Below are positions 1 to 55,478 of a stretch of 55,478 nt of DNA, one piece after another. A program made the translations under genes and the position numbers. Origin of the DNA: Actinomycetes bacterium (GTDB taxonomy: Bacteria > Actinomycetota > Actinomycetes > S36-B12); contig JBAXJN010000002.1 of the NCBI GenBank assembly GCA_037137855.1, positions 1 through 55,478 on the forward strand, written 5' to 3'. The number at the start of each line of letters is the position of its first letter. Within the stretch, counting starts at the first letter, position 1. The notes beneath the pieces are model-generated. The model did no database searches. It was not told the origin of the DNA and saw only the letters and a list, made by a program, of their open reading frames with translations.

Positions 1-194
1 ACGATGCGAGGCAGCGCGACCGAGACGATCGTTTGATCAAGCGCCGCCAAGAACATGGTCAGCATTAAGGCGATCATGATCCAGCGAAGACGAGCACCAG
101 TGATGCGATCTTCTGCCGGTGCGCCACCTGCGATGAGTGCGGCCTCAGGATCTGGAGCTAACCCTGGATTTTGATCTTGTTCGGTCTGGCTCAT
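1..194 (-). CDS. MFS transporter, N-terminal fragment (DHA2/EmrB-QacA-like exporter); continues beyond the left edge
   Basis: Open-ended, so absent from the ORF track. The reverse-strand ATG at 194-192 gives MSQTEQDQNPGLAPDPEAALIAGGAPAEDRITGARLRWIMIALMLTMFLAALDQTIVSVALPRI. The LDQTIV..ALP segment is the usual TM1 signature of 14-TMS MFS exporters. Its ATG overlaps the stop of the upstream MarR gene (ATGA at 191-194). Confidence 0.6.
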   Translation of the reverse strand, partial: MSQTEQDQNPGLAPDPEAALIAGGAPAEDRITGARLRWIMIALMLTMFLAALDQTIVSVALPRI

Positions 195-700
195 GCTTGC
201 TCCGCTTCGTGATCAGCTTCGTTAATTGTGCGATCAAAGTCCGTAACAAATCTGGAAAGCAGCGCGCTGAACAACTGGCGATCGGCTTCAGACCAGCTGT
301 CGGTGACTTTTTCTAGTTGGGTGATGCGCTCATTCATTCGGGTTTGGAGCCGGGCCCGGCCACTGTCGGTGATCTGGATCCATTGCACTCGGCGGTCGTG
401 ATTGTCAGTGGTTTTCGCAACGAATTCGCTGTCGACCAGTGAGTTGATGTGCCGGCTCACGGTTGAAGGATCCAGTTGTAAGAAGTGGGAGAGATCGGCT
501 GAGCGCATGGGGCCTTGGAGGGCCAGTTTGCTCAACATCGCGCTGACTGTGGCTTGTTCATGTTGGCCGGGACCAACGCGCTTAGCAGTCATGAGGAGTT
601 GGATTACTTCAACAGCCACCTGGGTACTGGCGCAATCTCCGGCCGCCTGCGCGAGCAATGCACGAGCTCGCTCGAGCTGAGAGGTAGTTGGTTGCAACAT
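191..700 (-). CDS. MarR family transcriptional regulator
   Basis: 169 aa. The winged-HTH core (SADLSHFLQLDPSTVSRHINSLVDSEFVAKTTDNHDRRVQWIQITDSGRARL) is typical of MarR. The gene is translationally coupled to the downstream MFS gene. Confidence 0.85.
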   Translation of the reverse strand: MLQPTTSQLERARALLAQAAGDCASTQVAVEVIQLLMTAKRVGPGQHEQATVSAMLSKLALQGPMRSADLSHFLQLDPSTVSRHINSLVDSEFVAKTTDNHDRRVQWIQITDSGRARLQTRMNERITQLEKVTDSWSEADRQLFSALLSRFVTDFDRTINEADHEAEQA

Positions 701-759
701 GCAACTATCTTAGTGGACGTGCATGTCATGGGTGAACACTGGGAGCCAGACGGACAACG

Positions 760-833
760 TGGAGCGGGTGACCGGGATCGAACCGGCATGACCAGCTTGG
801 AAGGCTGGGGCTCTACCATTGAGCTACACCCGC
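760..833 (-). tRNA. tRNA-Gly (anticodon UCC)
   Basis: The reverse complement folds as gcgggtg-ta-gctc-aatggta-gagc-c-ccagc-cttccaa-gctgg-tcat-gccgg-ttcgatc-ccggt-cacccgc-t-cca. This is a complete cloverleaf with a TTCGATC T-loop and an encoded CCA. Confidence 0.9.
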
Positions 834-968
834 AGTGTTGGGTAGACCAACGCAGCAGAGTGTAACGGTGTGAGGTCTCGAGTCGAGCATTCGTCCGATT
901 TAGCACCAAATTGATACCGAGTTAGGGGATCAAACGCACGTCCTCTATGCTCAGATCTCCGCAATTAG

Positions 969-1044
969 CGGGGTGTAGCGTAGTGGCTAGCGCGTCTGCT
1001 TTGGGAGCAGAAGATCGCAGGTTCGACTCCTGTCACCCCGACCA
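969..1044 (+). tRNA. tRNA-Pro (anticodon UGG)
   Basis: The acceptor stem cggggtg pairs with caccccg. The anticodon arm is tctgc-tttggga-gcaga and the T arm is gcagg-ttcgact-cctgt. The discriminator is a, followed by an encoded cca. Confidence 0.9.
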
Positions 1045-1101
1045 AAAACCCTGTTCGGTCAGCATGGGGTTTGGTCGTCCAACAACCAGGAGTGAACCGC
1101 T

Positions 1102-2397
1102 GTGAAGAGCACTGTCGAGACCCTGTCGCCTACCCGGATCAAGCTTGTCATCGAAGTTCCTTTCGATGAACTCAAGGAATCCTTTGACGAGGCATACGCC
1201 ACAATCGGCAAGCAGGTCGTCGTTCCTGGCTTCCGCAAGGGCAAGGTTCCAGCTCGCGTCATCGAACAGCGCTTCGGCCGGGGAGCAGTTCTTGACGAGG
1301 CTGTCAATAACGCTGTGCCCAAGGCATACGACGAAGCACTTCGCGAGAACAGCATCGTTCCCGTTGCTCGCCCGGATATCGAAGTAACCGACATCAAAGA
1401 CGGCGAACTGCTGTCTTTCACGGCTGAGGTAGACGTTCGCCCAGAGTTTGAACTACCTGCCTATGACACGGTGAAGGTTGAAGTTGCTAACGCCACACCA
1501 ACTGACGAAGACATCGAAACCCAGCTCACCTCACTTCGCACTCGCTTTGCAACATTGAAAGATGTGGATCGCGCAGCAATTGATGGCGACGTACTTCTCG
1601 TTGATCTCGCTGGCGAAACTCCCGAAGGCGACTCAGTTGACGACCTCGTTGGCAATGCGTTGTCATACGAACTCGGAACTGAAGGCATGCTGCCTGGTTT
1701 TGACGAGGCGGTTCGCGGCGCTGTGAAAAATGGCGAAGTGACCTTCTCATTCACCCCACAAAACGGTGATTGGACTGGCGTTGACCTTGTTGTGCACGTC
1801 AAAGTGCAGTCCGTGCGCGAACGCGAGCTCCCTGAACTCAATGATGACTTTGCTCAGTTAGCGTCCGAATTCGATACGGTCGCCGAATTGCGCGCGGACG
1901 TCCAAGAGCGCCTTGTTCGCATGAAGAAGCTGCAGCAGGCCGACGAAGCTCGCGAGAAGACCCATGAAGCCCTCTTGGCACTCATTGATATTCCACTGCC
2001 AGAAGGGGTCATCAAGGCTGAAGTGGAAGATCACTTCTCCGACGGTCACGCCGGCGAAGAATCTCATCGCGCCGAAGTTGAAGAGCAGGCTCGCACCGGC
2101 CTAAAGAGCCAGTTCATTCTCGACAAGATCGCCGAAATCGAAGAGATCTCAGTCGGCGAAACTGAACTATCCGCTTGGCTGGTGCAAAACGCGCCTCGCT
2201 ACGGCATGGCTCCGGATCAGTTCGCTCAGGCCTTGATGTCCGCCAACCAGGTTCCGATGGCAATTCAAGACATTCGTCGTGGCAAGGCGCTGGCTGCAGC
2301 GATGAAGCAGGTTTCAATTGTCGATGCTGATGGCAACGTGGTTGATCTTGCGATCTTGGAAACTGATCTCAACCCGAGCGTCACTGAATCCGAGTAA
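1102..2397 (+). CDS. tig: Trigger factor (ribosome-associated chaperone/PPIase)
   Basis: 431 aa with a GTG start. The N-terminus KSTVETLSPTRIKLVIEVPFDELKESFDEAYATIGKQVVVPGFRKGKVPARVIEQRFG is the classic trigger-factor ribosome-binding region (GFRxGKxP). It lies in the conserved tig-clpP-clpX context. Confidence 0.95.
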   Translation: MKSTVETLSPTRIKLVIEVPFDELKESFDEAYATIGKQVVVPGFRKGKVPARVIEQRFGRGAVLDEAVNNAVPKAYDEALRENSIVPVARPDIEVTDIKDGELLSFTAEVDVRPEFELPAYDTVKVEVANATPTDEDIETQLTSLRTRFATLKDVDRAAIDGDVLLVDLAGETPEGDSVDDLVGNALSYELGTEGMLPGFDEAVRGAVKNGEVTFSFTPQNGDWTGVDLVVHVKVQSVRERELPELNDDFAQLASEFDTVAELRADVQERLVRMKKLQQADEAREKTHEALLALIDIPLPEGVIKAEVEDHFSDGHAGEESHRAEVEEQARTGLKSQFILDKIAEIEEISVGETELSAWLVQNAPRYGMAPDQFAQALMSANQVPMAIQDIRRGKALAAAMKQVSIVDADGNVVDLAILETDLNPSVTESE

Positions 2398-2414
2398 TAC
2401 TCACCTCCTAACTC

Positions 2415-2455
2415 AAAACGGGTACTGCCTCCGGGTGGTGCCCGTTTTTATTTCA
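2415..2455 (+). terminator. Rho-independent terminator after tig
   Basis: The stem aaaacgggtac/gtgcccgtttt (one G-U pair) encloses a loop of about 12 nt and is followed by tttttatttcattt. Confidence 0.7.
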
Positions 2456-2458
2456 TTT

Positions 2459-2472
2459 GGCTAGGGGCGAAC
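2459..2472. promoter_or_regulatory. Possible ClgR-type operator upstream of clpP1
   Basis: ggc-taggg-gcgaac (reverse complement GTTCGC-N5-GCC) is one mismatch from my recollection of the actinobacterial ClgR box GTTCGC-N5-GCG. It lies about 75 nt upstream of the clpP1 start. This is a weak single-site match. Confidence 0.25.
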
Positions 2473-2544
2473 ACGACCCCATCTGGGGAAGTTCTGACCC
2501 CCTGCGCAGGTTAGGGTCAGGACAGTTCTCTTTTGGAGGTTCGC

Positions 2545-3189
2545 GTGAGCAACAGTTTTTCTGTACCGACCGGTCCATTTATGGCAGGTGGCGGCATGTC
2601 TGGCTTCGGCGACATGCTCGACGAGCGTCTCCTTCGCGAGCGAATCGTCTGGCTTGAGGGTGAAGTGCGGGATGAAAATTCCAACCGCATTGCTAAGCAG
2701 TTGCAGGTGCTTGCTGCTGAAGATCCAGAAAAGGACATCACGCTCTACATCAACTCTCCCGGCGGCTCTGTCACTGCGGGCATGGTTATTTACGACACCA
2801 TGCAGTTGATCCCGAACGACGTAGCAACGATCTCGATGGGACTAGCCGCCTCAATGGGGCAATTCCTGTTGTGTGCTGGAGCCAAGGGCAAGCGTTACGC
2901 CACTCCAAACACCCGCATCATGATGCATCAGCCGCTCGGCGGCATCGGCGGAACTGCGTCTGACATCAAAATCCAAGCAGAACAGATGTTGTTACTGAAG
3001 AAGCGTCTTGCTCAATTGATCGCTGACCACAGCGGCCAGTCACTTGAAACGATCCAGACTGATTCAGATCGCGATCGATGGTTCATGCCAGACGAAGCAA
3101 AGGCTTACGGTCTTATTGATCACGTGTACACCTCCGCAGCGGATGCTCCGGCTACCGTGAAAAAGAGTGCCAAGGGAGAAGCAAAGTGA
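2545..3189 (+). CDS. clpP1: ATP-dependent Clp protease proteolytic subunit 1
   Basis: The track ORF starts at TTG 2533. I prefer GTG 2545 because GGAGG at 2535-2539 is correctly spaced for it. ClpP motifs are present: YINSPGGSV, the catalytic Ser in GLAASMG, His in MMHQP and Asp in DRDRWF. Confidence 0.9.
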
Positions 3190-3797
3190 ACTATCTCAAT
3201 CCCCAAAGCCGCTACATCTTGCCTGAATTTCGCGAGAAGCATGCCAACGGTGAACGCACTCACAACCCTTACACAAAGCTCTTTGAAGAGCGCATCATTT
3301 TCTTGGGTGTTCAGATCGATGATGCTTCAGCAGATGATGTTATGGCTCAGTTGCTCTGTCTTGAGTCGATGGACCCTGATCGTGACATTCAGATCTACAT
3401 CAATTCGCCAGGTGGTTCGTACACAGCAATGACGGCGATTTACGACACCATGCAATTTGTGAAGCCACAGATTCAGACCGTCTGTCTTGGTCAAGCTGCT
3501 TCAGCTGCTTCTGTCATTCTTGCTGCTGGTACGCCAGGCAAGCGCTTTGCACTTCCACATGCTCGAATCTTGATTCACCAGCCGTACACCGAGGGTGGTG
3601 GGCAAGGATCTGATATTGAGATTCAGGCCAATGAGATTCTGCGGATGCGTGAAGAAATGATCGGTCTCTTTGCTCATCACACTGGCAAGGATCACGAGCA
3701 GATCGGCAACGACATCGAGCGCGACAAGATTCTTACCGCTGCTGGTGCCAAGGAATACGGCATCATCGATCAAGTGATTGCGTCACGCAAGGCATAA
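3186..3797 (+). CDS. clpP2: ATP-dependent Clp protease proteolytic subunit 2
   Basis: 203 aa. Its GTG overlaps the clpP1 stop (GTGA). ClpP motifs are present: [22 protein letters not shown] and ERDKIL. A paired clpP1/clpP2 arrangement is typical of actinobacteria. Confidence 0.9.
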
Positions 3798-3828
3798 ATC
3801 ACCTCATCCTGCTCTCGAGCGGCGGCGC

Positions 3829-3861
3829 GCCGAGGCCTATTTCTGCATGAAGGGCCTCGGC
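3829..3861 (+). other. GC-rich hairpin between clpP2 and clpX (possible attenuator or processing site; no U-tract)
   Basis: A perfect 9-bp stem, gccgaggcc ... ggcctcggc, encloses a 15-nt loop. The following sequence aaggtaacg is not T-rich, so this is not a classical terminator. Confidence 0.4.
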
Positions 3862-3909
3862 AAGGTAACGTCAGTGTCGTCAGTTTGATTTATCCAGGAA
3901 GGCATAGAC

Positions 3910-5184
3910 GTGGCACGCATTGGTGAGAGCGGAGATCTGCTCAAATGTTCTTTCTGTGGAAAGAGCCAGAAGCAGGTCAAGAAGCTCATTGCGGGTCCAG
4001 GCGTCTACATCTGCGACGAATGCATTGACCTATGTAACGAGATCATTGAAGAAGAGTTTAGCGACGCCGTTGAACTGGGTCTGGGTGAACTTCCTAAGCC
4101 GCGCGAAATTTTCGAATTCCTTAACCAATACGTCATCGGTCAAGATTCCGCGAAAAAGTCGTTAGCTGTAGCGGTCTATAACCACTACAAGCGGGTGCAA
4201 GCCGGTGACTCTGGCAAAGAAGATGCCATTGAGCTCGCGAAATCCAACATCTTGTTGCTTGGGCCTACCGGCTCTGGCAAAACATTGCTGGCGCAAACGT
4301 TAGCCAGAATGCTCAACGTGCCTTTTGCGATCGCAGATGCAACCGCACTCACCGAAGCTGGATATGTGGGTGAAGATGTTGAGAACATCCTGCTCAAACT
4401 CATCCAGGCCGCAGACTACGACGTCAAAAAGGCTGAAACTGGCATCATCTACATCGATGAAATCGACAAGGTTGCTCGCAAAAGCGAAAACCCGTCGATC
4501 ACGCGCGATGTGTCCGGTGAAGGTGTTCAGCAAGCCTTGTTGAAGATCCTTGAAGGGACCACTGCATCGGTTCCACCGCAGGGTGGCCGCAAGCACCCAC
4601 ATCAAGAATTCATTCAGATTGACACCACGAATGTGCTGTTCATCGTCGGTGGAGCATTCGCGGGTCTTGATCAAATAATTGAGCAGCGCCTCGGCAAGAA
4701 AAAGCTGGGTTTCACATTCGATAGCCTTGGCGAAGCGCGTTCAACGATTGATGCCAATTCACTCGATGTTTTCAGCCATGTCATGCCAGAGGATTTGCTG
4801 AAGTTCGGCATGATCCCTGAGTTCATCGGTCGCTTGCCAGTGTTCACTGCAGTGAACAAACTAGATCGATCTGCTTTGGTTGCTGTACTCAGCGAGCCAA
4901 AGAACGCGCTAGTTAAGCAGTACATGAAACTCTTTGAACTCGACGATGTTGAGTTGGAATTTACTCCGAAAGCGCTCGACGAGATCGCAGACCAAGCTCT
5001 GGTTCGTGGCACGGGTGCCCGCGGGCTTCGCGCCATTCTTGAAGAAGTATTGCTTCATGTTATGTATGACGTGCCAAGCCGCACTGATATAGCCAGAGTG
5101 ATCATCACGGATGAAGTGGTGCGAAATAACACGCTCCCGACCTTGGTTCCGCGCGAAGAAGAGCGCCAAAACAAGTCTGCATAA
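3910..5184 (+). CDS. clpX: ATP-dependent Clp protease ATP-binding subunit ClpX
   Basis: 424 aa. It has the N-terminal zinc finger [30 protein letters not shown], Walker A GPTGSGKT, Walker B IIYIDEID and the GYVGEDVE pore loop. Confidence 0.97.
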
Positions 5185-5383
5185 CTGATTGATCTCGCAC
5201 CGATCGACTGCTTTCCGATACTTTCTGAATTTTAGGCTCACCTATTTGACACGACTTGCTATGTTTTATCCACTGCTGACATAGCGAAAACGCAACGAAT
5301 GCGATAACCTCGGTTATGCCGCCTTGTTTGTGAAGTTCTGGGATCGCTGGGGGGCATCCCAGGGTCTCGCGATCGGGGCGGTT

Positions 5384-7945
5384 TTATTCTGCAGTAGCTG
5401 CAAGCACTACAGAAACTTCGATGTTTGCGCCAGGTGCGAACGTGAGGGATTGAATCGAACCTGCCGATGAGAGATCCTTCGCGGCCAACTGCAGTCGCTT
5501 GTTCTGATCCTCGCTGGCGCTAATGACTGCTGACTCTATAACGGCACGCATGCTCACCTTTGCGTCAGATTTTGACTTGCGAATCTGCGACAAGGCTTCT
5601 GAGACATCCGCAACCATTGCAGCATCCCCATTGCCGGCAAGAGCAAAGATGGCCTCTGAGCTTGGCCATTCGCTGCGATGAATCGTGCCTTCTTGCCACC
5701 AGCTCCAGACCTCTTCGGTCACGAATGGCAGGAATGGTGCGAAGAGTTTCAAAAGTGCATCCAAGGTGGTTGCAAGAGCAGCCTTCGCAGAATCAGCACC
5801 AGCTACATCAGTGTCGCTGTAAGCACGCACCTTCACGAGTTCGACATAGTCATCGGTAAAATTCCAGAAGAAACTCTCAGCAACTTCCAACGCGCGGGCG
5901 TAGTTGAAGTCTTCAAAAGCATTCGTTGCTTGTTCAACAGTTTTGGCAAGTTGAGCAAGCAGTGCCTTATCGACATCTTCACTGATCGCAGCGTCATTTT
6001 GCGTTGCATCCAGACCGAGAACGAACTTGCTCGCATTCAGTAACTTGATTGCCAAACGGCGACCAATCTTCATTTGGCCGACATCGAAAGCAGTGTCGGT
6101 GCCAGGGCGACCTGATGCGGCCCAATAGCGAACCGCATCGGCGCTGTATTCATCGAGGAGGCCCATGGGGGTCACAACATTGCCTTTAGATTTACTCATC
6201 TTCTTGCGATCTGGATCCAAAATCCAGCCAGAGATTGCAGCGTTGAGAAAAGGCAGCCGGTTATCTTCTAAGTGACTGCGCACCACAGTGCTAAAAAGCC
6301 AAGTGCGAATGATTTCGTGAGCTTGAGGGCGCACGTCAACGGGTGATACACGAGCCCAAAGATCTGGATCTCGTTCCCAGCCGCCAGCAATCTGCGGGGT
6401 AAGAGACGAGGTGGCCCAGGTGTCCATTACGTCAGGATCGGCCATGAAACCACCGGGTTGATTGCGAGACTGCGGGTCAAAGCCCGCAGGGGTATCCGTG
6501 CTCGGATCAATCGGAAGGTCTGTTTCTTCGGGCATCATGATCTCGGAATAGATCGGATTTCCCTCTGAATCTAAGCGATACCAAAGCGGGATTGGCACAC
6601 CGAAGAAGCGTTGGCGAGAAATCAGCCAATCGCCGTTCAGCCCTTCAACCCAATTTTCGTAGCGAACTTTCATGTGTGCTGGATGCCATTTGATTTCACT
6701 TCCGCGCTTGACGAGTTCTGCACGAAGCTCTGGGTCGCGCCCACCATTGCTGATGTACCACTGTCGAGTCGTAACAATTTCAAGTGGCTTGTCGCCCTTT
6801 TCGAAGAACTTCACCTGATGCATAATTTCGCGCGGCTCACCAACAATGTCACCGCTTTGGTTCAGTAGCGCTACGACGCGTTCTTTCGCAGTGTGACTCG
6901 TGGCTCCGGCAATATGCTCGTAATGTGCCTTGGCTTCGGAGGTGGTAATCCACTCTGGAGTGTCAGGAAGGATACGTCCATCCCAGCCGATGATTGGGCG
7001 CGTAGGCAGTTGTAGTTCGCGCCACCAGATGACGTCGGTGAGATCACCGAACGTACAAATCATTGCGATGCCTGATCCCTTTTCCGGGTCAGCGAGTTGA
7101 TGCGCCACAACTGGAACTTCCACTCCGAAGACCGGAGACGTGACAGTCGTGCCGAAAAGTGGTTGGTAGCGCTCGTCATCTGGATGTGCGACCAAGGCGA
7201 CACATGCTGCTAGGAGTTCTGGGCGAGTGGTTTCAATAAAGACTTTGGTGCTCGGATCGACAGTAGTCGGAAATCCAATTCGGTGATAAGCGCCCGGGCG
7301 TTCGCGGTCTTCAAGTTCTGCTTGGGCGACCGCGGTGCGAAATGTGACATCCCACAGTGTCGGCGCTTCGGCTTGGTATGCCTCGCCACGCTTGAGGTTG
7401 CGAAGAAAAGCCAGTTGGCTGACCATTTGTGAATTCGCACCAATAGTTTGATACGTCTGCGACCAGTCAATGGATAAACCAAGACGGCGCCACAACTGTT
7501 CGAAGACAACCTCATCTTCAACAGTAAGTTGTTCACACAGTTCGATGAAATTGCGACGGCTGATAGCAACTTGCTGTTTTGTATCTGGCGTTGCTGGTGG
7601 CGAAAAGTCTGGGTCATACGGCAGGCTCGGATCACAACGAACGCCATAAAAGTTTTGTACGCGGCGCTCAGTGGGCAAGCCATTGTCATCCCAACCCATG
7701 GGGTAGAAGACTTCGTAGCCGCGCATCCGCTTATAACGAGCCATGCAGTCGGTGTGGGTGTACGAAAAAACGTGTCCGACATGCAGTGAGCCACTGACCG
7801 TTGGTGGCGGCGTATCGATGGAAAACACTTGGTCGCGCGTCTTCGTGCGATCAAAGGTGTAACTGCCTTGTTGGTCCCAGGCAGCAGCCCAACGATCTTC
7901 AAGTCCGTCAAGGGTGGGCTTTTCAGGTACGCGGGTGCCGGTCAT
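5384..7945 (-). CDS. valS: Valine--tRNA ligase
   Basis: It carries the class I HIGH motif (PPPTVSGSLHVGHVFSYTHTD) and KMSKS (KMSKSKGN). The track ORF begins at TTG 7954. ATG 7945 (MTGTRVPEKPTLDGLEDRW) is the more likely start. Confidence 0.95.
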   Translation of the reverse strand: MTGTRVPEKPTLDGLEDRWAAAWDQQGSYTFDRTKTRDQVFSIDTPPPTVSGSLHVGHVFSYTHTDCMARYKRMRGYEVFYPMGWDDNGLPTERRVQNFYGVRCDPSLPYDPDFSPPATPDTKQQVAISRRNFIELCEQLTVEDEVVFEQLWRRLGLSIDWSQTYQTIGANSQMVSQLAFLRNLKRGEAYQAEAPTLWDVTFRTAVAQAELEDRERPGAYHRIGFPTTVDPSTKVFIETTRPELLAACVALVAHPDDERYQPLFGTTVTSPVFGVEVPVVAHQLADPEKGSGIAMICTFGDLTDVIWWRELQLPTRPIIGWDGRILPDTPEWITTSEAKAHYEHIAGATSHTAKERVVALLNQSGDIVGEPREIMHQVKFFEKGDKPLEIVTTRQWYISNGGRDPELRAELVKRGSEIKWHPAHMKVRYENWVEGLNGDWLISRQRFFGVPIPLWYRLDSEGNPIYSEIMMPEETDLPIDPSTDTPAGFDPQSRNQPGGFMADPDVMDTWATSSLTPQIAGGWERDPDLWARVSPVDVRPQAHEIIRTWLFSTVVRSHLEDNRLPFLNAAISGWILDPDRKKMSKSKGNVVTPMGLLDEYSADAVRYWAASGRPGTDTAFDVGQMKIGRRLAIKLLNASKFVLGLDATQNDAAISEDVDKALLAQLAKTVEQATNAFEDFNYARALEVAESFFWNFTDDYVELVKVRAYSDTDVAGADSAKAALATTLDALLKLFAPFLPFVTEEVWSWWQEGTIHRSEWPSSEAIFALAGNGDAAMVADVSEALSQIRKSKSDAKVSMRAVIESAVISASEDQNKRLQLAAKDLSSAGSIQSLTFAPGANIEVSVVLAATAE

Positions 7946-7992
7946 GGTGGGCAATCTTATTGTTTGCCTTGCATTGCCTAGACTGGTGCTTA

Positions 7993-9366
7993 GTGAGCCG
8001 TTCCCAAGAAACAGAGTCCGCCGCCCTCAACGAGGTATGGCAAAACCTGCTTGCGCGGTGGCCAGAAAGCCAATTAGAGCCATCGCTCTCACGAATTGCC
8101 TCCCTGACCACACTTTTAGGGGATCCGCAGAGCGCCTATCCAGTGATTCATGTGACGGGCACCAATGGCAAGACCTCGACCGCACGAATGATTGAAATCA
8201 TGCTGAGGTCCTATGGCCTGCGAACTGGGCTTTTCACCTCTCCGCACCTCATTGACCCACGGGAGCGAATCTGTCTAGACGGCGAGCCGGTCGATGCTGA
8301 GCGTTTTTTGCATGTCTGGAATGACGTGGCGCCTTATGTCGACTTGGTGGATGCGAACTCAGTGGCCGATGGTGGACCAAAATTGTCGTTCTTTGAAGTG
8401 ATGACAGCCCTAGCCTTTGCCACGTTCGCTGATGCTCCAGTGGACGTCGCGATCATTGAAGTGGGCATGGGTGGATCATGGGATGCCACGAACGTGGCCC
8501 ACGGTCAGGTTGCAGTCATCACCCCAATCTCACTTGACCATCAAAATTACCTTGGCGACACTGTCGAGCAGATTGCCGCTGAAAAAGCTGGAATTATCAA
8601 GCCGGATTCTTATGTTGTTATCGCAGCTCAAGATGAAGCCGTTTCAGAAGTTTTATCTGAACGAATAACTGAAGTTCGCGCAATCGCATTTCGCGAAGGT
8701 ACTGACTTTGGACTCATGGATCGTCAAATTGCAGTCGGCGGCCAGATGCTAAGTCTCCTTGGTATCGGTGGTCGCATTGATGAAGTCTTTGTACCGCTTT
8801 TTGGCGAGCATCAAGCACACAATGCGTCTGCAGCACTTTGTGCAGTTGAAGCATTCATGGGAGCCGGTAAACCGCCAGTTGATGACGATGTTATTCGGGC
8901 AGGGCTCGACCAACTCACGTCCCCTGGACGATTAGAGATTGTTCGACGAACACCAACTGTTGTGCTGGATGCCGCACACAATCCAGGAGGTGCCGTCGCT
9001 CTTGCTGCCGCTCTTGAGGATTCATTTGAATTCGCAACTCTGATCGGTGTGATCGGAATTCTTGAAGACAAAGATGCCTTGAACTTCTTGATTCCACTTG
9101 AGCCAATTCTTTCCACCGTGATTCTTACTGAACCCTCTTCACCGCGCGCAATGTCTTCTGAAGCCCTAGCCGAAATTGCACATGAAGTATTTGGCGAAGA
9201 TCGAGTGATCATCGCCAAGAATCTGTCTGAAGCCATTGATCAGGCCGTCACCCTGGCTGAAGTTGACGCGGTCTACGGGGGCGGGGGAGTGCTCGTAACT
9301 GGATCGATCGTGCTTGTTGGCGAAGCCAAGGAAATGATGCAAAAGGGAAGGAAACACCTCCAGTGA
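7993..9366 (+). CDS. folC: Bifunctional folylpolyglutamate synthase / dihydrofolate synthase
   Basis: It has the Mur-ligase P-loop VIHVTGTNGKTST and a FolC-like body. The track ORF (7801) overlaps valS by about 150 nt on the other strand, so the first in-frame start clear of valS is used. That is GTG 7993, with TTG 7969 as an alternative. Confidence 0.88.
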   Translation: MSRSQETESAALNEVWQNLLARWPESQLEPSLSRIASLTTLLGDPQSAYPVIHVTGTNGKTSTARMIEIMLRSYGLRTGLFTSPHLIDPRERICLDGEPVDAERFLHVWNDVAPYVDLVDANSVADGGPKLSFFEVMTALAFATFADAPVDVAIIEVGMGGSWDATNVAHGQVAVITPISLDHQNYLGDTVEQIAAEKAGIIKPDSYVVIAAQDEAVSEVLSERITEVRAIAFREGTDFGLMDRQIAVGGQMLSLLGIGGRIDEVFVPLFGEHQAHNASAALCAVEAFMGAGKPPVDDDVIRAGLDQLTSPGRLEIVRRTPTVVLDAAHNPGGAVALAAALEDSFEFATLIGVIGILEDKDALNFLIPLEPILSTVILTEPSSPRAMSSEALAEIAHEVFGEDRVIIAKNLSEAIDQAVTLAEVDAVYGGGGVLVTGSIVLVGEAKEMMQKGRKHLQ

Positions 9367-9710
9367 AGATTCTGTGTTCTGCCGTTTTGAGCATGGAAGC
9401 GATCGTGGTGTTCCTGGGCGTTCTCGTTGCAGGGACCAATGGCGACCACGAAAACAAAACCTTGATCTTCATCCTTGGGTTTGTATTAATGGTTGTGTTG
9501 TTCTTAGCCGTTGGCACATTGCGCCGACCATGGGGCTTAACCGCAGGCTGGATATTGCAGATTCCAGTCCTAGCGATTGGTGTGCTCGTACCGGTCATGT
9601 TCATTGTCGGTGGGCTTTTTCTCGTGCTTTGGTACGCGGCCATTCACCAAGGCACCAAGGTCGATGTCTTGAAGGCCGAGCGAGCACGCCAGATTCCACC
9701 GGTAGGATAG
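9363..9710 (+). CDS. DUF4233-like small integral membrane protein
   Basis: 115 aa with three or four hydrophobic helices. Its GTG overlaps the folC stop (GTGA). A small membrane protein between folC and ndk is the conserved actinobacterial arrangement. Confidence 0.75.
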   Translation: MKILCSAVLSMEAIVVFLGVLVAGTNGDHENKTLIFILGFVLMVVLFLAVGTLRRPWGLTAGWILQIPVLAIGVLVPVMFIVGGLFLVLWYAAIHQGTKVDVLKAERARQIPPVG

Positions 9711-9739
9711 GGCTTCATCAATTTCTTTGAAGGAGCAAC

Positions 9740-10147
9740 ATGTCTGAGCGCACCCTCGTGCTAGTTAAGCCTGACGGCGTCGCCCGTGGCCTTGTCGGCG
9801 AAGTTCTCAGTCGCATCGAGCGCAAGGGCTTCACCATCGTCGCCCTGGAAATGCGCACTTTGCCTGTTGCCATCGCCGAAGCACATTACGCCGAGCACGC
9901 CGGTAAGCCCTTCTTCAAGAGCCTCGTGGAGTTCATCACCAGTGGACCGCTTGTTGCTGCAGTGATCGAAGGCGAAGCAGCAATCGTGCAGTGGCGCAAC
10001 ATGATGGGTGCGACAAACCCAGCCGCAGCCGAAATGGGAACCATTCGTGGTGATCTTGCAACTCAGATGCAGGAGAACGTCACTCACGGTTCAGACTCAC
10101 CTGATTCGGCAGCTCGCGAAATCGCACTGTTCTTCCCAGAGCTGTAG
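9740..10147 (+). CDS. ndk: Nucleoside-diphosphate kinase
   Basis: 135 aa. It begins [29 protein letters not shown] and contains NVTHGSDS, which holds the active-site His. GAAGGAG lies upstream of the ATG. Confidence 0.97.
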
Positions 10148-10161
10148 ACGGTCTGCGAAAG

Positions 10162-11523
10162 ATGCGTCCCTCCGCGCTCGGCCTTGGTTTAGGCGCCGCT
10201 GTTGGAGGGTACGTAGGTTTCAAGGCTCGCGGTAAAACATTGGTGCCGTGGCCGGCAAATGTTCAGGGGGCATTCCCGGGCACTCTTGGGGGAATCACCG
10301 GATTGCTCACTGGAGTTGGCGTTGATGTGTTGATCGCGGCTGCACGGCGACCACAGCGAGTACCAGCAGCAATGTTTGCAACAGCAGGGATTTTCGCAGT
10401 TGCTGGGCTTGCCGGTAAATACGCGGCTGGCAACGCTCTGACTGGAATTGCTAAAAAGGGCAGTGAGATTGATATCGGTTTTGCGAAGCCGCCAAGTGAC
10501 CCACTCGTGACGGGTTCCGATGCCTCAGCGATTCCTTACACGTCATTGGGACGCGAAGGTGCGCGATTTGTTAGCACGGTAACAACACCAGAAGATGTCA
10601 ATTTCGTTACCCAAGAAACACGGATTATCGAACCGGTTCGGGTGTTTATTGGTGTCGAATCTGCCGCAACAGTTTCTGAGCGGGTTCAGTTAGCCATCCA
10701 AGAGTTACATCGCACAGGTGCATTTGATCGAGCGCACCTATTGATTCAGGCACCCGCAGGTACCGGCTACGCAAACAGCACTCCGGTGGATGTTCTCGAA
10801 ATTCTTTCACTAGGCAACTGCGCAACAGTTGCTATTGGCTACGGCCTACTGCCGTCATTTCTGTCACTAGGCAAGGTTGCTCTTGCAGCCCAAACCCAAC
10901 GCGAGCTTCTTGACGCCATCCTCGCTGAACTTCGAGATCGGCCGACCAAGCCCGCACTCTTGCTCTATGGCGAGAGTCTGGGCGCCAAGGTTCAAGAGGC
11001 GGCAGTTGGGGCTGGGCTTATCGATCTGGATGCGTACGGCATTGCCCAGGCCCTGTGGGTTGGCACGCCAGGTGGCAAGGTCGCTGACGAATTCCATGCT
11101 CGCTGCGCCCAATCCAGCATCACCGTGGATCGGCCTGAACAAATTCCGGCTGACCTCACCGATCGGCCTCGGGTCTGGTTCTTGGAGCACGATGGTGATC
11201 CTGTGGTCCGCTTCCGTCCGGATTTGCTTGGGCACAGCCCCCTCTGGCTGGACTCAGCCAAGCCGCGCGGTCGAAATATCCCCGAATCCATGACTTGGAT
11301 GCCTTGGGTGACCTGGGCCCAGGTGTGTGTGGATGTGCTCTTTGCAACGAACGTCAAACCAGGGCAATTTCAAAGCTTGGGCCACGATTATCGGGCTGAT
11401 TTAGGGGCCGTGGTGGCTGCCGCTTTCGCCCTAAATGCCACGCCAGAGGTGGCAAAACGCCTAGAACAGCGCCTTCGCGAGCTCGAGCTTGCCCGGGCTT
11501 CGCGCATCGAAGTGTCTGCCTAA
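10162..11523 (+). CDS. Membrane-anchored alpha/beta-hydrolase family protein of unknown function (Abhydrolase_9-like)
   Basis: 453 aa. About three N-terminal TM helices are followed by a soluble domain with the nucleophile-elbow motif LYGESLGA (GxSxG). Confidence 0.65.
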   Translation: MRPSALGLGLGAAVGGYVGFKARGKTLVPWPANVQGAFPGTLGGITGLLTGVGVDVLIAAARRPQRVPAAMFATAGIFAVAGLAGKYAAGNALTGIAKKGSEIDIGFAKPPSDPLVTGSDASAIPYTSLGREGARFVSTVTTPEDVNFVTQETRIIEPVRVFIGVESAATVSERVQLAIQELHRTGAFDRAHLLIQAPAGTGYANSTPVDVLEILSLGNCATVAIGYGLLPSFLSLGKVALAAQTQRELLDAILAELRDRPTKPALLLYGESLGAKVQEAAVGAGLIDLDAYGIAQALWVGTPGGKVADEFHARCAQSSITVDRPEQIPADLTDRPRVWFLEHDGDPVVRFRPDLLGHSPLWLDSAKPRGRNIPESMTWMPWVTWAQVCVDVLFATNVKPGQFQSLGHDYRADLGAVVAAAFALNATPEVAKRLEQRLRELELARASRIEVSA

Positions 11524-11579
11524 CCTTGGCTTGGCCGTAAGATAGGCCACTCATCCTGCTGCAGAGAGGTCGCCTGACC

Positions 11580-12614
11580 ATGGCTCACGGTTCGTCTTCG
11601 TTCGTCGGCCGAGATATGGCCGTCGACCTAGGTACGGCCAATACTTTGGTGTATGTGCGCGGCCGCGGCATCGTGCTCAATGAGCCATCAGTGGTGGCTA
11701 TCAACAACAACACAGGCGGGATCTTGGCGGTTGGCTCAGAAGCCAAGCGAATGATTGGGCGCACCCCCGGCAACATCGTTGCCATTCGACCGCTCAAAGA
11801 CGGCGTGATTGCAGACTTCGACACCACCGAACGCATGCTGCGCTACTTCATTCAAAAAGTGCACAAGCGCCGCCACCTTGCAAAACCCAGACTCATCATC
11901 TGTGTTCCTTCAGGTATTACGGGTGTTGAGCAGCGTGCGGTCAAGGATGCTGGCTACGCAGCAGGAGCCCGCAAGGTCTTCATTATTGAAGAACCGATGG
12001 CCGCAGCAATTGGCGCCGGACTTCCCGTGCACGAGCCAACGGGCAACATGATTGTCGATATCGGTGGCGGCACTTCTGAAGTCGCCGTGATTTCACTTGG
12101 CGGCATTGTTACCAGCCTGTCTGTTCGAGTTGGTGGCGATGAACTCGATAACGCGATCATCAATTACGTGAAGCGCGAGTACTCGCTGATGCTTGGTGAG
12201 CGCACTGCAGAAGAAATCAAGGTCGCAATTGGTTCGGCATTCCCTTTGCCGGATGAGCCACATGCTGAAATTCGCGGACGCGATCTTGTTACCGGCTTGC
12301 CGCGAACCATCGTGGTGTCAGCAGAAGAAATTCGTCGGGCAATCGATGAGCCGGTTAATGCAATCGTGGCTGCGGTGAAAGCCACCCTTGATCGCACTCC
12401 ACCTGAGCTATCGGGCGACATCATGGATCGAGGCATCGTGCTCACTGGGGGCGGAGCCCTGCTGCGCGGCCTTGATGAGCGTTTGCGTCACGAAACAGGC
12501 ATGCCAATCTTGATCGCCGACCGCCCGCTTGATTGCGTAGTTCTAGGTTCCGGAAAGTGTGTCGAGGAATTCGATGCACTCCAGGCAGTACTCGTTTCCG
12601 AGCCACGGCGTTAG
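11580..12614 (+). CDS. mreB: Rod shape-determining protein MreB
   Basis: 344 aa. Actin-fold motifs are present: [43 protein letters not shown] and [15 protein letters not shown]. Confidence 0.97.
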
Positions 12615-12648
12615 GACGGCCGGTCACTAGACCAGCCGATATTTCACC

Positions 12649-13626
12649 ATGTTTCAGCGCCGCGCACGAGTGGTTATCGCGGTCCTTATTGTTGTGTCAC
12701 TTACGTTTGCAATTCTTGACCTGCGTGGTGGGAAAGGCCCGTTTGCAACCTTCCGTTCAGTTGTCGGAACCGCACTTGGCGGGGTTGAACGGGCAGGTGC
12801 CACGATTTTCTCACCCATCCTGGCCATTGGTGATTGGTGGGGAACATGGGGCGATCAACGCGATCAAATCAATACGTTACAAGCAGAAAATCAAGCGTTA
12901 AGTGACCTTGTTCGCCGTTCAGCACAAGACCGCGCTCGCGCAGATGCACTTGATGGGCTACTACGAGTAGCGGGTGCCGGCAGATACCGCATCACGCCCG
13001 CTGAAGTTATTGCTGTTGGTCCTGAACAGGAATTTAGTTGGACAATCACGATCGACATTGGCACTCAAGATGGCATAGAACGAGATATGTCAGTGATTAA
13101 TGCTGACGGACTTGTTGGGCGAGTGTCTGCAGTACACCGCACAACATCAACGGTAGTGCTGATTGTTGACCCGTCAATGTCGGTTGGTGCCCGGATTGCA
13201 GGAAGTGATGAAGTCGGTATTCTTTCTGGCACCGGAGATCAAAACTCCCTTGAGTTCCAGATGTTGAATCCACTCGCCAATGTTGACATTGGTACAGCGT
13301 TGGTGACCTTCGGTTCAAAAAATGGCAAGCCCTATGCACCAGGAATTCCAATTGGTGAAGTGACCGAGGTACGAGGCACTGCCGGTCAACTTACTCGGGT
13401 AGCTGCTATCAAGCCGTTTGCGCGGATGTCAGCGCTGTCCATCGTTGGAGTTGTCGTTCGTCCTCCTCGGACAGACCCAAGGGATTCGGTGTTACCTGCT
13501 CGACCACAGGAAGTCACCCCTTCTTTGAGTGCGACACCCATACCTTCGACCACAGGAAACCCGAGTGCAGCTACGCGTGGGAGTTGGTCTGATCCCTCGC
13601 CACAGCCTTCGCCGAAGGCTTCCTAA
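12649..13626 (+). CDS. mreC: Rod shape-determining protein MreC
   Basis: 325 aa. It has an N-terminal TM helix, a coiled segment (LQAENQALSDL) and beta-barrel region motifs (GLVGRVSAV, ALVTFGS..GKPYAPGIPIGEV). The C-terminal tail is Pro/Ser-rich. It sits directly between mreB and mreD. Confidence 0.85.
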   Translation: MFQRRARVVIAVLIVVSLTFAILDLRGGKGPFATFRSVVGTALGGVERAGATIFSPILAIGDWWGTWGDQRDQINTLQAENQALSDLVRRSAQDRARADALDGLLRVAGAGRYRITPAEVIAVGPEQEFSWTITIDIGTQDGIERDMSVINADGLVGRVSAVHRTTSTVVLIVDPSMSVGARIAGSDEVGILSGTGDQNSLEFQMLNPLANVDIGTALVTFGSKNGKPYAPGIPIGEVTEVRGTAGQLTRVAAIKPFARMSALSIVGVVVRPPRTDPRDSVLPARPQEVTPSLSATPIPSTTGNPSAATRGSWSDPSPQPSPKAS

Positions 13627-14135
13627 TGTGGTTACGCCAAGTCTTTATCCTTGTGGTGATATTCCTGATCTCGTTCTTAACGCAGAACTCCTTCCTAGGC
13701 CGGCTCGGATTACCAGGTTCGACGCCTGACCTCATCTTGGTTTCGGTGATTGCCGTTGCGCTGGCGTACGGCTCGGCGATGGGGATGATCTACGGCTTTG
13801 CTGCTGGAATTTTGGTTGATCTGGCTCCGTCCACTGAAGGGGTAATCGGAGTGAACGCGCTGCTCTTCATGGCTGCCGCTTTCTTCGTCGGTCGAGCCCT
13901 TGATCCACGTGATCGCACCGTTCCCTTACTTATTGGTCTGACTTCAGGCACGGTCGGAGCAGTGATTTTGGCTCGAGGGGTCATCGATTCGGTCCTTGGA
14001 CAACCAACGGTGGTGTGGGCAAATATGGCCGGACTCATCTTGAGCGGCGCGATCTATGCGGCTTTTCTGGCGCCCCTCGTAGTGGTCCCGGTGGGCTGGG
14101 TGGTGCAAAAATTCACCCCCGAGGTTGCAGTGTGA
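13626..14135 (+). CDS. mreD: Rod shape-determining protein MreD
   Basis: 169 aa and polytopic. Its ATG overlaps the mreC stop (TAATG). The call rests on position and hydrophobicity. Confidence 0.75.
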   Translation: MWLRQVFILVVIFLISFLTQNSFLGRLGLPGSTPDLILVSVIAVALAYGSAMGMIYGFAAGILVDLAPSTEGVIGVNALLFMAAAFFVGRALDPRDRTVPLLIGLTSGTVGAVILARGVIDSVLGQPTVVWANMAGLILSGAIYAAFLAPLVVVPVGWVVQKFTPEVAV

Positions 14136-14222
14136 AGGCTGGTAAGTGCGTTAATGGAACTATCCGAGCATTTGATCAGTCACAGTCGCAGGTTCTGTAC
14201 TGCCAGTTGAGGGGAGCGCAGC

Positions 14223-16346
14223 GTGCGTGATCGCTCCATGCTGCGCCTCATGGTGTTCGGGGTACTGGTCTTGTCTCTGGTTGTCACACTTTTCGCCCGC
14301 TTGATGTTTCTACAAATTATTAGCGGCGACTTTTATCTCAACGCCTCCGCGAACAACTCCGTTCGAGAAATCGTGCGTCCAGCAGTGCGAGGCTTAATTC
14401 TGGATCAAGCGGGGCGCCCAATCGTCTCCAACCGCACGACTTTGGAAGTAACTGTTGACCGTGTGACGCTAGGTCGGGCTAAGGATAAAGGCGCCGCGGT
14501 CATTAATCGCTTGGCGTTGTTGCTCAATGTTCCAACATCACAGATCACTGATCGCCTCCTCACCTGTGGCACCGAAGGTGCGAAACCACCTCCTGTGTGT
14601 TGGAACGGGTCGACTTACCAGCCAGTCCCAATTGCTAATGGCATCGATACTCAGACAGCGATCAACATCATGGAACGTCGAACTGACTTCCCTGGCGTGA
14701 GCGCTCAACTGCAGGCTAATCGCATCTACCCGGCTCCTTTTGGAGTGAACGCCGCGCATATTTTGGGTTACCTCGGGCCGGTGACTGAATCACAACTACA
14801 GTCACAAGTTGATGCCAATGCGGCAGATCGGCTTCGTCGTACTGATGTTGTGGGCCGTTCTGGTTTGGAAGCGCAATACGATACCGCGCTGCGCGGTCAA
14901 CCTGAGGTCACCTCTCTTTCCATTGATACGTCAGGGCGCGTCACCAACAAGATTGGTACCAACGCCGCGACCCCCGGCAATTATCTGGTCAGCACGATTG
15001 ATGCTCATTTGCAGGCGGTCGTAGAAAATCAGCTCGTGAATGCCGTGCAACGTGCGCGCTCACAGGGTTACCCAGGTAAGTCAGGGGCAGCCGTGGTCAT
15101 TGACGTCAAAACAGGCAACGTTCTGGCGATGGCGAGTTACCCCACGTATGACCCAGCCATCTGGGTTGGCGGCGTGACGACAAAGCAGTATGAGCAGCTG
15201 AAAAATTCAGAAGCCTTATCCTCGAATGCGATTCAGGGCACCTTCGCACCGGGTTCGACATACAAAGTTATTAGCACTGCTGCTGCTGCGAAAGAAAAAT
15301 TCAATCTTTACGGGCAGTACAAATGCCCCAATGAGTACAAGGCCGGAAATCAAACCTTCCGAAATTATGAATCCCGCGGATACGGAGCAATTTCCCTCGC
15401 TCGGGCTCTAGAAGTTTCGTGTAACACCGTCTTTTATGGCATCGCTGACACGATGTGGAAGCAAGGTGGCGGTCTGAGTGCTGAGCGCACCGCACCAGAT
15501 CCGATTGCCAATATGGCGAAGTCGTTTGGTCTTGGTACTAAGACAGGGGTTGACTTACCTGGTGAATCAGGTGGACGTGTTGCGAGTCGACTGTTCAAGG
15601 CAGAGAACTGGGATAGCAAGAAAGACAGTTGGTGCGCGAATGCGCTTGACGGTTATTCAGAAACACGTAAGACCAACCCAACATTGGCAAACTTCTATAC
15701 CGCGTTGGATAAAGAGAATTGTGCAGACGGATTCCGATGGCGCGAGGGAGATGCTTTGAATGCCGCTATTGGACAAGGTGACACGGTTGTTACTCCGTTG
15801 CAGATGGCAATGGTCTATTCAGCAATTGCAAATGGTGGAACCGTGTATCAACCTCGAGTGGTCAAGGGTGTTATCGGCCCTGAGGGCAAGGTTCTGGAAA
15901 ACTTTGCGCCTGTGGTCAAGTCAAAGATCGCGGCTCCGAAATCGGCAATAGATTTTCTGCAGGCTGCGTTACCAGGAGTGACCGTGAGAGGGTCCGGTAA
16001 GACTCCGTTTGCTGGCTTCCCGTTGGCGCAGATCCCGGTTGCATCAAAGACTGGGTCAGCACAGGTCACCGGCAACAAGGTGTCCACATCTTGGTTCGCG
16101 TCCTACGCGCCTGCAAACAACCCCAAGTACGCGATTGTCATGATGGTGGCTGAAGGTGGCACCGGTTCGGGAACTTCAGGTCCCAGTGTGCGCAAAATCT
16201 ATGAGGCACTATTCGGTGTGAGCGGAAAATCCGTGAACTCGGCGAAGAGCATTCTCGTCGGTGGAATGCCAAAACTTGATTTGCCGAAAGTGCGGCCAGA
16301 CGGCACTCCAGTTGCACCAAAGGGTAAGAATTCAGGGGTGAACTGA
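14223..16346 (+). CDS. mrdA: Penicillin-binding protein 2 (elongasome class B transpeptidase)
   Basis: 707 aa with a GTG start preceded by GGGGAG. It has a TM anchor and the PBP motifs SxxK (GSTYKV), SxN (SCN) and KTG (SKTGSAQ). Confidence 0.9.
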   Translation: MRDRSMLRLMVFGVLVLSLVVTLFARLMFLQIISGDFYLNASANNSVREIVRPAVRGLILDQAGRPIVSNRTTLEVTVDRVTLGRAKDKGAAVINRLALLLNVPTSQITDRLLTCGTEGAKPPPVCWNGSTYQPVPIANGIDTQTAINIMERRTDFPGVSAQLQANRIYPAPFGVNAAHILGYLGPVTESQLQSQVDANAADRLRRTDVVGRSGLEAQYDTALRGQPEVTSLSIDTSGRVTNKIGTNAATPGNYLVSTIDAHLQAVVENQLVNAVQRARSQGYPGKSGAAVVIDVKTGNVLAMASYPTYDPAIWVGGVTTKQYEQLKNSEALSSNAIQGTFAPGSTYKVISTAAAAKEKFNLYGQYKCPNEYKAGNQTFRNYESRGYGAISLARALEVSCNTVFYGIADTMWKQGGGLSAERTAPDPIANMAKSFGLGTKTGVDLPGESGGRVASRLFKAENWDSKKDSWCANALDGYSETRKTNPTLANFYTALDKENCADGFRWREGDALNAAIGQGDTVVTPLQMAMVYSAIANGGTVYQPRVVKGVIGPEGKVLENFAPVVKSKIAAPKSAIDFLQAALPGVTVRGSGKTPFAGFPLAQIPVASKTGSAQVTGNKVSTSWFASYAPANNPKYAIVMMVAEGGTGSGTSGPSVRKIYEALFGVSGKSVNSAKSILVGGMPKLDLPKVRPDGTPVAPKGKNSGVN

Positions 16347-17527
16347 TGAGTATGTTTTCGGTGACGAGTTCAAGTGATCAGCGCTTCTCGCCCACAAGCA
16401 ACAGTGGGGTGTCCTTGCGCGACCTTGATTGGGTCCTGCTCGCGGCCGCATTAGCCGCAACAATTCTTGGCGCAATGTTGGTGTGGTCGGCAAGCCTTGC
16501 TGACCTTGCCTCGCCAACTGATCCACAGTCCTATCTCAAGAAACATGTCATAAACATTGTTTTAGGTTTAGCGCTTGGTTACGTTGCTTCGCGGTTGGAC
16601 TACCGATGGTTACGTGCATACACGCCAGTGATCTATGCAATTTCGACGGTCTCATTGCTTTTGGTCTTTGTTCCAGGGCTTGGAACAAAGATCGCGGGCG
16701 CACGCGCTTGGATTCAACTGCCTGGTGGCTTCACCATCCAACCTTCGGAATTTGTGAAGATTGCCGTCATCTTGATGATGGCTGTGATTCTGTCTGAAAA
16801 AGATCGGGCAGATCAGGAACCTGCGGACAAAGATGTGATGTTCGCTCTTGGGGTTGCAGTTGTGCCTTTGCTCATTATTTTGGTGCAAAACGACACGGGC
16901 AGCGTGTTGATCCTTGGATCAGTAGCCCTTGCAGTAATCGCGGTAAGTGGGGCTCGCACGAAATGGCTGATTGGGCTGCTGCTGAGTTCCATTTTTGGCG
17001 TGCTCATAGCAATTCAACTTGGGCTGTTGAAGCAATATCAGGTCGATCGGCTTACCTCGTTCATTAATCCAACCGCTGACGCAAGCAGCATTGCGTATAA
17101 CTCAACACAGGCCAGGATCGCTATTGGTGGCGGTGGGTGGTTTGGTTTTGGGCTCTTCAACGGTCCACAAACCCAGGGGCGCTTCGTTCCAGTCAATGAA
17201 AGTGACTTCATTTTCACGGTGGCCGGCGAAGAGCTGGGCTTCATCGGTGCCGGAATTCTGATCCTGCTCTTAGGCATCGTCCTATGGCGAGCGATTGTCA
17301 TTGCCATGAAGGCTGACGACATGTACGGCCGACTAGTGGCAACGGGAATTGTGGCTTGGCTGGCCTTTCAGATGTTTGAAAACATTGGCATGACCCTTGG
17401 GATTATGCCAATCACGGGTGTTCCGTTGCCCTTTGTGTCAGCCGGAGGCACGTCGATGATGGCCGTCTGGATAGCCGTCGGATTGCTTCAGAACGTCCGA
17501 TTGCATAGCCAGCAGCAACTGCCCTAG
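16346..17527 (+). CDS. rodA: Rod shape-determining protein RodA (SEDS glycosyltransferase)
   Basis: 393 aa and polytopic. SEDS motifs are present: QPSEFVKI, DTGS, ESDFIFTVAGEELGF and PITGVPLPFVSAGGTS. Its ATG overlaps the PBP2 stop (TGATG). Confidence 0.9.
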   Translation: MSMFSVTSSSDQRFSPTSNSGVSLRDLDWVLLAAALAATILGAMLVWSASLADLASPTDPQSYLKKHVINIVLGLALGYVASRLDYRWLRAYTPVIYAISTVSLLLVFVPGLGTKIAGARAWIQLPGGFTIQPSEFVKIAVILMMAVILSEKDRADQEPADKDVMFALGVAVVPLLIILVQNDTGSVLILGSVALAVIAVSGARTKWLIGLLLSSIFGVLIAIQLGLLKQYQVDRLTSFINPTADASSIAYNSTQARIAIGGGGWFGFGLFNGPQTQGRFVPVNESDFIFTVAGEELGFIGAGILILLLGIVLWRAIVIAMKADDMYGRLVATGIVAWLAFQMFENIGMTLGIMPITGVPLPFVSAGGTSMMAVWIAVGLLQNVRLHSQQQLP

Positions 17528-17551
17528 TTAAAAGCAACGTACACTCTGCAG

Positions 17552-19513
17552 GTGACCGTTATAGATGCTCGAGTAAAAGGCGCCTCCATCTTCAACGAGG
17601 TTGAGGCTCTGCTGCCCATGGTTTCAAAGCCGATTCAATATGTCGGTGGCGAGCTCAACGCGGTGGTTAAGCCGTGGGAATCCGTCGACGTGCGCTGGGT
17701 GATCATGTACCCGGATGCGTACGAAGTCGGTGCGCCAAATCAAGGTGTCCAGATCCTTTACGAAATCATCAATGAACTTCCGAACGCACTCGCTGAGCGC
17801 ACCTACTCAATCTGGCCTGACCTTGAGAAGCTGATGCGCGAAGCAGGAGTTCCGCAGTTCACTGTTGATGCGCATCGATCCGTTGGCGACTTCGATCTCT
17901 TTGGGCTTTCATTTTCAACTGAGCTTGGTTACACCAACATGTTGACGGCAATTGATCTGGCTGGAATTCCCATCTTTGCCAAAGATCGCACGATCGATCA
18001 CCCAGTGGTTGTCGCAGGTGGGCATGCCGCATTCAATCCGGAACCAATTGCTGAATTCATCGATGCAGCTGTGATCGGCGATGGCGAAGAAGCGGTCCTA
18101 AAGATCACCGAACTCGTGCAGCAATGGAAAAATGATGGGCAGCCAGGCGGCCGCGATGGGCTGTTGTTGTCGATTGCCACTTCTGGCGTTGCTTACGTTC
18201 CTAAGTTCTACGACGTTTCTTATCTGCCAGACGGTCGCATTCAGCGGGTGGTACCAACGAGCCCAGATGTGCCATGGCGAGTTTCCAAGCACACGCTGAT
18301 GGATCTCGATGCTTGGCCTTACCCAAAGGCTCCACTGGTTCCGCTCGCCGAAACCGTGCATGAGCGATTAAGTGTTGAAATTTTCCGAGGATGCACACGC
18401 GGTTGTCGTTTTTGCCAAGCTGGCATGATCACGCGCCCGGTCCGCGAGCGCAGCATCACCACGGTTGCCGACATGATCGACACTGGATTATGTAAAACGG
18501 GCTTCCAAGAGATCGGCTTGCTTTCGCTCTCGAGTGCCGATCACTCAGAGATCGCAGAAATGGCGAAGGCTCTTGCTGACCGTTATGAAGGTGATCAGAC
18601 CTCACTTTCACTTCCGAGCACCCGCGTTGACGCCTTCAACATTGATTTGGCAAATGAACTATCACGTAACGGTCGACGCAGTGGTTTAACTTTTGCCCCT
18701 GAAGGTGGCAGTGAGCGGATGCGCACAGTCATCAACAAGCAGGTAACTGAAGAAGATCTCATTCGTACCGTTTCGACGGCATACGGTGCAGGCTGGCGAC
18801 AGGTGAAGTTGTATTTCATGTGTGGATTGCCGACAGAAACCGATGATGATGTGTTGCAGATTGCAGCACTTGCGCGCGAAGTCATCCGAGCTGGCCGTGA
18901 AGCAGCGGGCACAAAGGACATTCGCTGCACAATCTCAATTGGTGGCTTTATCCCCAAGCCACACACTCCGTTTCAGTGGGCGGCTCAGTTGGATCACGAA
19001 ACTACAGATGCCCGTCTGCACAAACTCAAAGACGCGATTCGCGCTGACAAGCAATTCGGCAAAGCAATCGGAATGCGCTATCACGATGGCAGACCTGGAA
19101 TCATTGAAGGATTGCTGTCCCGAGGTGATCGCCGGGTCGGAAAAGTCATTCATCAGGCTTGGCTTGATGGTGCGCGCTTTGACGGTTGGAGCGAGCACTT
19201 CTCTTATGACCTTTGGATGAATGCCGCAGAAGTCGCACTCGCTGATGAAATCGTCGACGTTGATTGGTACACCACGCGCGAACGTCAAAAGACTGAAGTA
19301 TTCCCTTGGGATCACATTGATTCAGGTCTTGATTCCGAATGGCTCTGGGAAGACTGGCAGGCAGCAATTGCTGAAGAAAATGTTGGCGATTGCCGTTGGA
19401 CACCTTGCTCGGATTGTGGAGTCTGTGACCAGTTGGGCACCGACATTCAAGTCGGGCCTACAGGTGTTACCGAACTTCCGATGCCAATGATGCGGCCAAG
19501 TGTGGTGAACTAG
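17552..19513 (+). CDS. Radical SAM protein, TIGR03960-like (B12-binding-like N-domain plus radical SAM core); function unknown
   Basis: 653 aa. The 4Fe-4S/SAM motif CTRGCRFCQAG (CxxxCxxC) lies near nt 18392-18420. The N-terminus VSKPIQYVGGELN and the overall size match the uncharacterised TIGR03960 family as I remember it. Confidence 0.8.
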   Translation: MTVIDARVKGASIFNEVEALLPMVSKPIQYVGGELNAVVKPWESVDVRWVIMYPDAYEVGAPNQGVQILYEIINELPNALAERTYSIWPDLEKLMREAGVPQFTVDAHRSVGDFDLFGLSFSTELGYTNMLTAIDLAGIPIFAKDRTIDHPVVVAGGHAAFNPEPIAEFIDAAVIGDGEEAVLKITELVQQWKNDGQPGGRDGLLLSIATSGVAYVPKFYDVSYLPDGRIQRVVPTSPDVPWRVSKHTLMDLDAWPYPKAPLVPLAETVHERLSVEIFRGCTRGCRFCQAGMITRPVRERSITTVADMIDTGLCKTGFQEIGLLSLSSADHSEIAEMAKALADRYEGDQTSLSLPSTRVDAFNIDLANELSRNGRRSGLTFAPEGGSERMRTVINKQVTEEDLIRTVSTAYGAGWRQVKLYFMCGLPTETDDDVLQIAALAREVIRAGREAAGTKDIRCTISIGGFIPKPHTPFQWAAQLDHETTDARLHKLKDAIRADKQFGKAIGMRYHDGRPGIIEGLLSRGDRRVGKVIHQAWLDGARFDGWSEHFSYDLWMNAAEVALADEIVDVDWYTTRERQKTEVFPWDHIDSGLDSEWLWEDWQAAIAEENVGDCRWTPCSDCGVCDQLGTDIQVGPTGVTELPMPMMRPSVVN

Positions 19514-20260
19514 TTGGCTCGTCCTGCCCCGGTGCGTGATTTCGCACCAACCATTCAAAAAATACGTTTGAAGTATGCCAAACGCGGGCGTCTGCGTTTT
19601 TCATCTCACCGTGACTTTCAGCGGGCTTTTGAACGCGCGCTCCGCCGGGCCAATGTGCCGATCGCTTTCAGTACCGGCTTTTCGCCGCATCCCAAGGTTT
19701 CTTACAACAACGCTGCGCCAACGGGCACAGCCAGCGAAGCCGAATACATTGAAATTGGTGTGACGGTGGAGTGCGATCCTGATCGCATTCGTCTAGCGCT
19801 GGATGAAGCGTTACCGCCAGGCTTAGACATTATTGATGCAGTCATCTCCAACTCGCCCGACTTCGCTGGCCGTTTAGAAGCAAGTGTGTGGCATTTGGAG
19901 TTCCTAGGAGTCACGCATGGTCAGCTCGACTCAGCGGTGAGTGCCTTCCTTGTAGAGACGGAAGTCCTCGTGGAGCGCCTCATGAAGACCGGTATTCGGA
20001 CCTTTGATGCTCGGTCAGCAGTGCTGTTCGCAGAGGTACATCCACCAGAGTCGATACCGCTGGATCCAGAGTGTGCGATACTCACCTTGGTTGTTCGGCA
20101 TAGCGTTCCCGCTGTTCGACCTGACGATGTTCTTGCCGCGCTGCGGCGAGTGGCTGACCTCGTGCCGCCCACCCCTGTGAGGGTGACCCGGCTGGCGCAG
20201 GGACCACTTGCCCCCGATGGCCAAGGCGTAGGGGATCCCTTCGCTCTTGACCGCGGTTAG
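19514..20260 (+). CDS. Radical SAM-associated protein, TIGR03936/DUF2344-like; function unknown
   Basis: 248 aa. Its TTG start is the codon immediately after the radical SAM stop (TAG|TTG). The opening KIRLKYAKRGRLRFSSHRDFQRAFERALRRANVPIAFSTGFSPHPKVSY resembles the family that is found fused to, or adjacent to, TIGR03960 proteins. Confidence 0.7.
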   Translation: MARPAPVRDFAPTIQKIRLKYAKRGRLRFSSHRDFQRAFERALRRANVPIAFSTGFSPHPKVSYNNAAPTGTASEAEYIEIGVTVECDPDRIRLALDEALPPGLDIIDAVISNSPDFAGRLEASVWHLEFLGVTHGQLDSAVSAFLVETEVLVERLMKTGIRTFDARSAVLFAEVHPPESIPLDPECAILTLVVRHSVPAVRPDDVLAALRRVADLVPPTPVRVTRLAQGPLAPDGQGVGDPFALDRG

Positions 20261-20350
20261 CGAGAGCCAAGAACCCCATGGCTTTGTGTGTTTTCCTCGG
20301 GAGACACACCTGATTGGCAGAAGTTTTGCCACCGAAGGAGGGTCGACCAC

Positions 20351-22855
20351 ATGGTCGACAACGAAAACCCAAGCTCAACCACATCCAATCCAGAAACTCC
20401 TGCTCCTCGCACCCGTCGCCGGGCTGCGAGCCGACCCGCTGGTCCACCAGTTGAGGTTGACGAGATCAAGGGCGCCCCTGCGAAAGCGGCCGAAAAGTCA
20501 TCAGTCAAGACTCAGGACCCTGCTGACAAGGCACCTGCTAAGCCAAAGACTGCGCGTCCACCGCGCAAGACCAAGGTTTCTGCTGATCACGCTCACGTCG
20601 AGCAAGAGGTAGTTGCCAAGGATTCTGCACCCAAGGATGCTGCGCCCAAGGAGACAACTGCGAAGCAAGGCGCTCCTAAGAACTCACGCGCACCAATTGC
20701 TGCAGCTTTTGTGGCGCCAGTCTTCATGGCTCCGACCCCGGCTGCAGAACAGATGTCCGAATCAGCTGACGGCAAAGAGACACAAAAGGCCAAACGGCCC
20801 ACGACTCAGCGTCGAGGCAAGGCTGCAGCTGACCAAGAAGTTGGACTTGAAACAGAAACCACCGATACAGATGCGCCGCAAGCCGACGCAGAGGGTGCGG
20901 GCGAGGTTGACGATGACAGCGAAGAAGGCCAGCGCCGTCGGCGTCGTCGTCGCGGTGGCCGCGGACGCCGCAAGCGCACCGGTGAAGGCGAAGACCTGAC
21001 AGAAGATTCTGAGAACGACAATGGTGAAGAAGATTCGTCAGATGTTTCTGAAGACGCTGATGCTGATGTCGATGCCGTTGAGGGCGAAACTGAAGAGCAG
21101 GCTGCATCACGTCGTCGCCGTCGTCGCCGCCGCCGTGGCAATGACGACCTCGAACCATCGGCTGATGATCCACCAAACACTGTGGTCAAAGTTCGCGAGC
21201 CGCGTGCCAAGGGTGAAGACGTTACAACCATGCGTGGCTCGACTCGTTTGGAAGCCAAAAAGCAGCGTCGCCGCGAAGGCCGCGAAGCCGGCCGTCGCCG
21301 TCCACCAATCTTGACTGAATCGGAATTCCTCGCTCGTCGTGAAGCCGTAAATCGAGTGATGGTGGTTCGTCAAAACGGTGATCGCACTCAGATCGCCGTG
21401 TTGGAAGACGGAGTGCTTGTAGAGCATTACGTGACACTTGGATCTTCAGGTTCGCTTGTCGGCAACGTCTATTTGGGCCGTGTGCAAAACGTGCTGCCGA
21501 GCATGGAAGCAGCCTTCGTTGACATTGGTCGCGGCCGCAATGCAGTGCTGTACGCCGGTGAAGTGAACTGGGACGCGGCTGGCTTAGAAGGACAGCCAAA
21601 GCGCATCGAACTTGCCATGAAGTCAGGCGATCCAGTGTTGGTGCAAATCACCAAGGATCCAGTTGGCCAAAAGGGTGCACGGTTGACGAGCCAGATTTCT
21701 TTGCCTGGACGTTTCTTGGTGTACGTGCCAGATGGTTCCATGACAGGTATCAGTCGCAAGCTGCCAGACACTGAGCGATCGCGGCTTAAGTCCATCTTGA
21801 AGCGGGTAATGCCAGAGGAGGCAGGCGTCATTGTTCGTACTGCCGCTGAAGGCGCTCCTGAAGCTGCACTTGAGCAGGATGTAGAGCGACTCAAGGCGCA
21901 ATGGGAAGGCATCAGCACTCGCGCGGTAAATGCAACACCACCAACGTTGTTGTATGGCGAACCTGATCTTGCGATCAAGGTCGTTCGCGACATCTTCAAT
22001 GAAGATGTAAACAAAATGGTTGTCTCTGGCAGTGAGGCCTGGCAGACGGTTCAGGAGTACGTCACTTCTGTTGCGCCTGATCTAGCCGTTCGCCTTGAGC
22101 ATCACGTGGGGAACAGCGATGTTTTTGCGGAATACCGCATCGATGAACAACTCGCTAAAGCTTTGGATCGCAAGGTCTGGTTGCCTTCAGGCGGCTCGCT
22201 TGTGATCGATCGAACTGAAGCGATGACCGTTGTTGACGTCAACACGGGCAAGTTCACTGGTCAAGGTGGAAACCTTGAGCAGACCGTCACAAGCAACAAC
22301 CTTGAAGCTGCTGAAGAGATTGTTCGCCAGCTTCGGTTGCGCGATATCGGTGGAATCATCGTCGTCGACTTCATTGATATGGTTCTTGAAAGCAACCGAG
22401 ATCTTGTGTTGCGTCGCTTGGTTGAATGTCTTGGTCGCGATCGCACGAAGCATCAGGTTGCCGAAGTCACCAGTCTTGGTTTAGTGCAGATGACACGAAA
22501 GCGTATTGGCTCAGGATTGATCGAATCATTTTCAACGAACTGTGAAGCTTGCAATGGTCGCGGCGTCAAGGTGAACATGCATGAGCACGATCATGTGGAA
22601 TCACCGAAGAGTCGTCGGCCAGCAAATGCGGTTGATCCCGCAGATGTTGCTGCTCGTGTATCAGCGTCAATCGGTGATCTTGACACAGTAGATATTGAAG
22701 CCATCGATGCGATTGAAACCTTTGAAGGCATCGAAGACATGGATGCAATCGAAGCCATCCGACTTGAAGCACATCTTGAAGCAGCGCAAGACCGAGCTGA
22801 GTATGAAGTAGTTGCTCATGCGGTTGCTGTTGATAGCGACTCCGCGGACGCTTAA
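20351..22855 (+). CDS. rne: Ribonuclease E (Rne/Rng family) with long disordered N- and C-terminal extensions
   Basis: The S1 and catalytic core carry VGNVYLGRVQNVLPSMEAAFVDIGRGRNAVLY, GGSLVIDRTEAMTVVDVNTG and GGIIVVDFIDM, plus a Zn-link CEACNGRG. The start is re-called to ATG 20351 (GAAGGAGG lies 6 nt upstream) instead of track position 20288. Confidence 0.9.
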   Translation: MVDNENPSSTTSNPETPAPRTRRRAASRPAGPPVEVDEIKGAPAKAAEKSSVKTQDPADKAPAKPKTARPPRKTKVSADHAHVEQEVVAKDSAPKDAAPKETTAKQGAPKNSRAPIAAAFVAPVFMAPTPAAEQMSESADGKETQKAKRPTTQRRGKAAADQEVGLETETTDTDAPQADAEGAGEVDDDSEEGQRRRRRRRGGRGRRKRTGEGEDLTEDSENDNGEEDSSDVSEDADADVDAVEGETEEQAASRRRRRRRRRGNDDLEPSADDPPNTVVKVREPRAKGEDVTTMRGSTRLEAKKQRRREGREAGRRRPPILTESEFLARREAVNRVMVVRQNGDRTQIAVLEDGVLVEHYVTLGSSGSLVGNVYLGRVQNVLPSMEAAFVDIGRGRNAVLYAGEVNWDAAGLEGQPKRIELAMKSGDPVLVQITKDPVGQKGARLTSQISLPGRFLVYVPDGSMTGISRKLPDTERSRLKSILKRVMPEEAGVIVRTAAEGAPEAALEQDVERLKAQWEGISTRAVNATPPTLLYGEPDLAIKVVRDIFNEDVNKMVVSGSEAWQTVQEYVTSVAPDLAVRLEHHVGNSDVFAEYRIDEQLAKALDRKVWLPSGGSLVIDRTEAMTVVDVNTGKFTGQGGNLEQTVTSNNLEAAEEIVRQLRLRDIGGIIVVDFIDMVLESNRDLVLRRLVECLGRDRTKHQVAEVTSLGLVQMTRKRIGSGLIESFSTNCEACNGRGVKVNMHEHDHVESPKSRRPANAVDPADVAARVSASIGDLDTVDIEAIDAIETFEGIEDMDAIEAIRLEAHLEAAQDRAEYEVVAHAVAVDSDSADA

Positions 22856-22863
22856 CGAATTTG

Positions 22864-22918
22864 AAAGAGCGCGAACTGCCTATTGACGGTGTCAATGGTG
22901 TTCGCGCTCTTTTGCTTT
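22864..22918 (+). terminator. Rho-independent terminator after rne
   Basis: A 13-bp perfect stem pairs aaagagcgcgaac (22864-22876) with gttcgcgctcttt (22900-22912). An inner ttgac/gtcaa sub-stem is present, and ttgcttt follows. Confidence 0.7.
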
Positions 22919-23233
22919 ATCGATGGCATTAAATGTGGCGCTGCTACTCAAGGCTTGTAGGCAGGGCTTGTTTGTGTAGCTTGATTCACAAAGATAATTG
23001 AGTGATGGGTTCTGTTCTCTTTGTAGACAGAACATCAAAATATGTTCGCACGAAGTACCACTTGGGTGTTATGACTCCTGAATTTATAACGATTTGATAA
23101 CGAAGAACTTACTTACCTCCCTGGCTGTTGGATCGGGTGAAGTGTCAATCTCTAAATGTGACGGCAGTCACTTAATTTTTCTGACAATGGTGCGCATGAC
23201 GCGCATCGATGAATCTGAAACGGGGAGTAATTC

Positions 23234-24505
23234 ATGGCAGCTCAAAATAAGGGGCGACGCTCGGTACTTGTCAGCACCCTCAGCATAGGAATCGTGGTGG
23301 GTGCTTCGGCGAGCCTTTCATGGGGAGCACCCACGCCGGCAGTCTCTGCTAAGCCGGTTGTCTGTCCGGCATCGCCTGGAGTCGATAACACGTCGATAAA
23401 TGTCGGTGTCATCACTGCTACCTCGGGGCCATCCTCGTCAAGCTTTACCGGGTTCGTAGAAGGCGCACGGCTACGTTTTGCTCAAGAAAATGCAAAGGGT
23501 GGCGTTTACGGACGAAAGCTCAATGTCACGGTGTACGACGATCAGGGAAGCGGCGCTCAACAATCATCGGTTGCCACCAAAGCCATTCAGCAGGACAACC
23601 AATTCGGAGTCGTCGAAGCGAGCACTATTGACACCATGATGCCTGTCTTCAAGGCTTCCAATGTTCCGGTGGTTGGGTTGACTAACCTGCCCGCACATGG
23701 CACCGACCGAAATGTATTCGGTGCAACTGGTGCCTTTGCACCTCTCTACACAACAACGACTACGGCTCACAAACTTGCGACATCAGGGTCAGTTGCTGTC
23801 GCTGTGGTGAATCACAACTCTCCAGGTGCTCAGGCAGCAGGAGCAGGAATTGTTGCGGCGCTACCTCTTGAGAATCTTCCGTTGGCTCTGAGAATCTCGG
23901 ATGCACCGATCGGTGCCTATGACGCAACTTCGACCGCGCTTCGTATCAAGCAATCTGGTGCAGATTCAGTCGATGCAATTTTGACTTTGGATGGCTCAGT
24001 GTCGCTCATCACCGCATTGGCTCAGCAGGGTGTGAAGTTGAAGGCATTCATGCCAGCAGGACTATCCGATCCGCTCGTTGTCGCTAAGGCTCCGGCTGCT
24101 CTTGAAGGCGCCATTGGGGCAACCTTTGGAACTGTTCCCGCTGGTGTTGCCGGCAGGCCTGGGCTGCGTACCTTTGTGAACGGTATGAAGGTCGCAGGGG
24201 CGAACCCTTATGCAGTTGGTTCACCGATCGGCTTCGTATCGGCAGATACCTTCATTAAGGGTCTGCAACTTGCTGGTAAGTGCCCAACCCGTGAAGGCTT
24301 TGTCAGTAACTTGCGCAAGCAGACGAAAATTACTGGAGCTGGAATGCTCCCTGAACCAATCAGTTATGCACCAGGACTGACACCGAACGGCAATCCTGCT
24401 CGTTGCGGCTGGTATATGACGGTCAAGAATGGCGTTTTCGTTCCGGATGCACAGGCTACTTGCGGCAAATTGGTGGAAGTCGCCACGGGCAAAATTGTTG
24501 GCTAA
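23234..24505 (+). CDS. ABC transporter substrate-binding protein, branched-chain amino acid (LivK/Peripla_BP_6-like) family
   Basis: 423 aa with GGGGAG upstream of the ATG. The signal peptide contains RRS (GRRSVLVSTLSIGIVVGASASLSWG). The body has INVGVITATSGP.. and GGVYGRKLNVTVYDDQG, typical of type I LIV-binding proteins. No permease or ATPase gene is adjacent. Confidence 0.78.
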   Translation: MAAQNKGRRSVLVSTLSIGIVVGASASLSWGAPTPAVSAKPVVCPASPGVDNTSINVGVITATSGPSSSSFTGFVEGARLRFAQENAKGGVYGRKLNVTVYDDQGSGAQQSSVATKAIQQDNQFGVVEASTIDTMMPVFKASNVPVVGLTNLPAHGTDRNVFGATGAFAPLYTTTTTAHKLATSGSVAVAVVNHNSPGAQAAGAGIVAALPLENLPLALRISDAPIGAYDATSTALRIKQSGADSVDAILTLDGSVSLITALAQQGVKLKAFMPAGLSDPLVVAKAPAALEGAIGATFGTVPAGVAGRPGLRTFVNGMKVAGANPYAVGSPIGFVSADTFIKGLQLAGKCPTREGFVSNLRKQTKITGAGMLPEPISYAPGLTPNGNPARCGWYMTVKNGVFVPDAQATCGKLVEVATGKIVG

Positions 24506-24518
24506 CACTTCAATAACT

Positions 24519-24556
24519 AGTGGGGTGGTCAGTGCTTTTGCATTGACCACCCCACT
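24519..24556. terminator. Bidirectional hairpin terminator between convergent genes
   Basis: A 13-bp perfect stem, agtggggtggtca / tgaccaccccact, encloses a 12-nt loop. tgtttg follows on the plus strand. Confidence 0.6.
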
Positions 24557-24581
24557 TGTTTGAGGCTGAAAACATTGCTGG

Positions 24582-25055
24582 TTATTCAGCGACGACGCCC
24601 ATCGCCAGGAGGTAGCGACCGGCCATGGCATAAAAGCCAACAAGTAGAGCCATATCTGAGATTTCCTGCGGTGACCAATGCTTAGTCGTCGCAAGCCAGA
24701 GTTCATCTGTGGTCGTCACGCTGTCGGCAGCCTCGCAAAAGTTGAGCGCGGCTGTTTCAGACGCGCTGAAAGCCTTGAAGTCTGTAGATTTAAGCGCCTG
24801 TAGTTCCTGGGCAGTTACTCCGGCCTTAAGGGCCACTGGCTCATGTAATTGGGATTGATAAGTAGAACCGACTCGGTACAAGGTACGCAAGACAAGAATC
24901 TCTCGTGTGCGATCTGAAAGGCGCGAAGTGGAATGCACTCGTCCGGAAAGACTCGCAAACCCTTTAAACATCTCCGGATTGTTGTACACAGCACGCACAA
25001 TTCGGTTGTCAGTCATCATTTCGGCAGGGAGTTCAGCTTCAGGCAGTCGCTGCAT
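24582..25055 (-). CDS. Carboxymuconolactone decarboxylase (AhpD-like) family protein
   Basis: 157 aa. The helical core RTREILVLRTLYRVGSTYQSQLHEPVALKAGVTAQELQAL is typical of the CMD family. There is no CxxC motif, so it is not an AhpD-type peroxidase component. Confidence 0.7.
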   Translation of the reverse strand: MQRLPEAELPAEMMTDNRIVRAVYNNPEMFKGFASLSGRVHSTSRLSDRTREILVLRTLYRVGSTYQSQLHEPVALKAGVTAQELQALKSTDFKAFSASETAALNFCEAADSVTTTDELWLATTKHWSPQEISDMALLVGFYAMAGRYLLAMGVVAE

Positions 25056-25082
25056 GAGAGTCCTTAGTGTTGTGAAGTGATG

Positions 25083-26024
25083 TTAAGCGAGTGCTGCGAT
25101 GAGTGGACCTAGTTCCCAAGCAAGTGGCTCACTCACAGTGAAATAGGTGATTCCATTTTGATTGTTGATAGCTTGAACATGCTCGACAAGTTCGGCGGTA
25201 TTACCAATCAGCCCAAAGGGCGACTCGAGTAACTCATCAGTAGTGAGCCCACCCGCTACAGGCATTCCGGTGGGCCCAAGCGCACGTGCAGCAGTTTCGG
25301 CGCGACTCTCACCTTCTGTGCCTACGGCTCCGAACAGCACCCGAACACCAATAGTGAGATCATCGCGCTCGTAGCCACCGGCATCGCGAATCCAAGATAG
25401 TTGGTCATTGAAAGCCGACTTTCGAGTATCAGCAGTGCCAGACATCTGCGTCAAAATACTGATGATTTGCGCATTCTTCGCGGCGTAGCTCAACATTCGT
25501 TTGCCACCGCCACCAAGCATGATTGGAAATGGATTCTGAACTGGTTTTGGAACTGAGGTGAAGTCGTGGATGGAGTAGTACTCACCGTCAAAATTCACAG
25601 GTTCACCAGTAAAGAGTTGACGAAGGACTGTGATGCTTTCAAACAATCTGCTGACACGCGTTCCAGGTGGATCCCAAGTGGCTATGCCGGTTTTGGTGAG
25701 ATCTTCTTCAAGCCAACCTGCGCCTATCCCCATATCAACTCGACCTTTCGACATGATGTCAAGGGTTGCTATCTCTTTTGCCAAGATAGTTGGATTGCGA
25801 AAGTCGTTATTCAACACAGTTATTGCTAGGCGAATGCGCTCCGTAACCATCGCGGCTGACGCCAGTGCGACGATGGGTGCCAGTTGCGGCAGGCTCGGCC
25901 CCAGGTGGTCAGGAACAGAAATCGAATAGAAGCCCAGGGCTTCAGCGCGTTGTGCTTTTGCAACCCAACTATCCACATCAGGGGTGAATGGCATTTGAAT
26001 TGAAAATTTGAATTGTGGGCTCAA
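25083..26024 (-). CDS. Luciferase-like monooxygenase (LLM) family oxidoreductase, possibly F420-dependent
   Basis: 313 aa. It has a TIM-barrel LLM pattern (AEALGFYSISVPDHL, GRVDMGIGAGW, IMLGGGGKRML). The TTG start at 26024 is preceded by GGAGGGG and overlaps the upstream SDR stop (TTGA). Confidence 0.75.
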   Translation of the reverse strand: MSPQFKFSIQMPFTPDVDSWVAKAQRAEALGFYSISVPDHLGPSLPQLAPIVALASAAMVTERIRLAITVLNNDFRNPTILAKEIATLDIMSKGRVDMGIGAGWLEEDLTKTGIATWDPPGTRVSRLFESITVLRQLFTGEPVNFDGEYYSIHDFTSVPKPVQNPFPIMLGGGGKRMLSYAAKNAQIISILTQMSGTADTRKSAFNDQLSWIRDAGGYERDDLTIGVRVLFGAVGTEGESRAETAARALGPTGMPVAGGLTTDELLESPFGLIGNTAELVEHVQAINNQNGITYFTVSEPLAWELGPLIAALA

Positions 26025-26764
26025 CTTGTTGCCCCTCCATCCACATAGAGCGTTTGGCCAGTGGTGTAACTCGCTCCATCGGAGCAGAAATAGGCCATCG
26101 CTTCGTACTGTTCTCGGCTTGTGCCGAAGCGCTTAATTGGATTGCTTCCAGTGATTTGGTCAGCGTTCGCGAGTTGACTGCCGGCCGCTTCAAAGGCGCT
26201 AATACCTGGTGCGATGCAATTGACGGTGATACCAAAATCACCGACTTCACGAGCCATGCCACGGGTCATATCTTCAACGGTTGACTTGGTCAAACCGTAT
26301 GAATTGCCTCCGCTCTTTGCGGCCATTGAAGACACGTTCACAACTCTGCCCCAAGAGTTAGCCTTCATGGCAGGAATCGCGGCTCTCGTTGCGCGCAAGG
26401 TTCCGGTGACGTTGACAGCCCAAGCTATGTCCCAAATGTCGTCGGGACAATCGAGGAGCCCGGCCTCGGCTAGTCCGCGCCAAAGCCCAGCATTGTTGAT
26501 GAGAATGTCCAAACGGCCAAACTCTTGCACTGTGGCTTTGACAAGTGCCTCAACAGAGGCTGCTGAAGTCACATCACACTCCACACCTATGCACTTGGGT
26601 CCCAGCGCACTGGCTTCTTGAGCGGCGCTGGAGGTGTCTTTCACGTCTGCAACCACGACATGGCAGCCGTCCATTGCAAAGTATCGGGAATAGTCACGCC
26701 CCAACCCACGTGCTGCACCCGTAACAATAACGACCTTGCCAGACAGGCGGTTCGTATTTTCCAT
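26021..26764 (-). CDS. SDR family oxidoreductase
   Basis: 247 aa. It carries the SDR motifs TGAARGLG (TGxxxGxG), NNAG and the catalytic S..YGLTK (YxxxK). Confidence 0.9.
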   Translation of the reverse strand: MENTNRLSGKVVIVTGAARGLGRDYSRYFAMDGCHVVVADVKDTSSAAQEASALGPKCIGVECDVTSAASVEALVKATVQEFGRLDILINNAGLWRGLAEAGLLDCPDDIWDIAWAVNVTGTLRATRAAIPAMKANSWGRVVNVSSMAAKSGGNSYGLTKSTVEDMTRGMAREVGDFGITVNCIAPGISAFEAAGSQLANADQITGSNPIKRFGTSREQYEAMAYFCSDGASYTTGQTLYVDGGATS

Positions 26765-26920
26765 AGGTGAAGTATTCGAGATACCGCTCGGGTGAGAAGC
26801 GAAATTGGAGAAAATTTAGAATAACTTGAAGAAGTTCTGTCGATAGAGATGACACACAGAGGGATTTTGTTCACCGAACCAACAAAAGTCTCCGCGGCGC
26901 ACTGTTTATCCGAGATGAAT

Positions 26921-27556
26921 TTAGTCTGTTCTGCGCACGATTCTGATGATCTCGTAATTGACGAGCTCAATGAGGGCTTCACGGCTGTTTTCAGGCTCAG
27001 GGACTCCATAGATGAAGTGATAACTCACCCAACGTCCGACGAGATTAAATAGCAATCTGAGTGACTGTATTGGGGTTGCTACTGAAGTCACCCAACCGCG
27101 TGCTGCCCATTCTTTCAATACCTGATCAGCAACCTTGTCTAGCTTCTCTAGGGACGCTCCAATGGAATCAGAAACGATTGGCCCTGAGTGAATCCATGCT
27201 GATTGTCGACTCAATGCGTTCTCAAATTGCGTGAGCCACTCAGCAATATCATTTTTGCATCCCGGTTGGGCGTGCTGGATTGCCGCTGAAGCCCTAAGGA
27301 GTTCCAAGGCGTAGCGCTCTCCAATGGCATGAGCGATATCTGCTTTACCGTGAAAATGCTTGTACACCGTGGTGCGTCCCACGTTTGCGCACTTAGCAAT
27401 TTCATCAATGGTGGCGGCTGCGAAGCCGCGGTTGGAGAAGACAGCGATAGAGGTTTCGATCAGCCTGTCGCGCGTGAGTTCTTTCTGAGCTTCGCGAATA
27501 GAAATTGGCCGATCTTCTGAGTAAGCGTGATGTTGTTCCTGAACTGCGGTACTCAT
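26921..27556 (-). CDS. TetR/AcrR family transcriptional regulator
   Basis: The HTH reads FSNRGFAAATIDEIAKCANVGRTTVYKHFHGK. The start is re-called to ATG 27556 (GGAGGGAG upstream) rather than 27574. It is divergent from the CoA-transferase operon. Confidence 0.85.
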   Translation of the reverse strand: MSTAVQEQHHAYSEDRPISIREAQKELTRDRLIETSIAVFSNRGFAAATIDEIAKCANVGRTTVYKHFHGKADIAHAIGERYALELLRASAAIQHAQPGCKNDIAEWLTQFENALSRQSAWIHSGPIVSDSIGASLEKLDKVADQVLKEWAARGWVTSVATPIQSLRLLFNLVGRWVSYHFIYGVPEPENSREALIELVNYEIIRIVRRTD

Positions 27557-27866
27557 CTGCGCTACTCCCTCCAAGATGCAATCTCAGTATTTGTCCGCCT
27601 GACGCATCAAAGCACAGAAATCCCAGTGATGTGTTGGCTTTCATGACTCCACCGTGACTGCTGATGCAGTGATTGCACTTCGGGGCGATTTCCTATTTTC
27701 TCAGCGACTTTTGTTCTAAATGTGAGCATTTGACGCAGCCTTCTGTGGCCAGCGTCGCGCTGTCGTGTCCAAAATCTTTATTTATTACGACAAACCTCGC
27801 AGAACCCATCACATTACGAGCCTGCTTGTGAGAGATTCACGAGAAATCAATTCCAGGGAGTGTGTG

Positions 27867-30341
27867 ATGAGCGGACCGTTAGCAGGGCTTCGAGTATTGG
27901 AATTGGGCGAGAGCCTGGCAATTGCTCAGGCGGGCAACTTGTTTGCGGATTACGGCGCTGAGGTTGTCATGGTCGAACCGCCAAGCGGAGTCCCGCTGAG
28001 GCAGGTTCCTGGTTTCGCATTTTTTGGCCGAGGGAAGAAGAGCGTTGTTCTTGATTGTCGCCAAGAAGAGCAAGCGCAGCGCTGCCTGAAATTGATGGCT
28101 GACGTTGACGTCGTGCTTACCTCTGTTCGGCCTGCAACTCTTGCCCGCTGGGGACTCGACTATGAATCAGTTGCTCGAGTTAATCCCCGCGTAGTATTCG
28201 GGCAAGTCACCGCATGGGGACTCAAGGGACCGCTAGCCACATCAAAGGGCACAGAAGCCTTGGTGATGGCCAAGATAGGCGGCAACTTCTCGCCTCAGCG
28301 TGTTGTGGATCGCAGCGGTCCAATCTTCACAACAGTCCCATTCGCAAGTTGGAGTGCAGGTCAGACTCTGCTTCAAGGTGTTTTCGCCGCACTTCGTGAA
28401 AGAGAATCAAGTGGCCTTGGGCAGATGGTGGATTCGAGCCTTGCTCACAGTGTTGGTGCCCAAGACCCGTGGACGCAGGCAATCGGTGTCATAGCCGAAC
28501 GCTTCCCTGATGCGTTCACCCCGACCGGGCAGACATCTAATGATGGTGCGCCAAATACCAGTTTCCTTTTCAAGTTACTTGTCGCAATCACGAAGGATGG
28601 TCACTGGCTACAGTTCGCAGAGGTACAACCGCGACTCTTTCGGTCCTTCATGACGTCATGCGGGTTGGACTGGATGTATGAAGATCCAGAGTGGTCGGAG
28701 TTCATGAAAGTAGCCACGGAAACCGTGACACTTCCTGAGTCGGCGAATTCTGCAAAGAGGTTCGAATTCTGGAACCTGCTACTCGACATTGTGCGCAGTA
28801 AAACGTTGGCTGAATGGCGCGAAGCCTTCGATATTGATCCCAACGTATTCGCGGAGGTCTTTCGACGTGGCACGGATCTCCTTCATCACCCGCAAATGGA
28901 GGTTGAACGTCAGATCGTCACCATTGAAGACCGTGACCTTGGTCCCGTTCTTCAACCAGCGGCACTTGTGAGATTCGAAACCACTCCCGCTGAACTTGGC
29001 GTTGATGCTCCGCGTTTAGGTGAGCACCAGGATGAAGTTGTAAAGAGAGCGGAGAAGGTTGTCATTGCGGACGTGCATGTGGAGGCGCGAAGCAAGCCCG
29101 GACTTCCATTAGCTGGGCTCACGATTCTTGAACTCGGTACTTTCTATGCCGCGCCTTTTGGGGCAACGATCTTGACTGACCTTGGCGCACGCGTCATCAA
29201 GATTGAAACTCTTGAAGGTGATCCAATGCGAACTCAACAAGCCTTCCCCGAGGCGGGCGCCATGAAGGTGCTTCAGGGAAAGCAATCAGTGGCCTTGGAC
29301 CTGGCAACCCAAGAATGCCACGACATTCTTGAAGCGATGGCTCCGTCAATCGACTTAGTCTTGTGTGCATTTCGCATGGGCGTAGCTGATCGTCTCGGTG
29401 TTGGGACTGAAGACTTTCGTCGGATGAATCCCCGGATCATGTATCTCGAGGCTCCGGGCTTTGGTATTAAAGCTCCATATGGCAACCGACCAGCATTCGC
29501 TCCAGTTATCGGCGCGGGCAGCGGCATTGCAATGCGCAATGTCGGTCGATTAATTCCCGAAGGAGTGCCAGAAGACTTCGATGTGATTCGGGCGTTAGGT
29601 GGCAAACTCACTGCCGGCGGAGGTAATGCGGCAGCGCAAGCAGACGGAGTTGCGGCACTTGGAGTAGGAACTGCACTGAGTTTTGCTGCATATTTGCAGG
29701 AAATCGGAGTACCCGGGCAGTCGATGCTCACGACAATGCTTCAATCCTGCGCTCACCTTTTAGGTGAAGACATGGTCGAATATCGAGATCGCCCAGATGC
29801 TCCGACAGCAGACATAGACCTATATGGACTGAGCGCTCTATACCGCCTATATCAAGCAACTGATGACAGCTGGGTGTTTCTCAGCGCACCGAAGGCGAGT
29901 GAATGGAACCGGCTCGTTTCGGCACTTGACGCGGAAACTTCAATCAATAGTGACGCCCGATTCGCCACTCCTGAACTGCGTGTAAAACATGACAGCGAGC
30001 TGGCTGTCATCTTGGGCGAGATTTTTCGTACACGTTCAGCTGCAAGTTGGGAGTCTGCACTATTGGCTCAAGACATTGGATGTGTTGAAGTAAATACGAT
30101 GCCTCCCAATCGTGTCTTCATGACCGAACTTGCAGAAAAGCACGGCTGGATCGCGACGGCAGACAGTCCTGTGATTGGTGAATATCCACGGCAACGTGCC
30201 TACGCTGGATTTTCGCGTTCCACGACTATTAACCCAGCAGGATGCGCGCTAGGGCAGCACACTGCTGAAGTTGTGCGGGAATTCGGATTTTCAGATGAGT
30301 ACATCAAAGACCTTGTAACACGTGGAATTGCAAAGGTTTAG
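27867..30341 (+). CDS. Tandem-fused family III CoA-transferase (two CaiB/BaiF/Frc-like modules in one polypeptide)
   Basis: The N-terminal family signature occurs twice: PLAGLRVLELGES...ADYGAEVVMVEPPSG from nt 27876 and PLAGLTILELGTFYAAPFGATILTDLGARVIKIETLEGDPMR from nt 29106. The start is re-called to ATG 27867 (AGGGAG upstream) rather than 27765. Confidence 0.85.
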   Translation: MSGPLAGLRVLELGESLAIAQAGNLFADYGAEVVMVEPPSGVPLRQVPGFAFFGRGKKSVVLDCRQEEQAQRCLKLMADVDVVLTSVRPATLARWGLDYESVARVNPRVVFGQVTAWGLKGPLATSKGTEALVMAKIGGNFSPQRVVDRSGPIFTTVPFASWSAGQTLLQGVFAALRERESSGLGQMVDSSLAHSVGAQDPWTQAIGVIAERFPDAFTPTGQTSNDGAPNTSFLFKLLVAITKDGHWLQFAEVQPRLFRSFMTSCGLDWMYEDPEWSEFMKVATETVTLPESANSAKRFEFWNLLLDIVRSKTLAEWREAFDIDPNVFAEVFRRGTDLLHHPQMEVERQIVTIEDRDLGPVLQPAALVRFETTPAELGVDAPRLGEHQDEVVKRAEKVVIADVHVEARSKPGLPLAGLTILELGTFYAAPFGATILTDLGARVIKIETLEGDPMRTQQAFPEAGAMKVLQGKQSVALDLATQECHDILEAMAPSIDLVLCAFRMGVADRLGVGTEDFRRMNPRIMYLEAPGFGIKAPYGNRPAFAPVIGAGSGIAMRNVGRLIPEGVPEDFDVIRALGGKLTAGGGNAAAQADGVAALGVGTALSFAAYLQEIGVPGQSMLTTMLQSCAHLLGEDMVEYRDRPDAPTADIDLYGLSALYRLYQATDDSWVFLSAPKASEWNRLVSALDAETSINSDARFATPELRVKHDSELAVILGEIFRTRSAASWESALLAQDIGCVEVNTMPPNRVFMTELAEKHGWIATADSPVIGEYPRQRAYAGFSRSTTINPAGCALGQHTAEVVREFGFSDEYIKDLVTRGIAKV

Positions 30342-30366
30342 TCAAATTATCGTCGGGGGACAACGT

Positions 30367-31170
30367 ATGGGCGCGGTTGAAGGCAAAGTTGCAATTGTTA
30401 CGGGCGCAGCCAGCGGCATTGGTCGTGGTGCAGCGCTTGCTCTAGCAAGTCGGGGCGCACGTGTGGTTGTTGCCGACCTAAATATTGATGGGGCGCAAGC
30501 CGTAGTTCGAGAGATTGAGTCTGCACAAGGCACTGCGATTGCCATTCGGGTAGATGTCGGAGACGACCAAGCACTTGAAGATCTCAAGGCCGAAGTGCTC
30601 ACAGCGTTTGGTCGGGTAGACATCGTTATGAACAATGCGGGTGTTATCACTCGAGGGTTACCTGAACATATACCGATTGAAGAGTGGCACCGAGTTATCA
30701 ATGTCAATCTATTTTCTGTCGTTCGAAGCCATGCAGCGTTTCTTCCACTTTTTCTTGAGCAAGGTTCGGGCCACTTCGTGAACACTGCCTCGTTCGCTGG
30801 TCTCATGAGTTATTCCTACGACCGACTGCCGTATGCGGCTTCGAAAGCGGCAATTATTCAGATTTCAGAAGGTTTGGCTTTGTATGCAATTCCCAAGGGG
30901 ATTGGAGTAACCGTGCTTTGCCCGGGCCCGGTAGCAACAAATATCGGAGTGGGCATCCCATCTTTCGGCCCAGAAACGACAACTCGAGGCCCTGGATCTC
31001 AATTTGGGGTTCGAGATCCATTGGAAGTAGGGCACGAAGTCGTAGATGCCATTGAAGCCAACACATTCATGCTCACTACAGACGATCAAATTCGTGAGAT
31101 TCTCGTTTCTAGAGCCCGTGATTGGGATGGATATGTGCATAATCAAATTCTCGCAATGAACTCGCAATGA
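30367..31170 (+). CDS. SDR family oxidoreductase
   Basis: It carries GKVAIVTGAASGIGRGAA, NNAGV and the catalytic YAASKAAI. The start is re-called to ATG 30367 because track position 30322 overlaps the CoA-transferase gene. Confidence 0.9.
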   Translation: MGAVEGKVAIVTGAASGIGRGAALALASRGARVVVADLNIDGAQAVVREIESAQGTAIAIRVDVGDDQALEDLKAEVLTAFGRVDIVMNNAGVITRGLPEHIPIEEWHRVINVNLFSVVRSHAAFLPLFLEQGSGHFVNTASFAGLMSYSYDRLPYAASKAAIIQISEGLALYAIPKGIGVTVLCPGPVATNIGVGIPSFGPETTTRGPGSQFGVRDPLEVGHEVVDAIEANTFMLTTDDQIREILVSRARDWDGYVHNQILAMNSQ

Positions 31171-31222
31171 AGTAGTTGAGAGTTGCTAATTTTATCTGCT
31201 GAATATTAAGGGAGCCACGGAC

Positions 31223-32392
31223 ATGGAAGTAGCTGGCAAGATCTGGGCGAACTCAGGTGATTCGCATATCAATGAACCGCCAGATCTCTTCGACGGCTTA
31301 CCCGAGCATCTCAAGGGTTTAATGCCGCGCAGTGTCAAAGATCCAAGCGGTGCATTTGAAACGATCTATGTAGATGGTCAGTCTTTCGAGCGTGCCATGC
31401 CACAGTTAAAGCCGGACGCAGACGGAAAAATTCCCGCAGGCCGCCGACCCTCAGCAATGCCCATAGGTACAGATGTAGACGAAATGATTGAACGCATGAC
31501 GATGGCAAACGATGCCGAACATCGACTTGCTGATTGTGACGATGAAGGTGTTTGGGCTGAGGTGATTTACCCGTCGCTGGGATCGTGGGCCGCAAATATT
31601 CGCACGCCTGAATTGGCGAAAGCTGGCGCGCGAATTCACAATGAATTCGCTTTGGATTTTCAACGTCGGTCTCCTCGCTTTGTGCTCGCTGCTTCAATTC
31701 CGTTGCTTGACATGCAGGACACCGTTGCTGAAATCAAGCGGGCATCGGCCGATGGGTTCCTTGGCGGATTCATCCCTGCCCTGCCACCTTTTGGTCGACC
31801 AGATTGGAACAACGAAGAGTGGGATCCGATGTGGGATGCGTTTGCCGAAACGGGCATGCGAATCTGTATGCATATCGGCACCGAACCGATTGACCCAACT
31901 CAGAGTCAAGGACTGTATTACCGCGGCAGAGGCGGTGCGATCATGAACTACGTAGAAACAACCTTTGGTGGCCAACGTGCCGCGGTCAAATTAATCGCGT
32001 GTGGTGCCTTAGATAAGCGACCAGAATTGAAAATGCTGATCTCTGAGAGTGGCGCCACGTGGGGGCCTTTCATTGCTGACCGAATGACTGAGGCCTATCG
32101 CCAACACTCAGCTGGAGTGCGTCCAACGCTAGGCCGGGAACCTGCCCAGATTTTGTATGAACAGGTGTATGCCTCTTTCCAGCACGACATGTCTGCCGTG
32201 CAGGCATGTGTAGCAATGGGTTGGCAGAACGTCATGTGGGGATCTGATTACCCGCACTACGAAGGCACCTTTGGGCATACTCAAGACACTCTGCATCAAC
32301 TCTTTGACGGTGTTGACACCGCAGCGAGTGAGCGAATTCGCATTGGGGCTTTTCACGAGTTGTTCCCATCAGTTCCGCTTCCTCCTGTCTAG
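31223..32392 (+). CDS. Amidohydrolase_2 family metal-dependent hydrolase (ACMSD/LigW/LigI-like decarboxylase, hydratase or lactonase)
   Basis: 389 aa with AAGGGAG upstream. The C-terminal signature VMWGSDYPHYEG, an internal ICMHIG and an N-terminal GDSHINEP metal-site region are all present. Confidence 0.75.
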   Translation: MEVAGKIWANSGDSHINEPPDLFDGLPEHLKGLMPRSVKDPSGAFETIYVDGQSFERAMPQLKPDADGKIPAGRRPSAMPIGTDVDEMIERMTMANDAEHRLADCDDEGVWAEVIYPSLGSWAANIRTPELAKAGARIHNEFALDFQRRSPRFVLAASIPLLDMQDTVAEIKRASADGFLGGFIPALPPFGRPDWNNEEWDPMWDAFAETGMRICMHIGTEPIDPTQSQGLYYRGRGGAIMNYVETTFGGQRAAVKLIACGALDKRPELKMLISESGATWGPFIADRMTEAYRQHSAGVRPTLGREPAQILYEQVYASFQHDMSAVQACVAMGWQNVMWGSDYPHYEGTFGHTQDTLHQLFDGVDTAASERIRIGAFHELFPSVPLPPV

Positions 32393-32526
32393 TCCGCATA
32401 TATGTGTCCGGTGAGTTCCTTTCGCTTATTTGGAAATATGGGGGCACACAAGATTTGAGGCACACGCGATCTAAGGTGAGTGGTGTTTGGAATTGATCGG
32501 GTCTGAAGAGAATTGGTGACGGCGTA

Positions 32527-33273
32527 ATGAACTCAGAAGTAGCCGAATTGCTCGTAAGCGATGTCAATGGCGTCCGCGTACTTTCACTGAACCGACCACA
32601 TCGACTGAATGCGTTTACCTCCGAGGCTTATTTCGAGCTCGCCCGAGAACTGACGCTTGCAGCGTCAGATAGTTCAGTTCAGGTTGTGCTGCTCAAGGGG
32701 GAAGGCCGGGCCTATTGCGCCGGCGTTGATCTCTTTGCGCTTGGTGAAGCAACGGGCGACGAATTTAGTCGGGGGATTAAAGCTGTGGTTCTAGCCCTGG
32801 CAACATTCCCGAAACCAATCATCGCAGCAGTACACGGCGCAATCATTGGCTTTGGTGCCACGATGTTGTTGCACGTTGACATCGTGATCACCGCAGACGA
32901 TGCCAGATGGCGCTTCCCGTTTTCCGAACTCGGTACCGCTCCTGAAGCCGGGAGTTCGTTCATGCTCCAAAAAATTGTGGGCGAGCGAAGGGCAGCCGAA
33001 TTACTCCTGACTTCGCGCTGGGTCAGTGGATCTGAGGCAGCTGAGCTCGGATTGGCAACAGATTCCGTACCAGCAGATCAGGTGCACCGGATGGGCCAGC
33101 TTGTGGCCGAGAAGCTCACCGCCATGAAAGGGCCGGCTATGGTGGGGGCAAAGGCGCTCTTGAGGCGCGGGTGGGCCCAAGAAATCGCCGAGGCGATCGA
33201 TCGAGAAAGCCAAGTTGCCGGTGAAATTGGCCGGGCTATTGGGGGATCTGGTATCGCTTGGGGTGCGGAGTAG
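32527..33273 (+). CDS. Enoyl-CoA hydratase/isomerase (crotonase) family protein
   Basis: 248 aa. Crotonase motifs are present: VRVLSLNRPHRLNAF, GEGRAYCAGVDL and KPIIAAVHGAIIGFGATMLLHVDIV. Confidence 0.9.
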   Translation: MNSEVAELLVSDVNGVRVLSLNRPHRLNAFTSEAYFELARELTLAASDSSVQVVLLKGEGRAYCAGVDLFALGEATGDEFSRGIKAVVLALATFPKPIIAAVHGAIIGFGATMLLHVDIVITADDARWRFPFSELGTAPEAGSSFMLQKIVGERRAAELLLTSRWVSGSEAAELGLATDSVPADQVHRMGQLVAEKLTAMKGPAMVGAKALLRRGWAQEIAEAIDRESQVAGEIGRAIGGSGIAWGAE

Positions 33274-33395
33274 ATATACAGCAGGGGCCGGTTTGACCCT
33301 TAGGGGGCATTTTCCGTACTCTTGGGGCCCGGACAGTTTTCGTCCGAGTGTGTTCCACGTTTGGAACTCGCGAAATTACGAGGTAGGAGTACGTG

Positions 33396-33710
33396 GTGTA
33401 CGCGATTGTGCGCGCTGGCGGCCGTCAGGAAAAGGTCGCAGTTGGCGACGTTGTAGTGCTGGACCGGATTCCCGGTGCACCAGGCACTTCCTTAGTCATG
33501 CCTTGCTTACTTATGGTTGATGGCACTTCGGTGACCACCGACTCTGCCGCTCTTGCAAATGTGAAGGTTTCGGCCGAGATCATTGAGCACAAGCGCGGAC
33601 CAAAAATCGACATCTTGAAGTACAAGAACAAGACCGGCTACCGCCGCCGCCAGGGCCACCGTCAGGAGCTCACCGCGGTCAAGGTCACCGACATTTCGAC
33701 CGGGAAGTAG
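33396..33710 (+). CDS. rplU: 50S ribosomal protein L21
   Basis: The product begins [20 protein letters not shown] and contains [16 protein letters not shown]. Two tandem GTGs lie at 33393 and 33396. The second gives the canonical MYAIV N-terminus and better spacing from AGGTAGGAG. Confidence 0.95.
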
Positions 33711-33719
33711 TGAACTGAA

Positions 33720-33971
33720 ATGGCATCCAAAAAGGGCGTATCCAGTACCCGTAACGGCCGCGACTCCAACTCTCAGCGCCTTGGCGTGAAGCGTTTCGGT
33801 GGTCAGGAAGTTAACTCGGGAGAAATCATCGTGCGTCAGCGCGGCACCCACTTTCACCCGGGCAACAATGTTGGCCGCGGCAAGGACGACACTTTGTTTG
33901 CTCTTGCAGCAGGCCGAGTCGAGTTCGGTACACATCGCGGACGCCGCGTTGTGAACATCCTCGCTGGGTAG
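33720..33971 (+). CDS. rpmA: 50S ribosomal protein L27
   Basis: 83 aa. The sequence [29 protein letters not shown]...[28 protein letters not shown] is unmistakably L27. Confidence 0.97.
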
Positions 33972-33997
33972 TTCCGCACTCATAGCAGCACATCTTC

Positions 33998-34048
33998 AAA
34001 CGAGGCGAGCTACAGCTCGCCTCGTTTGTCTTTGGTCCTACAGGACCA
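33998..34048 (+). terminator. Terminator/attenuator hairpin pair between rpmA and obg
   Basis: A 12-bp stem aaacgaggcgag / ctcgcctcgttt is followed by gtcttt. A second 6-bp hairpin tggtcc-taca-ggacca lies at 34033-34048. Confidence 0.65.
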
Positions 34049-34066
34049 CATACGTAAGGATCAGTT

Positions 34067-35461
34067 ATGACCACCTTCGTCGATCGCGTGCAGCTATACG
34101 CGCAGGCGGGCGATGGTGGCATTGGCTGCGCATCGATTCTGCGTGAGAAGTTCAAGCCCCTTGGCGGCCCTGACGGCGGCAATGGCGGTAAGGGTGGCGA
34201 TGTTATTTTGGAAGTTGAACCGCAAATCACCACCCTGCTTGAGTTCCACCACCGACCACACCAAAAGGCCACGAGTGGCCGCCCAGGTGCCGGAAATAAC
34301 CGCCATGGCGCTCAAGGTCACAACACGATTCTTCGGGTGCCATCCGGCACCGTTGTCACCACGCCAAGTGGCCAGATCCTGGCCGACCTTGTCGGTGCTG
34401 GCATGTCTTTTGTACTTGCTCAAGGCGGCCGTGGTGGCCTCGGCAATGCTGCATTGGCCAGCCCGCGTCGTAAGGCTCCAGGCTTTGCTCTCAACGGTGA
34501 GCCGGGCGAATACCGTGAAGTGGTTCTTGAACTTAAAACTGTTGCTGACGTAGCGTTGGTCGGATTCCCAAGTGCTGGTAAATCCAGCATGATCGCAGCC
34601 TTGAGTGCGGCCCGACCAAAGATCGCTGACTACCCATTCACCACCTTGGTGCCAAACCTTGGAGTCGTCACAGCTGGTGACACTGTTTTTACCGTTGCTG
34701 ACGTACCTGGTTTGATCCCAGGAGCTAGCCAGGGCAAGGGCCTTGGTCTTGAATTCCTGCGTCACGTTGAACGTTGCAGTGTGCTTGTTCATGTTCTTGA
34801 TGGTGCAACTCTTGAACCAGGTCGCGACCCACTTGATGATCTTGACGCCATCGAAAAAGAACTGGAACTGTATGGCGGTTTGGCTGATCGCCCTCGCTTA
34901 GTTGCTATCAATAAAATCGATATTCCTGACGGTCGCACCATGGCTGAACTTGTGCGTCCAGCGTTAATCGGTCGCGGATATCACGTTTATGAAGTGTCAG
35001 CAGCAACCCATGAAGGGCTGCGCGAGTTGACCTATGGCATGGCTGCGCTTGTGGCCAAGGCGCGCGCTGCAGTGATTCACGAGATTGCTCCGCGCATTGT
35101 TATTAGCCCACGGGCAGTCAACGAAGAAAGTTTCGTTGTTACGCGAGAAGAAGCCGGTTTCCGAGTTCTAGGTGAACGTCCAGAGCGTTGGGTGCGCCAA
35201 ACCAACTTCAGCAACGACGAAGCTGTCGGCTATCTCGGTGACCGATTGGCTCGCTTAGGTGTTGAAGCTGAACTCATTGCTCAGGGTGCAATGCCAGGGG
35301 TCGCAGTCATGATCGGTAAAGAAGAAAACGCCGTGGTCTTCGATTGGCACCCATCAATTCAGGCAAATACCCGCTCAGAGGCTTCGCCACGTGGCACAGA
35401 TGTGCGTGTGCATCTCGGTGAAATCCAGCGCAATGAGGACAATAGCGTTTATGACGACTGA
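34067..35461 (+). CDS. obg: GTPase Obg/CgtA
   Basis: 464 aa. It has the Obg fold [44 protein letters not shown]1 [10 protein letters not shown]3 DVPGLI and G4 NKID, plus a C-terminal TGS-like extension. Confidence 0.95.
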
Positions 35462-36578
35462 GGTTCGTAGTGCGATCGCGGCTGCATCGCGCATTGTTGT
35501 CAAGGTGGGGTCATCTTCATTGACCCTGCGTGACGGCGGCATCAATGAAGAGGCGATTACTGCGTTAGTTGCTGAACTTGCCAAACGTCGCGCGCTTGGG
35601 CACCAGGTCGTACTCGTATCCAGTGGCTCAATTGCTGCCGGCTTTCCAGTGCTAGGGCTCACCCAACGCCCACGTGACCTTGCAACACAACAAGCTTCAG
35701 CAAGTGTTGGTCAGGGCATGCTTATTGCGCAATACAGCGCCGCCTTTGCAGAGTTTGGTTTGACTGTTGGTCAGGTGCTGCTCACTGCTGAAGATGTCAC
35801 TCGCCGTGCGCACTATGGAAATGCACAGCGCACGCTCTTTCGCCTACTTGAGCTTGGCGTAGTGCCTATCGTCAACGAGAACGACACAGTAGCCACAGAA
35901 GAAATTCGCGTGGGAGATAATGATCGCCTTGCTGCATTGGTAGCCCATGTCGTGCAGGCAGATGCTTTGGTGTTGCTTTCTGATGTCGATGGTCTTTATG
36001 ACGGGCCACCGACAAAGGGTGGTTCGACACTTGTTCCCTCGATTGCATCAAACGCAGACCTTGCCAACCTGAATATCGGCGGCGCTGGAGATGCAGGCAT
36101 CGGCTCGGGTGGCATGTCGTCAAAGGTTGAAGCAGCGCAGATTGCAACATCGGCTGGTATCCCGGTGTTGTTGACATCCGCTGCCTTGGTGTCACAGGCA
36201 TTAGGTGACGCTCAAGTAGGCACAGCCTTCGCGCCAACCGGAGAACGCTCATCAACAAGACTTTTATGGCTTGAACACGCCACCACGGGCACCGGTCGGC
36301 TACATCTGGATGCAGGAGCGACGCTGGCAATCACTCAGCGCGGCTCCTCGCTTCTACCTGCAGGCATTACTTCCGTAGAAGGATCATTCTTGGCTGGCGA
36401 TCCCGTTGATCTTGTGGACGAGTCTGGGAATGCAATTGCGCGCGGCTTGGTGAACTTTGATTCCACCGAGTTGCCAAGACTGCTGGGTCGTTCCACCAAA
36501 GAGTTAGCTTTGGAGCTTGGCCCGGCCTACGAGCGAGAAGTGGTCCATCGTGATGACCTCGTGCTTTTACGCGGATAA
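35451..36578 (+). CDS. proB: Glutamate 5-kinase
   Basis: It contains [23 protein letters not shown] and [21 protein letters not shown], with a C-terminal PUA domain. The start is re-called to ATG 35451 ([20 protein letters not shown]), which overlaps the obg end by 11 nt. The track start 35391 lies deeper inside obg. Confidence 0.93.
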
Positions 36579-36602
36579 ATTCAGATCGTTAGGCTTTGGG
36601 CT

Positions 36603-37874
36603 ATGAGTGATGATCGTGAAGAAGTTCTTGAGGTAGCCCGTCGTGGTCGAGCTGTGGCCAATGCTGTTCGCCAACTCACCCGTGAAGCCAAGGACGCAGC
36701 ACTCTTTGCGATCGCCGACGCCCTTGATATGCGCACATCTGAAATAGTTTTGGCGAATCAAATTGATGTAGAACGCGCAAAGCAAGCAGGAACTGCAGAC
36801 GGCATTATTGACCGTTTGACCTTGGACGCTCCTCGTATTGCTGCTATTGCCGATGCTCTTCGTGATGTTGCCGCGCTGCCAGATCCATGTGGCGAGGTGG
36901 TGCGTGGCTACACCCTTGCCAATGGTTTACAAATTCGTCAGGTGCGAGTGCCAATGGGTGTTGTCGGGATGATTTACGAAGCGCGACCAAATGTCACTGT
37001 TGATGCTGCAGGATTATGTTTGAAGAGTGGCAACGTTGCACTTCTCCGCGGATCTTCCTCTGCTGCAACAACGAATGCTGCACTGGTGAACATAATGCGC
37101 GGTGCACTTGTCACTCAAGGAATCCCAGCTGACGCGATTCAACTTGTTCCCGGCCTTACCCATGAATCGACTCGTCACTTGATGACCGCCCGCGGACTTG
37201 TCGATGTGCTTATTCCACGTGGGGGAGCAGCGCTGATTAATAACGTCGTAGAGAACTCAACGGTTCCGGTGATCGAAACAGGAGTCGGCAATTGCCATGT
37301 CTACATCGACAAAGATGCTGACATACAAAAGGCCATTAACATCATTGTGAATAGCAAAGTGCAACGTCCAAGTGTGTGTAACGCTGCTGAGACTTTGCTG
37401 GTGCATCGAGACATTGCTGAAATATTCTTACCGATGGCTGCCGCAGTTCTCCACCAAAACGGTGTCACCTTGCACGCTGACCAACGGGCATGGGAGCTCA
37501 CTGTCGGCACCGGAATTCCTGTTGAACTCGTTACCGATGAGGATTGGGCCGCGGAATATCTCGCTTTGGATCTCGCAGTTGGAGTTGTTGATTCAGTTGA
37601 ACAAGCCATCGCTCACATCCAGCACTGGTCCACAGGTCATACCGAGGCAATCGTTACTGATAGCCAGTCAGCAGCTGCGGCATTTGTCGCTGGAGTCGAC
37701 TCGGCCGCGGTCATGGTCAACGCTTCCACCCGGTTTACCGATGGGGGAGAGTTCGGTTTCGGGGCTGAAATCGGGATTTCCACTCAGAAACTTCACGCTC
37801 GTGGCCCCATGGGATTAGCTGAATTAACCACCACAACTTATGTCGTAACCGGGGATGGTCACATCCGAGGCTAG
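36603..37874 (+). CDS. proA: Gamma-glutamyl phosphate reductase
   Basis: 423 aa. It contains [20 protein letters not shown], the catalytic Cys in [11 protein letters not shown], and [33 protein letters not shown]. Confidence 0.95.
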
Positions 37875-37921
37875 GCATTGGCTAAACTCAGGGGGTTCGT
37901 CATCCAAGGAAGGAATAAGTC

Positions 37922-38068
37922 ATGGGTTTGATCACTACCGCCGTTGCACTTGCAAACGAGGCTCCGGTAGATAACCCTCAGATTTCCGCCTACGCCTTCG
38001 GCCTGTTCACCTTCGCAGCACTTGGACTCCTCCTGGTGATCACGATGATGATCAAGGTCGGCCGCTAA
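37922..38068 (+). CDS. Small hydrophobic protein, 48 aa (below the ORF-track length threshold)
   Basis: The ATG at 37922 is preceded by AAGGAAGGA at good spacing. The product is MGLITTAVALANEAPVDNPQISAYAFGLFTFAALGLLLVITMMIKVGR. It has one clear TM helix (FGLFTFAALGLLLVITMMI) and a basic C-terminus. The TAA stop lies 5 nt before the nadD start. Confidence 0.55.
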   Translation: MGLITTAVALANEAPVDNPQISAYAFGLFTFAALGLLLVITMMIKVGR

Positions 38069-38073
38069 CCCTC

Positions 38074-38694
38074 GTGAAATCCTGGCGCCTTGGCGTCTTT
38101 GGTGGAACCTTCGATCCAATCCACTCCGGCCACCTGATCGCAGCGGCATCGGTTCGTAAGGCCCTTGAACTTGATCTCGTCATTTTTGTTCCCACTGGCA
38201 ATTCTTGGCACAAGCTTCCAGGACCACTGGCGCCAGCAATGGATCGCCTAGCCATGGTTGATCGCGCTCTTGCAGACTACGAAGGTTTTATTTCGTCATC
38301 CGTTGATATTGATCGACATGGCCCCACCTACACAATCGATACTTTGACTGATCTGCAAGCACATTGGCATGGCGAAAATATTGATGACGAAGCCACCTGG
38401 TTTCTCATCACCGGCGCTGATGCGCTCGCAGATTTTCCTACCTGGAAAGAGCCGGAAGAAATCTTGAAGCGTGCTCAAGTAGTGGGGGTTACTCGGCCCG
38501 GGTTTTTGGCGGCTCCTGGACCCCTTCTCACAGGTCATTCCATCGTGATCGAAGCATCGACGCCTGACATTGCTTCAAGCGATATTCGACTACGTATTCG
38601 AGAGGGACGTTCTATCGAAGGTCTTTTACCAACAGTGGTAGCCGGCTACATCCAAACGCATGCTTTATACCGCGAAACCCCAGTAGGCCTGTAA
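38074..38694 (+). CDS. nadD: Nicotinate-nucleotide adenylyltransferase
   Basis: 206 aa with a GTG start. It carries the (H/T)xGH nucleotidyltransferase motif in LGVFGGTFDPIHSGHL and a C-terminal ISSSDIR-like motif (IASSDIRLRI). Confidence 0.9.
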   Translation: MKSWRLGVFGGTFDPIHSGHLIAAASVRKALELDLVIFVPTGNSWHKLPGPLAPAMDRLAMVDRALADYEGFISSSVDIDRHGPTYTIDTLTDLQAHWHGENIDDEATWFLITGADALADFPTWKEPEEILKRAQVVGVTRPGFLAAPGPLLTGHSIVIEASTPDIASSDIRLRIREGRSIEGLLPTVVAGYIQTHALYRETPVGL

Positions 38695-39761
38695 TGCCAC
38701 CAGAGCATTCACATTCTCGGCGCTGGATCGTCATACTCATCGTGGTTGCGGTTGTTGCAACCGGAGCAGTCATTTCAGCCTTTCTTGGCGATGCTGGGCT
38801 GCCCGCAGGGCGGGCATCATCCGCGCCTACGCCAGGAGTATCTGCTTCGACACCATTAACGAAACCTGCGGTTAAGTCACAGCGCACATTGCTATTACAG
38901 ATTCGAGATGACAGCCGACGCGTCGTCTATTCAGCGCTATTCGCTACAAGTTACGCATCGGTAAGCGGTGTCAGGATGCCAATACCAACGAATCTCTTGG
39001 TACCCATCCCCGAATGGACTGCGTTGGCTTTAACCGGAGATGCAGCAGACACCCTGCAGAGTCAGCATGCCCTTGAAGAACTCTTGGGTGTAGACATCGA
39101 TATGTCTCTAGTGCTGGATCGTTTGGCACTCTCTGGCTTATATGACGCGGCGTTAACCCCAACGGCTGCGAAGCAAGCCAAGGCATCAACCGATATTGAT
39201 CAGTGGGTATTTAAGTCGCTCATCAACTTGCCTGCAGCCCCGCCAGATACCGGGCAACTCCTCTTAAGTCTTGGTCACATGGCGCGCTCGAGTGCTCCTA
39301 ATGCGGAGTTGGTCGACTTGCTTCTAGATCTACGCAAGGACGCTCGAGCCAAGGAAATCGTCGCAGTGACACTGCCGACGCGGTTTGTCCGTGCAGGTGG
39401 CGCGGCAATGGTGATCCCAGGAGCTAGTGAAGTTGTGTTGCGCAAGAATTTTGCCCTGACTCTGCTGACTCCAGGTCAAGCCACTCGACCAAGAGTCGTG
39501 CTCACGCCAGCTGGGGCAACTGCCGCTCAGGTAGCCGAAGCGACCGCAGCGCTTATCGATGCCGGCATGACTGTCGTACCGGGTACTCCGATTGCTCGTC
39601 GAACATATTCAATTGTTCAGACCCCTGAATCTTCGATAAGTCTTGGAATCGGGCGAAAAGTTACGACTGCGCTCGGGCTGTCTCCTCAGGATATTCGCGA
39701 AGCCAAGAGCTCGCGCGTTGATGCTGAAGTTCTCTTGGGTTTGGGCCCTTTAACACTGTGA
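38694..39761 (+). CDS. Membrane-anchored protein with a degenerate LCP-like region and a C-terminal LytR_C-like domain
   Basis: 355 aa. Its ATG overlaps the nadD stop (TAATG). It has an N-terminal TM helix (WIVILIVVAVVATGAVISAF). The middle region (LLLQIRDDS..VRMPIPTNLLVPIP..LEELLGVDIDMSLVLD) loosely resembles LytR-CpsA-Psr domains. The C-terminus (PRVVLTPAGATAAQVAEATAALIDAGMTVVPGT) is LytR_C-like. The assignment is by eye. Confidence 0.5.
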   Translation: MPPEHSHSRRWIVILIVVAVVATGAVISAFLGDAGLPAGRASSAPTPGVSASTPLTKPAVKSQRTLLLQIRDDSRRVVYSALFATSYASVSGVRMPIPTNLLVPIPEWTALALTGDAADTLQSQHALEELLGVDIDMSLVLDRLALSGLYDAALTPTAAKQAKASTDIDQWVFKSLINLPAAPPDTGQLLLSLGHMARSSAPNAELVDLLLDLRKDARAKEIVAVTLPTRFVRAGGAAMVIPGASEVVLRKNFALTLLTPGQATRPRVVLTPAGATAAQVAEATAALIDAGMTVVPGTPIARRTYSIVQTPESSISLGIGRKVTTALGLSPQDIREAKSSRVDAEVLLGLGPLTL

Positions 39762-39810
39762 GAGGCTTGGACCCATACATCCGGGTATCCGGACCTAGAA
39801 GAGGATCACC

Positions 39811-40206
39811 TTGAGCGCGACTGAAGCAGCCAAGAATTTGGCGATTGAAGCAGCATTAGCTGCCTCCGACAAACTGGCGACAGAAATTATTGCCATCGAT
39901 GTCAGTGAAGCGATCGCAATCACTGAGGTCTTCTTGATGGCCACGGGCGCCAATGAGCCACAGGTCAAGGCCATAGTTGACGCAGTTGAAGAACGTCTAC
40001 GCAAGATTGGCGAGAAGCCATTACGCCGCGAGGGCGAACAACAAGCCCGCTGGGTCTTGTTGGATTACGGCGACATTGTTGTGCATGTACAGGTCGCCGA
40101 AGAACGCATTCACTACGCAATTGAGCGCCTCTGGAAAGACTGCCCACTTATTGAGCTTCCCGCAGAAGTACACCTGCCACGCGAGGTGCAAGGAGTGCCT
40201 GAGTGA
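39811..40206 (+). CDS. rsfS: Ribosome silencing factor RsfS
   Basis: 131 aa with a TTG start preceded by GAAGAGGA. It contains IIAIDVSEAIAITEVFLMATGANEPQVKAIVDAVEE and WVLLDYGDIVVHVQVAEERIHYAIERLW. Confidence 0.9.
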   Translation: MSATEAAKNLAIEAALAASDKLATEIIAIDVSEAIAITEVFLMATGANEPQVKAIVDAVEERLRKIGEKPLRREGEQQARWVLLDYGDIVVHVQVAEERIHYAIERLWKDCPLIELPAEVHLPREVQGVPE

Positions 40207-40835
40207 ACCAACCACGTCGAGTGGTGTTTTGGCGGCATGGTCGAACAGATTGGAATGCTTCTTCGCGGTTTCAAGGTCAGTCCGATTCCATGTTAGATGA
40301 GACTGGAATTAAGCAAGCAGCCGCTGCTGCATTGCAACTTGCAAAGCTTAAACCGGCATACATCTTGTCTTCGGATTTGCAGCGCGCCCATCACACCGCG
40401 ATGCCGCTTGCTGATGCGCTTGGCCTAGAAGTAGTTCTCGACGAAGGGCTGCGTGAAACCTTTGTCGGCGTATGGCAGGGGATGTTTCGCGCTGATATTG
40501 AGCGCGAACATACACAAGATTTACAAGAGTGGATTGCCGGAACAAATATTCGGCCAGGGCTCCATGGTGAAACACGAACTGAAGTCGCAGCTCGCGTCAG
40601 TGCAGCAGTTAATCGAGGGCTGGCTCACATTGGTCCAGGTCAGACACTGGTATGTGTGACCCACGGAGCTGCGGCAATGTCGGGTATCGCAGCACTGCTT
40701 GATCTGCCACTAGAGAAGTGGCCAATCTTCTCTGTCATGCCTAACTGCGCTTGGTCAATTGCAGTTGAAACGCAGACACCCACGGGCCCCGCTTGGCGAT
40801 TGCAGGAATACAACACTCGCGTTGCCGAACTATGA
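40203..40835 (+). CDS. Histidine phosphatase family protein (phosphoglycerate mutase-like)
   Basis: 210 aa. Its GTG overlaps the rsfS stop (GTGA). It has the RHG catalytic motif in VVFWRHGRTDWN and a second His in LVCVTHGAA. Confidence 0.85.
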   Translation: MNQPRRVVFWRHGRTDWNASSRFQGQSDSMLDETGIKQAAAAALQLAKLKPAYILSSDLQRAHHTAMPLADALGLEVVLDEGLRETFVGVWQGMFRADIEREHTQDLQEWIAGTNIRPGLHGETRTEVAARVSAAVNRGLAHIGPGQTLVCVTHGAAAMSGIAALLDLPLEKWPIFSVMPNCAWSIAVETQTPTGPAWRLQEYNTRVAEL

Positions 40836-40928
40836 GCGTGAAGAAAGGATAATGAGCAGGGGTGAAATTCTCACCCTCACTGCGCCAGATATGATTCTGG
40901 TTCCCGAGTTGGCAAATAGTTGTCTCTA

Positions 40929-41001
40929 GGGGCTGTGGCGCAGCTGGTAGCGCACCTGCATGGCATGCAGGGGGTCAGGGGTTCGAGTCCCCTCAGCTCC
41001 A
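40929..41001 (+). tRNA. tRNA-Ala (anticodon GGC)
   Basis: It folds as ggggctg-tg-gcgc-agctggta-gcgc-a-cctgc-atggcat-gcagg-gggtc-agggg-ttcgagt-cccct-cagctcc-a. The G3:U70 alanine identity pair is present and CCA is not encoded. Confidence 0.9.
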
Positions 41002-41011
41002 CTAAATCTGG

Positions 41012-42442
41012 TTATTGAACAACACGGTATTGCTCCAAAGTGGCATCGGTTGCGTAAGCAATTCGTACTCCCGCAGCTTTCGAAGTCGATAACCCAGTAA
41101 TAATCGCTTCAGTAAGCACTTCACCGGGCGCTACGACCGCCACTCCGGGTGGATACGGGGCAATGAGGTCCGCTGATATCCGACCAACGGCATCTGCCCA
41201 CGGCACCATTGCAGTTGGAGCGAAATAAGCCTCGCGCATAGAGATCGCGATCTTTGGAACAACCGACCAACTCAGCGCTGTTGCGCTTTGCCGCGGTTGT
41301 GATTCGACTGCCTTCAGAATCGGGATGAGTGCGTTGGCCAGTACTTCAAAGTCATGTGGCGTGTCAGCGAGCGTGGCAAGGAAAACGAGAGTGTCACGGT
41401 CAGCCATCTCCACGCGGATTCCTCGCGTGATCAATGCTTGTTCGATTTCAACTCCTGAAGCACCAAGTTGATTTGCCCGTAAGACTATTTTCACCGGATC
41501 AAATCTTCCTGCTGGAAAATCTGATGGGTTAAGAAATATCGTCTGCGAAAATTCGCGCTGCACCTGCGATTTGAAGAAATTTACCTGTTCGATGAGACTG
41601 CTCAGAAGTTCTTCACCTCGAGAAACAAGGAGCGCACGGCAACCATCTATTGAAGCAAGGGGAGCGCCGGCAGGAGACGTAGTGTGAGTGGTCTCAAAAC
41701 TTTGTTCGAGTCGATCGATATTAAGAAACTGCGTTCGAGCTATAAGCAAGGCAGATGCGCTATACCCAGGCAGAGTCTTGTGCATACTCGTGATGAGAGC
41801 GTCGGCTCCCAACTGCATGGCATGTTCTGGAAGTTCTGGATGAAAACCAAAATGCCCACCCCATGCTGCATCCAAGATCACCGGAATGCCGAATTCGTGA
41901 GCTCGCGCGATCAGCGGAGGTAAGTCAGAAATCGTTCCAAGGTAGCCGGGCTCAGTAAGCAATAGTGCTATTGGATTGGAGGCAAGAGTTTTTTCGAATT
42001 CAGATAACGAAATACCAATAGGCACTCCGGTTGTCTCGTCGATCTCAGGCATCATCCAGATTGGTTCAAGACCGGCAAGCACGAGAGCGCTGAGAACCGA
42101 GCGATGGGCCGTACGACTCACAGCGACGCGATCGCCCGGGCGCCCAAGAGCGAAGATCACTGCTTGGTTGGCGTGGGTGGAGCCACCTGTTGAGAATCGT
42201 GCCCAGTCGCCTTGCCAGGCTTTTGCCGCGAGTTCCTCAGCCTTGCGTAAGACCTGATGAGTGAGCTTGATTTCATCGAGTCCGCCATAGAGCGGCGTAT
42301 CGATATCAACCACCTGACCAAGACCAAGATCAAGGCGCCCAGCCTGCTGTTTATGCCCAGGAATCGTGAAAGGTGTGTGTTGAGTCTCAAAATAAGAGAG
42401 ATACGCATCGAGCAGGGGCGCACTGTCACGCAATTCACTCAC
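41012..42442 (-). CDS. PLP-dependent Orn/Lys/Arg decarboxylase family protein
   Basis: It has the fold-type I decarboxylase pattern FTIPGHKQ near the N-terminus and the PLP-lysine motif ITSMHKTLPG. The longest ORF reaches GTG 42499, which abuts the gabT ATG at 42500 with no intergenic base. I therefore tentatively prefer in-frame GTG 42442 (VSELRDSAPLLDAY). The start is uncertain. Confidence 0.78.
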   Translation of the reverse strand: MSELRDSAPLLDAYLSYFETQHTPFTIPGHKQQAGRLDLGLGQVVDIDTPLYGGLDEIKLTHQVLRKAEELAAKAWQGDWARFSTGGSTHANQAVIFALGRPGDRVAVSRTAHRSVLSALVLAGLEPIWMMPEIDETTGVPIGISLSEFEKTLASNPIALLLTEPGYLGTISDLPPLIARAHEFGIPVILDAAWGGHFGFHPELPEHAMQLGADALITSMHKTLPGYSASALLIARTQFLNIDRLEQSFETTHTTSPAGAPLASIDGCRALLVSRGEELLSSLIEQVNFFKSQVQREFSQTIFLNPSDFPAGRFDPVKIVLRANQLGASGVEIEQALITRGIRVEMADRDTLVFLATLADTPHDFEVLANALIPILKAVESQPRQSATALSWSVVPKIAISMREAYFAPTAMVPWADAVGRISADLIAPYPPGVAVVAPGEVLTEAIITGLSTSKAAGVRIAYATDATLEQYRVVQ

Positions 42443-42499
42443 ATTGGAAGGATAACGGCCTGGCGCGAGCAGTTTCGCGCAAGCCTTACACTTTTTCAC

Positions 42500-43843
42500 A
42501 TGACGGTTGAGACTTCCCTAGTCCAAGAGCGCCGATTGGTGACTCCCATCCCCGGACCAAAATCTGTGGAAGCGCTTAAACGTCGGGCCGCGGCTACCTC
42601 AGCAGGCTTAGGAATTGCTATTCCGGTTGTCATCGAGCGTGCGCACGATGCAATCCTGCAAGATATCGATGGCAACTGCATCATCGATCTTGGTTCAGGT
42701 ATTGGTGTTACTAATGTTGGTAACACGAACTCCCGAGTTGTGGCTCGAGTTATTGAGCAAGTGCAAGCACTCACTCATACCTGTTTTACTGTGGCCCCAT
42801 ACATGGGCTACATCGAAGTATGCGAAGCGCTTAATGCGATCACGCCAGGTGATCACCCCAAGAAGTCTTTATTAGTCAACTCTGGTGCTGAGGCCGTTGA
42901 GAACGCAATCAAGATCGCTCGTCATTACACCAAACGCCCAGCAATCATTGTCTTTGAGCATGCCTACCACGGACGCACAAATCTCACGATGGCGTTAACT
43001 GCGAAAAACCTCCCATACAAAGAAGGTTTCGGCCCGTTCGCAAATGAGATTTATCGCATGCCACTTCCTTACTCCTACCGCTGGTCAGGCAGCCTTGACA
43101 CCATCACCCAAGATTCGCTCGACGAAATCACCTCGAAAATCGAAAAGGAAATCGGTGCTCATAATGTTGCGGCAATTCTGATCGAACCGATTCTTGGTGA
43201 AGGTGGTTTCATAGTCCCGCCCAAAGGCTTCATGCCAGGGCTGGCTGACTATGCAAAAGAAAACGGGATTGTCTTCATTGCTGATGAAGTGCAATCCGGT
43301 TTCGCCCGTACTGGAGATCTCTTCGCAGTGAACGAGGAAGGGATAGTTCCGGATCTCATGACTTTGGCTAAGGGCATCGCCGGAGGATTACCCCTTGCTG
43401 CAGTAACAGGGCGATCCGAAATCATGGACTCGGTGCATGCTGGCGGTTTGGGCGGAACTTATGGTGGCAACCCCGTGGCATGCGCGGCAGCTCTTGGCGC
43501 GATCGAGAGCATTGAGCAAGACCATCTGATGGAACGTGCCATTCATATCGGTCAGATATTGAAAGAATCGCTGACAGCATTGGCTGCTCGTTACCCAGTC
43601 ATCGGCGAGGTTCGCGGGCGCGGCGCGATGCAGGCCATCGAACTGGTCTATCCCGGCACCAAAGAGCCAAATGTCGAGGCAGTGAACGCGGTAGTGAAGT
43701 ACTGCCAGAGTCAGGGCGTGTTGATTCTGACGGCTGGCACCTACAACAACGTGATTCGCTTCCTCCCACCGCTTGTGATTACCGATGCTCTACTCCTGGA
43801 CGCACTTCAGGTTCTAGAGCAGGGCTTTGCATCCCTGGCTTAG
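42500..43843 (+). CDS. gabT: 4-aminobutyrate--2-oxoglutarate transaminase-like class III aminotransferase
   Basis: The sequence starts MTVETSLVQERRLVTPIPGPKS and contains LVNSGAEAVENAIKIAR, IADEVQSGFARTG and the PLP-Lys in MTLAKGIAGGLPL. The start is re-called from track position 42257, which runs antisense through the decarboxylase N-terminus. Confidence 0.88.
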   Translation: MTVETSLVQERRLVTPIPGPKSVEALKRRAAATSAGLGIAIPVVIERAHDAILQDIDGNCIIDLGSGIGVTNVGNTNSRVVARVIEQVQALTHTCFTVAPYMGYIEVCEALNAITPGDHPKKSLLVNSGAEAVENAIKIARHYTKRPAIIVFEHAYHGRTNLTMALTAKNLPYKEGFGPFANEIYRMPLPYSYRWSGSLDTITQDSLDEITSKIEKEIGAHNVAAILIEPILGEGGFIVPPKGFMPGLADYAKENGIVFIADEVQSGFARTGDLFAVNEEGIVPDLMTLAKGIAGGLPLAAVTGRSEIMDSVHAGGLGGTYGGNPVACAAALGAIESIEQDHLMERAIHIGQILKESLTALAARYPVIGEVRGRGAMQAIELVYPGTKEPNVEAVNAVVKYCQSQGVLILTAGTYNNVIRFLPPLVITDALLLDALQVLEQGFASLA

Positions 43844-43982
43844 CTCTGAACCAACTAGCCCACGCGCAAGGCCCCGACAGTGTTGAACCCAGCTTTCATG
43901 CTGAAGATGTTTAGGGGATCGGCTCGCACTCGGGCATTGTGTCGCTCGATAGGCTGAAGCCCTTGATCTGGGAAAGGAAATC

Positions 43983-46451
43983 GTGAGCGAGTCCGCAATT
44001 GAGTCTGGTTTTTATGACTTCGAGGCGATCCAGGAGCGTTGGCTCCCGGTGTGGGACCAGATTGCTCCGTTCCGTTCCGGTAGCGCTGACGATCCGCGGC
44101 CCAAGAAGTACGTCTTGGACATGTTCCCGTACCCATCTGGCGATCTCCACATGGGCCACGCCGAGGCCTACGCCTTAGGTGATGTTGTTGCCCGTTACTG
44201 GGTACAACAAGGATTCAATGTGATGCACCCAATTGGTTGGGATGCATTCGGTTTACCAGCAGAAAATGCAGCGATCAAGCGGTCCTCTGATCCGATTGAA
44301 TGGACCTACGAAAACATTGAGCAACAAAAAGTGTCGATGCGACGCTACGCATGTTCATTTGACTGGGATCGGGTCTTCAACACTTGCGATCCTGAGTATT
44401 ACAAGTGGACCCAGTGGTTCTTCCTCCAGATGTACGAACGTGGTTTGGCTTACCGCAAGGACAGCGCTGTTAACTGGTGCCCAACTTGTCAGACGGTGTT
44501 GGCAAACGAGCAGGTAGTCGGTGGACTTTGTGAACGTTGTGATTCTGTAGTCACCAAGAAAAAGTTGAACCAGTGGTACCTGCGAATCACCGATTACGCA
44601 GACCGATTGCTCGATGACATGAAACAACTCGAAGGCAACTGGCCAGAAAAAGTGCTGCTGATGCAGCGCAACTGGATCGGAAAATCAACTGGTGCTGAGG
44701 TGCTCTTCGAAGTCGAAGGGCGCGACGAGCCTGTCACGGTCTATACAACACGTCCTGACACATTGTTTGGGGCAACCTTCTTCGTGGTTGCTGTCGATTC
44801 AGAACTTGCAGCTGATCTGGCCGCTGGAACTACGGCCGAGTCGGCCTTCACCTCATATCTTGCTGAAGTGCGTAAAAGCACTGACATGGAGCGGTTGGAT
44901 TCAAGTCGGTCAAAGACCGGTGTGTTCCTAGAGCGTTATGCGATTAACCCTGTCAATGGTGAACGTATTCCTATCTGGGCTTCGGATTACGTACTTGCCG
45001 ATTACGGCACGGGCGCAATCATGGCTGTTCCAGCACACGATCAACGTGACCTTGACTTTGCCAAGACCTTCGACTTGCCCATTCGGGTTGTGGTTGCTTC
45101 CGATGAGGATCCCGCAGTCACAGGTGTTGCCACAGCTGATGATGGCCTGCACGTGAATTCAGGACCATTGGATGGTCTTGGAAAAGAAGACGCGATCGCA
45201 GCAATGATTGAGGTTCTGGCCGCACGCAATACCGGTAAAGAAGCGGTGAATTATCGTTTGCGCGATTGGCTTATTTCACGTCAGCGTTATTGGGGCGCGC
45301 CTATCCCGATCATTCATTGCCCTGCTTGCGGTGAAGTTCCGGTGCCGCTTGATGAGCTTCCCGTGCGGCTGCCATCTGCTGAAGGCTTAGACCTCAAGCC
45401 CAAGGGTTCTTCGCCGCTTGGTGCAGCAACTGAATGGTCGCATGTGCCTTGTCCGAAATGTGCTGGTCCAGCTGTACGCGACACCGACACGATGGACACA
45501 TTCGTCGACTCATCTTGGTACTACCTGCGCTACCTCGATCCAACAAATGACACAGCAGCATTTGATCCAGAGCTAGCGCGTCAGTGGCTTCCAGTTGATC
45601 AATACGTTGGTGGCGTTACGCACGCAATCTTGCATCTGCTCTATAGCCGATTCTTTACCAAGGTGCTGTTCGACATGGGTCTCGTGGATTTCACTGAGCC
45701 ATTTACGCGATTGTTAAATCAAGGCATGGTTGTCATGGATGGCTCAGCAATGAGCAAAAGCCGCGGTAACTTAGTGCGGCTTTCCGATGAACTCAATGAG
45801 CATGGTGTTGATGCAATTCGGTTGACCATGGTGTTCGCCGGACCACCCGAAGATGATGTTGACTGGTCTGACGTGTCACCAGGAGGATCCAAGAAATTCT
45901 TGGCTCGCGCTTGGCGGCTGTCAGGTGATGTGACTAGCCCTGTAGGTATCGACTTTGCTACGGGTGATCTCGCGCTTCGCAAGATCACTCATAAAGCTAT
46001 CCATGATGCGTCACAAGCAGTGGAATCATTTAGGTTCAACGTCGCAATTGCTCGCGCGATGGAACTTGTGAACGCGACCCGAAAAGCCATCGATACTGGC
46101 CCGGGTGCGGCAGACCCTGCTGTTCGAGAGGCTACGCAAGCCGTTGCAGTGATGCTTTCACTTGTTGCTCCATACACCGCCGAAGACATGTGGATGCGTC
46201 TTGGATATGAGCCTTCCGTTGCACTCGCAGGTTGGCCAACTCTTGATCCGGCACTGCTCGTCGAGGATTCAGTGATTTGCGTCGTACAGATCTCAGGCAA
46301 GGTCAGGGAGCGCCTTGAGGTGTCTCCTGATATCAGTGAGGCGGATCTGCGTGAGCTGGCTCTGGCAGCGGTTGCTGACTCGATTGCCGGTAAAGAGTTG
46401 CGCACAGTTATTGTTCGGGCACCAAAGCTCGTCAATATTGTTCTTGCCTAA
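43983..46451 (+). CDS. leuS: Leucine--tRNA ligase
   Basis: 822 aa with a GTG start preceded by GGAAAGGAA. It has HIGH ([15 protein letters not shown]), a CP1 editing domain and KMSKS (AMSKSRGN). Confidence 0.97.
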
Positions 46452-46540
46452 GTGATCCACAGGCAGACTCTTATCGGATCCAGTCCACAGTCTTGAATTT
46501 TGAGTCTTCACTGAGCAGGAGACGTACCTAGTTTTTGTAG

Positions 46541-47329
46541 GTGACTTCTACACACCTCACCAGGCTTGCGCAATTGGCTCAGCAATGGCGTCCGGTTGCA
46601 CCTGATCCCGAAATCGAGTTCACCCCGGGGCCAGAGCCCATGGCGCTTCCATTAATGCTGCCACTGGTGCTGCCCGAAAGCGCGACATCGCGACAGCGGA
46701 TGCCAGCGATGGATACTCGCTCCTGGCGGCTGCTCATTGCCTTTGCTGCCGTAGCTCTTCTCGTCATTGGCTGGCTGTGGGTGCAAGGTCGACCGCAGTC
46801 AGTTCAGTCAGTGAGTGACACCACTGCCGCAGGGTCATCTATTCCTGGTTCGCCAGCATCTCTTTCGCCGTCGTCAACCTCGTCACCTTTGACTGGCGAG
46901 GTCGTGGTGCATGTAGCCGGAGATGTGCGAAAGCCGGGGCTGCAGCACTTGCCTGTCGGATCGCGGGTAGCCGATGCCATTCACGCTGCGGGAGGGGTCT
47001 CGAATTCAAAGGCCGAAAATTCAGTAAACCTAGCCCGGGTTCTCATCGATGGTGAGCAGATCATGGTGGGAGTCGGGCCTCAACAGGCAAGCAGCGACCA
47101 GCAGTACAGCAGCGCACAGGGAAGCGGGTCACCCATCGGCAAGGTGAGCGTCAATTCAGCAAGTCAGCAACAGTTGGAGACCCTTCCTGGGGTGGGCCCC
47201 TCCCTTGCTCAACGAATTCTTGAATATCGCATTGCTAACGGAGCCTTTCACAGCATCGACGAACTTGATGAAGTTTCTGGAATAGGTCCAGCCACACTTG
47301 CTCGACTGCGTCCGCTGATTCAACTGTGA
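46541..47329 (+). CDS. comEA: ComEA family DNA-binding protein
   Basis: 262 aa. It has a TM anchor, an SLBB-like region (VVVHVAGDVRKPGLQHLPVGSRVADAIHAAGG) and a C-terminal tandem helix-hairpin-helix (LETLPGVGPSLAQRILEYR...VSGIGPATLARL). Confidence 0.85.
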   Translation: MTSTHLTRLAQLAQQWRPVAPDPEIEFTPGPEPMALPLMLPLVLPESATSRQRMPAMDTRSWRLLIAFAAVALLVIGWLWVQGRPQSVQSVSDTTAAGSSIPGSPASLSPSSTSSPLTGEVVVHVAGDVRKPGLQHLPVGSRVADAIHAAGGVSNSKAENSVNLARVLIDGEQIMVGVGPQQASSDQQYSSAQGSGSPIGKVSVNSASQQQLETLPGVGPSLAQRILEYRIANGAFHSIDELDEVSGIGPATLARLRPLIQL

Positions 47330-49677
47330 ATGTATCGAGCATTCTTGCGCCAGCGGCAGCGGTGTGGTTCGGGGCGCTCCTAGTAGAACTTGTTGCAGAT
47401 TCTGGTGTTTTTACCAGCGACCTCCTGTTGCGCATATTCATATCGAGCCTACTCATCAGCATGTTTGGCGCAGCTGTCTTGCTCTGGCGTGCCCCACGTG
47501 CGCGGCAGTCCTGGATTCTTTCGGCAATTGCAGGAGGTTGTTTGGGGATTCTTTCGGCAGCCCTACATATGGGGGCGCTCACTGCCGAACCCATTCATTC
47601 ATGGACGCTTCAACACAGCACTGTGACAGTTGTTGGGATCGTGCAGAGCGAAGGTAAAGAACAACAGTCCACCACGTCGCGGCTATGGCAGCAGGCTCCA
47701 ACTTTGGAATGGAGATTGGATACCAGTACTTTCACCTTTCGAGATCAGCAGTGGCAGATCGAGCTACCAGTCACAGTTGTCAGTAGTCAGGAGCCGCCGG
47801 CAATTGGCAGCCTTGTGCGATTGCGAGGGAAACTCAGCGCCGGTCGACTACCTGAAACCGCTGCTCAGGTCCGCGTAAGTGTGAACCCTGAAGTCCTCGA
47901 ACAGCCTGGCATTATTGATCGCTCAGCGAATTCTCTTCGTGCTGGCTTGCGCTTGGCACTCAGCGGTAGACCAGCTGATTCGGCATCCCTTGTCGCCGGC
48001 TTAGCTATCGGTGATCAATCGCAGCAACCCCAGGAGCTGAAAGATGCAATGCGCACAGCCGGACTTTCGCATCTCACTGCAGTTTCTGGCGGAAATCTTG
48101 CCATTCTCATTGTGCTCGTTCTAGGTGGTACTCGGCTATTGCGCGTTCGCTTACCATTGCAAATTTTCATTGCACTGACTGCGGTGATCTACTTTGTCAT
48201 TTTGGTGCGACCACAACCAAGTGTTCTCAGAGCCGCGGTCATGGGTTCAGTGGTGCTCGTAGGAATGCTCGGTGGCGGGCAGCGTCGCGGCACTGGTGTG
48301 CTGGCCATAAGCGTCGCGGCACTCATCGTGGTTGCACCCGAACTTGCAGTCTCTTGGGGTTTCGCCCTCTCTGTTGCGGCAACCATTGGTTTAATTCTTT
48401 GGTCACCGGGCATGCTGACGTGGATTCAGCAGAAATTTCCGCGTATGCCTTCCGTACTAGCTGATGGTCTTGCCATCACTCTTGCGGCACAACTTGCCAC
48501 GCTACCTATTTTGATTGCGATGGGAAGTTCTGTTGGCTTGGCTGGTGTGCCGGCCAACATCTTGGCGATGCCAATGGTGCCGCTCGTAACCATTTTGGGA
48601 TTACTCACAGCGCTGCTGAGTGTCACTTTCTACCCCTTAGCTGTCTTCATCGCACTTATTGCATCCTGGTGCGCATCGTGGATTGCAAAAGTTGCAGTTA
48701 CCTGTTCGCAATTACCGTTTGCAACGGTGCCTTGGCCATCGAGTTGGGGCGGTGCGATTCTTGTGTTGCTTCTTCTGTTGACCGTTATCGCAGCTAACCG
48801 TTGGATGCGTAAGCACTACCCAGCGGGAATTCCACCCGCGCTGCAATGGTCAGTCTTGGGGCTGTGTCTTGCTGTTGTGTGTTGCGTTGTTTTTACGAAA
48901 GCTAGTCAGCATTGGCTGCCTCATCAGTGGGCGTTAGTTGCTTGCGATGTTGGGCAAGGTGATGGCATGGTGCTTCGCACCGGACCGACATCAGGGATGT
49001 TGATAGATGCAGGCCTTGATGGTCGTGTCATCGATGCTTGTCTTAATGATTTAGGGATTAGTGTGCTGGACGCAGTGGTAATCACGCATTTTCATGCCGA
49101 CCACGTTGGCGGATTGCGCGGTGCTCTCGCCGGTCGTGAAGTCAAGGCTGCGTTTACGACCCCGCTGAATGAGCCGGTGAACGAGGCGAGCGCAGCACGC
49201 GAAATCTTGGCATCGCATGGTCTTCAGTTTCAGGTTTTGCACGCCGGCGATGTGCACGTGACAGGTGAGGTTCGCTGGCGGGTCTTATGGCCAAGTCATC
49301 TCATTGCTGGTGGCCCAAATAATGCGAGCATTGTCCTGATCGCTGATGTTGCAGGGCTGCGTTTCGTATTACCGGGGGATATTGAGCCACCAGCCCAAGC
49401 CGCCGTGATGGCAGAGAACCCTCCGCCCCAAGCAGACGTAGCAAAAGTTCCCCACCACGGAAGTCGATACCAAGACCCAGCGTTTGCCCGCTGGACCGGG
49501 GCGAGCCTGACCTTGATCAGCGTGGGTGCAGGCAACGATTACGGCCACCCGGCAGCAAGCACCATCGCAAACTGGCAGGAGTCTGGGGCCAGAGTTGCTC
49601 GAACTGATCAGCAGGGTGGCCTTGCTGTATTCCGGCAGCCAGACGGCTCGATCGGGTTTGTCGCTCAGCACGGGTGA
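47326..49677 (+). CDS. comEC: ComEC/Rec2 DNA internalisation channel protein with C-terminal metallo-beta-lactamase domain
   Basis: 783 aa. Its GTG overlaps the comEA stop (GTGA). It has a polytopic competence domain (GLSHLTAVSGGNLAI) and the MBL motif ITHFHADHVGG. Confidence 0.9.
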   Translation: MNVSSILAPAAAVWFGALLVELVADSGVFTSDLLLRIFISSLLISMFGAAVLLWRAPRARQSWILSAIAGGCLGILSAALHMGALTAEPIHSWTLQHSTVTVVGIVQSEGKEQQSTTSRLWQQAPTLEWRLDTSTFTFRDQQWQIELPVTVVSSQEPPAIGSLVRLRGKLSAGRLPETAAQVRVSVNPEVLEQPGIIDRSANSLRAGLRLALSGRPADSASLVAGLAIGDQSQQPQELKDAMRTAGLSHLTAVSGGNLAILIVLVLGGTRLLRVRLPLQIFIALTAVIYFVILVRPQPSVLRAAVMGSVVLVGMLGGGQRRGTGVLAISVAALIVVAPELAVSWGFALSVAATIGLILWSPGMLTWIQQKFPRMPSVLADGLAITLAAQLATLPILIAMGSSVGLAGVPANILAMPMVPLVTILGLLTALLSVTFYPLAVFIALIASWCASWIAKVAVTCSQLPFATVPWPSSWGGAILVLLLLLTVIAANRWMRKHYPAGIPPALQWSVLGLCLAVVCCVVFTKASQHWLPHQWALVACDVGQGDGMVLRTGPTSGMLIDAGLDGRVIDACLNDLGISVLDAVVITHFHADHVGGLRGALAGREVKAAFTTPLNEPVNEASAAREILASHGLQFQVLHAGDVHVTGEVRWRVLWPSHLIAGGPNNASIVLIADVAGLRFVLPGDIEPPAQAAVMAENPPPQADVAKVPHHGSRYQDPAFARWTGASLTLISVGAGNDYGHPAASTIANWQESGARVARTDQQGGLAVFRQPDGSIGFVAQHG

Positions 49678-49699
49678 CTCATGGCATGCTGGTTCCATC

Positions 49700-50707
49700 A
49701 TGACCAAGACAGCAGCAGCCACCGCGCGCATCACGATCGCGATGGGCAATGAGCCGCTGCTCATCGATCGCGTGGTGCGCACCACCTTGAAGCAATTGGG
49801 TGCATCTGAAGGCGAACTTCAAATAACAACTCTTGCGGCCAACGGTGATGACGCTGCGGCAATGCTTCGCGAAGCCTCCTCCCCAAATCTCTTCGGTGAC
49901 ACAACCGCTGTAGTGGTTACCGGAATCGATCAAGCAACTGACGAAGTTGATGCAATTCTGCGGGTGTTTGCGCAAGATCCAGCAGACCATGCGTGGTTAG
50001 TGCTGACTCACCCTGGCGGAGTAAAAGGAAAGAACCTGCTCGATGCCTTAAAGAAAGCTGGGGCTGAGCAAATACTGTGCGCACAACTCAAGGGCAAGGA
50101 ACTGCGCGCTTACCTTTCCAAGGATCTTTCTTCGTATAAGCGAGCCATGACCGACGAGGGATTAACGGCGCTCATTGATTCAGTAGGAACAGATTTGCGC
50201 TTGCTCACTGGTGCTATTTCACAGTTAGTAGCTGATGTTGAGGGCAATCCCATCAGTCTTGATGATGTCCATAATTACTTTGCTGGAGTCACGGGAGTAA
50301 CCGGATTCGCCGTTTCAGATGCAGTGTGGGATCGACGCCCGGCAGATGCATTGCGGTCGCTGCGTTGGGCCATGCGTGAATCGGGAGATGTGTCAGTGCC
50401 GATGGTGATGGCTATGGCCGCAGGATTACGTTCAATTATTAGAGTTGCTGCTGCAGGACCGGGCACGTCGGAAGCTGACGTGGCGCGGCAGGCTGGAGTT
50501 CCACCGTGGAAAGTTCGTGCCCTACGCCATCAGTGGTCGGCTTGGAGCGGGGATCAACGACGGTTAGCGGCCGCGGCCGTGGCACTTGCTGATGCTGACG
50601 GTGCAGCCAAAGGCGGTGTAGGTGAAGGAACTGCTCTGGATCCAGAGCAAAAGTTACTCGCTCTTGAACGCCTCGTACTCCTGACTTCGTCTAAGCATGC
50701 GCTGTAA
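49700..50707 (+). CDS. holA: DNA polymerase III subunit delta
   Basis: The call rests on the conserved position after comEC and a delta-like N-terminus (ITIAMGNEPLLIDRVV...SPNLFGD). The start is re-called to ATG 49700 because track position 49526 overlaps the comEC 3' end. Confidence 0.8.
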   Translation: MTKTAAATARITIAMGNEPLLIDRVVRTTLKQLGASEGELQITTLAANGDDAAAMLREASSPNLFGDTTAVVVTGIDQATDEVDAILRVFAQDPADHAWLVLTHPGGVKGKNLLDALKKAGAEQILCAQLKGKELRAYLSKDLSSYKRAMTDEGLTALIDSVGTDLRLLTGAISQLVADVEGNPISLDDVHNYFAGVTGVTGFAVSDAVWDRRPADALRSLRWAMRESGDVSVPMVMAMAAGLRSIIRVAAAGPGTSEADVARQAGVPPWKVRALRHQWSAWSGDQRRLAAAAVALADADGAAKGGVGEGTALDPEQKLLALERLVLLTSSKHAL

Positions 50708-50794
50708 TACGTGTCAGCCCTGTATTTTGGACCCGCTATTTCGTTCATACCTGCGAGAGTGTTCATTGCCTATTGACGGGAAACCTTCGGGCTA

Positions 50795-51292
50795 TCAAGC
50801 GCCCGCGTAATGTTTGAAAATAATCAATGACGCAACCACAACAATTAAGAATCCCACATACCCGGTAGCACGCAGCCGAGTTGCTCCGCCTGAGCGCGAA
50901 GCGATGAATCCAATAGCGCAGACAAAAGCCAGCAGTAGCGATTCAGAAAGCCAGATGCCTTCCCGGCCAAAAAACAGGATCGGAACGACTGCGAGCCCTG
51001 CGGCAGTTGCGGCACCCAAAGCTTGAGCGAGAAGCAGACGTGGCACTTCACGGTGCACAACCCCTTCATTCATGAAGCGACTGGAGAGGCGGAAGGCAAT
51101 TTGGTGGGCTACGAGCAAAGCCAAGACGGTCATGATGATGAAGACGATCATCTGAATTCTGGTCTGCCCTTGATTGGCTGGGATCACCAAGAGCACTGCC
51201 AGTAAGGACAAGTTGATGTAGAGCGACATCGTGATGCCTTCACGAAGTTCTTCGTGTTGATGCTCCCGACCAAGCAGTATTCGATTCATCAA
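50795..51292 (-). CDS. Hypothetical polytopic membrane protein
   Basis: 165 aa with four or five hydrophobic helices and no motif I recognise. The true start may be the internal Met of MSLYINLSLLAV. Confidence 0.45.
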   Translation of the reverse strand: MMNRILLGREHQHEELREGITMSLYINLSLLAVLLVIPANQGQTRIQMIVFIIMTVLALLVAHQIAFRLSSRFMNEGVVHREVPRLLLAQALGAATAAGLAVVPILFFGREGIWLSESLLLAFVCAIGFIASRSGGATRLRATGYVGFLIVVVASLIIFKHYAGA

Positions 51293-51317
51293 ATGGTTGC
51301 CCCTACCTTGATGGAAT

Positions 51318-51359
51318 GAAAAAACCCTCGCATCCGCTTGGGGCAGATAGGAGGGTTTT
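51318..51359 (-). terminator. Rho-independent terminator after rpsT
   Basis: On the minus strand the stem aaaaccctc / gagggtttt is followed by a T-run (plus-strand aaaaaa at 51318-51324). Confidence 0.7.
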
Positions 51360-51389
51360 GACTCATGAGGTTGCCCTCATTGAAGTTGG

Positions 51390-51647
51390 TTAGAGAGCTG
51401 CAGCGCGACTTGCAATCGCTGACTTGCGGTTTGCCGCCTGGTTGGCGTGAATAACACCCTTGCTTGCGGCCTGATCCAGTTCGCGGTTTGCTGCGCGAGC
51501 CAAGTCCTTGGCTTCTGGCTTGCCTGCATCGGCTGCTTCGCGAAACTTGCGGATGGCAGTCTTAAGACCACTCTTCACAGCTTTATTGCGCTGACGATCC
51601 AACTCGTTGGTTCGGTTACGCTTGATCTGCGACTTGATGTTGGCCAC
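51390..51647 (-). CDS. rpsT: 30S ribosomal protein S20
   Basis: 85 aa with a GTG start. The opening [35 protein letters not shown] is canonical S20. Confidence 0.95.
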
Positions 51648-51754
51648 GGTTCTACCTTTACTCGAATCAGGATGGTGACCTCGAATCCGCAGGTGGCGGT
51701 TATCCGAGGGATAAGCAGGGCCTTAGGCTACCGGCTAGGTGCCGAAAGCACCAA

Positions 51755-53617
51755 ATGACCCCGTATCTATCCCAAAGGAACCACGTGCCAGGACCGCAGC
51801 CCGGATCAACAGACCCCTCGGTCATCCGGAATTTCTGCATTATTGCCCACATTGACCACGGCAAATCCACTTTGGCTGACCGGATGCTTCAGGTCACCGG
51901 AGTCGTCGATGATCGTTCGATGCGGGCTCAGTACCTCGACCGAATGGATATTGAGCGCGAACGCGGCATCACTATTAAGTCTCAGGCTGTTCGACTGCCC
52001 TATCTGGCCGATGATGGTGAGCAATACGTCCTGAACATGATCGATACGCCTGGGCATGTGGACTTCACTTACGAGGTTTCCCGCTCTCTAGCTGCCTGCG
52101 AGGGTGCGGTTCTGCTGGTCGATGCCGCTCAAGGCATTGAGGCTCAGACGCTGGCCAACCTTTATCTTGCCCTCGAAAACGATCTCACAATCGTTCCAGT
52201 GCTGAACAAGATTGATCTACCGGCAGCCCAGCCCGAGAAGTATGCGGCCGAGCTTGCTCGCATCATCGGATGCGATCCAGCCGACATTCTTTTAACTTCT
52301 GCCAAGACAGGTTTGGGCGTTCGAGCGGTTCTCGAACGAGTAGTGGAGACCATCCCTGCTCCTACCGGAAATGCAGATGGCCCAGCGCGCGCGATGATTT
52401 TCGACTCGGTCTATGACACTTACCGAGGTGTTGTCACCTACGTACGAGTGGTTGACGGTCGAATTGGTTCTCGCGAAAAAATCGAAATGATGTCGACGGG
52501 CGCAGTGCACGAACTGATTGAAGTTGGTGTCATCAGCCCAGAGCCAGTGCTCTCGAAAGGTCTTGGTGTTGGCGAAGTTGGCTACCTGATCACAGGTGTG
52601 AAAGATGTTCGTCAGTCGCGCGTTGGCGACACCATCACAACTTCGCTCCGGGGTGCCACCGAATCACTTGGCGGATATCGCGATCCGAAGCCGATGGTCT
52701 ACTCGGGCCTCTACCCGATTGATGGCTCGGATTATCCAGAACTTCGTGATGCACTCGACAAGTTGAAACTTAACGACGCGGCGTTGGTGTACGAACCAGA
52801 AACGTCATTGGCGTTGGGATTCGGTTTCCGTTGCGGGTTCCTTGGTTTGTTGCATATGGAAATTGTTCGTGAACGCCTTGAGCGTGAAGCCGACCTCGAT
52901 TTAATTTCTACCGCTCCAAGTGTGATTTACCGATTGATTCGCGATGATGGCACTGAATATGTCGTGACAAACCCAAGCGAATTCCCAGATCAGAAGATTG
53001 CTCATATTTATGAGCCAATCGTGAAAGCCACCGTCATTTTGCCGAGCGAATTTGTCGGCACGGTGATGGAACTTTGCCAACAACGTCGTGGTGTCATGCT
53101 CGGGATGGATTACCTATCTGAAGATCGGGTTGAACTTCGCTATACCTTGCCGATGGCCGAGATCGTGTTTGACTTCTTCGATGCTTTGAAGTCAAAGACG
53201 AAGGGCTATGCCTCACTTGATTACGAACTCAGTGGCGAACAGGATGCAGATCTTGTGAAGGTTGATATCTTGTTGCAGGGCGAAGCTGTTGATGCGTTTA
53301 GTTCTATTGTGCATCGAGATAAGGCAATGGCCTACGGCACGATGATGACCGGGAAACTTAAAGATCTGATTCCACGTCAACAATTCGAGGTGCCGATTCA
53401 GGCTGCAATTGGTTCACGCGTCATCACTCGTGAAACGATTCGCGCTATTCGTAAAGACGTTCTTGCTAAGTGTTACGGCGGCGATATCAGTCGTAAGCGC
53501 AAACTGCTGGAAAAGCAGAAAGAAGGCAAAAAGAGGATGAAGATGGTAGGCCGAGTAGAAGTTCCACAGGAAGCCTTTATCGCAGCGCTTTCTACGTCGG
53601 ATAGTCCAAAAAAGTAG
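51755..53617 (+). CDS. lepA: Translation elongation factor 4 (LepA)
   Basis: It has G1 [13 protein letters not shown]3 DTPGH and G4 NKID, plus the LepA-specific C-terminal domain ([22 protein letters not shown]). In-frame GTG 51785, with AAAGGAA upstream, is an alternative start. Confidence 0.95.
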
Positions 53618-54768
53618 TGCCGATGCACGATCGCAACACGCTCTCGCTGTATGTACACGTTCCGTTCTGCACAAGTCGCTGCGGTTATTGCGATTTCAAT
53701 ACCTATACGGCTACTGAACTCGGCAGTGATGTTCGCCGGGATTCCTTTCATGAAGTGCTGGCAAAAGAAGTGCGTTTTGCCGCAGAGCAACTAGGGCACG
53801 ATAGAAAAGTCAGCACGGTATTCGTTGGCGGCGGCACTCCGACCTTGTTGGGCTCCACTGGCTTGAACTACGTGCTGGCCGAAATCCAGAAATCCTTTGG
53901 ACTTGTTGAAGGAGCCGAAGTCACCACTGAGGCGAATCCTGATTCAGTCACACCTCAAATGCTTGCAGAACTGCGAGCAGGCGGCTTCACGCGCATGTCT
54001 TTTGGTATGCAAAGCAGCGCACCCAAGGTGTTACAGATTCTGGAGCGAACACACACACCTGGCGCCAGTGTGCAGGCTGCAAAGTGGGCCCGCGACGCAG
54101 GTTTCGAACACGTCAATCTCGATTTGATCTATGGCACGCCGGGTGAATCAGATGATGATCTGATCGGCTCAGTGGAGGCAGCGCTTTCTGCCGGAATCGA
54201 TCATCTGTCGGCGTACTCACTCATCGTTGAAGATGGCACGGCACTAAGTCGACGCATTGCGCGCGGTGAATTACCTATGCCGGATGACGATGTGTGTGCG
54301 GATCGCTACGAACTTATCGATGACCGCATGCAGGCAGCTGGACTTCCTTGGTACGAAGTCTCTAACTGGGCGGTTCCTGGCGGCGAGTGTCAGCACAATC
54401 TTGCATACTGGCGCAGTCAAGACTGGTGGGGGATTGGGCCTGGTGCGCATAGCCATGTCAACGGTAATCGTTGGTGGAACGTCAAGCATCCGGTGCCCTA
54501 TACCGAAAAAGTACTGGCATACGCACCGCCCAGCGCGGGCTCTGAAATCTTGACCACGGACGATCTTCGTCTAGAAGAAGTCATGTTGGGCGTTCGTCTA
54601 GCTGAAGGCATCCCACTGGCCGTAGTTGACCGCGCCAAGGTTGAAGATCTTGTGGCAGGCGGACTTGTTGATCCAGCTGGCATGCATCACGGGCGTGTGC
54701 AATTAACCAGAGCCGGCCGGTTGCTCGCCGATGCAGTGATTCGTGACCTCCTGGCTGATCAAGCCTAA
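53617..54768 (+). CDS. hemW: Radical SAM heme chaperone HemW (HemN-like, oxygen-independent coproporphyrinogen oxidase family)
   Basis: 383 aa. It contains LYVHVPFCTSRCGYCDFNT (CxxxCxxC) and the GGGTP motif. Its GTG overlaps the lepA stop (TAGTG), and ATG 53623 is an alternative start. Confidence 0.9.
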   Translation: MPMHDRNTLSLYVHVPFCTSRCGYCDFNTYTATELGSDVRRDSFHEVLAKEVRFAAEQLGHDRKVSTVFVGGGTPTLLGSTGLNYVLAEIQKSFGLVEGAEVTTEANPDSVTPQMLAELRAGGFTRMSFGMQSSAPKVLQILERTHTPGASVQAAKWARDAGFEHVNLDLIYGTPGESDDDLIGSVEAALSAGIDHLSAYSLIVEDGTALSRRIARGELPMPDDDVCADRYELIDDRMQAAGLPWYEVSNWAVPGGECQHNLAYWRSQDWWGIGPGAHSHVNGNRWWNVKHPVPYTEKVLAYAPPSAGSEILTTDDLRLEEVMLGVRLAEGIPLAVVDRAKVEDLVAGGLVDPAGMHHGRVQLTRAGRLLADAVIRDLLADQA

Positions 54769-54855
54769 AACTCCTCGGCCAAGGATGGTTGACCTCAAAT
54801 CCGGGCAAATGCGCAATACTCTTTTGACTGAGAAATATTTCAATACGATTGAGCA

Positions 54856-55478
54856 ATGAAACTTACTCGCATTCTTGTGACTCTTGCAGGGTTAGTAAGT
54901 GCTTTTTTCATTGCCCCACAAGCCGCAATCGCTATCGATTGCCCAATAGTCGATTACTCGAAACTGAGTTTTAACGGCACTCCTAATGCGAATTGGAAAA
55001 ATGGTGAGCCGACACGTGTTGTTACTTGGTCCAGCAATGCCACAGTCATTGGTCCCGATCCGGTGTCCACTCCTTTCAGCGAAACTGAGCAAGCCTGGCT
55101 ACAACAAGCCTTTGATAATTACGGCGAGATATTGGATTCCATTGCCTTTCAGAAAGTGAGTACGCCAGACACCGCCAATATCGTTATTGGATACACGGTG
55201 CTGAGTAAGGCAAAGATTCTCACTGAAACCAGTCCCGGGGCCTTTGGACTCTGGGGTTTTAGTGCAGCCGCACAGAAAGGCGGGATTGCGTTACTCGATC
55301 CAAAACTTTGGCCTCGAAACTTTAATGGGTTTAGAGACCAAAATGCCTTTGTACTACGCGTAGAAAATGAGTTAGGCAATGTCTTAGGCGTGCCAGATGT
55401 CAATCCTTTTGGGCCGCCACAGTCGCTTGTCTCAATTTACGATACGAGTAAATTTCAAGCCTACGGACAGACAAAGAT
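54856..55478 (+). CDS. Secreted snapalysin/metzincin-like protein with substituted zinc-binding motif; truncated by the right edge
   Basis: Open-ended, so absent from the ORF track. ATG 54856 gives a signal peptide MKLTRILVTLAGLVSAFFIAPQAAIA|IDCP. The body contains AFDNYGEILDSIAFQKV..DTANIVIGYT and VENELGNVLGVPDV (nt 55366-55398) where metzincins carry HExxHxxGxx(H/D). No stop codon is reached before nt 55478. Confidence 0.6.
   Translation, partial: MKLTRILVTLAGLVSAFFIAPQAAIAIDCPIVDYSKLSFNGTPNANWKNGEPTRVVTWSSNATVIGPDPVSTPFSETEQAWLQQAFDNYGEILDSIAFQKVSTPDTANIVIGYTVLSKAKILTETSPGAFGLWGFSAAAQKGGIALLDPKLWPRNFNGFRDQNAFVLRVENELGNVLGVPDVNPFGPPQSLVSIYDTSKFQAYGQTK

Follow-up and report, generated by a model that had tools for sequence, protein, structure and literature searches.

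What do the two proteins encoded between rodA and rne at this locus do? The window, a 55,478-nt stretch of DNA from an Actinomycetes bacterium, carries there a radical SAM gene and a partner gene with a DUF2344 domain, and no paper in the searched literature assigns a function to either product, as the original prediction had supposed. That prediction allowed for three kinds of target: RNA, a ribosomal or degradosome component, or a component of the cell envelope. The reading that we favor, with confidence a little short of even, is a two-part, RNA-directed radical SAM modification enzyme that is coupled to RNase E/G.

Organization of the locus

NCBIfam equivalog matches identify mreB (11580), mreC (12649), mreD (13626), the PBP2 gene (14223) and rodA (16346), which together occupy positions 11580–17527 of the plus strand. 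The radical SAM gene (17552–19513, +; GTG start, 653 aa, motif CTRGCRFCQAG) begins after a gap of 24 nt and is followed by the DUF2344 gene (19514–20260, +; TTG start, 248 aa) and by rne (20352–22855, +), whose product scores 497 bits against TIGR00757 (cutoff 326) and also matches PF10150. From mreB through rne, all of the genes share one strand, and successive genes are −1 to about 90 nt apart. The predicted gene order is thus borne out by the NCBIfam matches, and the two reading frames, the motif and the stop–start junction between the frames can be read from the DNA as first described.

The radical SAM protein most likely starts at GTG 17552, because F14, E18, L21 and P22, which precede an alternative Met23, are invariant among homologues. 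One gene call for this protein uses the Met23 start (631 aa). The rne reading frame is open from GTG 20288, and a Shine–Dalgarno sequence, GAAGGAGGG, precedes ATG 20352, which is the most likely start codon. The 91-nt spacer between the DUF2344 stop codon and this ATG has no significant fold (z −1.96). Directly 3′ of the rne stop codon, a terminator-like hairpin with a U-rich tail (22863–22913, +; −32.6 kcal/mol, z −6.7, none of 200 shuffles as stable) closes the same-strand string, and no comparable intergenic element is present between mreB and rne. A scan of positions 9300–23400 for consensus promoters found nothing, and an Rfam scan returned three tRNAs only; no leader or riboswitch of a known type turned up close to the pair. 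No RNA runs containing the window locus or a gut-metagenome relative were found; the runs recovered are DNA metagenomes only.

Two families that probably act as one unit

Both proteins belong to the families to which they had been provisionally assigned. The 653-aa protein scores 683.5 bits against TIGR03960 (cutoff 462.3), with residues 20–628 aligned to model positions 3–601 of 605, and the 248-aa protein scores 170.9 bits against TIGR03936 (cutoff 71.9) and 158.6 bits against PF10105/DUF2344 (cutoff 23.8). Orthologues out to Streptomyces are 73–80% identical to the radical SAM protein of this freshwater actinobacterium, and public freshwater metagenome data already contain proteins 94–100% identical to it. 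The genes are adjacent, as the TIGR03960 and TIGR03936 definitions expect, and the window copy stands out only by the in-frame TAG that splits it and by a displaced rplU. It is an ordinary orthologue of a catalogued orphan family.

Fusion of the two proteins, expected in some lineages, turns out to be the dominant arrangement. At 50% identity, 3272 representatives match the family with E ≤ 1e-30, and radical SAM–DUF2344 fusions account for 121 of the best 150, leaving the split form with the same domain content in the minority; we therefore take the two proteins to act as one unit. Metagenome loci include 46 fused and 27 adjacent pairs, and fusion-bearing taxa include Armatimonadota, Selenomonas (Bacillota) and deep Actinomycetota. 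In the window, the junction (...AAC TAG/TTG GCT; 19511–19516, +) has a gap of zero nt and keeps both reading frames in register. The corresponding junction is TAG/GTG in close relatives and ATGA, TGATG or a gap of up to 12 nt in distant ones, and, judged from these sequences, it is an ordinary translational-coupling pattern. Programmed read-through of the in-frame TAG was considered separately and rejected, because relatives show stop–start overlaps in other frames and several independent assemblies give identical 653-aa products.

A TruA-like fold lacking the catalytic aspartate

The AF2 model of the DUF2344 protein (pLDDT 88.4) finds TruA, Pus1 and PUS3 structures as all of its top 19 Foldseek matches in the PDB (E down to 1e-7, TM 0.50–0.58, probability 1.00), several of which were solved with tRNA. 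The same match is obtained for the DUF2344 part of a concatenated radical SAM–DUF2344 model (pTM 0.69), for which the alignment was built with natural fusions as bridges. The similarity covers the whole domain, and Pfam assigns DUF2344 to the pseudouridine synthase clan (PMC7955657).

Despite this shared fold, DUF2344 is not detected as TruA by sequence, and it invariably comes together with a radical SAM protein. A PDB profile search with DUF2344 gave nothing meaningful, Pfam reports PF10105 only, and hhalign comparison with TruA sequences taken from PDB alignments reaches a probability of 8.5%. That alignment, which serves as a weak residue map only, pairs the catalytic D60 of TruA with Pro69′ of DUF2344; with similarly low confidence, the conserved aromatic Y/W126′ may be the equivalent of the TruA active-site Tyr118. 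Among 118 fused representatives, no Asp in the DUF2344 domain is conserved at 85% or above, and the family consensus GFxPxP...PPLPVGxES is free of Asp. Because a TruA-type fold is present yet a conserved Asp is not, DUF2344 looks, on the modeled structure, like a catalytically dead, tRNA pseudouridine synthase-like pseudo-enzyme. Over the first 70 residues of the domain, the median pI in the family is 10.6; the window protein as a whole is not basic (pI 6.35). No truA gene was found in the examined loci.

It is the TruA-like fold of DUF2344 that favors RNA among the three kinds of target first proposed, with the caveat that the fold of a dead enzyme can be reused for a role that does not involve RNA.

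The catalytic subunit and its likely chemistry

The TIGR03960 protein consists of an N-terminal Radical_SAM_N2/B12-like domain (PF19864, residues 65–217, 171 bits), a radical SAM core (PF04055, residues 275–440, 74 bits) and a helical C-terminal region. The CX3CX2C motif for the radical SAM [4Fe–4S] cluster lies at residues 281–288 (CTRGCRFC; 18392–18415, +), and its cysteines C281, C285 and C288 are at least 85% conserved in 118 diverse fused representatives. A second motif, CX4CX2CX2C (C614, C619, C622 and C625; 19391–19426, +), has its first three cysteines at least 85% conserved family-wide and its fourth present in most members. This conservation makes it a candidate auxiliary site, which may hold a second Fe–S cluster or another metal. 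AF2 confidence is low around it, as expected of a ligand-free cluster loop.

The best structural matches of the radical SAM part are MgmA (9ccb; E 9e-12, TM 0.60), TokK (7kdx; E 4e-8) and CysS (9n1d; E 6e-8), which are cobalamin-dependent C-methylases of class B, followed by the tRNA enzyme MiaB in fourth place (TM 0.57 by target) and AprD4 (TM 0.51). The closest PDB sequence match is also 9ccb, and MgmA has in common with the radical SAM part the core and a GG...P / G(D/E)GE stretch. Identity to the three methylases is, however, only 13–16%, they are known to act on a protein side chain or on antibiotics rather than on RNA, and none has the additional C-terminal region with its Cys motif or the TruA-like partner. 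Methylation of an unactivated carbon, possibly with cobalamin, would be the likeliest chemistry; it is only the leading guess, because the structural neighbor AprD4 is a dehydratase and because PF02310 (B12-binding) matches the window protein below threshold (21.5 versus 32.1 bits). Some orthologues have a precomputed PF02310 match, and the name of the TIGR03960 family implies cobalamin binding.

The sub-threshold PF02310 match also feeds a somewhat unlikely alternative, in which the enzyme is directed to RNA but is not a cobalamin methylase: the Rossmann N-domain would bind no B12, and the C-terminal Cys cluster would drive thiolation, methylthiolation, dehydration or formation of a C–C link. 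MiaB and the B12-independent AprD4 are nearly as close in structure as MgmA, and CX4CX2CX2C could house an auxiliary cluster as in methylthiotransferases. In modular layout, whatever the chemistry, MiaB, RimO and MtaB offer an analogy: a Rossmann-like α/β domain stands at the N terminus, the radical SAM core follows, and a module that binds RNA, in those enzymes TRAM, is attached. Weak sequence matches to this group are seen as well. Against this alternative, cobalamin-dependent methylases take all of the first three places by E-value, and the three-Cys motif of the UPF0004 domain in MiaB and RimO has no counterpart in the TIGR03960 N-domain, where no Cys is conserved. The TIGR00089 (MiaB/RimO) model gives the window protein 18.1 bits (cutoff 251), and Pfam finds no TRAM domain.

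Linkage to RNase E/G

Adjacency to an Rne/Rng gene, stated in the original prediction, can now be put in numbers. Among Actinomycetota, rne is the next gene after DUF2344 in 52 of 52 loci, including those in which up to 8.3 kb of inserted DNA parts the radical SAM gene from DUF2344. A profile search with diverse fusions, its candidates chosen by shared words, gave nearly only Actinomycetota, and the non-actinobacterial contexts come from a metagenome scan. In these diverse metagenome loci, Rne/Rng is the next same-strand gene in 37 of 55 evaluable cases (21 of 33 clusters at 60% identity), downstream of fused (24/35) and split (13/20) forms. Six such neighbors score 455–518 bits on TIGR00757, all above the cutoff. 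Gaps to the RNase gene are mostly −4 to +50 nt, with stop and start codons often overlapping. In an unbiased clustering of neighbors, Rne/Rng is the commonest family (43 loci; the runner-up has 11), and its adjacency to the pair is far beyond chance. Further recurrent neighbors related to RNA are rnpA, mnmE, miaB, rplU, rpmA and obg. We also note that the trailers of tRNA precursors are among the targets cut by RNase E/G enzymes (PMC12217051).

Gene order by itself is compatible with the pair acting on the same RNA as the RNase or on the RNase itself, and does not separate the two. A broader form of the second possibility, which we consider unlikely, is that the pair modifies a protein, either RNase E/G or a ribosomal protein encoded nearby, such as L21 or L27, and that DUF2344 is a scaffold for docking the substrate instead of binding RNA. 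The tightest conserved neighbor is indeed a protein-coding gene, Rne/Rng, the substrate that MgmA, the top structural match, methylates is the side chain of a protein, and RimO, a MiaB relative that modifies ribosomal protein S12, is a weak PDB sequence match. The partner domain, however, has the fold of a tRNA pseudouridine synthase, and no peptide-binding domain is matched; radical SAM enzymes that act on proteins or peptides usually lack a TruA-like domain. In addition, one third of the metagenome loci have no adjacent Rne/Rng, and some fused genes directly precede rplU or miaB instead.

The RNase association could also be inherited synteny with no functional tie, the enzyme making or modifying a cofactor or other small molecule that has nothing to do with the neighboring genes. 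The string from mre to rplU–rpmA–obg is an old one, conserved in Actinomycetota and Firmicutes, and many class B radical SAM enzymes, TokK and CysS included, have small molecules as substrates. We regard this explanation as improbable. Rne/Rng adjacency outlasts the inserts described above and is kept next to wholly different flanks: asnS/htrA ... rnpA–yidD–yidC–jag–mnmE, pilC/pilS, or mre/min/rodA ... rplU–prp–rpmA–obg. Small-molecule pathways, moreover, normally bring biosynthetic genes with them, and the neighbor clustering reveals no recurrent gene of this kind near the pair.

The elongation and ribosomal genes behave differently from the RNase. An association with rodA holds in Actinomycetota, where rodA lies within 3 kb upstream of the pair in 63 of 71 loci; outside this phylum, rodA is immediately upstream in only 5 of 48 metagenome loci. 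The expected rplU–rpmA–obg neighborhood is likewise found in Firmicutes-type loci (mreBCD–pbp2–minCDE–rodA–M23–M50–rSAM–DUF2344–rng–rplU–prp–rpmA–obg), with rplU or rpmA nearby in 8 of 45 metagenome loci outside Actinomycetota. In the window, these genes (33393–35461, +; L21-like 105-aa and L27-like 83-aa ORFs and Obg) are 10.5 kb downstream of rne, past a block of metabolic genes; used as tblastn queries, their proteins match right after rne in most relatives. Outside Actinomycetota, rodA and rplU adjacency is thus lineage-restricted. A role in cell-wall elongation, such as modification of a lipid-linked or peptidoglycan precursor, is suggested by the tight mreB–rodA–radical SAM string and by rodA-linked loci of Clostridia-like type as well as Actinomycetota, but is very improbable because five Actinomycetota loci without mre or rodA genes retain radical SAM–DUF2344–rne, and no membrane or envelope-type domain is found in either protein.

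A model for the radical SAM–DUF2344 enzyme

In the RNA-directed model that we favor, the two genes would encode halves of one enzyme, made as a single fused polypeptide in most lineages. DUF2344 would be a degenerate TruA-type synthase whose catalytic Asp is gone but whose fold and basic N-terminal lobe remain, and it may serve as the module that recognizes RNA and presents the nucleotide. TIGR03960 would be the catalytic subunit, with its CX3CX2C cluster, a Rossmann-type N-domain akin to that of cobalamin-dependent radical SAM methylases and possibly a second cluster bound by the C-terminal Cys motif. Acting jointly, they would use radical chemistry to modify a structured stable RNA, which could be tRNA or a precursor of rRNA. 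Co-expression, often with translational coupling, would link the pair to an RNase E/G gene; the RNase, which processes the same class of RNA, may be in physical contact with the enzyme.

A division of labor between catalysis and RNA recognition has a precedent in archaeosine synthesis, where the radical SAM enzyme RaSEA is complexed with its RNA-binding partner ArcS. That system likewise modifies RNA with two proteins, one of them a separate RNA-recognition protein, but it is archaeal and its families are apparently unrelated to those described here.

Stated in full, the model describes RNA-modifying enzymes of a new class. A dead TruA-type domain would hold a nucleotide in tRNA or in an rRNA precursor and flip it out, a cobalamin-type radical SAM subunit would add an uncatalogued carbon modification and the reaction would be coupled to processing by RNase E/G. 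Such enzymes would be at work in Actinomycetota, Bacillota and Armatimonadota, as well as in many further bacteria without a model organism. With all of these parts taken together, we offer it tentatively, as a genuine possibility that falls short of being probable.

The window copy is an ordinary orthologue, and it is therefore the family, not this locus, that gives these observations their value. The family is large, has an unusually conserved catalytic subunit and is tied in many phyla to a central RNA-processing enzyme; it is a good experimental target, and the proposal is testable in each of its elements: a structured stable RNA as substrate, a dead TruA-like specificity module, radical C-methylation and an RNase E/G partner. 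If the target were instead RNase E/G, it would be the first degradosome component known to be modified by a radical SAM enzyme. If the RNA-directed model is true, the family would represent a new type of RNA-modifying enzyme, probably with a new modified nucleoside as its product, and would show that a pseudouridine synthase fold can be taken into service as an RNA-guiding pseudo-enzyme.

Family membership and architecture

The radical SAM gene (17552–19513) and the DUF2344 gene (19514–20260), both on the + strand, encode bona fide members of TIGR03960 and TIGR03936, as had been proposed. The 653-residue radical SAM protein scores 683.5 bits against TIGR03960 (cutoff 462.3) and also matches Pfam Radical_SAM_N2 and Radical_SAM; the 248-residue partner scores 170.9 bits against TIGR03936 (cutoff 71.9) and matches DUF2344 as well. 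Both families have long been on record as uncharacterized, and literature searches found no functional study of either, in agreement with the original statement that neither protein had an assigned substrate. The only experimental trace is a ‘Radical SAM-linked protein’ detected in Faecalibacterium duncaniae, in the insoluble part of its proteome (PMC13020158); judged by its name, it would belong to TIGR03936. Near-identical proteins to the window pair are already public; as an ordinary orthologue within an orphan family, the locus is not novel in sequence.

HMMER, run exhaustively against 1.84 billion cluster representatives, returned 3272 proteins at E ≤ 1e-30. The best 150 of these comprise 121 proteins with DUF2344 at the C-terminus, 21 full-length radical SAM proteins that stand alone and 8 fragments. 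The fusion anticipated for some lineages thus prevails, and the window has the less frequent, split arrangement. Taxon names attached to fusions are Armatimonadota, Selenomonas (Bacillota), a deep actinobacterial class and a Micrococcales MAG. In the window, the two genes meet at TAG|TTG in the same frame. The corresponding junctions in its relatives are TAG|GTG, ATGA, TGATG or gaps of a few nucleotides, a variety that we read as ordinary translational coupling and that makes it unnecessary to suppose that the in-frame TAG is read through.

Gene organization in the window

The DNA comes from a freshwater actinobacterium, a relative of Nanopelagicales-type MAGs, and the window has a G+C content of 53%. 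A same-strand (+) string begins with mreB (11580) and continues through mreC, mreD, PBP2 (14223) and rodA (16346) directly to the radical SAM gene, DUF2344 and rne; its coordinates and the TAG|TTG junction agree with those first described. The radical SAM gene likely starts at GTG 17552, because the residues before Met23 are invariant among homologues. The rne ORF extends from 20288, with a likely start at ATG 20352 behind GAAGGAGGG. Directly after the rne stop lies a hairpin with a U-rich tail (22863–22913, +; −32.6 kcal/mol, z −6.7 relative to shuffles) that is probably an intrinsic terminator and was missed by a consensus scan because of its long loop. The same scan found no comparable element in the intergenic spaces inside the string, so that the layout fits a single transcription unit that would end after rne.

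The 91-nt spacer before rne (20261–20351) contains a 10-bp hairpin (∼20286–20309) and a strong Shine–Dalgarno sequence; its fold is not significant relative to shuffles (z −1.96). Upstream of the string, the longest ORFs of valS (−, to 7954) and folC (+, from 7801), which span 5384–9366, overlap by ∼150 nt at their 5′ ends; since the folC match begins at residue 69, the true folC start is probably further downstream. Between folC and mreB are ndk (9740–10147) and a gene for a 453-residue Abhydrolase_9 family protein (10162–11523), found at the same position in several freshwater relatives. Three tRNA genes (763–1041 and 40929–41001) are the sole Rfam matches at the gathering threshold in the window.

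Downstream, rplU–rpmA–obg (33393–35461) lie 10.5 kb beyond rne. The intervening block (22856–33392) consists of metabolic genes, coding for a solute-binding protein, an F420-dependent LLM oxidoreductase, two SDRs, a TetR regulator, a double CoA-transferase, an amidohydrolase and an enoyl-CoA hydratase. The rne–rplU distance is <0.9 kb in the nearest genome (L001) and 3.4 kb in a second Actinomycetota locus (L002), which points to a lineage-specific insertion, or to a deletion in the relatives.

Conservation of the gene neighborhood

Across 80 species-level Actinomycetota genomes, the conserved order is folC … mreBCD–pbp2–rodA … radical SAM … DUF2344 … rne–rplU–rpmA–obg–proB. The rne gene is ≤3 kb downstream of DUF2344 in 52/52 loci with enough sequence, rodA is ≤3 kb upstream in 63/71 and rplU is ≤3 kb from rne in 36/46. 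The radical SAM–DUF2344–rne arrangement is kept in loci without any mre or rodA gene. Streptomyces-type loci (L017, L021, L023 and L029–L080) have variable inserts of 0.9–8.3 kb between the radical SAM gene and DUF2344, with DUF2344 still directly upstream of rne. The distance from rodA to the radical SAM gene in this group, Streptomyces and relatives, is ∼1.7 kb.

To these we added 80 metagenome loci fetched with a profile of diverse fusions (37–50% identical to the lead sequence and falling into 39 clusters at 60% identity), and all of their neighboring ORFs were clustered without prior labels. The top neighbor family, present at 43 loci compared with 11 for the next, is a protein of ∼500 residues encoded at position +1 or +2 on the same strand, and is the Rne/Rng ribonuclease (TIGR00757, 455–518 bits). 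Of the 55 loci with at least 1.5 kb of downstream sequence, 37 have it as the immediately following gene (24/35 fused and 13/20 split; 21/33 clusters at 60% identity), mostly at gaps of −4 to +50 nt. In the same set, rodA is immediately upstream in 5/48 loci and rplU or rpmA is ≤5 genes away in 8/45.

The flanking genes differ completely from lineage to lineage. In one set, asnS and htrA lie upstream and rnpA–yidD–yidC–jag–mnmE downstream; in another, the upstream genes are pilC and one for a PilS-like kinase; a third, of Firmicutes-type content, reads mreBCD–pbp2–minCDE–rodA–M23 peptidase–M50 peptidase–radical SAM–DUF2344–rng–rplU–prp–rpmA–obg. Some gut-metagenome loci have miaB–mutS after rng, and in two loci without rng the fusion directly precedes rplU–rpmA–obg. 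We also note that in one lineage (L090, L091, L098, L106, L111 and L112) the fused gene and rng lie directly upstream of rnpA–yidD–yidC–jag–mnmE, the conserved cluster for the RNase P protein and the membrane insertase.

Because Rne/Rng is constant while the flanks vary, the stable association is with RNase E/G. A looser association exists with RNA- and ribosome-related genes, and the stable association does not extend to the elongasome. The original prediction of conserved neighbors is therefore borne out for Rne/Rng, whereas rodA is a regular neighbor in Actinomycetota but not in the metagenome loci, and rplU–rpmA–obg is displaced in the window itself.

The DUF2344 domain

Compared with solved structures, an AlphaFold2 model of the DUF2344 protein built from 80 homologues (mean pLDDT 88.4, pTM 0.82) has only TruA-family pseudouridine synthases in its top 19 matches, with E-values to 1e-7 and TM scores of 0.50–0.58 over the whole domain. 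They are TruA from bacteria and archaea, Pus1 from human and yeast, and human PUS3; several of the structures were solved with tRNA. A model of the two proteins concatenated (pLDDT 79.4, pTM 0.69) repeats the match, and in Pfam DUF2344 already belongs to the clan of pseudouridine synthases (PMC7955657).

When 118 diverse fusions are aligned with the window pair, the positions of the domain with ≥85% conservation are R18, H32, R45, G55, P58, G71, E77, P101, G103 and Y/W126 (DUF2344 numbering). No aspartate reaches this level in the domain. To our knowledge, all pseudouridine synthases need an invariant aspartate, and the pair is ruled out as such an enzyme because the catalytic residue is missing. 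Aligned by profile with verified TruA sequences, at low confidence, the domain has a proline where TruA has D60 and the conserved aromatic 126 where TruA has Y118. Across the family, the first 70 residues are strongly basic (median pI 10.6); the whole protein of the window has a pI of 6.35 and is not basic. We conclude that DUF2344 is a TruA-derived pseudo-enzyme, for which RNA binding would be the most economical role.

The radical SAM protein

The protein is highly conserved, 73–75% identical to Streptomyces orthologues and 38–46% identical to fusions of other phyla, with CTRGCRFC at residues 281–288. Its conserved cysteines are the CX3CX2C triad, C614, C619 and C622, with C625 in most members; the last four form a CX4CX2CX2C motif near the C-terminus, a candidate second Fe–S or metal site in a region where the concatenated model is unconfident. 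The N-terminal domain has no conserved cysteine in the same alignment.

By sequence, there is no close solved homologue: the best match is 9ccb (E 3.7e-5), followed by weak RimO matches. By fold, the concatenated model's radical SAM part best matches MgmA (9ccb, E 9e-12), TokK and CysS, which are cobalamin-dependent radical SAM C-methylases, and then MiaB, a methylthiotransferase of tRNA, and AprD4, a dehydratase. The Pfam B12-binding match is below threshold; the pair resembles class B methylases in fold only, and cobalamin is a putative cofactor. A MiaB/RimO enzyme is ruled out because TIGR00089, the UPF0004 cysteines and TRAM are all absent.

A possible role in RNA modification

We propose that the pair would constitute one enzyme, in two subunits in the window, whose TruA-like module would bind a structured RNA and expose a nucleotide, on which the radical SAM module would then make a radical modification, most likely C-methylation by analogy with the nearest structural relatives. 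The gene layout suggests tight co-expression with RNase E/G, which in turn suggests that the substrate may be a tRNA or rRNA before or after its processing by RNase E/G. RNase E/G acts on pre-tRNA (PMC12217051). We give an RNA-directed role slightly less than an even chance, and methylation less than that; any complex with the RNase is putative.

The same adjacency could also reflect a protein target, RNase E/G itself or a ribosomal protein, although the TruA-like fold of DUF2344 points to RNA. Radical chemistry other than methylation is a further alternative, AprD4 being among the fold matches behind the three C-methylases. The pair may also have no functional tie to its neighbors, a reading set against the persistence of Rne/Rng beside it in otherwise unrelated surroundings. 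A cell-envelope role, suggested by rodA in Actinomycetota, is poorly supported by the remaining lineages.

The original observation and its interpretation thus hold, and the family is a worthwhile open problem that is now narrowed to one specific hypothesis.

Follow-up and report, generated by a model that had tools for sequence, protein, structure and literature searches.

A tandem two-domain family III CoA-transferase, with a predicted C-terminal catalytic Asp, encoded beside a PtmU3-like oxygenase in an actinobacterial operon

To our knowledge, two-domain class III CoA-transferases form a large class of which only two members, PtmU4 and DddD, have been studied. PtmU4 is a monomer by size exclusion; its conserved Asp lies in the C-terminal domain, and D430 mutants lose 125- to 400-fold activity (PMC6006322). 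DddD needs a catalytic Asp (PMC4437653), and its two domains span residues 1-416 and 439-821 (PMC7174347).

Here we describe a gene of this type in an actinobacterial window of 55,478 nucleotides (the whole stretch of DNA that was analysed). A sequence-only reading did not know the fused architecture to be characterised; as PtmU4 and DddD illustrate, the fused two-domain CoA-transferase type is already known. The main value of this analysis is a correction of that reading: the predicted catalytic residue lies in the second half of the protein, not in the first. It also uncovered a repeated association of this CoA-transferase subfamily with PtmU3-like di-iron oxygenases.

Two family III modules in one polypeptide

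The gene and its parts are as follows.

27867..30341, + strand: two-domain (tandem) class III CoA-transferase gene, 824 aa plus stop (Pfam, homologues, AlphaFold2, Foldseek)
27867..29060, + strand: module 1, complete family III protomer without the nucleophile, approximately aa 1-398; closest in the PDB to the MCR/Far racemases
29061..29099, + strand: inter-module linker, approximately aa 399-411 (about 13 residues), with no secondary structure at 397-418 in the model and poor consensus conservation
29100..30338, + strand: module 2, predicted catalytic family III protomer, approximately aa 412-824; best PDB matches are Frc-like enzymes, Rv3272 and SUGCT

The ORF is translated without an internal stop from ATG 27867, which is preceded by a GGGAG ribosome-binding site. 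Pfam matched PF02515 (CoA_transf_3) in two stretches of the protein (401.8 bits vs a cut-off of 23.3), confirming the earlier claim of two such domains in one uninterrupted polypeptide. The PLAGL signature occurs twice, from nt 27876 (P4) and from nt 29106 (P414), and the modules are 33% identical over their first 124 residues (E = 3e-17). The tandem domains are most alike at their N-termini, and the linker is the poorly conserved part. A profile HMM of module 2 aligned YfdE over its full length. In NCBIfam, the fused protein and its neighbours received generic or sub-threshold names, and all hits to named transferases were sub-threshold.

We collected 118 full-length homologues of 780-860 aa with 44-90% identity, which brings the subfamily to 119 members or more; Actinomycetota and metagenome contigs without a label are the main sources. 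Rv1866 is a fused mycobacterial homologue. Because so many homologues have the same length, and because a 98%-identical copy is present in an independent MAG (locus L003), a frameshift, an assembly error or an artefactual gene fusion was ruled out.

The AlphaFold2 model of the 824-aa protein is one compact body with a pLDDT of 93.5 and a pTM of 0.94, which argues that the two halves are rigidly placed relative to each other. Foldseek matched it to Frc, SUGCT, YfdW, CaiB, Rv3272 and MCR (E = 1e-17 to 1e-21). The TM scores were 0.74-0.85 when normalised to the target and about 0.4 when normalised to the query, and therefore each match covers one half. The model shows the family III protomer fold, in which a small domain accompanies a large Rossmann-like one. 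The PDB yielded no two-domain family III enzyme for comparison; the Foldseek matches all span half of the query. Most likely, the two modules, as diverged CaiB/BaiF-type protomers joined by the short linker, fold as the intramolecular equivalent of the interlocked homodimer of Frc, CaiB and YfdE.

Position of the predicted nucleophile

The residues discussed in this section are encoded at the following positions.

28254..28256, + strand: Glu130 codon (GAA), the catalytic Glu of the sequence-only reading; aligns to Frc E140, CaiB N141 and YfdE D144
28347..28349, + strand: Ser161 codon, nucleophile position of module 1 (MAFFT/HMM), where helix 159-182 of the model begins
29499..29501, + strand: Ala545 codon (GCT), G-x-D position of module 2; Ala in 118/119 homologues
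29535..29636, + strand: module 2-specific insertion just before the predicted nucleophile, spanning aa 557-590 (about 34 aa) and missing from CaiB, Frc, YfdE and module 1 in the alignment; two helices
29643..29645, + strand: Asp593 codon (GAC), predicted catalytic nucleophile (MAFFT/HMM), at the start of helix 592-612 in the model

We mapped the nucleophile with MAFFT and profile-HMM alignments to E. coli CaiB, Frc and YfdE. The nucleophilic Asp of these enzymes (D169 in Frc and CaiB, D173 in YfdE) aligned to Ser161, within residues 160-162, in module 1, and to Asp593 in module 2, the latter consistently in MAFFT and in three HMM alignments. Asp593 is invariant in all 119 full-length homologues, whereas position 161 is occupied by Ser (89), Ala (18), Thr (9), Cys (2) or Gly (1) and by Asp or Glu in none. 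These results suggest that module 2 is catalytic and that module 1 has no nucleophile; the nucleophilic Asp of class III CoA-transferases is found in the former (D593) and not in the latter (S161). The spacing from Asp593 to the G-x-G-Q motif is the same as in the single-domain enzymes. In the model, the helices of the insertion region span residues 554-562 and 571-584.

A diverse set of two-domain proteins, 21 in number and drawn from several phyla, showed the same distribution; they were a by-product of a family-alignment scan of genome contigs that otherwise gave mostly distant single-domain relatives. The C-terminal module carries the Asp in 21/21 of these proteins, and the N-terminal module is without it in 17/21.

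The sequence-only reading had placed the Glu130 and Ala545 codons correctly but had taken the G-x-D segment for the site of the catalytic Asp169. That position is E140 in E. coli Frc, N141 in CaiB and D144 in YfdE, and the nucleophile lies about 29 residues downstream. Since Frc has both this Glu and Asp169, a Glu at G-x-D does not indicate the Glu-based active site that had been proposed. In module 1 the position is strongly conserved: it is Glu in 113, Asp in 5 and Asn in 1 of the 119 homologues, and 19 of the 21 diverse proteins have an acidic residue at the Frc-E140 position of their N-terminal module. With a conserved Asp at the nucleophile position of one half only, the view of a covalent fusion of two non-equivalent family III modules with at most one canonical active site holds. 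The proposed asymmetry therefore stands, but its direction is reversed, the nucleophile being assigned to the C-terminal and not to the N-terminal module. Because the Asp occurs only in the C-terminal module, we conclude that there is one canonical active site per polypeptide, which, judged from the alignments, belongs to that module (Asp593).

The operon and alternative chemistries

The gene is flanked by a divergent regulator gene and three further genes on its own strand.

26921..27574, - strand: TetR-family regulator, divergent, presumed operon repressor (Pfam TetR_N, E = 4.7e-12)
30367..31170, + strand: SDR oxidoreductase, probably of the 3-hydroxyacyl-CoA dehydrogenase type (Pfam adh_short; best PDB match (3R)-hydroxyacyl-CoA dehydrogenase, E = 1.7e-36)
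31223..32392, + strand: PtmU3-like amidohydrolase-related dinuclear oxygenase (ARO), predicted di-iron acyl-CoA hydroxylase (PDB 6omp, PtmU3, E = 3.1e-91)
32527..33273, + strand: crotonase-family (enoyl-CoA hydratase/isomerase) protein, last gene of the block (Pfam ECH_1, E = 1.5e-41; PDB EchA8_6, E = 2e-40)

As described earlier, the CoA-transferase gene is the first of the operon and is transcribed away from the TetR gene; both the divergent arrangement and the first position are repeated at a 78%-identical orthologue (L089). Since an inverted-repeat search (27560-27870) found no palindromic operator in the 292-bp intergenic region, control of operon expression by the divergent TetR is presumed. 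The SDR gene starts 25 nt after the CoA-transferase stop, at ATG 30367, which has a GGGGGA ribosome-binding site and was preferred over GTG 30322 of the ORF list. No terminator was found inside the operon in a scan of 26.7-34.1 kb, and a promoter scan of the same region gave fewer hits than shuffled sequence and was uninformative. Base composition gave no foreign-DNA signal in the operon block.

The PtmU3-like di-iron oxygenase family has so far come mainly from diterpenoid biosynthesis and degradation, and ptmU3 may, judged by name, neighbour ptmU4. At this locus, the second gene downstream of the CoA-transferase gene encodes a close homologue of PtmU3 that can be aligned with it from end to end (about 50% identity). 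The homologue carries D13-S-H15 and D342-Y-P-H-Y-E347, the ARO signature motifs as defined in PMC13154177. PtmU3 accepts CoA-ligated substrates (PMC7782822).

The pairing of the tandem CoA-transferase with a PtmU3 homologue recurs in the subfamily. ARO homologues (47-98% identity) lie less than 8 kb from a subfamily member in six loci (L003, L007, L087, L089, L091 and L092). None was found in the other 85 loci compared, where the family III genes are mostly more distant relatives, and the subfamily loci L090 and L093 have no ARO within 7-9 kb. Thiolase/DUF35 and DUF2889 genes are found in the gene sets around homologues in other genomes. This repeated link gives a concrete starting point for testing which pathway and what class of substrate are involved in abundant freshwater actinobacteria.

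Among the assigned ORFs of 23.2-33.3 kb there is no acyl-CoA ligase or acyl-CoA dehydrogenase, and among the ORFs of 23.2-37.9 kb no AMP-binding protein. The recurrent pairing with a PtmU3 homologue suggests that an alicyclic or branched acid is broken down via CoA esters. In the joint explanation that we consider probable, the protein is a tandem CoA-transferase folded as a pseudo-dimer, with Asp593 as its sole canonical site, that loads an acid onto CoA for the operon; this would be the only CoA-activating step of the operon. By analogy with Frc, Asp593 would form Asp-acyl anhydride and Asp-CoA thioester intermediates. Module 1 would be an obligatory structural partner that supplies the small-domain lid over this site; its small-domain loop of residues 224-230 (S-N-D-G-A-P-N) corresponds to the Frc glycine loop. 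Module 1 might also still accommodate a CoA ester, but would not catalyse in the canonical manner. A carboxylic acid, probably alicyclic or branched, would be loaded onto CoA from a thioester donor. The PtmU3-like di-iron enzyme would then hydroxylate the resulting acyl-CoA, the SDR would oxidise it, and the crotonase-family enzyme would process it further.

The chemistry need not be that of a plain transferase, because DddD and PtmU4 both do more than CoA transfer. The Asp593 site could instead perform derived chemistry, either DddD-like transfer plus elimination or PtmU4-like acyl transfer with thioacid formation. Both characterised two-domain enzymes are non-canonical, a 47%-identical homologue is named 'DddD' in UniRef, and the family-specific insertion of 34 aa adjoins the nucleophile in module 2. 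However, the DddD name is only an automatic label, and the locus has no ddd-type neighbourhood, that is, no LysR regulator or BCCT transporter as expected for DMSP. Nor is the 'thioacid cassette' of PtmU4 present, as none of the genes up to two positions away encodes a PtmA3-like acyl-CoA synthetase. PtmU4 also differs from the 824-aa protein in its length of about 600 aa and its reduced N-terminal domain, and the operon has no other enzyme to make an acyl-CoA for the oxygenase. We regard derived chemistry as unlikely.

Other alternatives concern module 1, which is as conserved as module 2 (30 vs 34 invariant columns) and keeps the CoA-binding motifs R45, R55-G-K-x-S59 and R88. Its closest PDB matches are the MCR/Far racemases (E = 1e-30 to 1e-24). 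We rejected an alpha-methylacyl-CoA racemase function, as both catalytic residues (MCR H126 and D156) are absent. In the alignment with Far (2g04), 'GHD' is replaced by 'GTE', so that T129 stands for the His, and 'ADFGGG' by 'PFASWS', so that A160/S161 stand for the Asp.

There is a small chance that module 1 is a second functional CoA-ester site, with a Glu130/Ser161/Trp162 pocket that holds the acyl-CoA, epimerises it or hands it to the PtmU3-like hydroxylase. If so, the conserved pair of CoA-transferase and ARO, together with SDR and crotonase and, in other genomes, thiolase/DUF35 and DUF2889, would mark out a route around beta-oxidation that depends on an oxygenase and has not been described. 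Acyl-CoA dehydrogenase would be dispensable on this route, and its substrates would be carboxylic acids with alicyclic structures or quaternary carbons, in Actinobacteria of freshwater and soil. A truly bifunctional enzyme, in which the Asp593 transferase is combined with a catalytic or channelling pocket in module 1 (Tyr/Thr129, Glu130, Ser161 and Trp162), for example an MCR-like epimerase/isomerase with Glu130 as base, appears still more improbable. The likeness to MCR/Far, the retained CoA-binding motifs and E130, and purifying selection as strong as on module 2 are consistent with it, but both MCR catalytic residues are missing, and the conservation can be explained if module 1 structurally completes the Asp593 site. 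Least credible by far is the proposal that module 1 holds the only active site, with Glu130 replacing Asp, and that module 2 (Ala545) is catalytically dead and merely CoA-binding: the acidic column at position 130, its acidic counterparts in the diverse N-terminal modules and the CoA-binding motifs of module 1 would suit it, but G-x-D is not the nucleophile in Frc or CaiB, the alignments put the nucleophile position at S161 and the invariant D593, and PtmU4 activity needs its C-terminal Asp.

Comparison with known systems

The tandem CoA-transferase with Asp593 as its predicted site resembles in design the two-domain class studied through PtmU4 (PMC6006322, 2018). Both have two tandem family III domains with the Asp in the C-terminal one, and the PtmU4-type two-domain class is widespread in Actinobacteria. 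PtmU4, a sulfur transferase of 619 aa with its tag, has a reduced N-terminal domain, whereas both modules are full-sized here. Together with PtmA3, an acyl-CoA synthetase encoded next to it, PtmU4 produces a thioacid; the present gene has no ligase neighbour and lies in a catabolic context.

DddD, from Marinomonas and others, is a DMSP CoA-transferase/lyase. In length (about 820-840 aa) and in having two complete CaiB-like domains it resembles the 824-aa protein, whose source organism appears to be a freshwater actinobacterium of Nanopelagicales-like type. The ddd loci, which also hold 3-hydroxypropionate genes beside their LysR regulator and BCCT transporter, differ in content from the TetR, SDR, ARO and crotonase genes found here.

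The single-domain enzymes Frc/YfdW, YfdE, CaiB, SUGCT and Rv3272 have the fold common to each half, and module 2 shares their nucleophilic Asp. These enzymes are symmetric interlocked dimers with two identical sites, whereas here there is one chain with one Asp and an insertion before it.

BbsEF, the succinyl-CoA:(R)-benzylsuccinate CoA-transferase (PDB 9fn0, 9fol), combines two unlike family III subunits, and the title of the PDB entry names a D178-CoA adduct. Its subunits are separate polypeptides of an anaerobic pathway. Enzymes of SDR, crotonase and thiolase/DUF35 type occur together in the bbs pathway, as they do near homologues of the CoA-transferase gene. Because it is composed of two different family III subunits, BbsEF can be regarded as the natural non-fused counterpart of the pseudo-heterodimer proposed here.

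Gene model and neighbourhood of the CoA-transferase

The genes considered here lie in and around a block of catabolic genes.

20288-22855: RNase E gene
23234-33273 (~10 kb): catabolic block, between the RNase E gene and the L27/Obg/ProB/ProA genes
27867-30341, + strand: two-domain family III CoA-transferase gene
30367: preferred ATG start of the SDR gene
31223-32392, + strand: gene for an 'Amidohydro_2' protein
33997-34028, + strand: strong terminator-like hairpin (14 pairs, 9 of them G-C) immediately 3' of the L27 gene, ahead of obg

The block is an insertion of catabolic genes in a housekeeping region, whose wider surroundings encode ValRS, MreB/C, PBP2, RodA, and LeuRS; base composition gave it no mark of foreign DNA. 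It harbors genes for a solute-binding protein, a CMD-family protein, an F420-dependent LLM oxidoreductase (TIGR03621), an SDR, and TetR, as well as the CoA-transferase operon. The TetR gene is divergent from the CoA-transferase gene, which is followed on its 3' side by genes for a further SDR, the Amidohydro_2 (Pfam) protein, and, last, a crotonase-family protein. This operon SDR more likely starts at ATG 30367 than at the overlapping GTG 30322 of the ORF list: the ATG, 25 nt past the CoA-transferase stop, is served by a GGGGGA ribosome-binding site. The orthologous SDR (265 aa) of the homologous locus L089 likewise follows the stop by 25 nt. The top PDB match of the operon SDR was a (3R)-hydroxyacyl-CoA dehydrogenase.

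The CoA-transferase gene is translated without interruption into 824 residues. ATG 27867 is the preferred start over the upstream GTG 27765 of the ORF list, because a GGGAG ribosome-binding site precedes it and homologues share the MSGPL start and the length. Pfam CoA_transf_3 (PF02515) matched in two stretches (401.8 bits in total), the check that the sequence-only reading had proposed, and the positions that this reading gave for the two PLAGL signatures, for E130 (codon 28254-28256), and for A545 (codon 29499-29501) proved exact. An artefactual fusion was rejected, since there are 118 full-length homologues of the same size (780-860 aa, 44-90% identity, chiefly from Actinomycetota or unlabelled metagenome contigs) and a 98%-identical copy in an independent MAG (L003). 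The two Pfam stretches, the uninterrupted ORF, and the same-length homologues thus bear out the fusion of two family III modules. Similarity between module 1 (N-terminal) and module 2 (C-terminal) is confined to the first 124 residues (33% identity, E = 3e-17), which indicates that the duplication behind them is old.

Active-site residues and predicted structure

For reference enzymes, we took CaiB, Frc (YfdW), and YfdE from the genome of E. coli K-12 and verified that both CaiB (TADYFSG) and Frc (LGDSNTG) have Asp as residue 169. These were aligned by MAFFT with 31 N-terminal and 31 C-terminal modules. The G-x-D position, which the sequence-only reading had taken as catalytic, aligned with E140 of Frc, N141 of CaiB, and D144 of YfdE; it varies and is not that of the nucleophile. 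The column of the nucleophilic Asp holds S161 in module 1 (FASWSAG) and D593 in module 2 (QADGVAA). In profile HMM comparisons, D593 was again equivalent to the reference Asp for all three references, and the reference Asp fell on residues 160-162 of module 1. The PDB alignment was concordant, pairing 'mtDivaG' of Brucella Frc with 'faSwsaG'. All 119 full-length sequences have D593. At position 161 they carry S, A, T, C, or G, and none of them has an acidic residue at position 160 or 162. The canonical active site is in module 2, and module 1 has no nucleophile. The proposed asymmetry is therefore real but the reverse of what had been suggested: the modules are non-equivalent, but the active one is module 2 (D593) and not module 1 (S161). 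Glu-based catalysis at E130 falls away as well, because Frc has Glu at the same position (E140) besides D169, so that a Glu there is no evidence of a substitute for the nucleophilic Asp.

In two-domain enzymes, the N-terminal module usually has an acid at the Frc E140 position (codon 28254-28256 in the window) but no nucleophilic Asp. The C-terminal module is the opposite: it has the Asp, and its residue at the E140 position is mostly Ala or Gly, here A545 (codon 29499-29501). The earlier observation of an acid only in module 1 had captured half of this complementary pattern. Module 1 shows no decay: it has 30 invariant columns (34 in module 2) and retains the Arg and R-G-K-x-S motifs that both modules share with the reference enzymes. 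Its top PDB matches were the MCR/Far racemases. A racemase reading was rejected, as both catalytic residues are replaced (T129 and A160/S161) in the PDB alignment.

An AlphaFold2 model from 65 sequences had a mean pLDDT of 93.5, a pTM of 0.94, and no disordered segment. Such a pTM for an 824-residue two-module chain indicates that the halves are packed against each other in a defined way. S161 and D593 each lie at the N-terminal end of their own module's long helix (159-182 and 592-612), as expected for equivalent positions in the model. Both the alignment and the model revealed a family-specific insertion of ~34 residues, forming two helices, immediately N-terminal to D593 in module 2. Foldseek matches were all single family III protomers (Frc, SUGCT, YfdW, BbsEF, CaiB, Rv3272, and MCR), with TM-scores of ~0.8 when target-normalised and ~0.4 when query-normalised; no solved two-domain family III structure was among these matches in the PDB copy searched. 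The modules may adopt an interlocked topology, as suggested by the fold, the pTM, and the fact that PtmU4 is a monomer (PMC6006322).

Association with a PtmU3-like oxygenase

The 'Amidohydro_2' protein encoded at 31223-32392 (+) is closely homologous to, and aligned end to end with, PtmU3 (PDB 6omp; E = 3.1e-91), a di-iron beta-hydroxylase that takes CoA-ligated diterpenoid substrates (PMC7782822). Its sequence contains the two motifs that mark amidohydrolase-related dinuclear oxygenases (ARO), D13-S-H15 and D342-Y-P-H-Y-E347, and the final Glu of the latter is the PtmU3 variant. This homology and these motifs predict a di-iron C-H hydroxylase that acts on an acyl-CoA, rather than a hydrolase or decarboxylase. 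The next PDB match was DitZ, a diterpenoid acid hydroxylase.

ARO homologues (47-98% identity) were encoded <8 kb from members of the CoA-transferase subfamily at six loci (L003, L007, L087, L089, L091, and L092), and the DSH and DYPHxE motifs were present in the three checked (L089, L091, and L092). The remaining 85 loci that were fetched, which mostly carry more distant family III relatives, had no ARO homologue. The link of this subfamily to PtmU3-like oxygenases is conserved. Related loci also contain a second two-domain paralogue, DUF2889 proteins, pairs of thiolase-like and DUF35 proteins, SDRs, and crotonases. The closest genomes are MAGs of freshwater Nanopelagicales or Actinobacteria; loci L005 and L006 are separate contigs of the L004 and L003 MAGs and encode a second two-domain paralogue (55-56% identity).

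The transferase is the sole CoA-activating enzyme of the operon. In the pathway that we propose, it would put an imported acid on CoA at the Asp593 site. Hydroxylation of this acyl-CoA by the ARO would come next and would make an acyl-CoA dehydrogenase unnecessary. The later steps would be oxidation of the alcohol by the SDR and processing of the product by the crotonase-fold enzyme; other genomes may use a thiolase/DUF35 pair for this final step. From the relationship to PtmU3 and DitZ only, we infer an alicyclic or branched, terpenoid-like class of substrate.

Comparison with known two-domain enzymes

We collected 21 two-domain proteins from loci fetched by genome scan and context look-ups (Chloroflexota, Actinomycetota, delta-proteobacterial, clostridial [Oscillospiraceae/Lachnospiraceae], Spirochaetaceae, and other lineages). 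The Asp is present in the C-terminal module of all 21 and absent from the N-terminal module of 17. This distribution matches the published two-domain rule, by which the conserved Asp is situated in the C-terminal domain (Dong et al.; PMC6006322). In PtmU4, D430A/E/N substitutions lowered activity 125- to 400-fold (PMC6006322). Two CaiB domains are present in DddD (PMC7174347), an enzyme known since 2007 that requires a catalytic Asp (PMC4437653). A homologue from Pseudonocardia kunmingensis (P0081, 47% identical) bears the UniRef name 'Dimethylsulfoniopropionate cleavage enzyme DddD', which looks like an over-propagated automatic label because the gene context in the window differs. Given the precedents of DddD and PtmU4, the two-domain architecture is already known, contrary to what had been supposed, though thinly studied.
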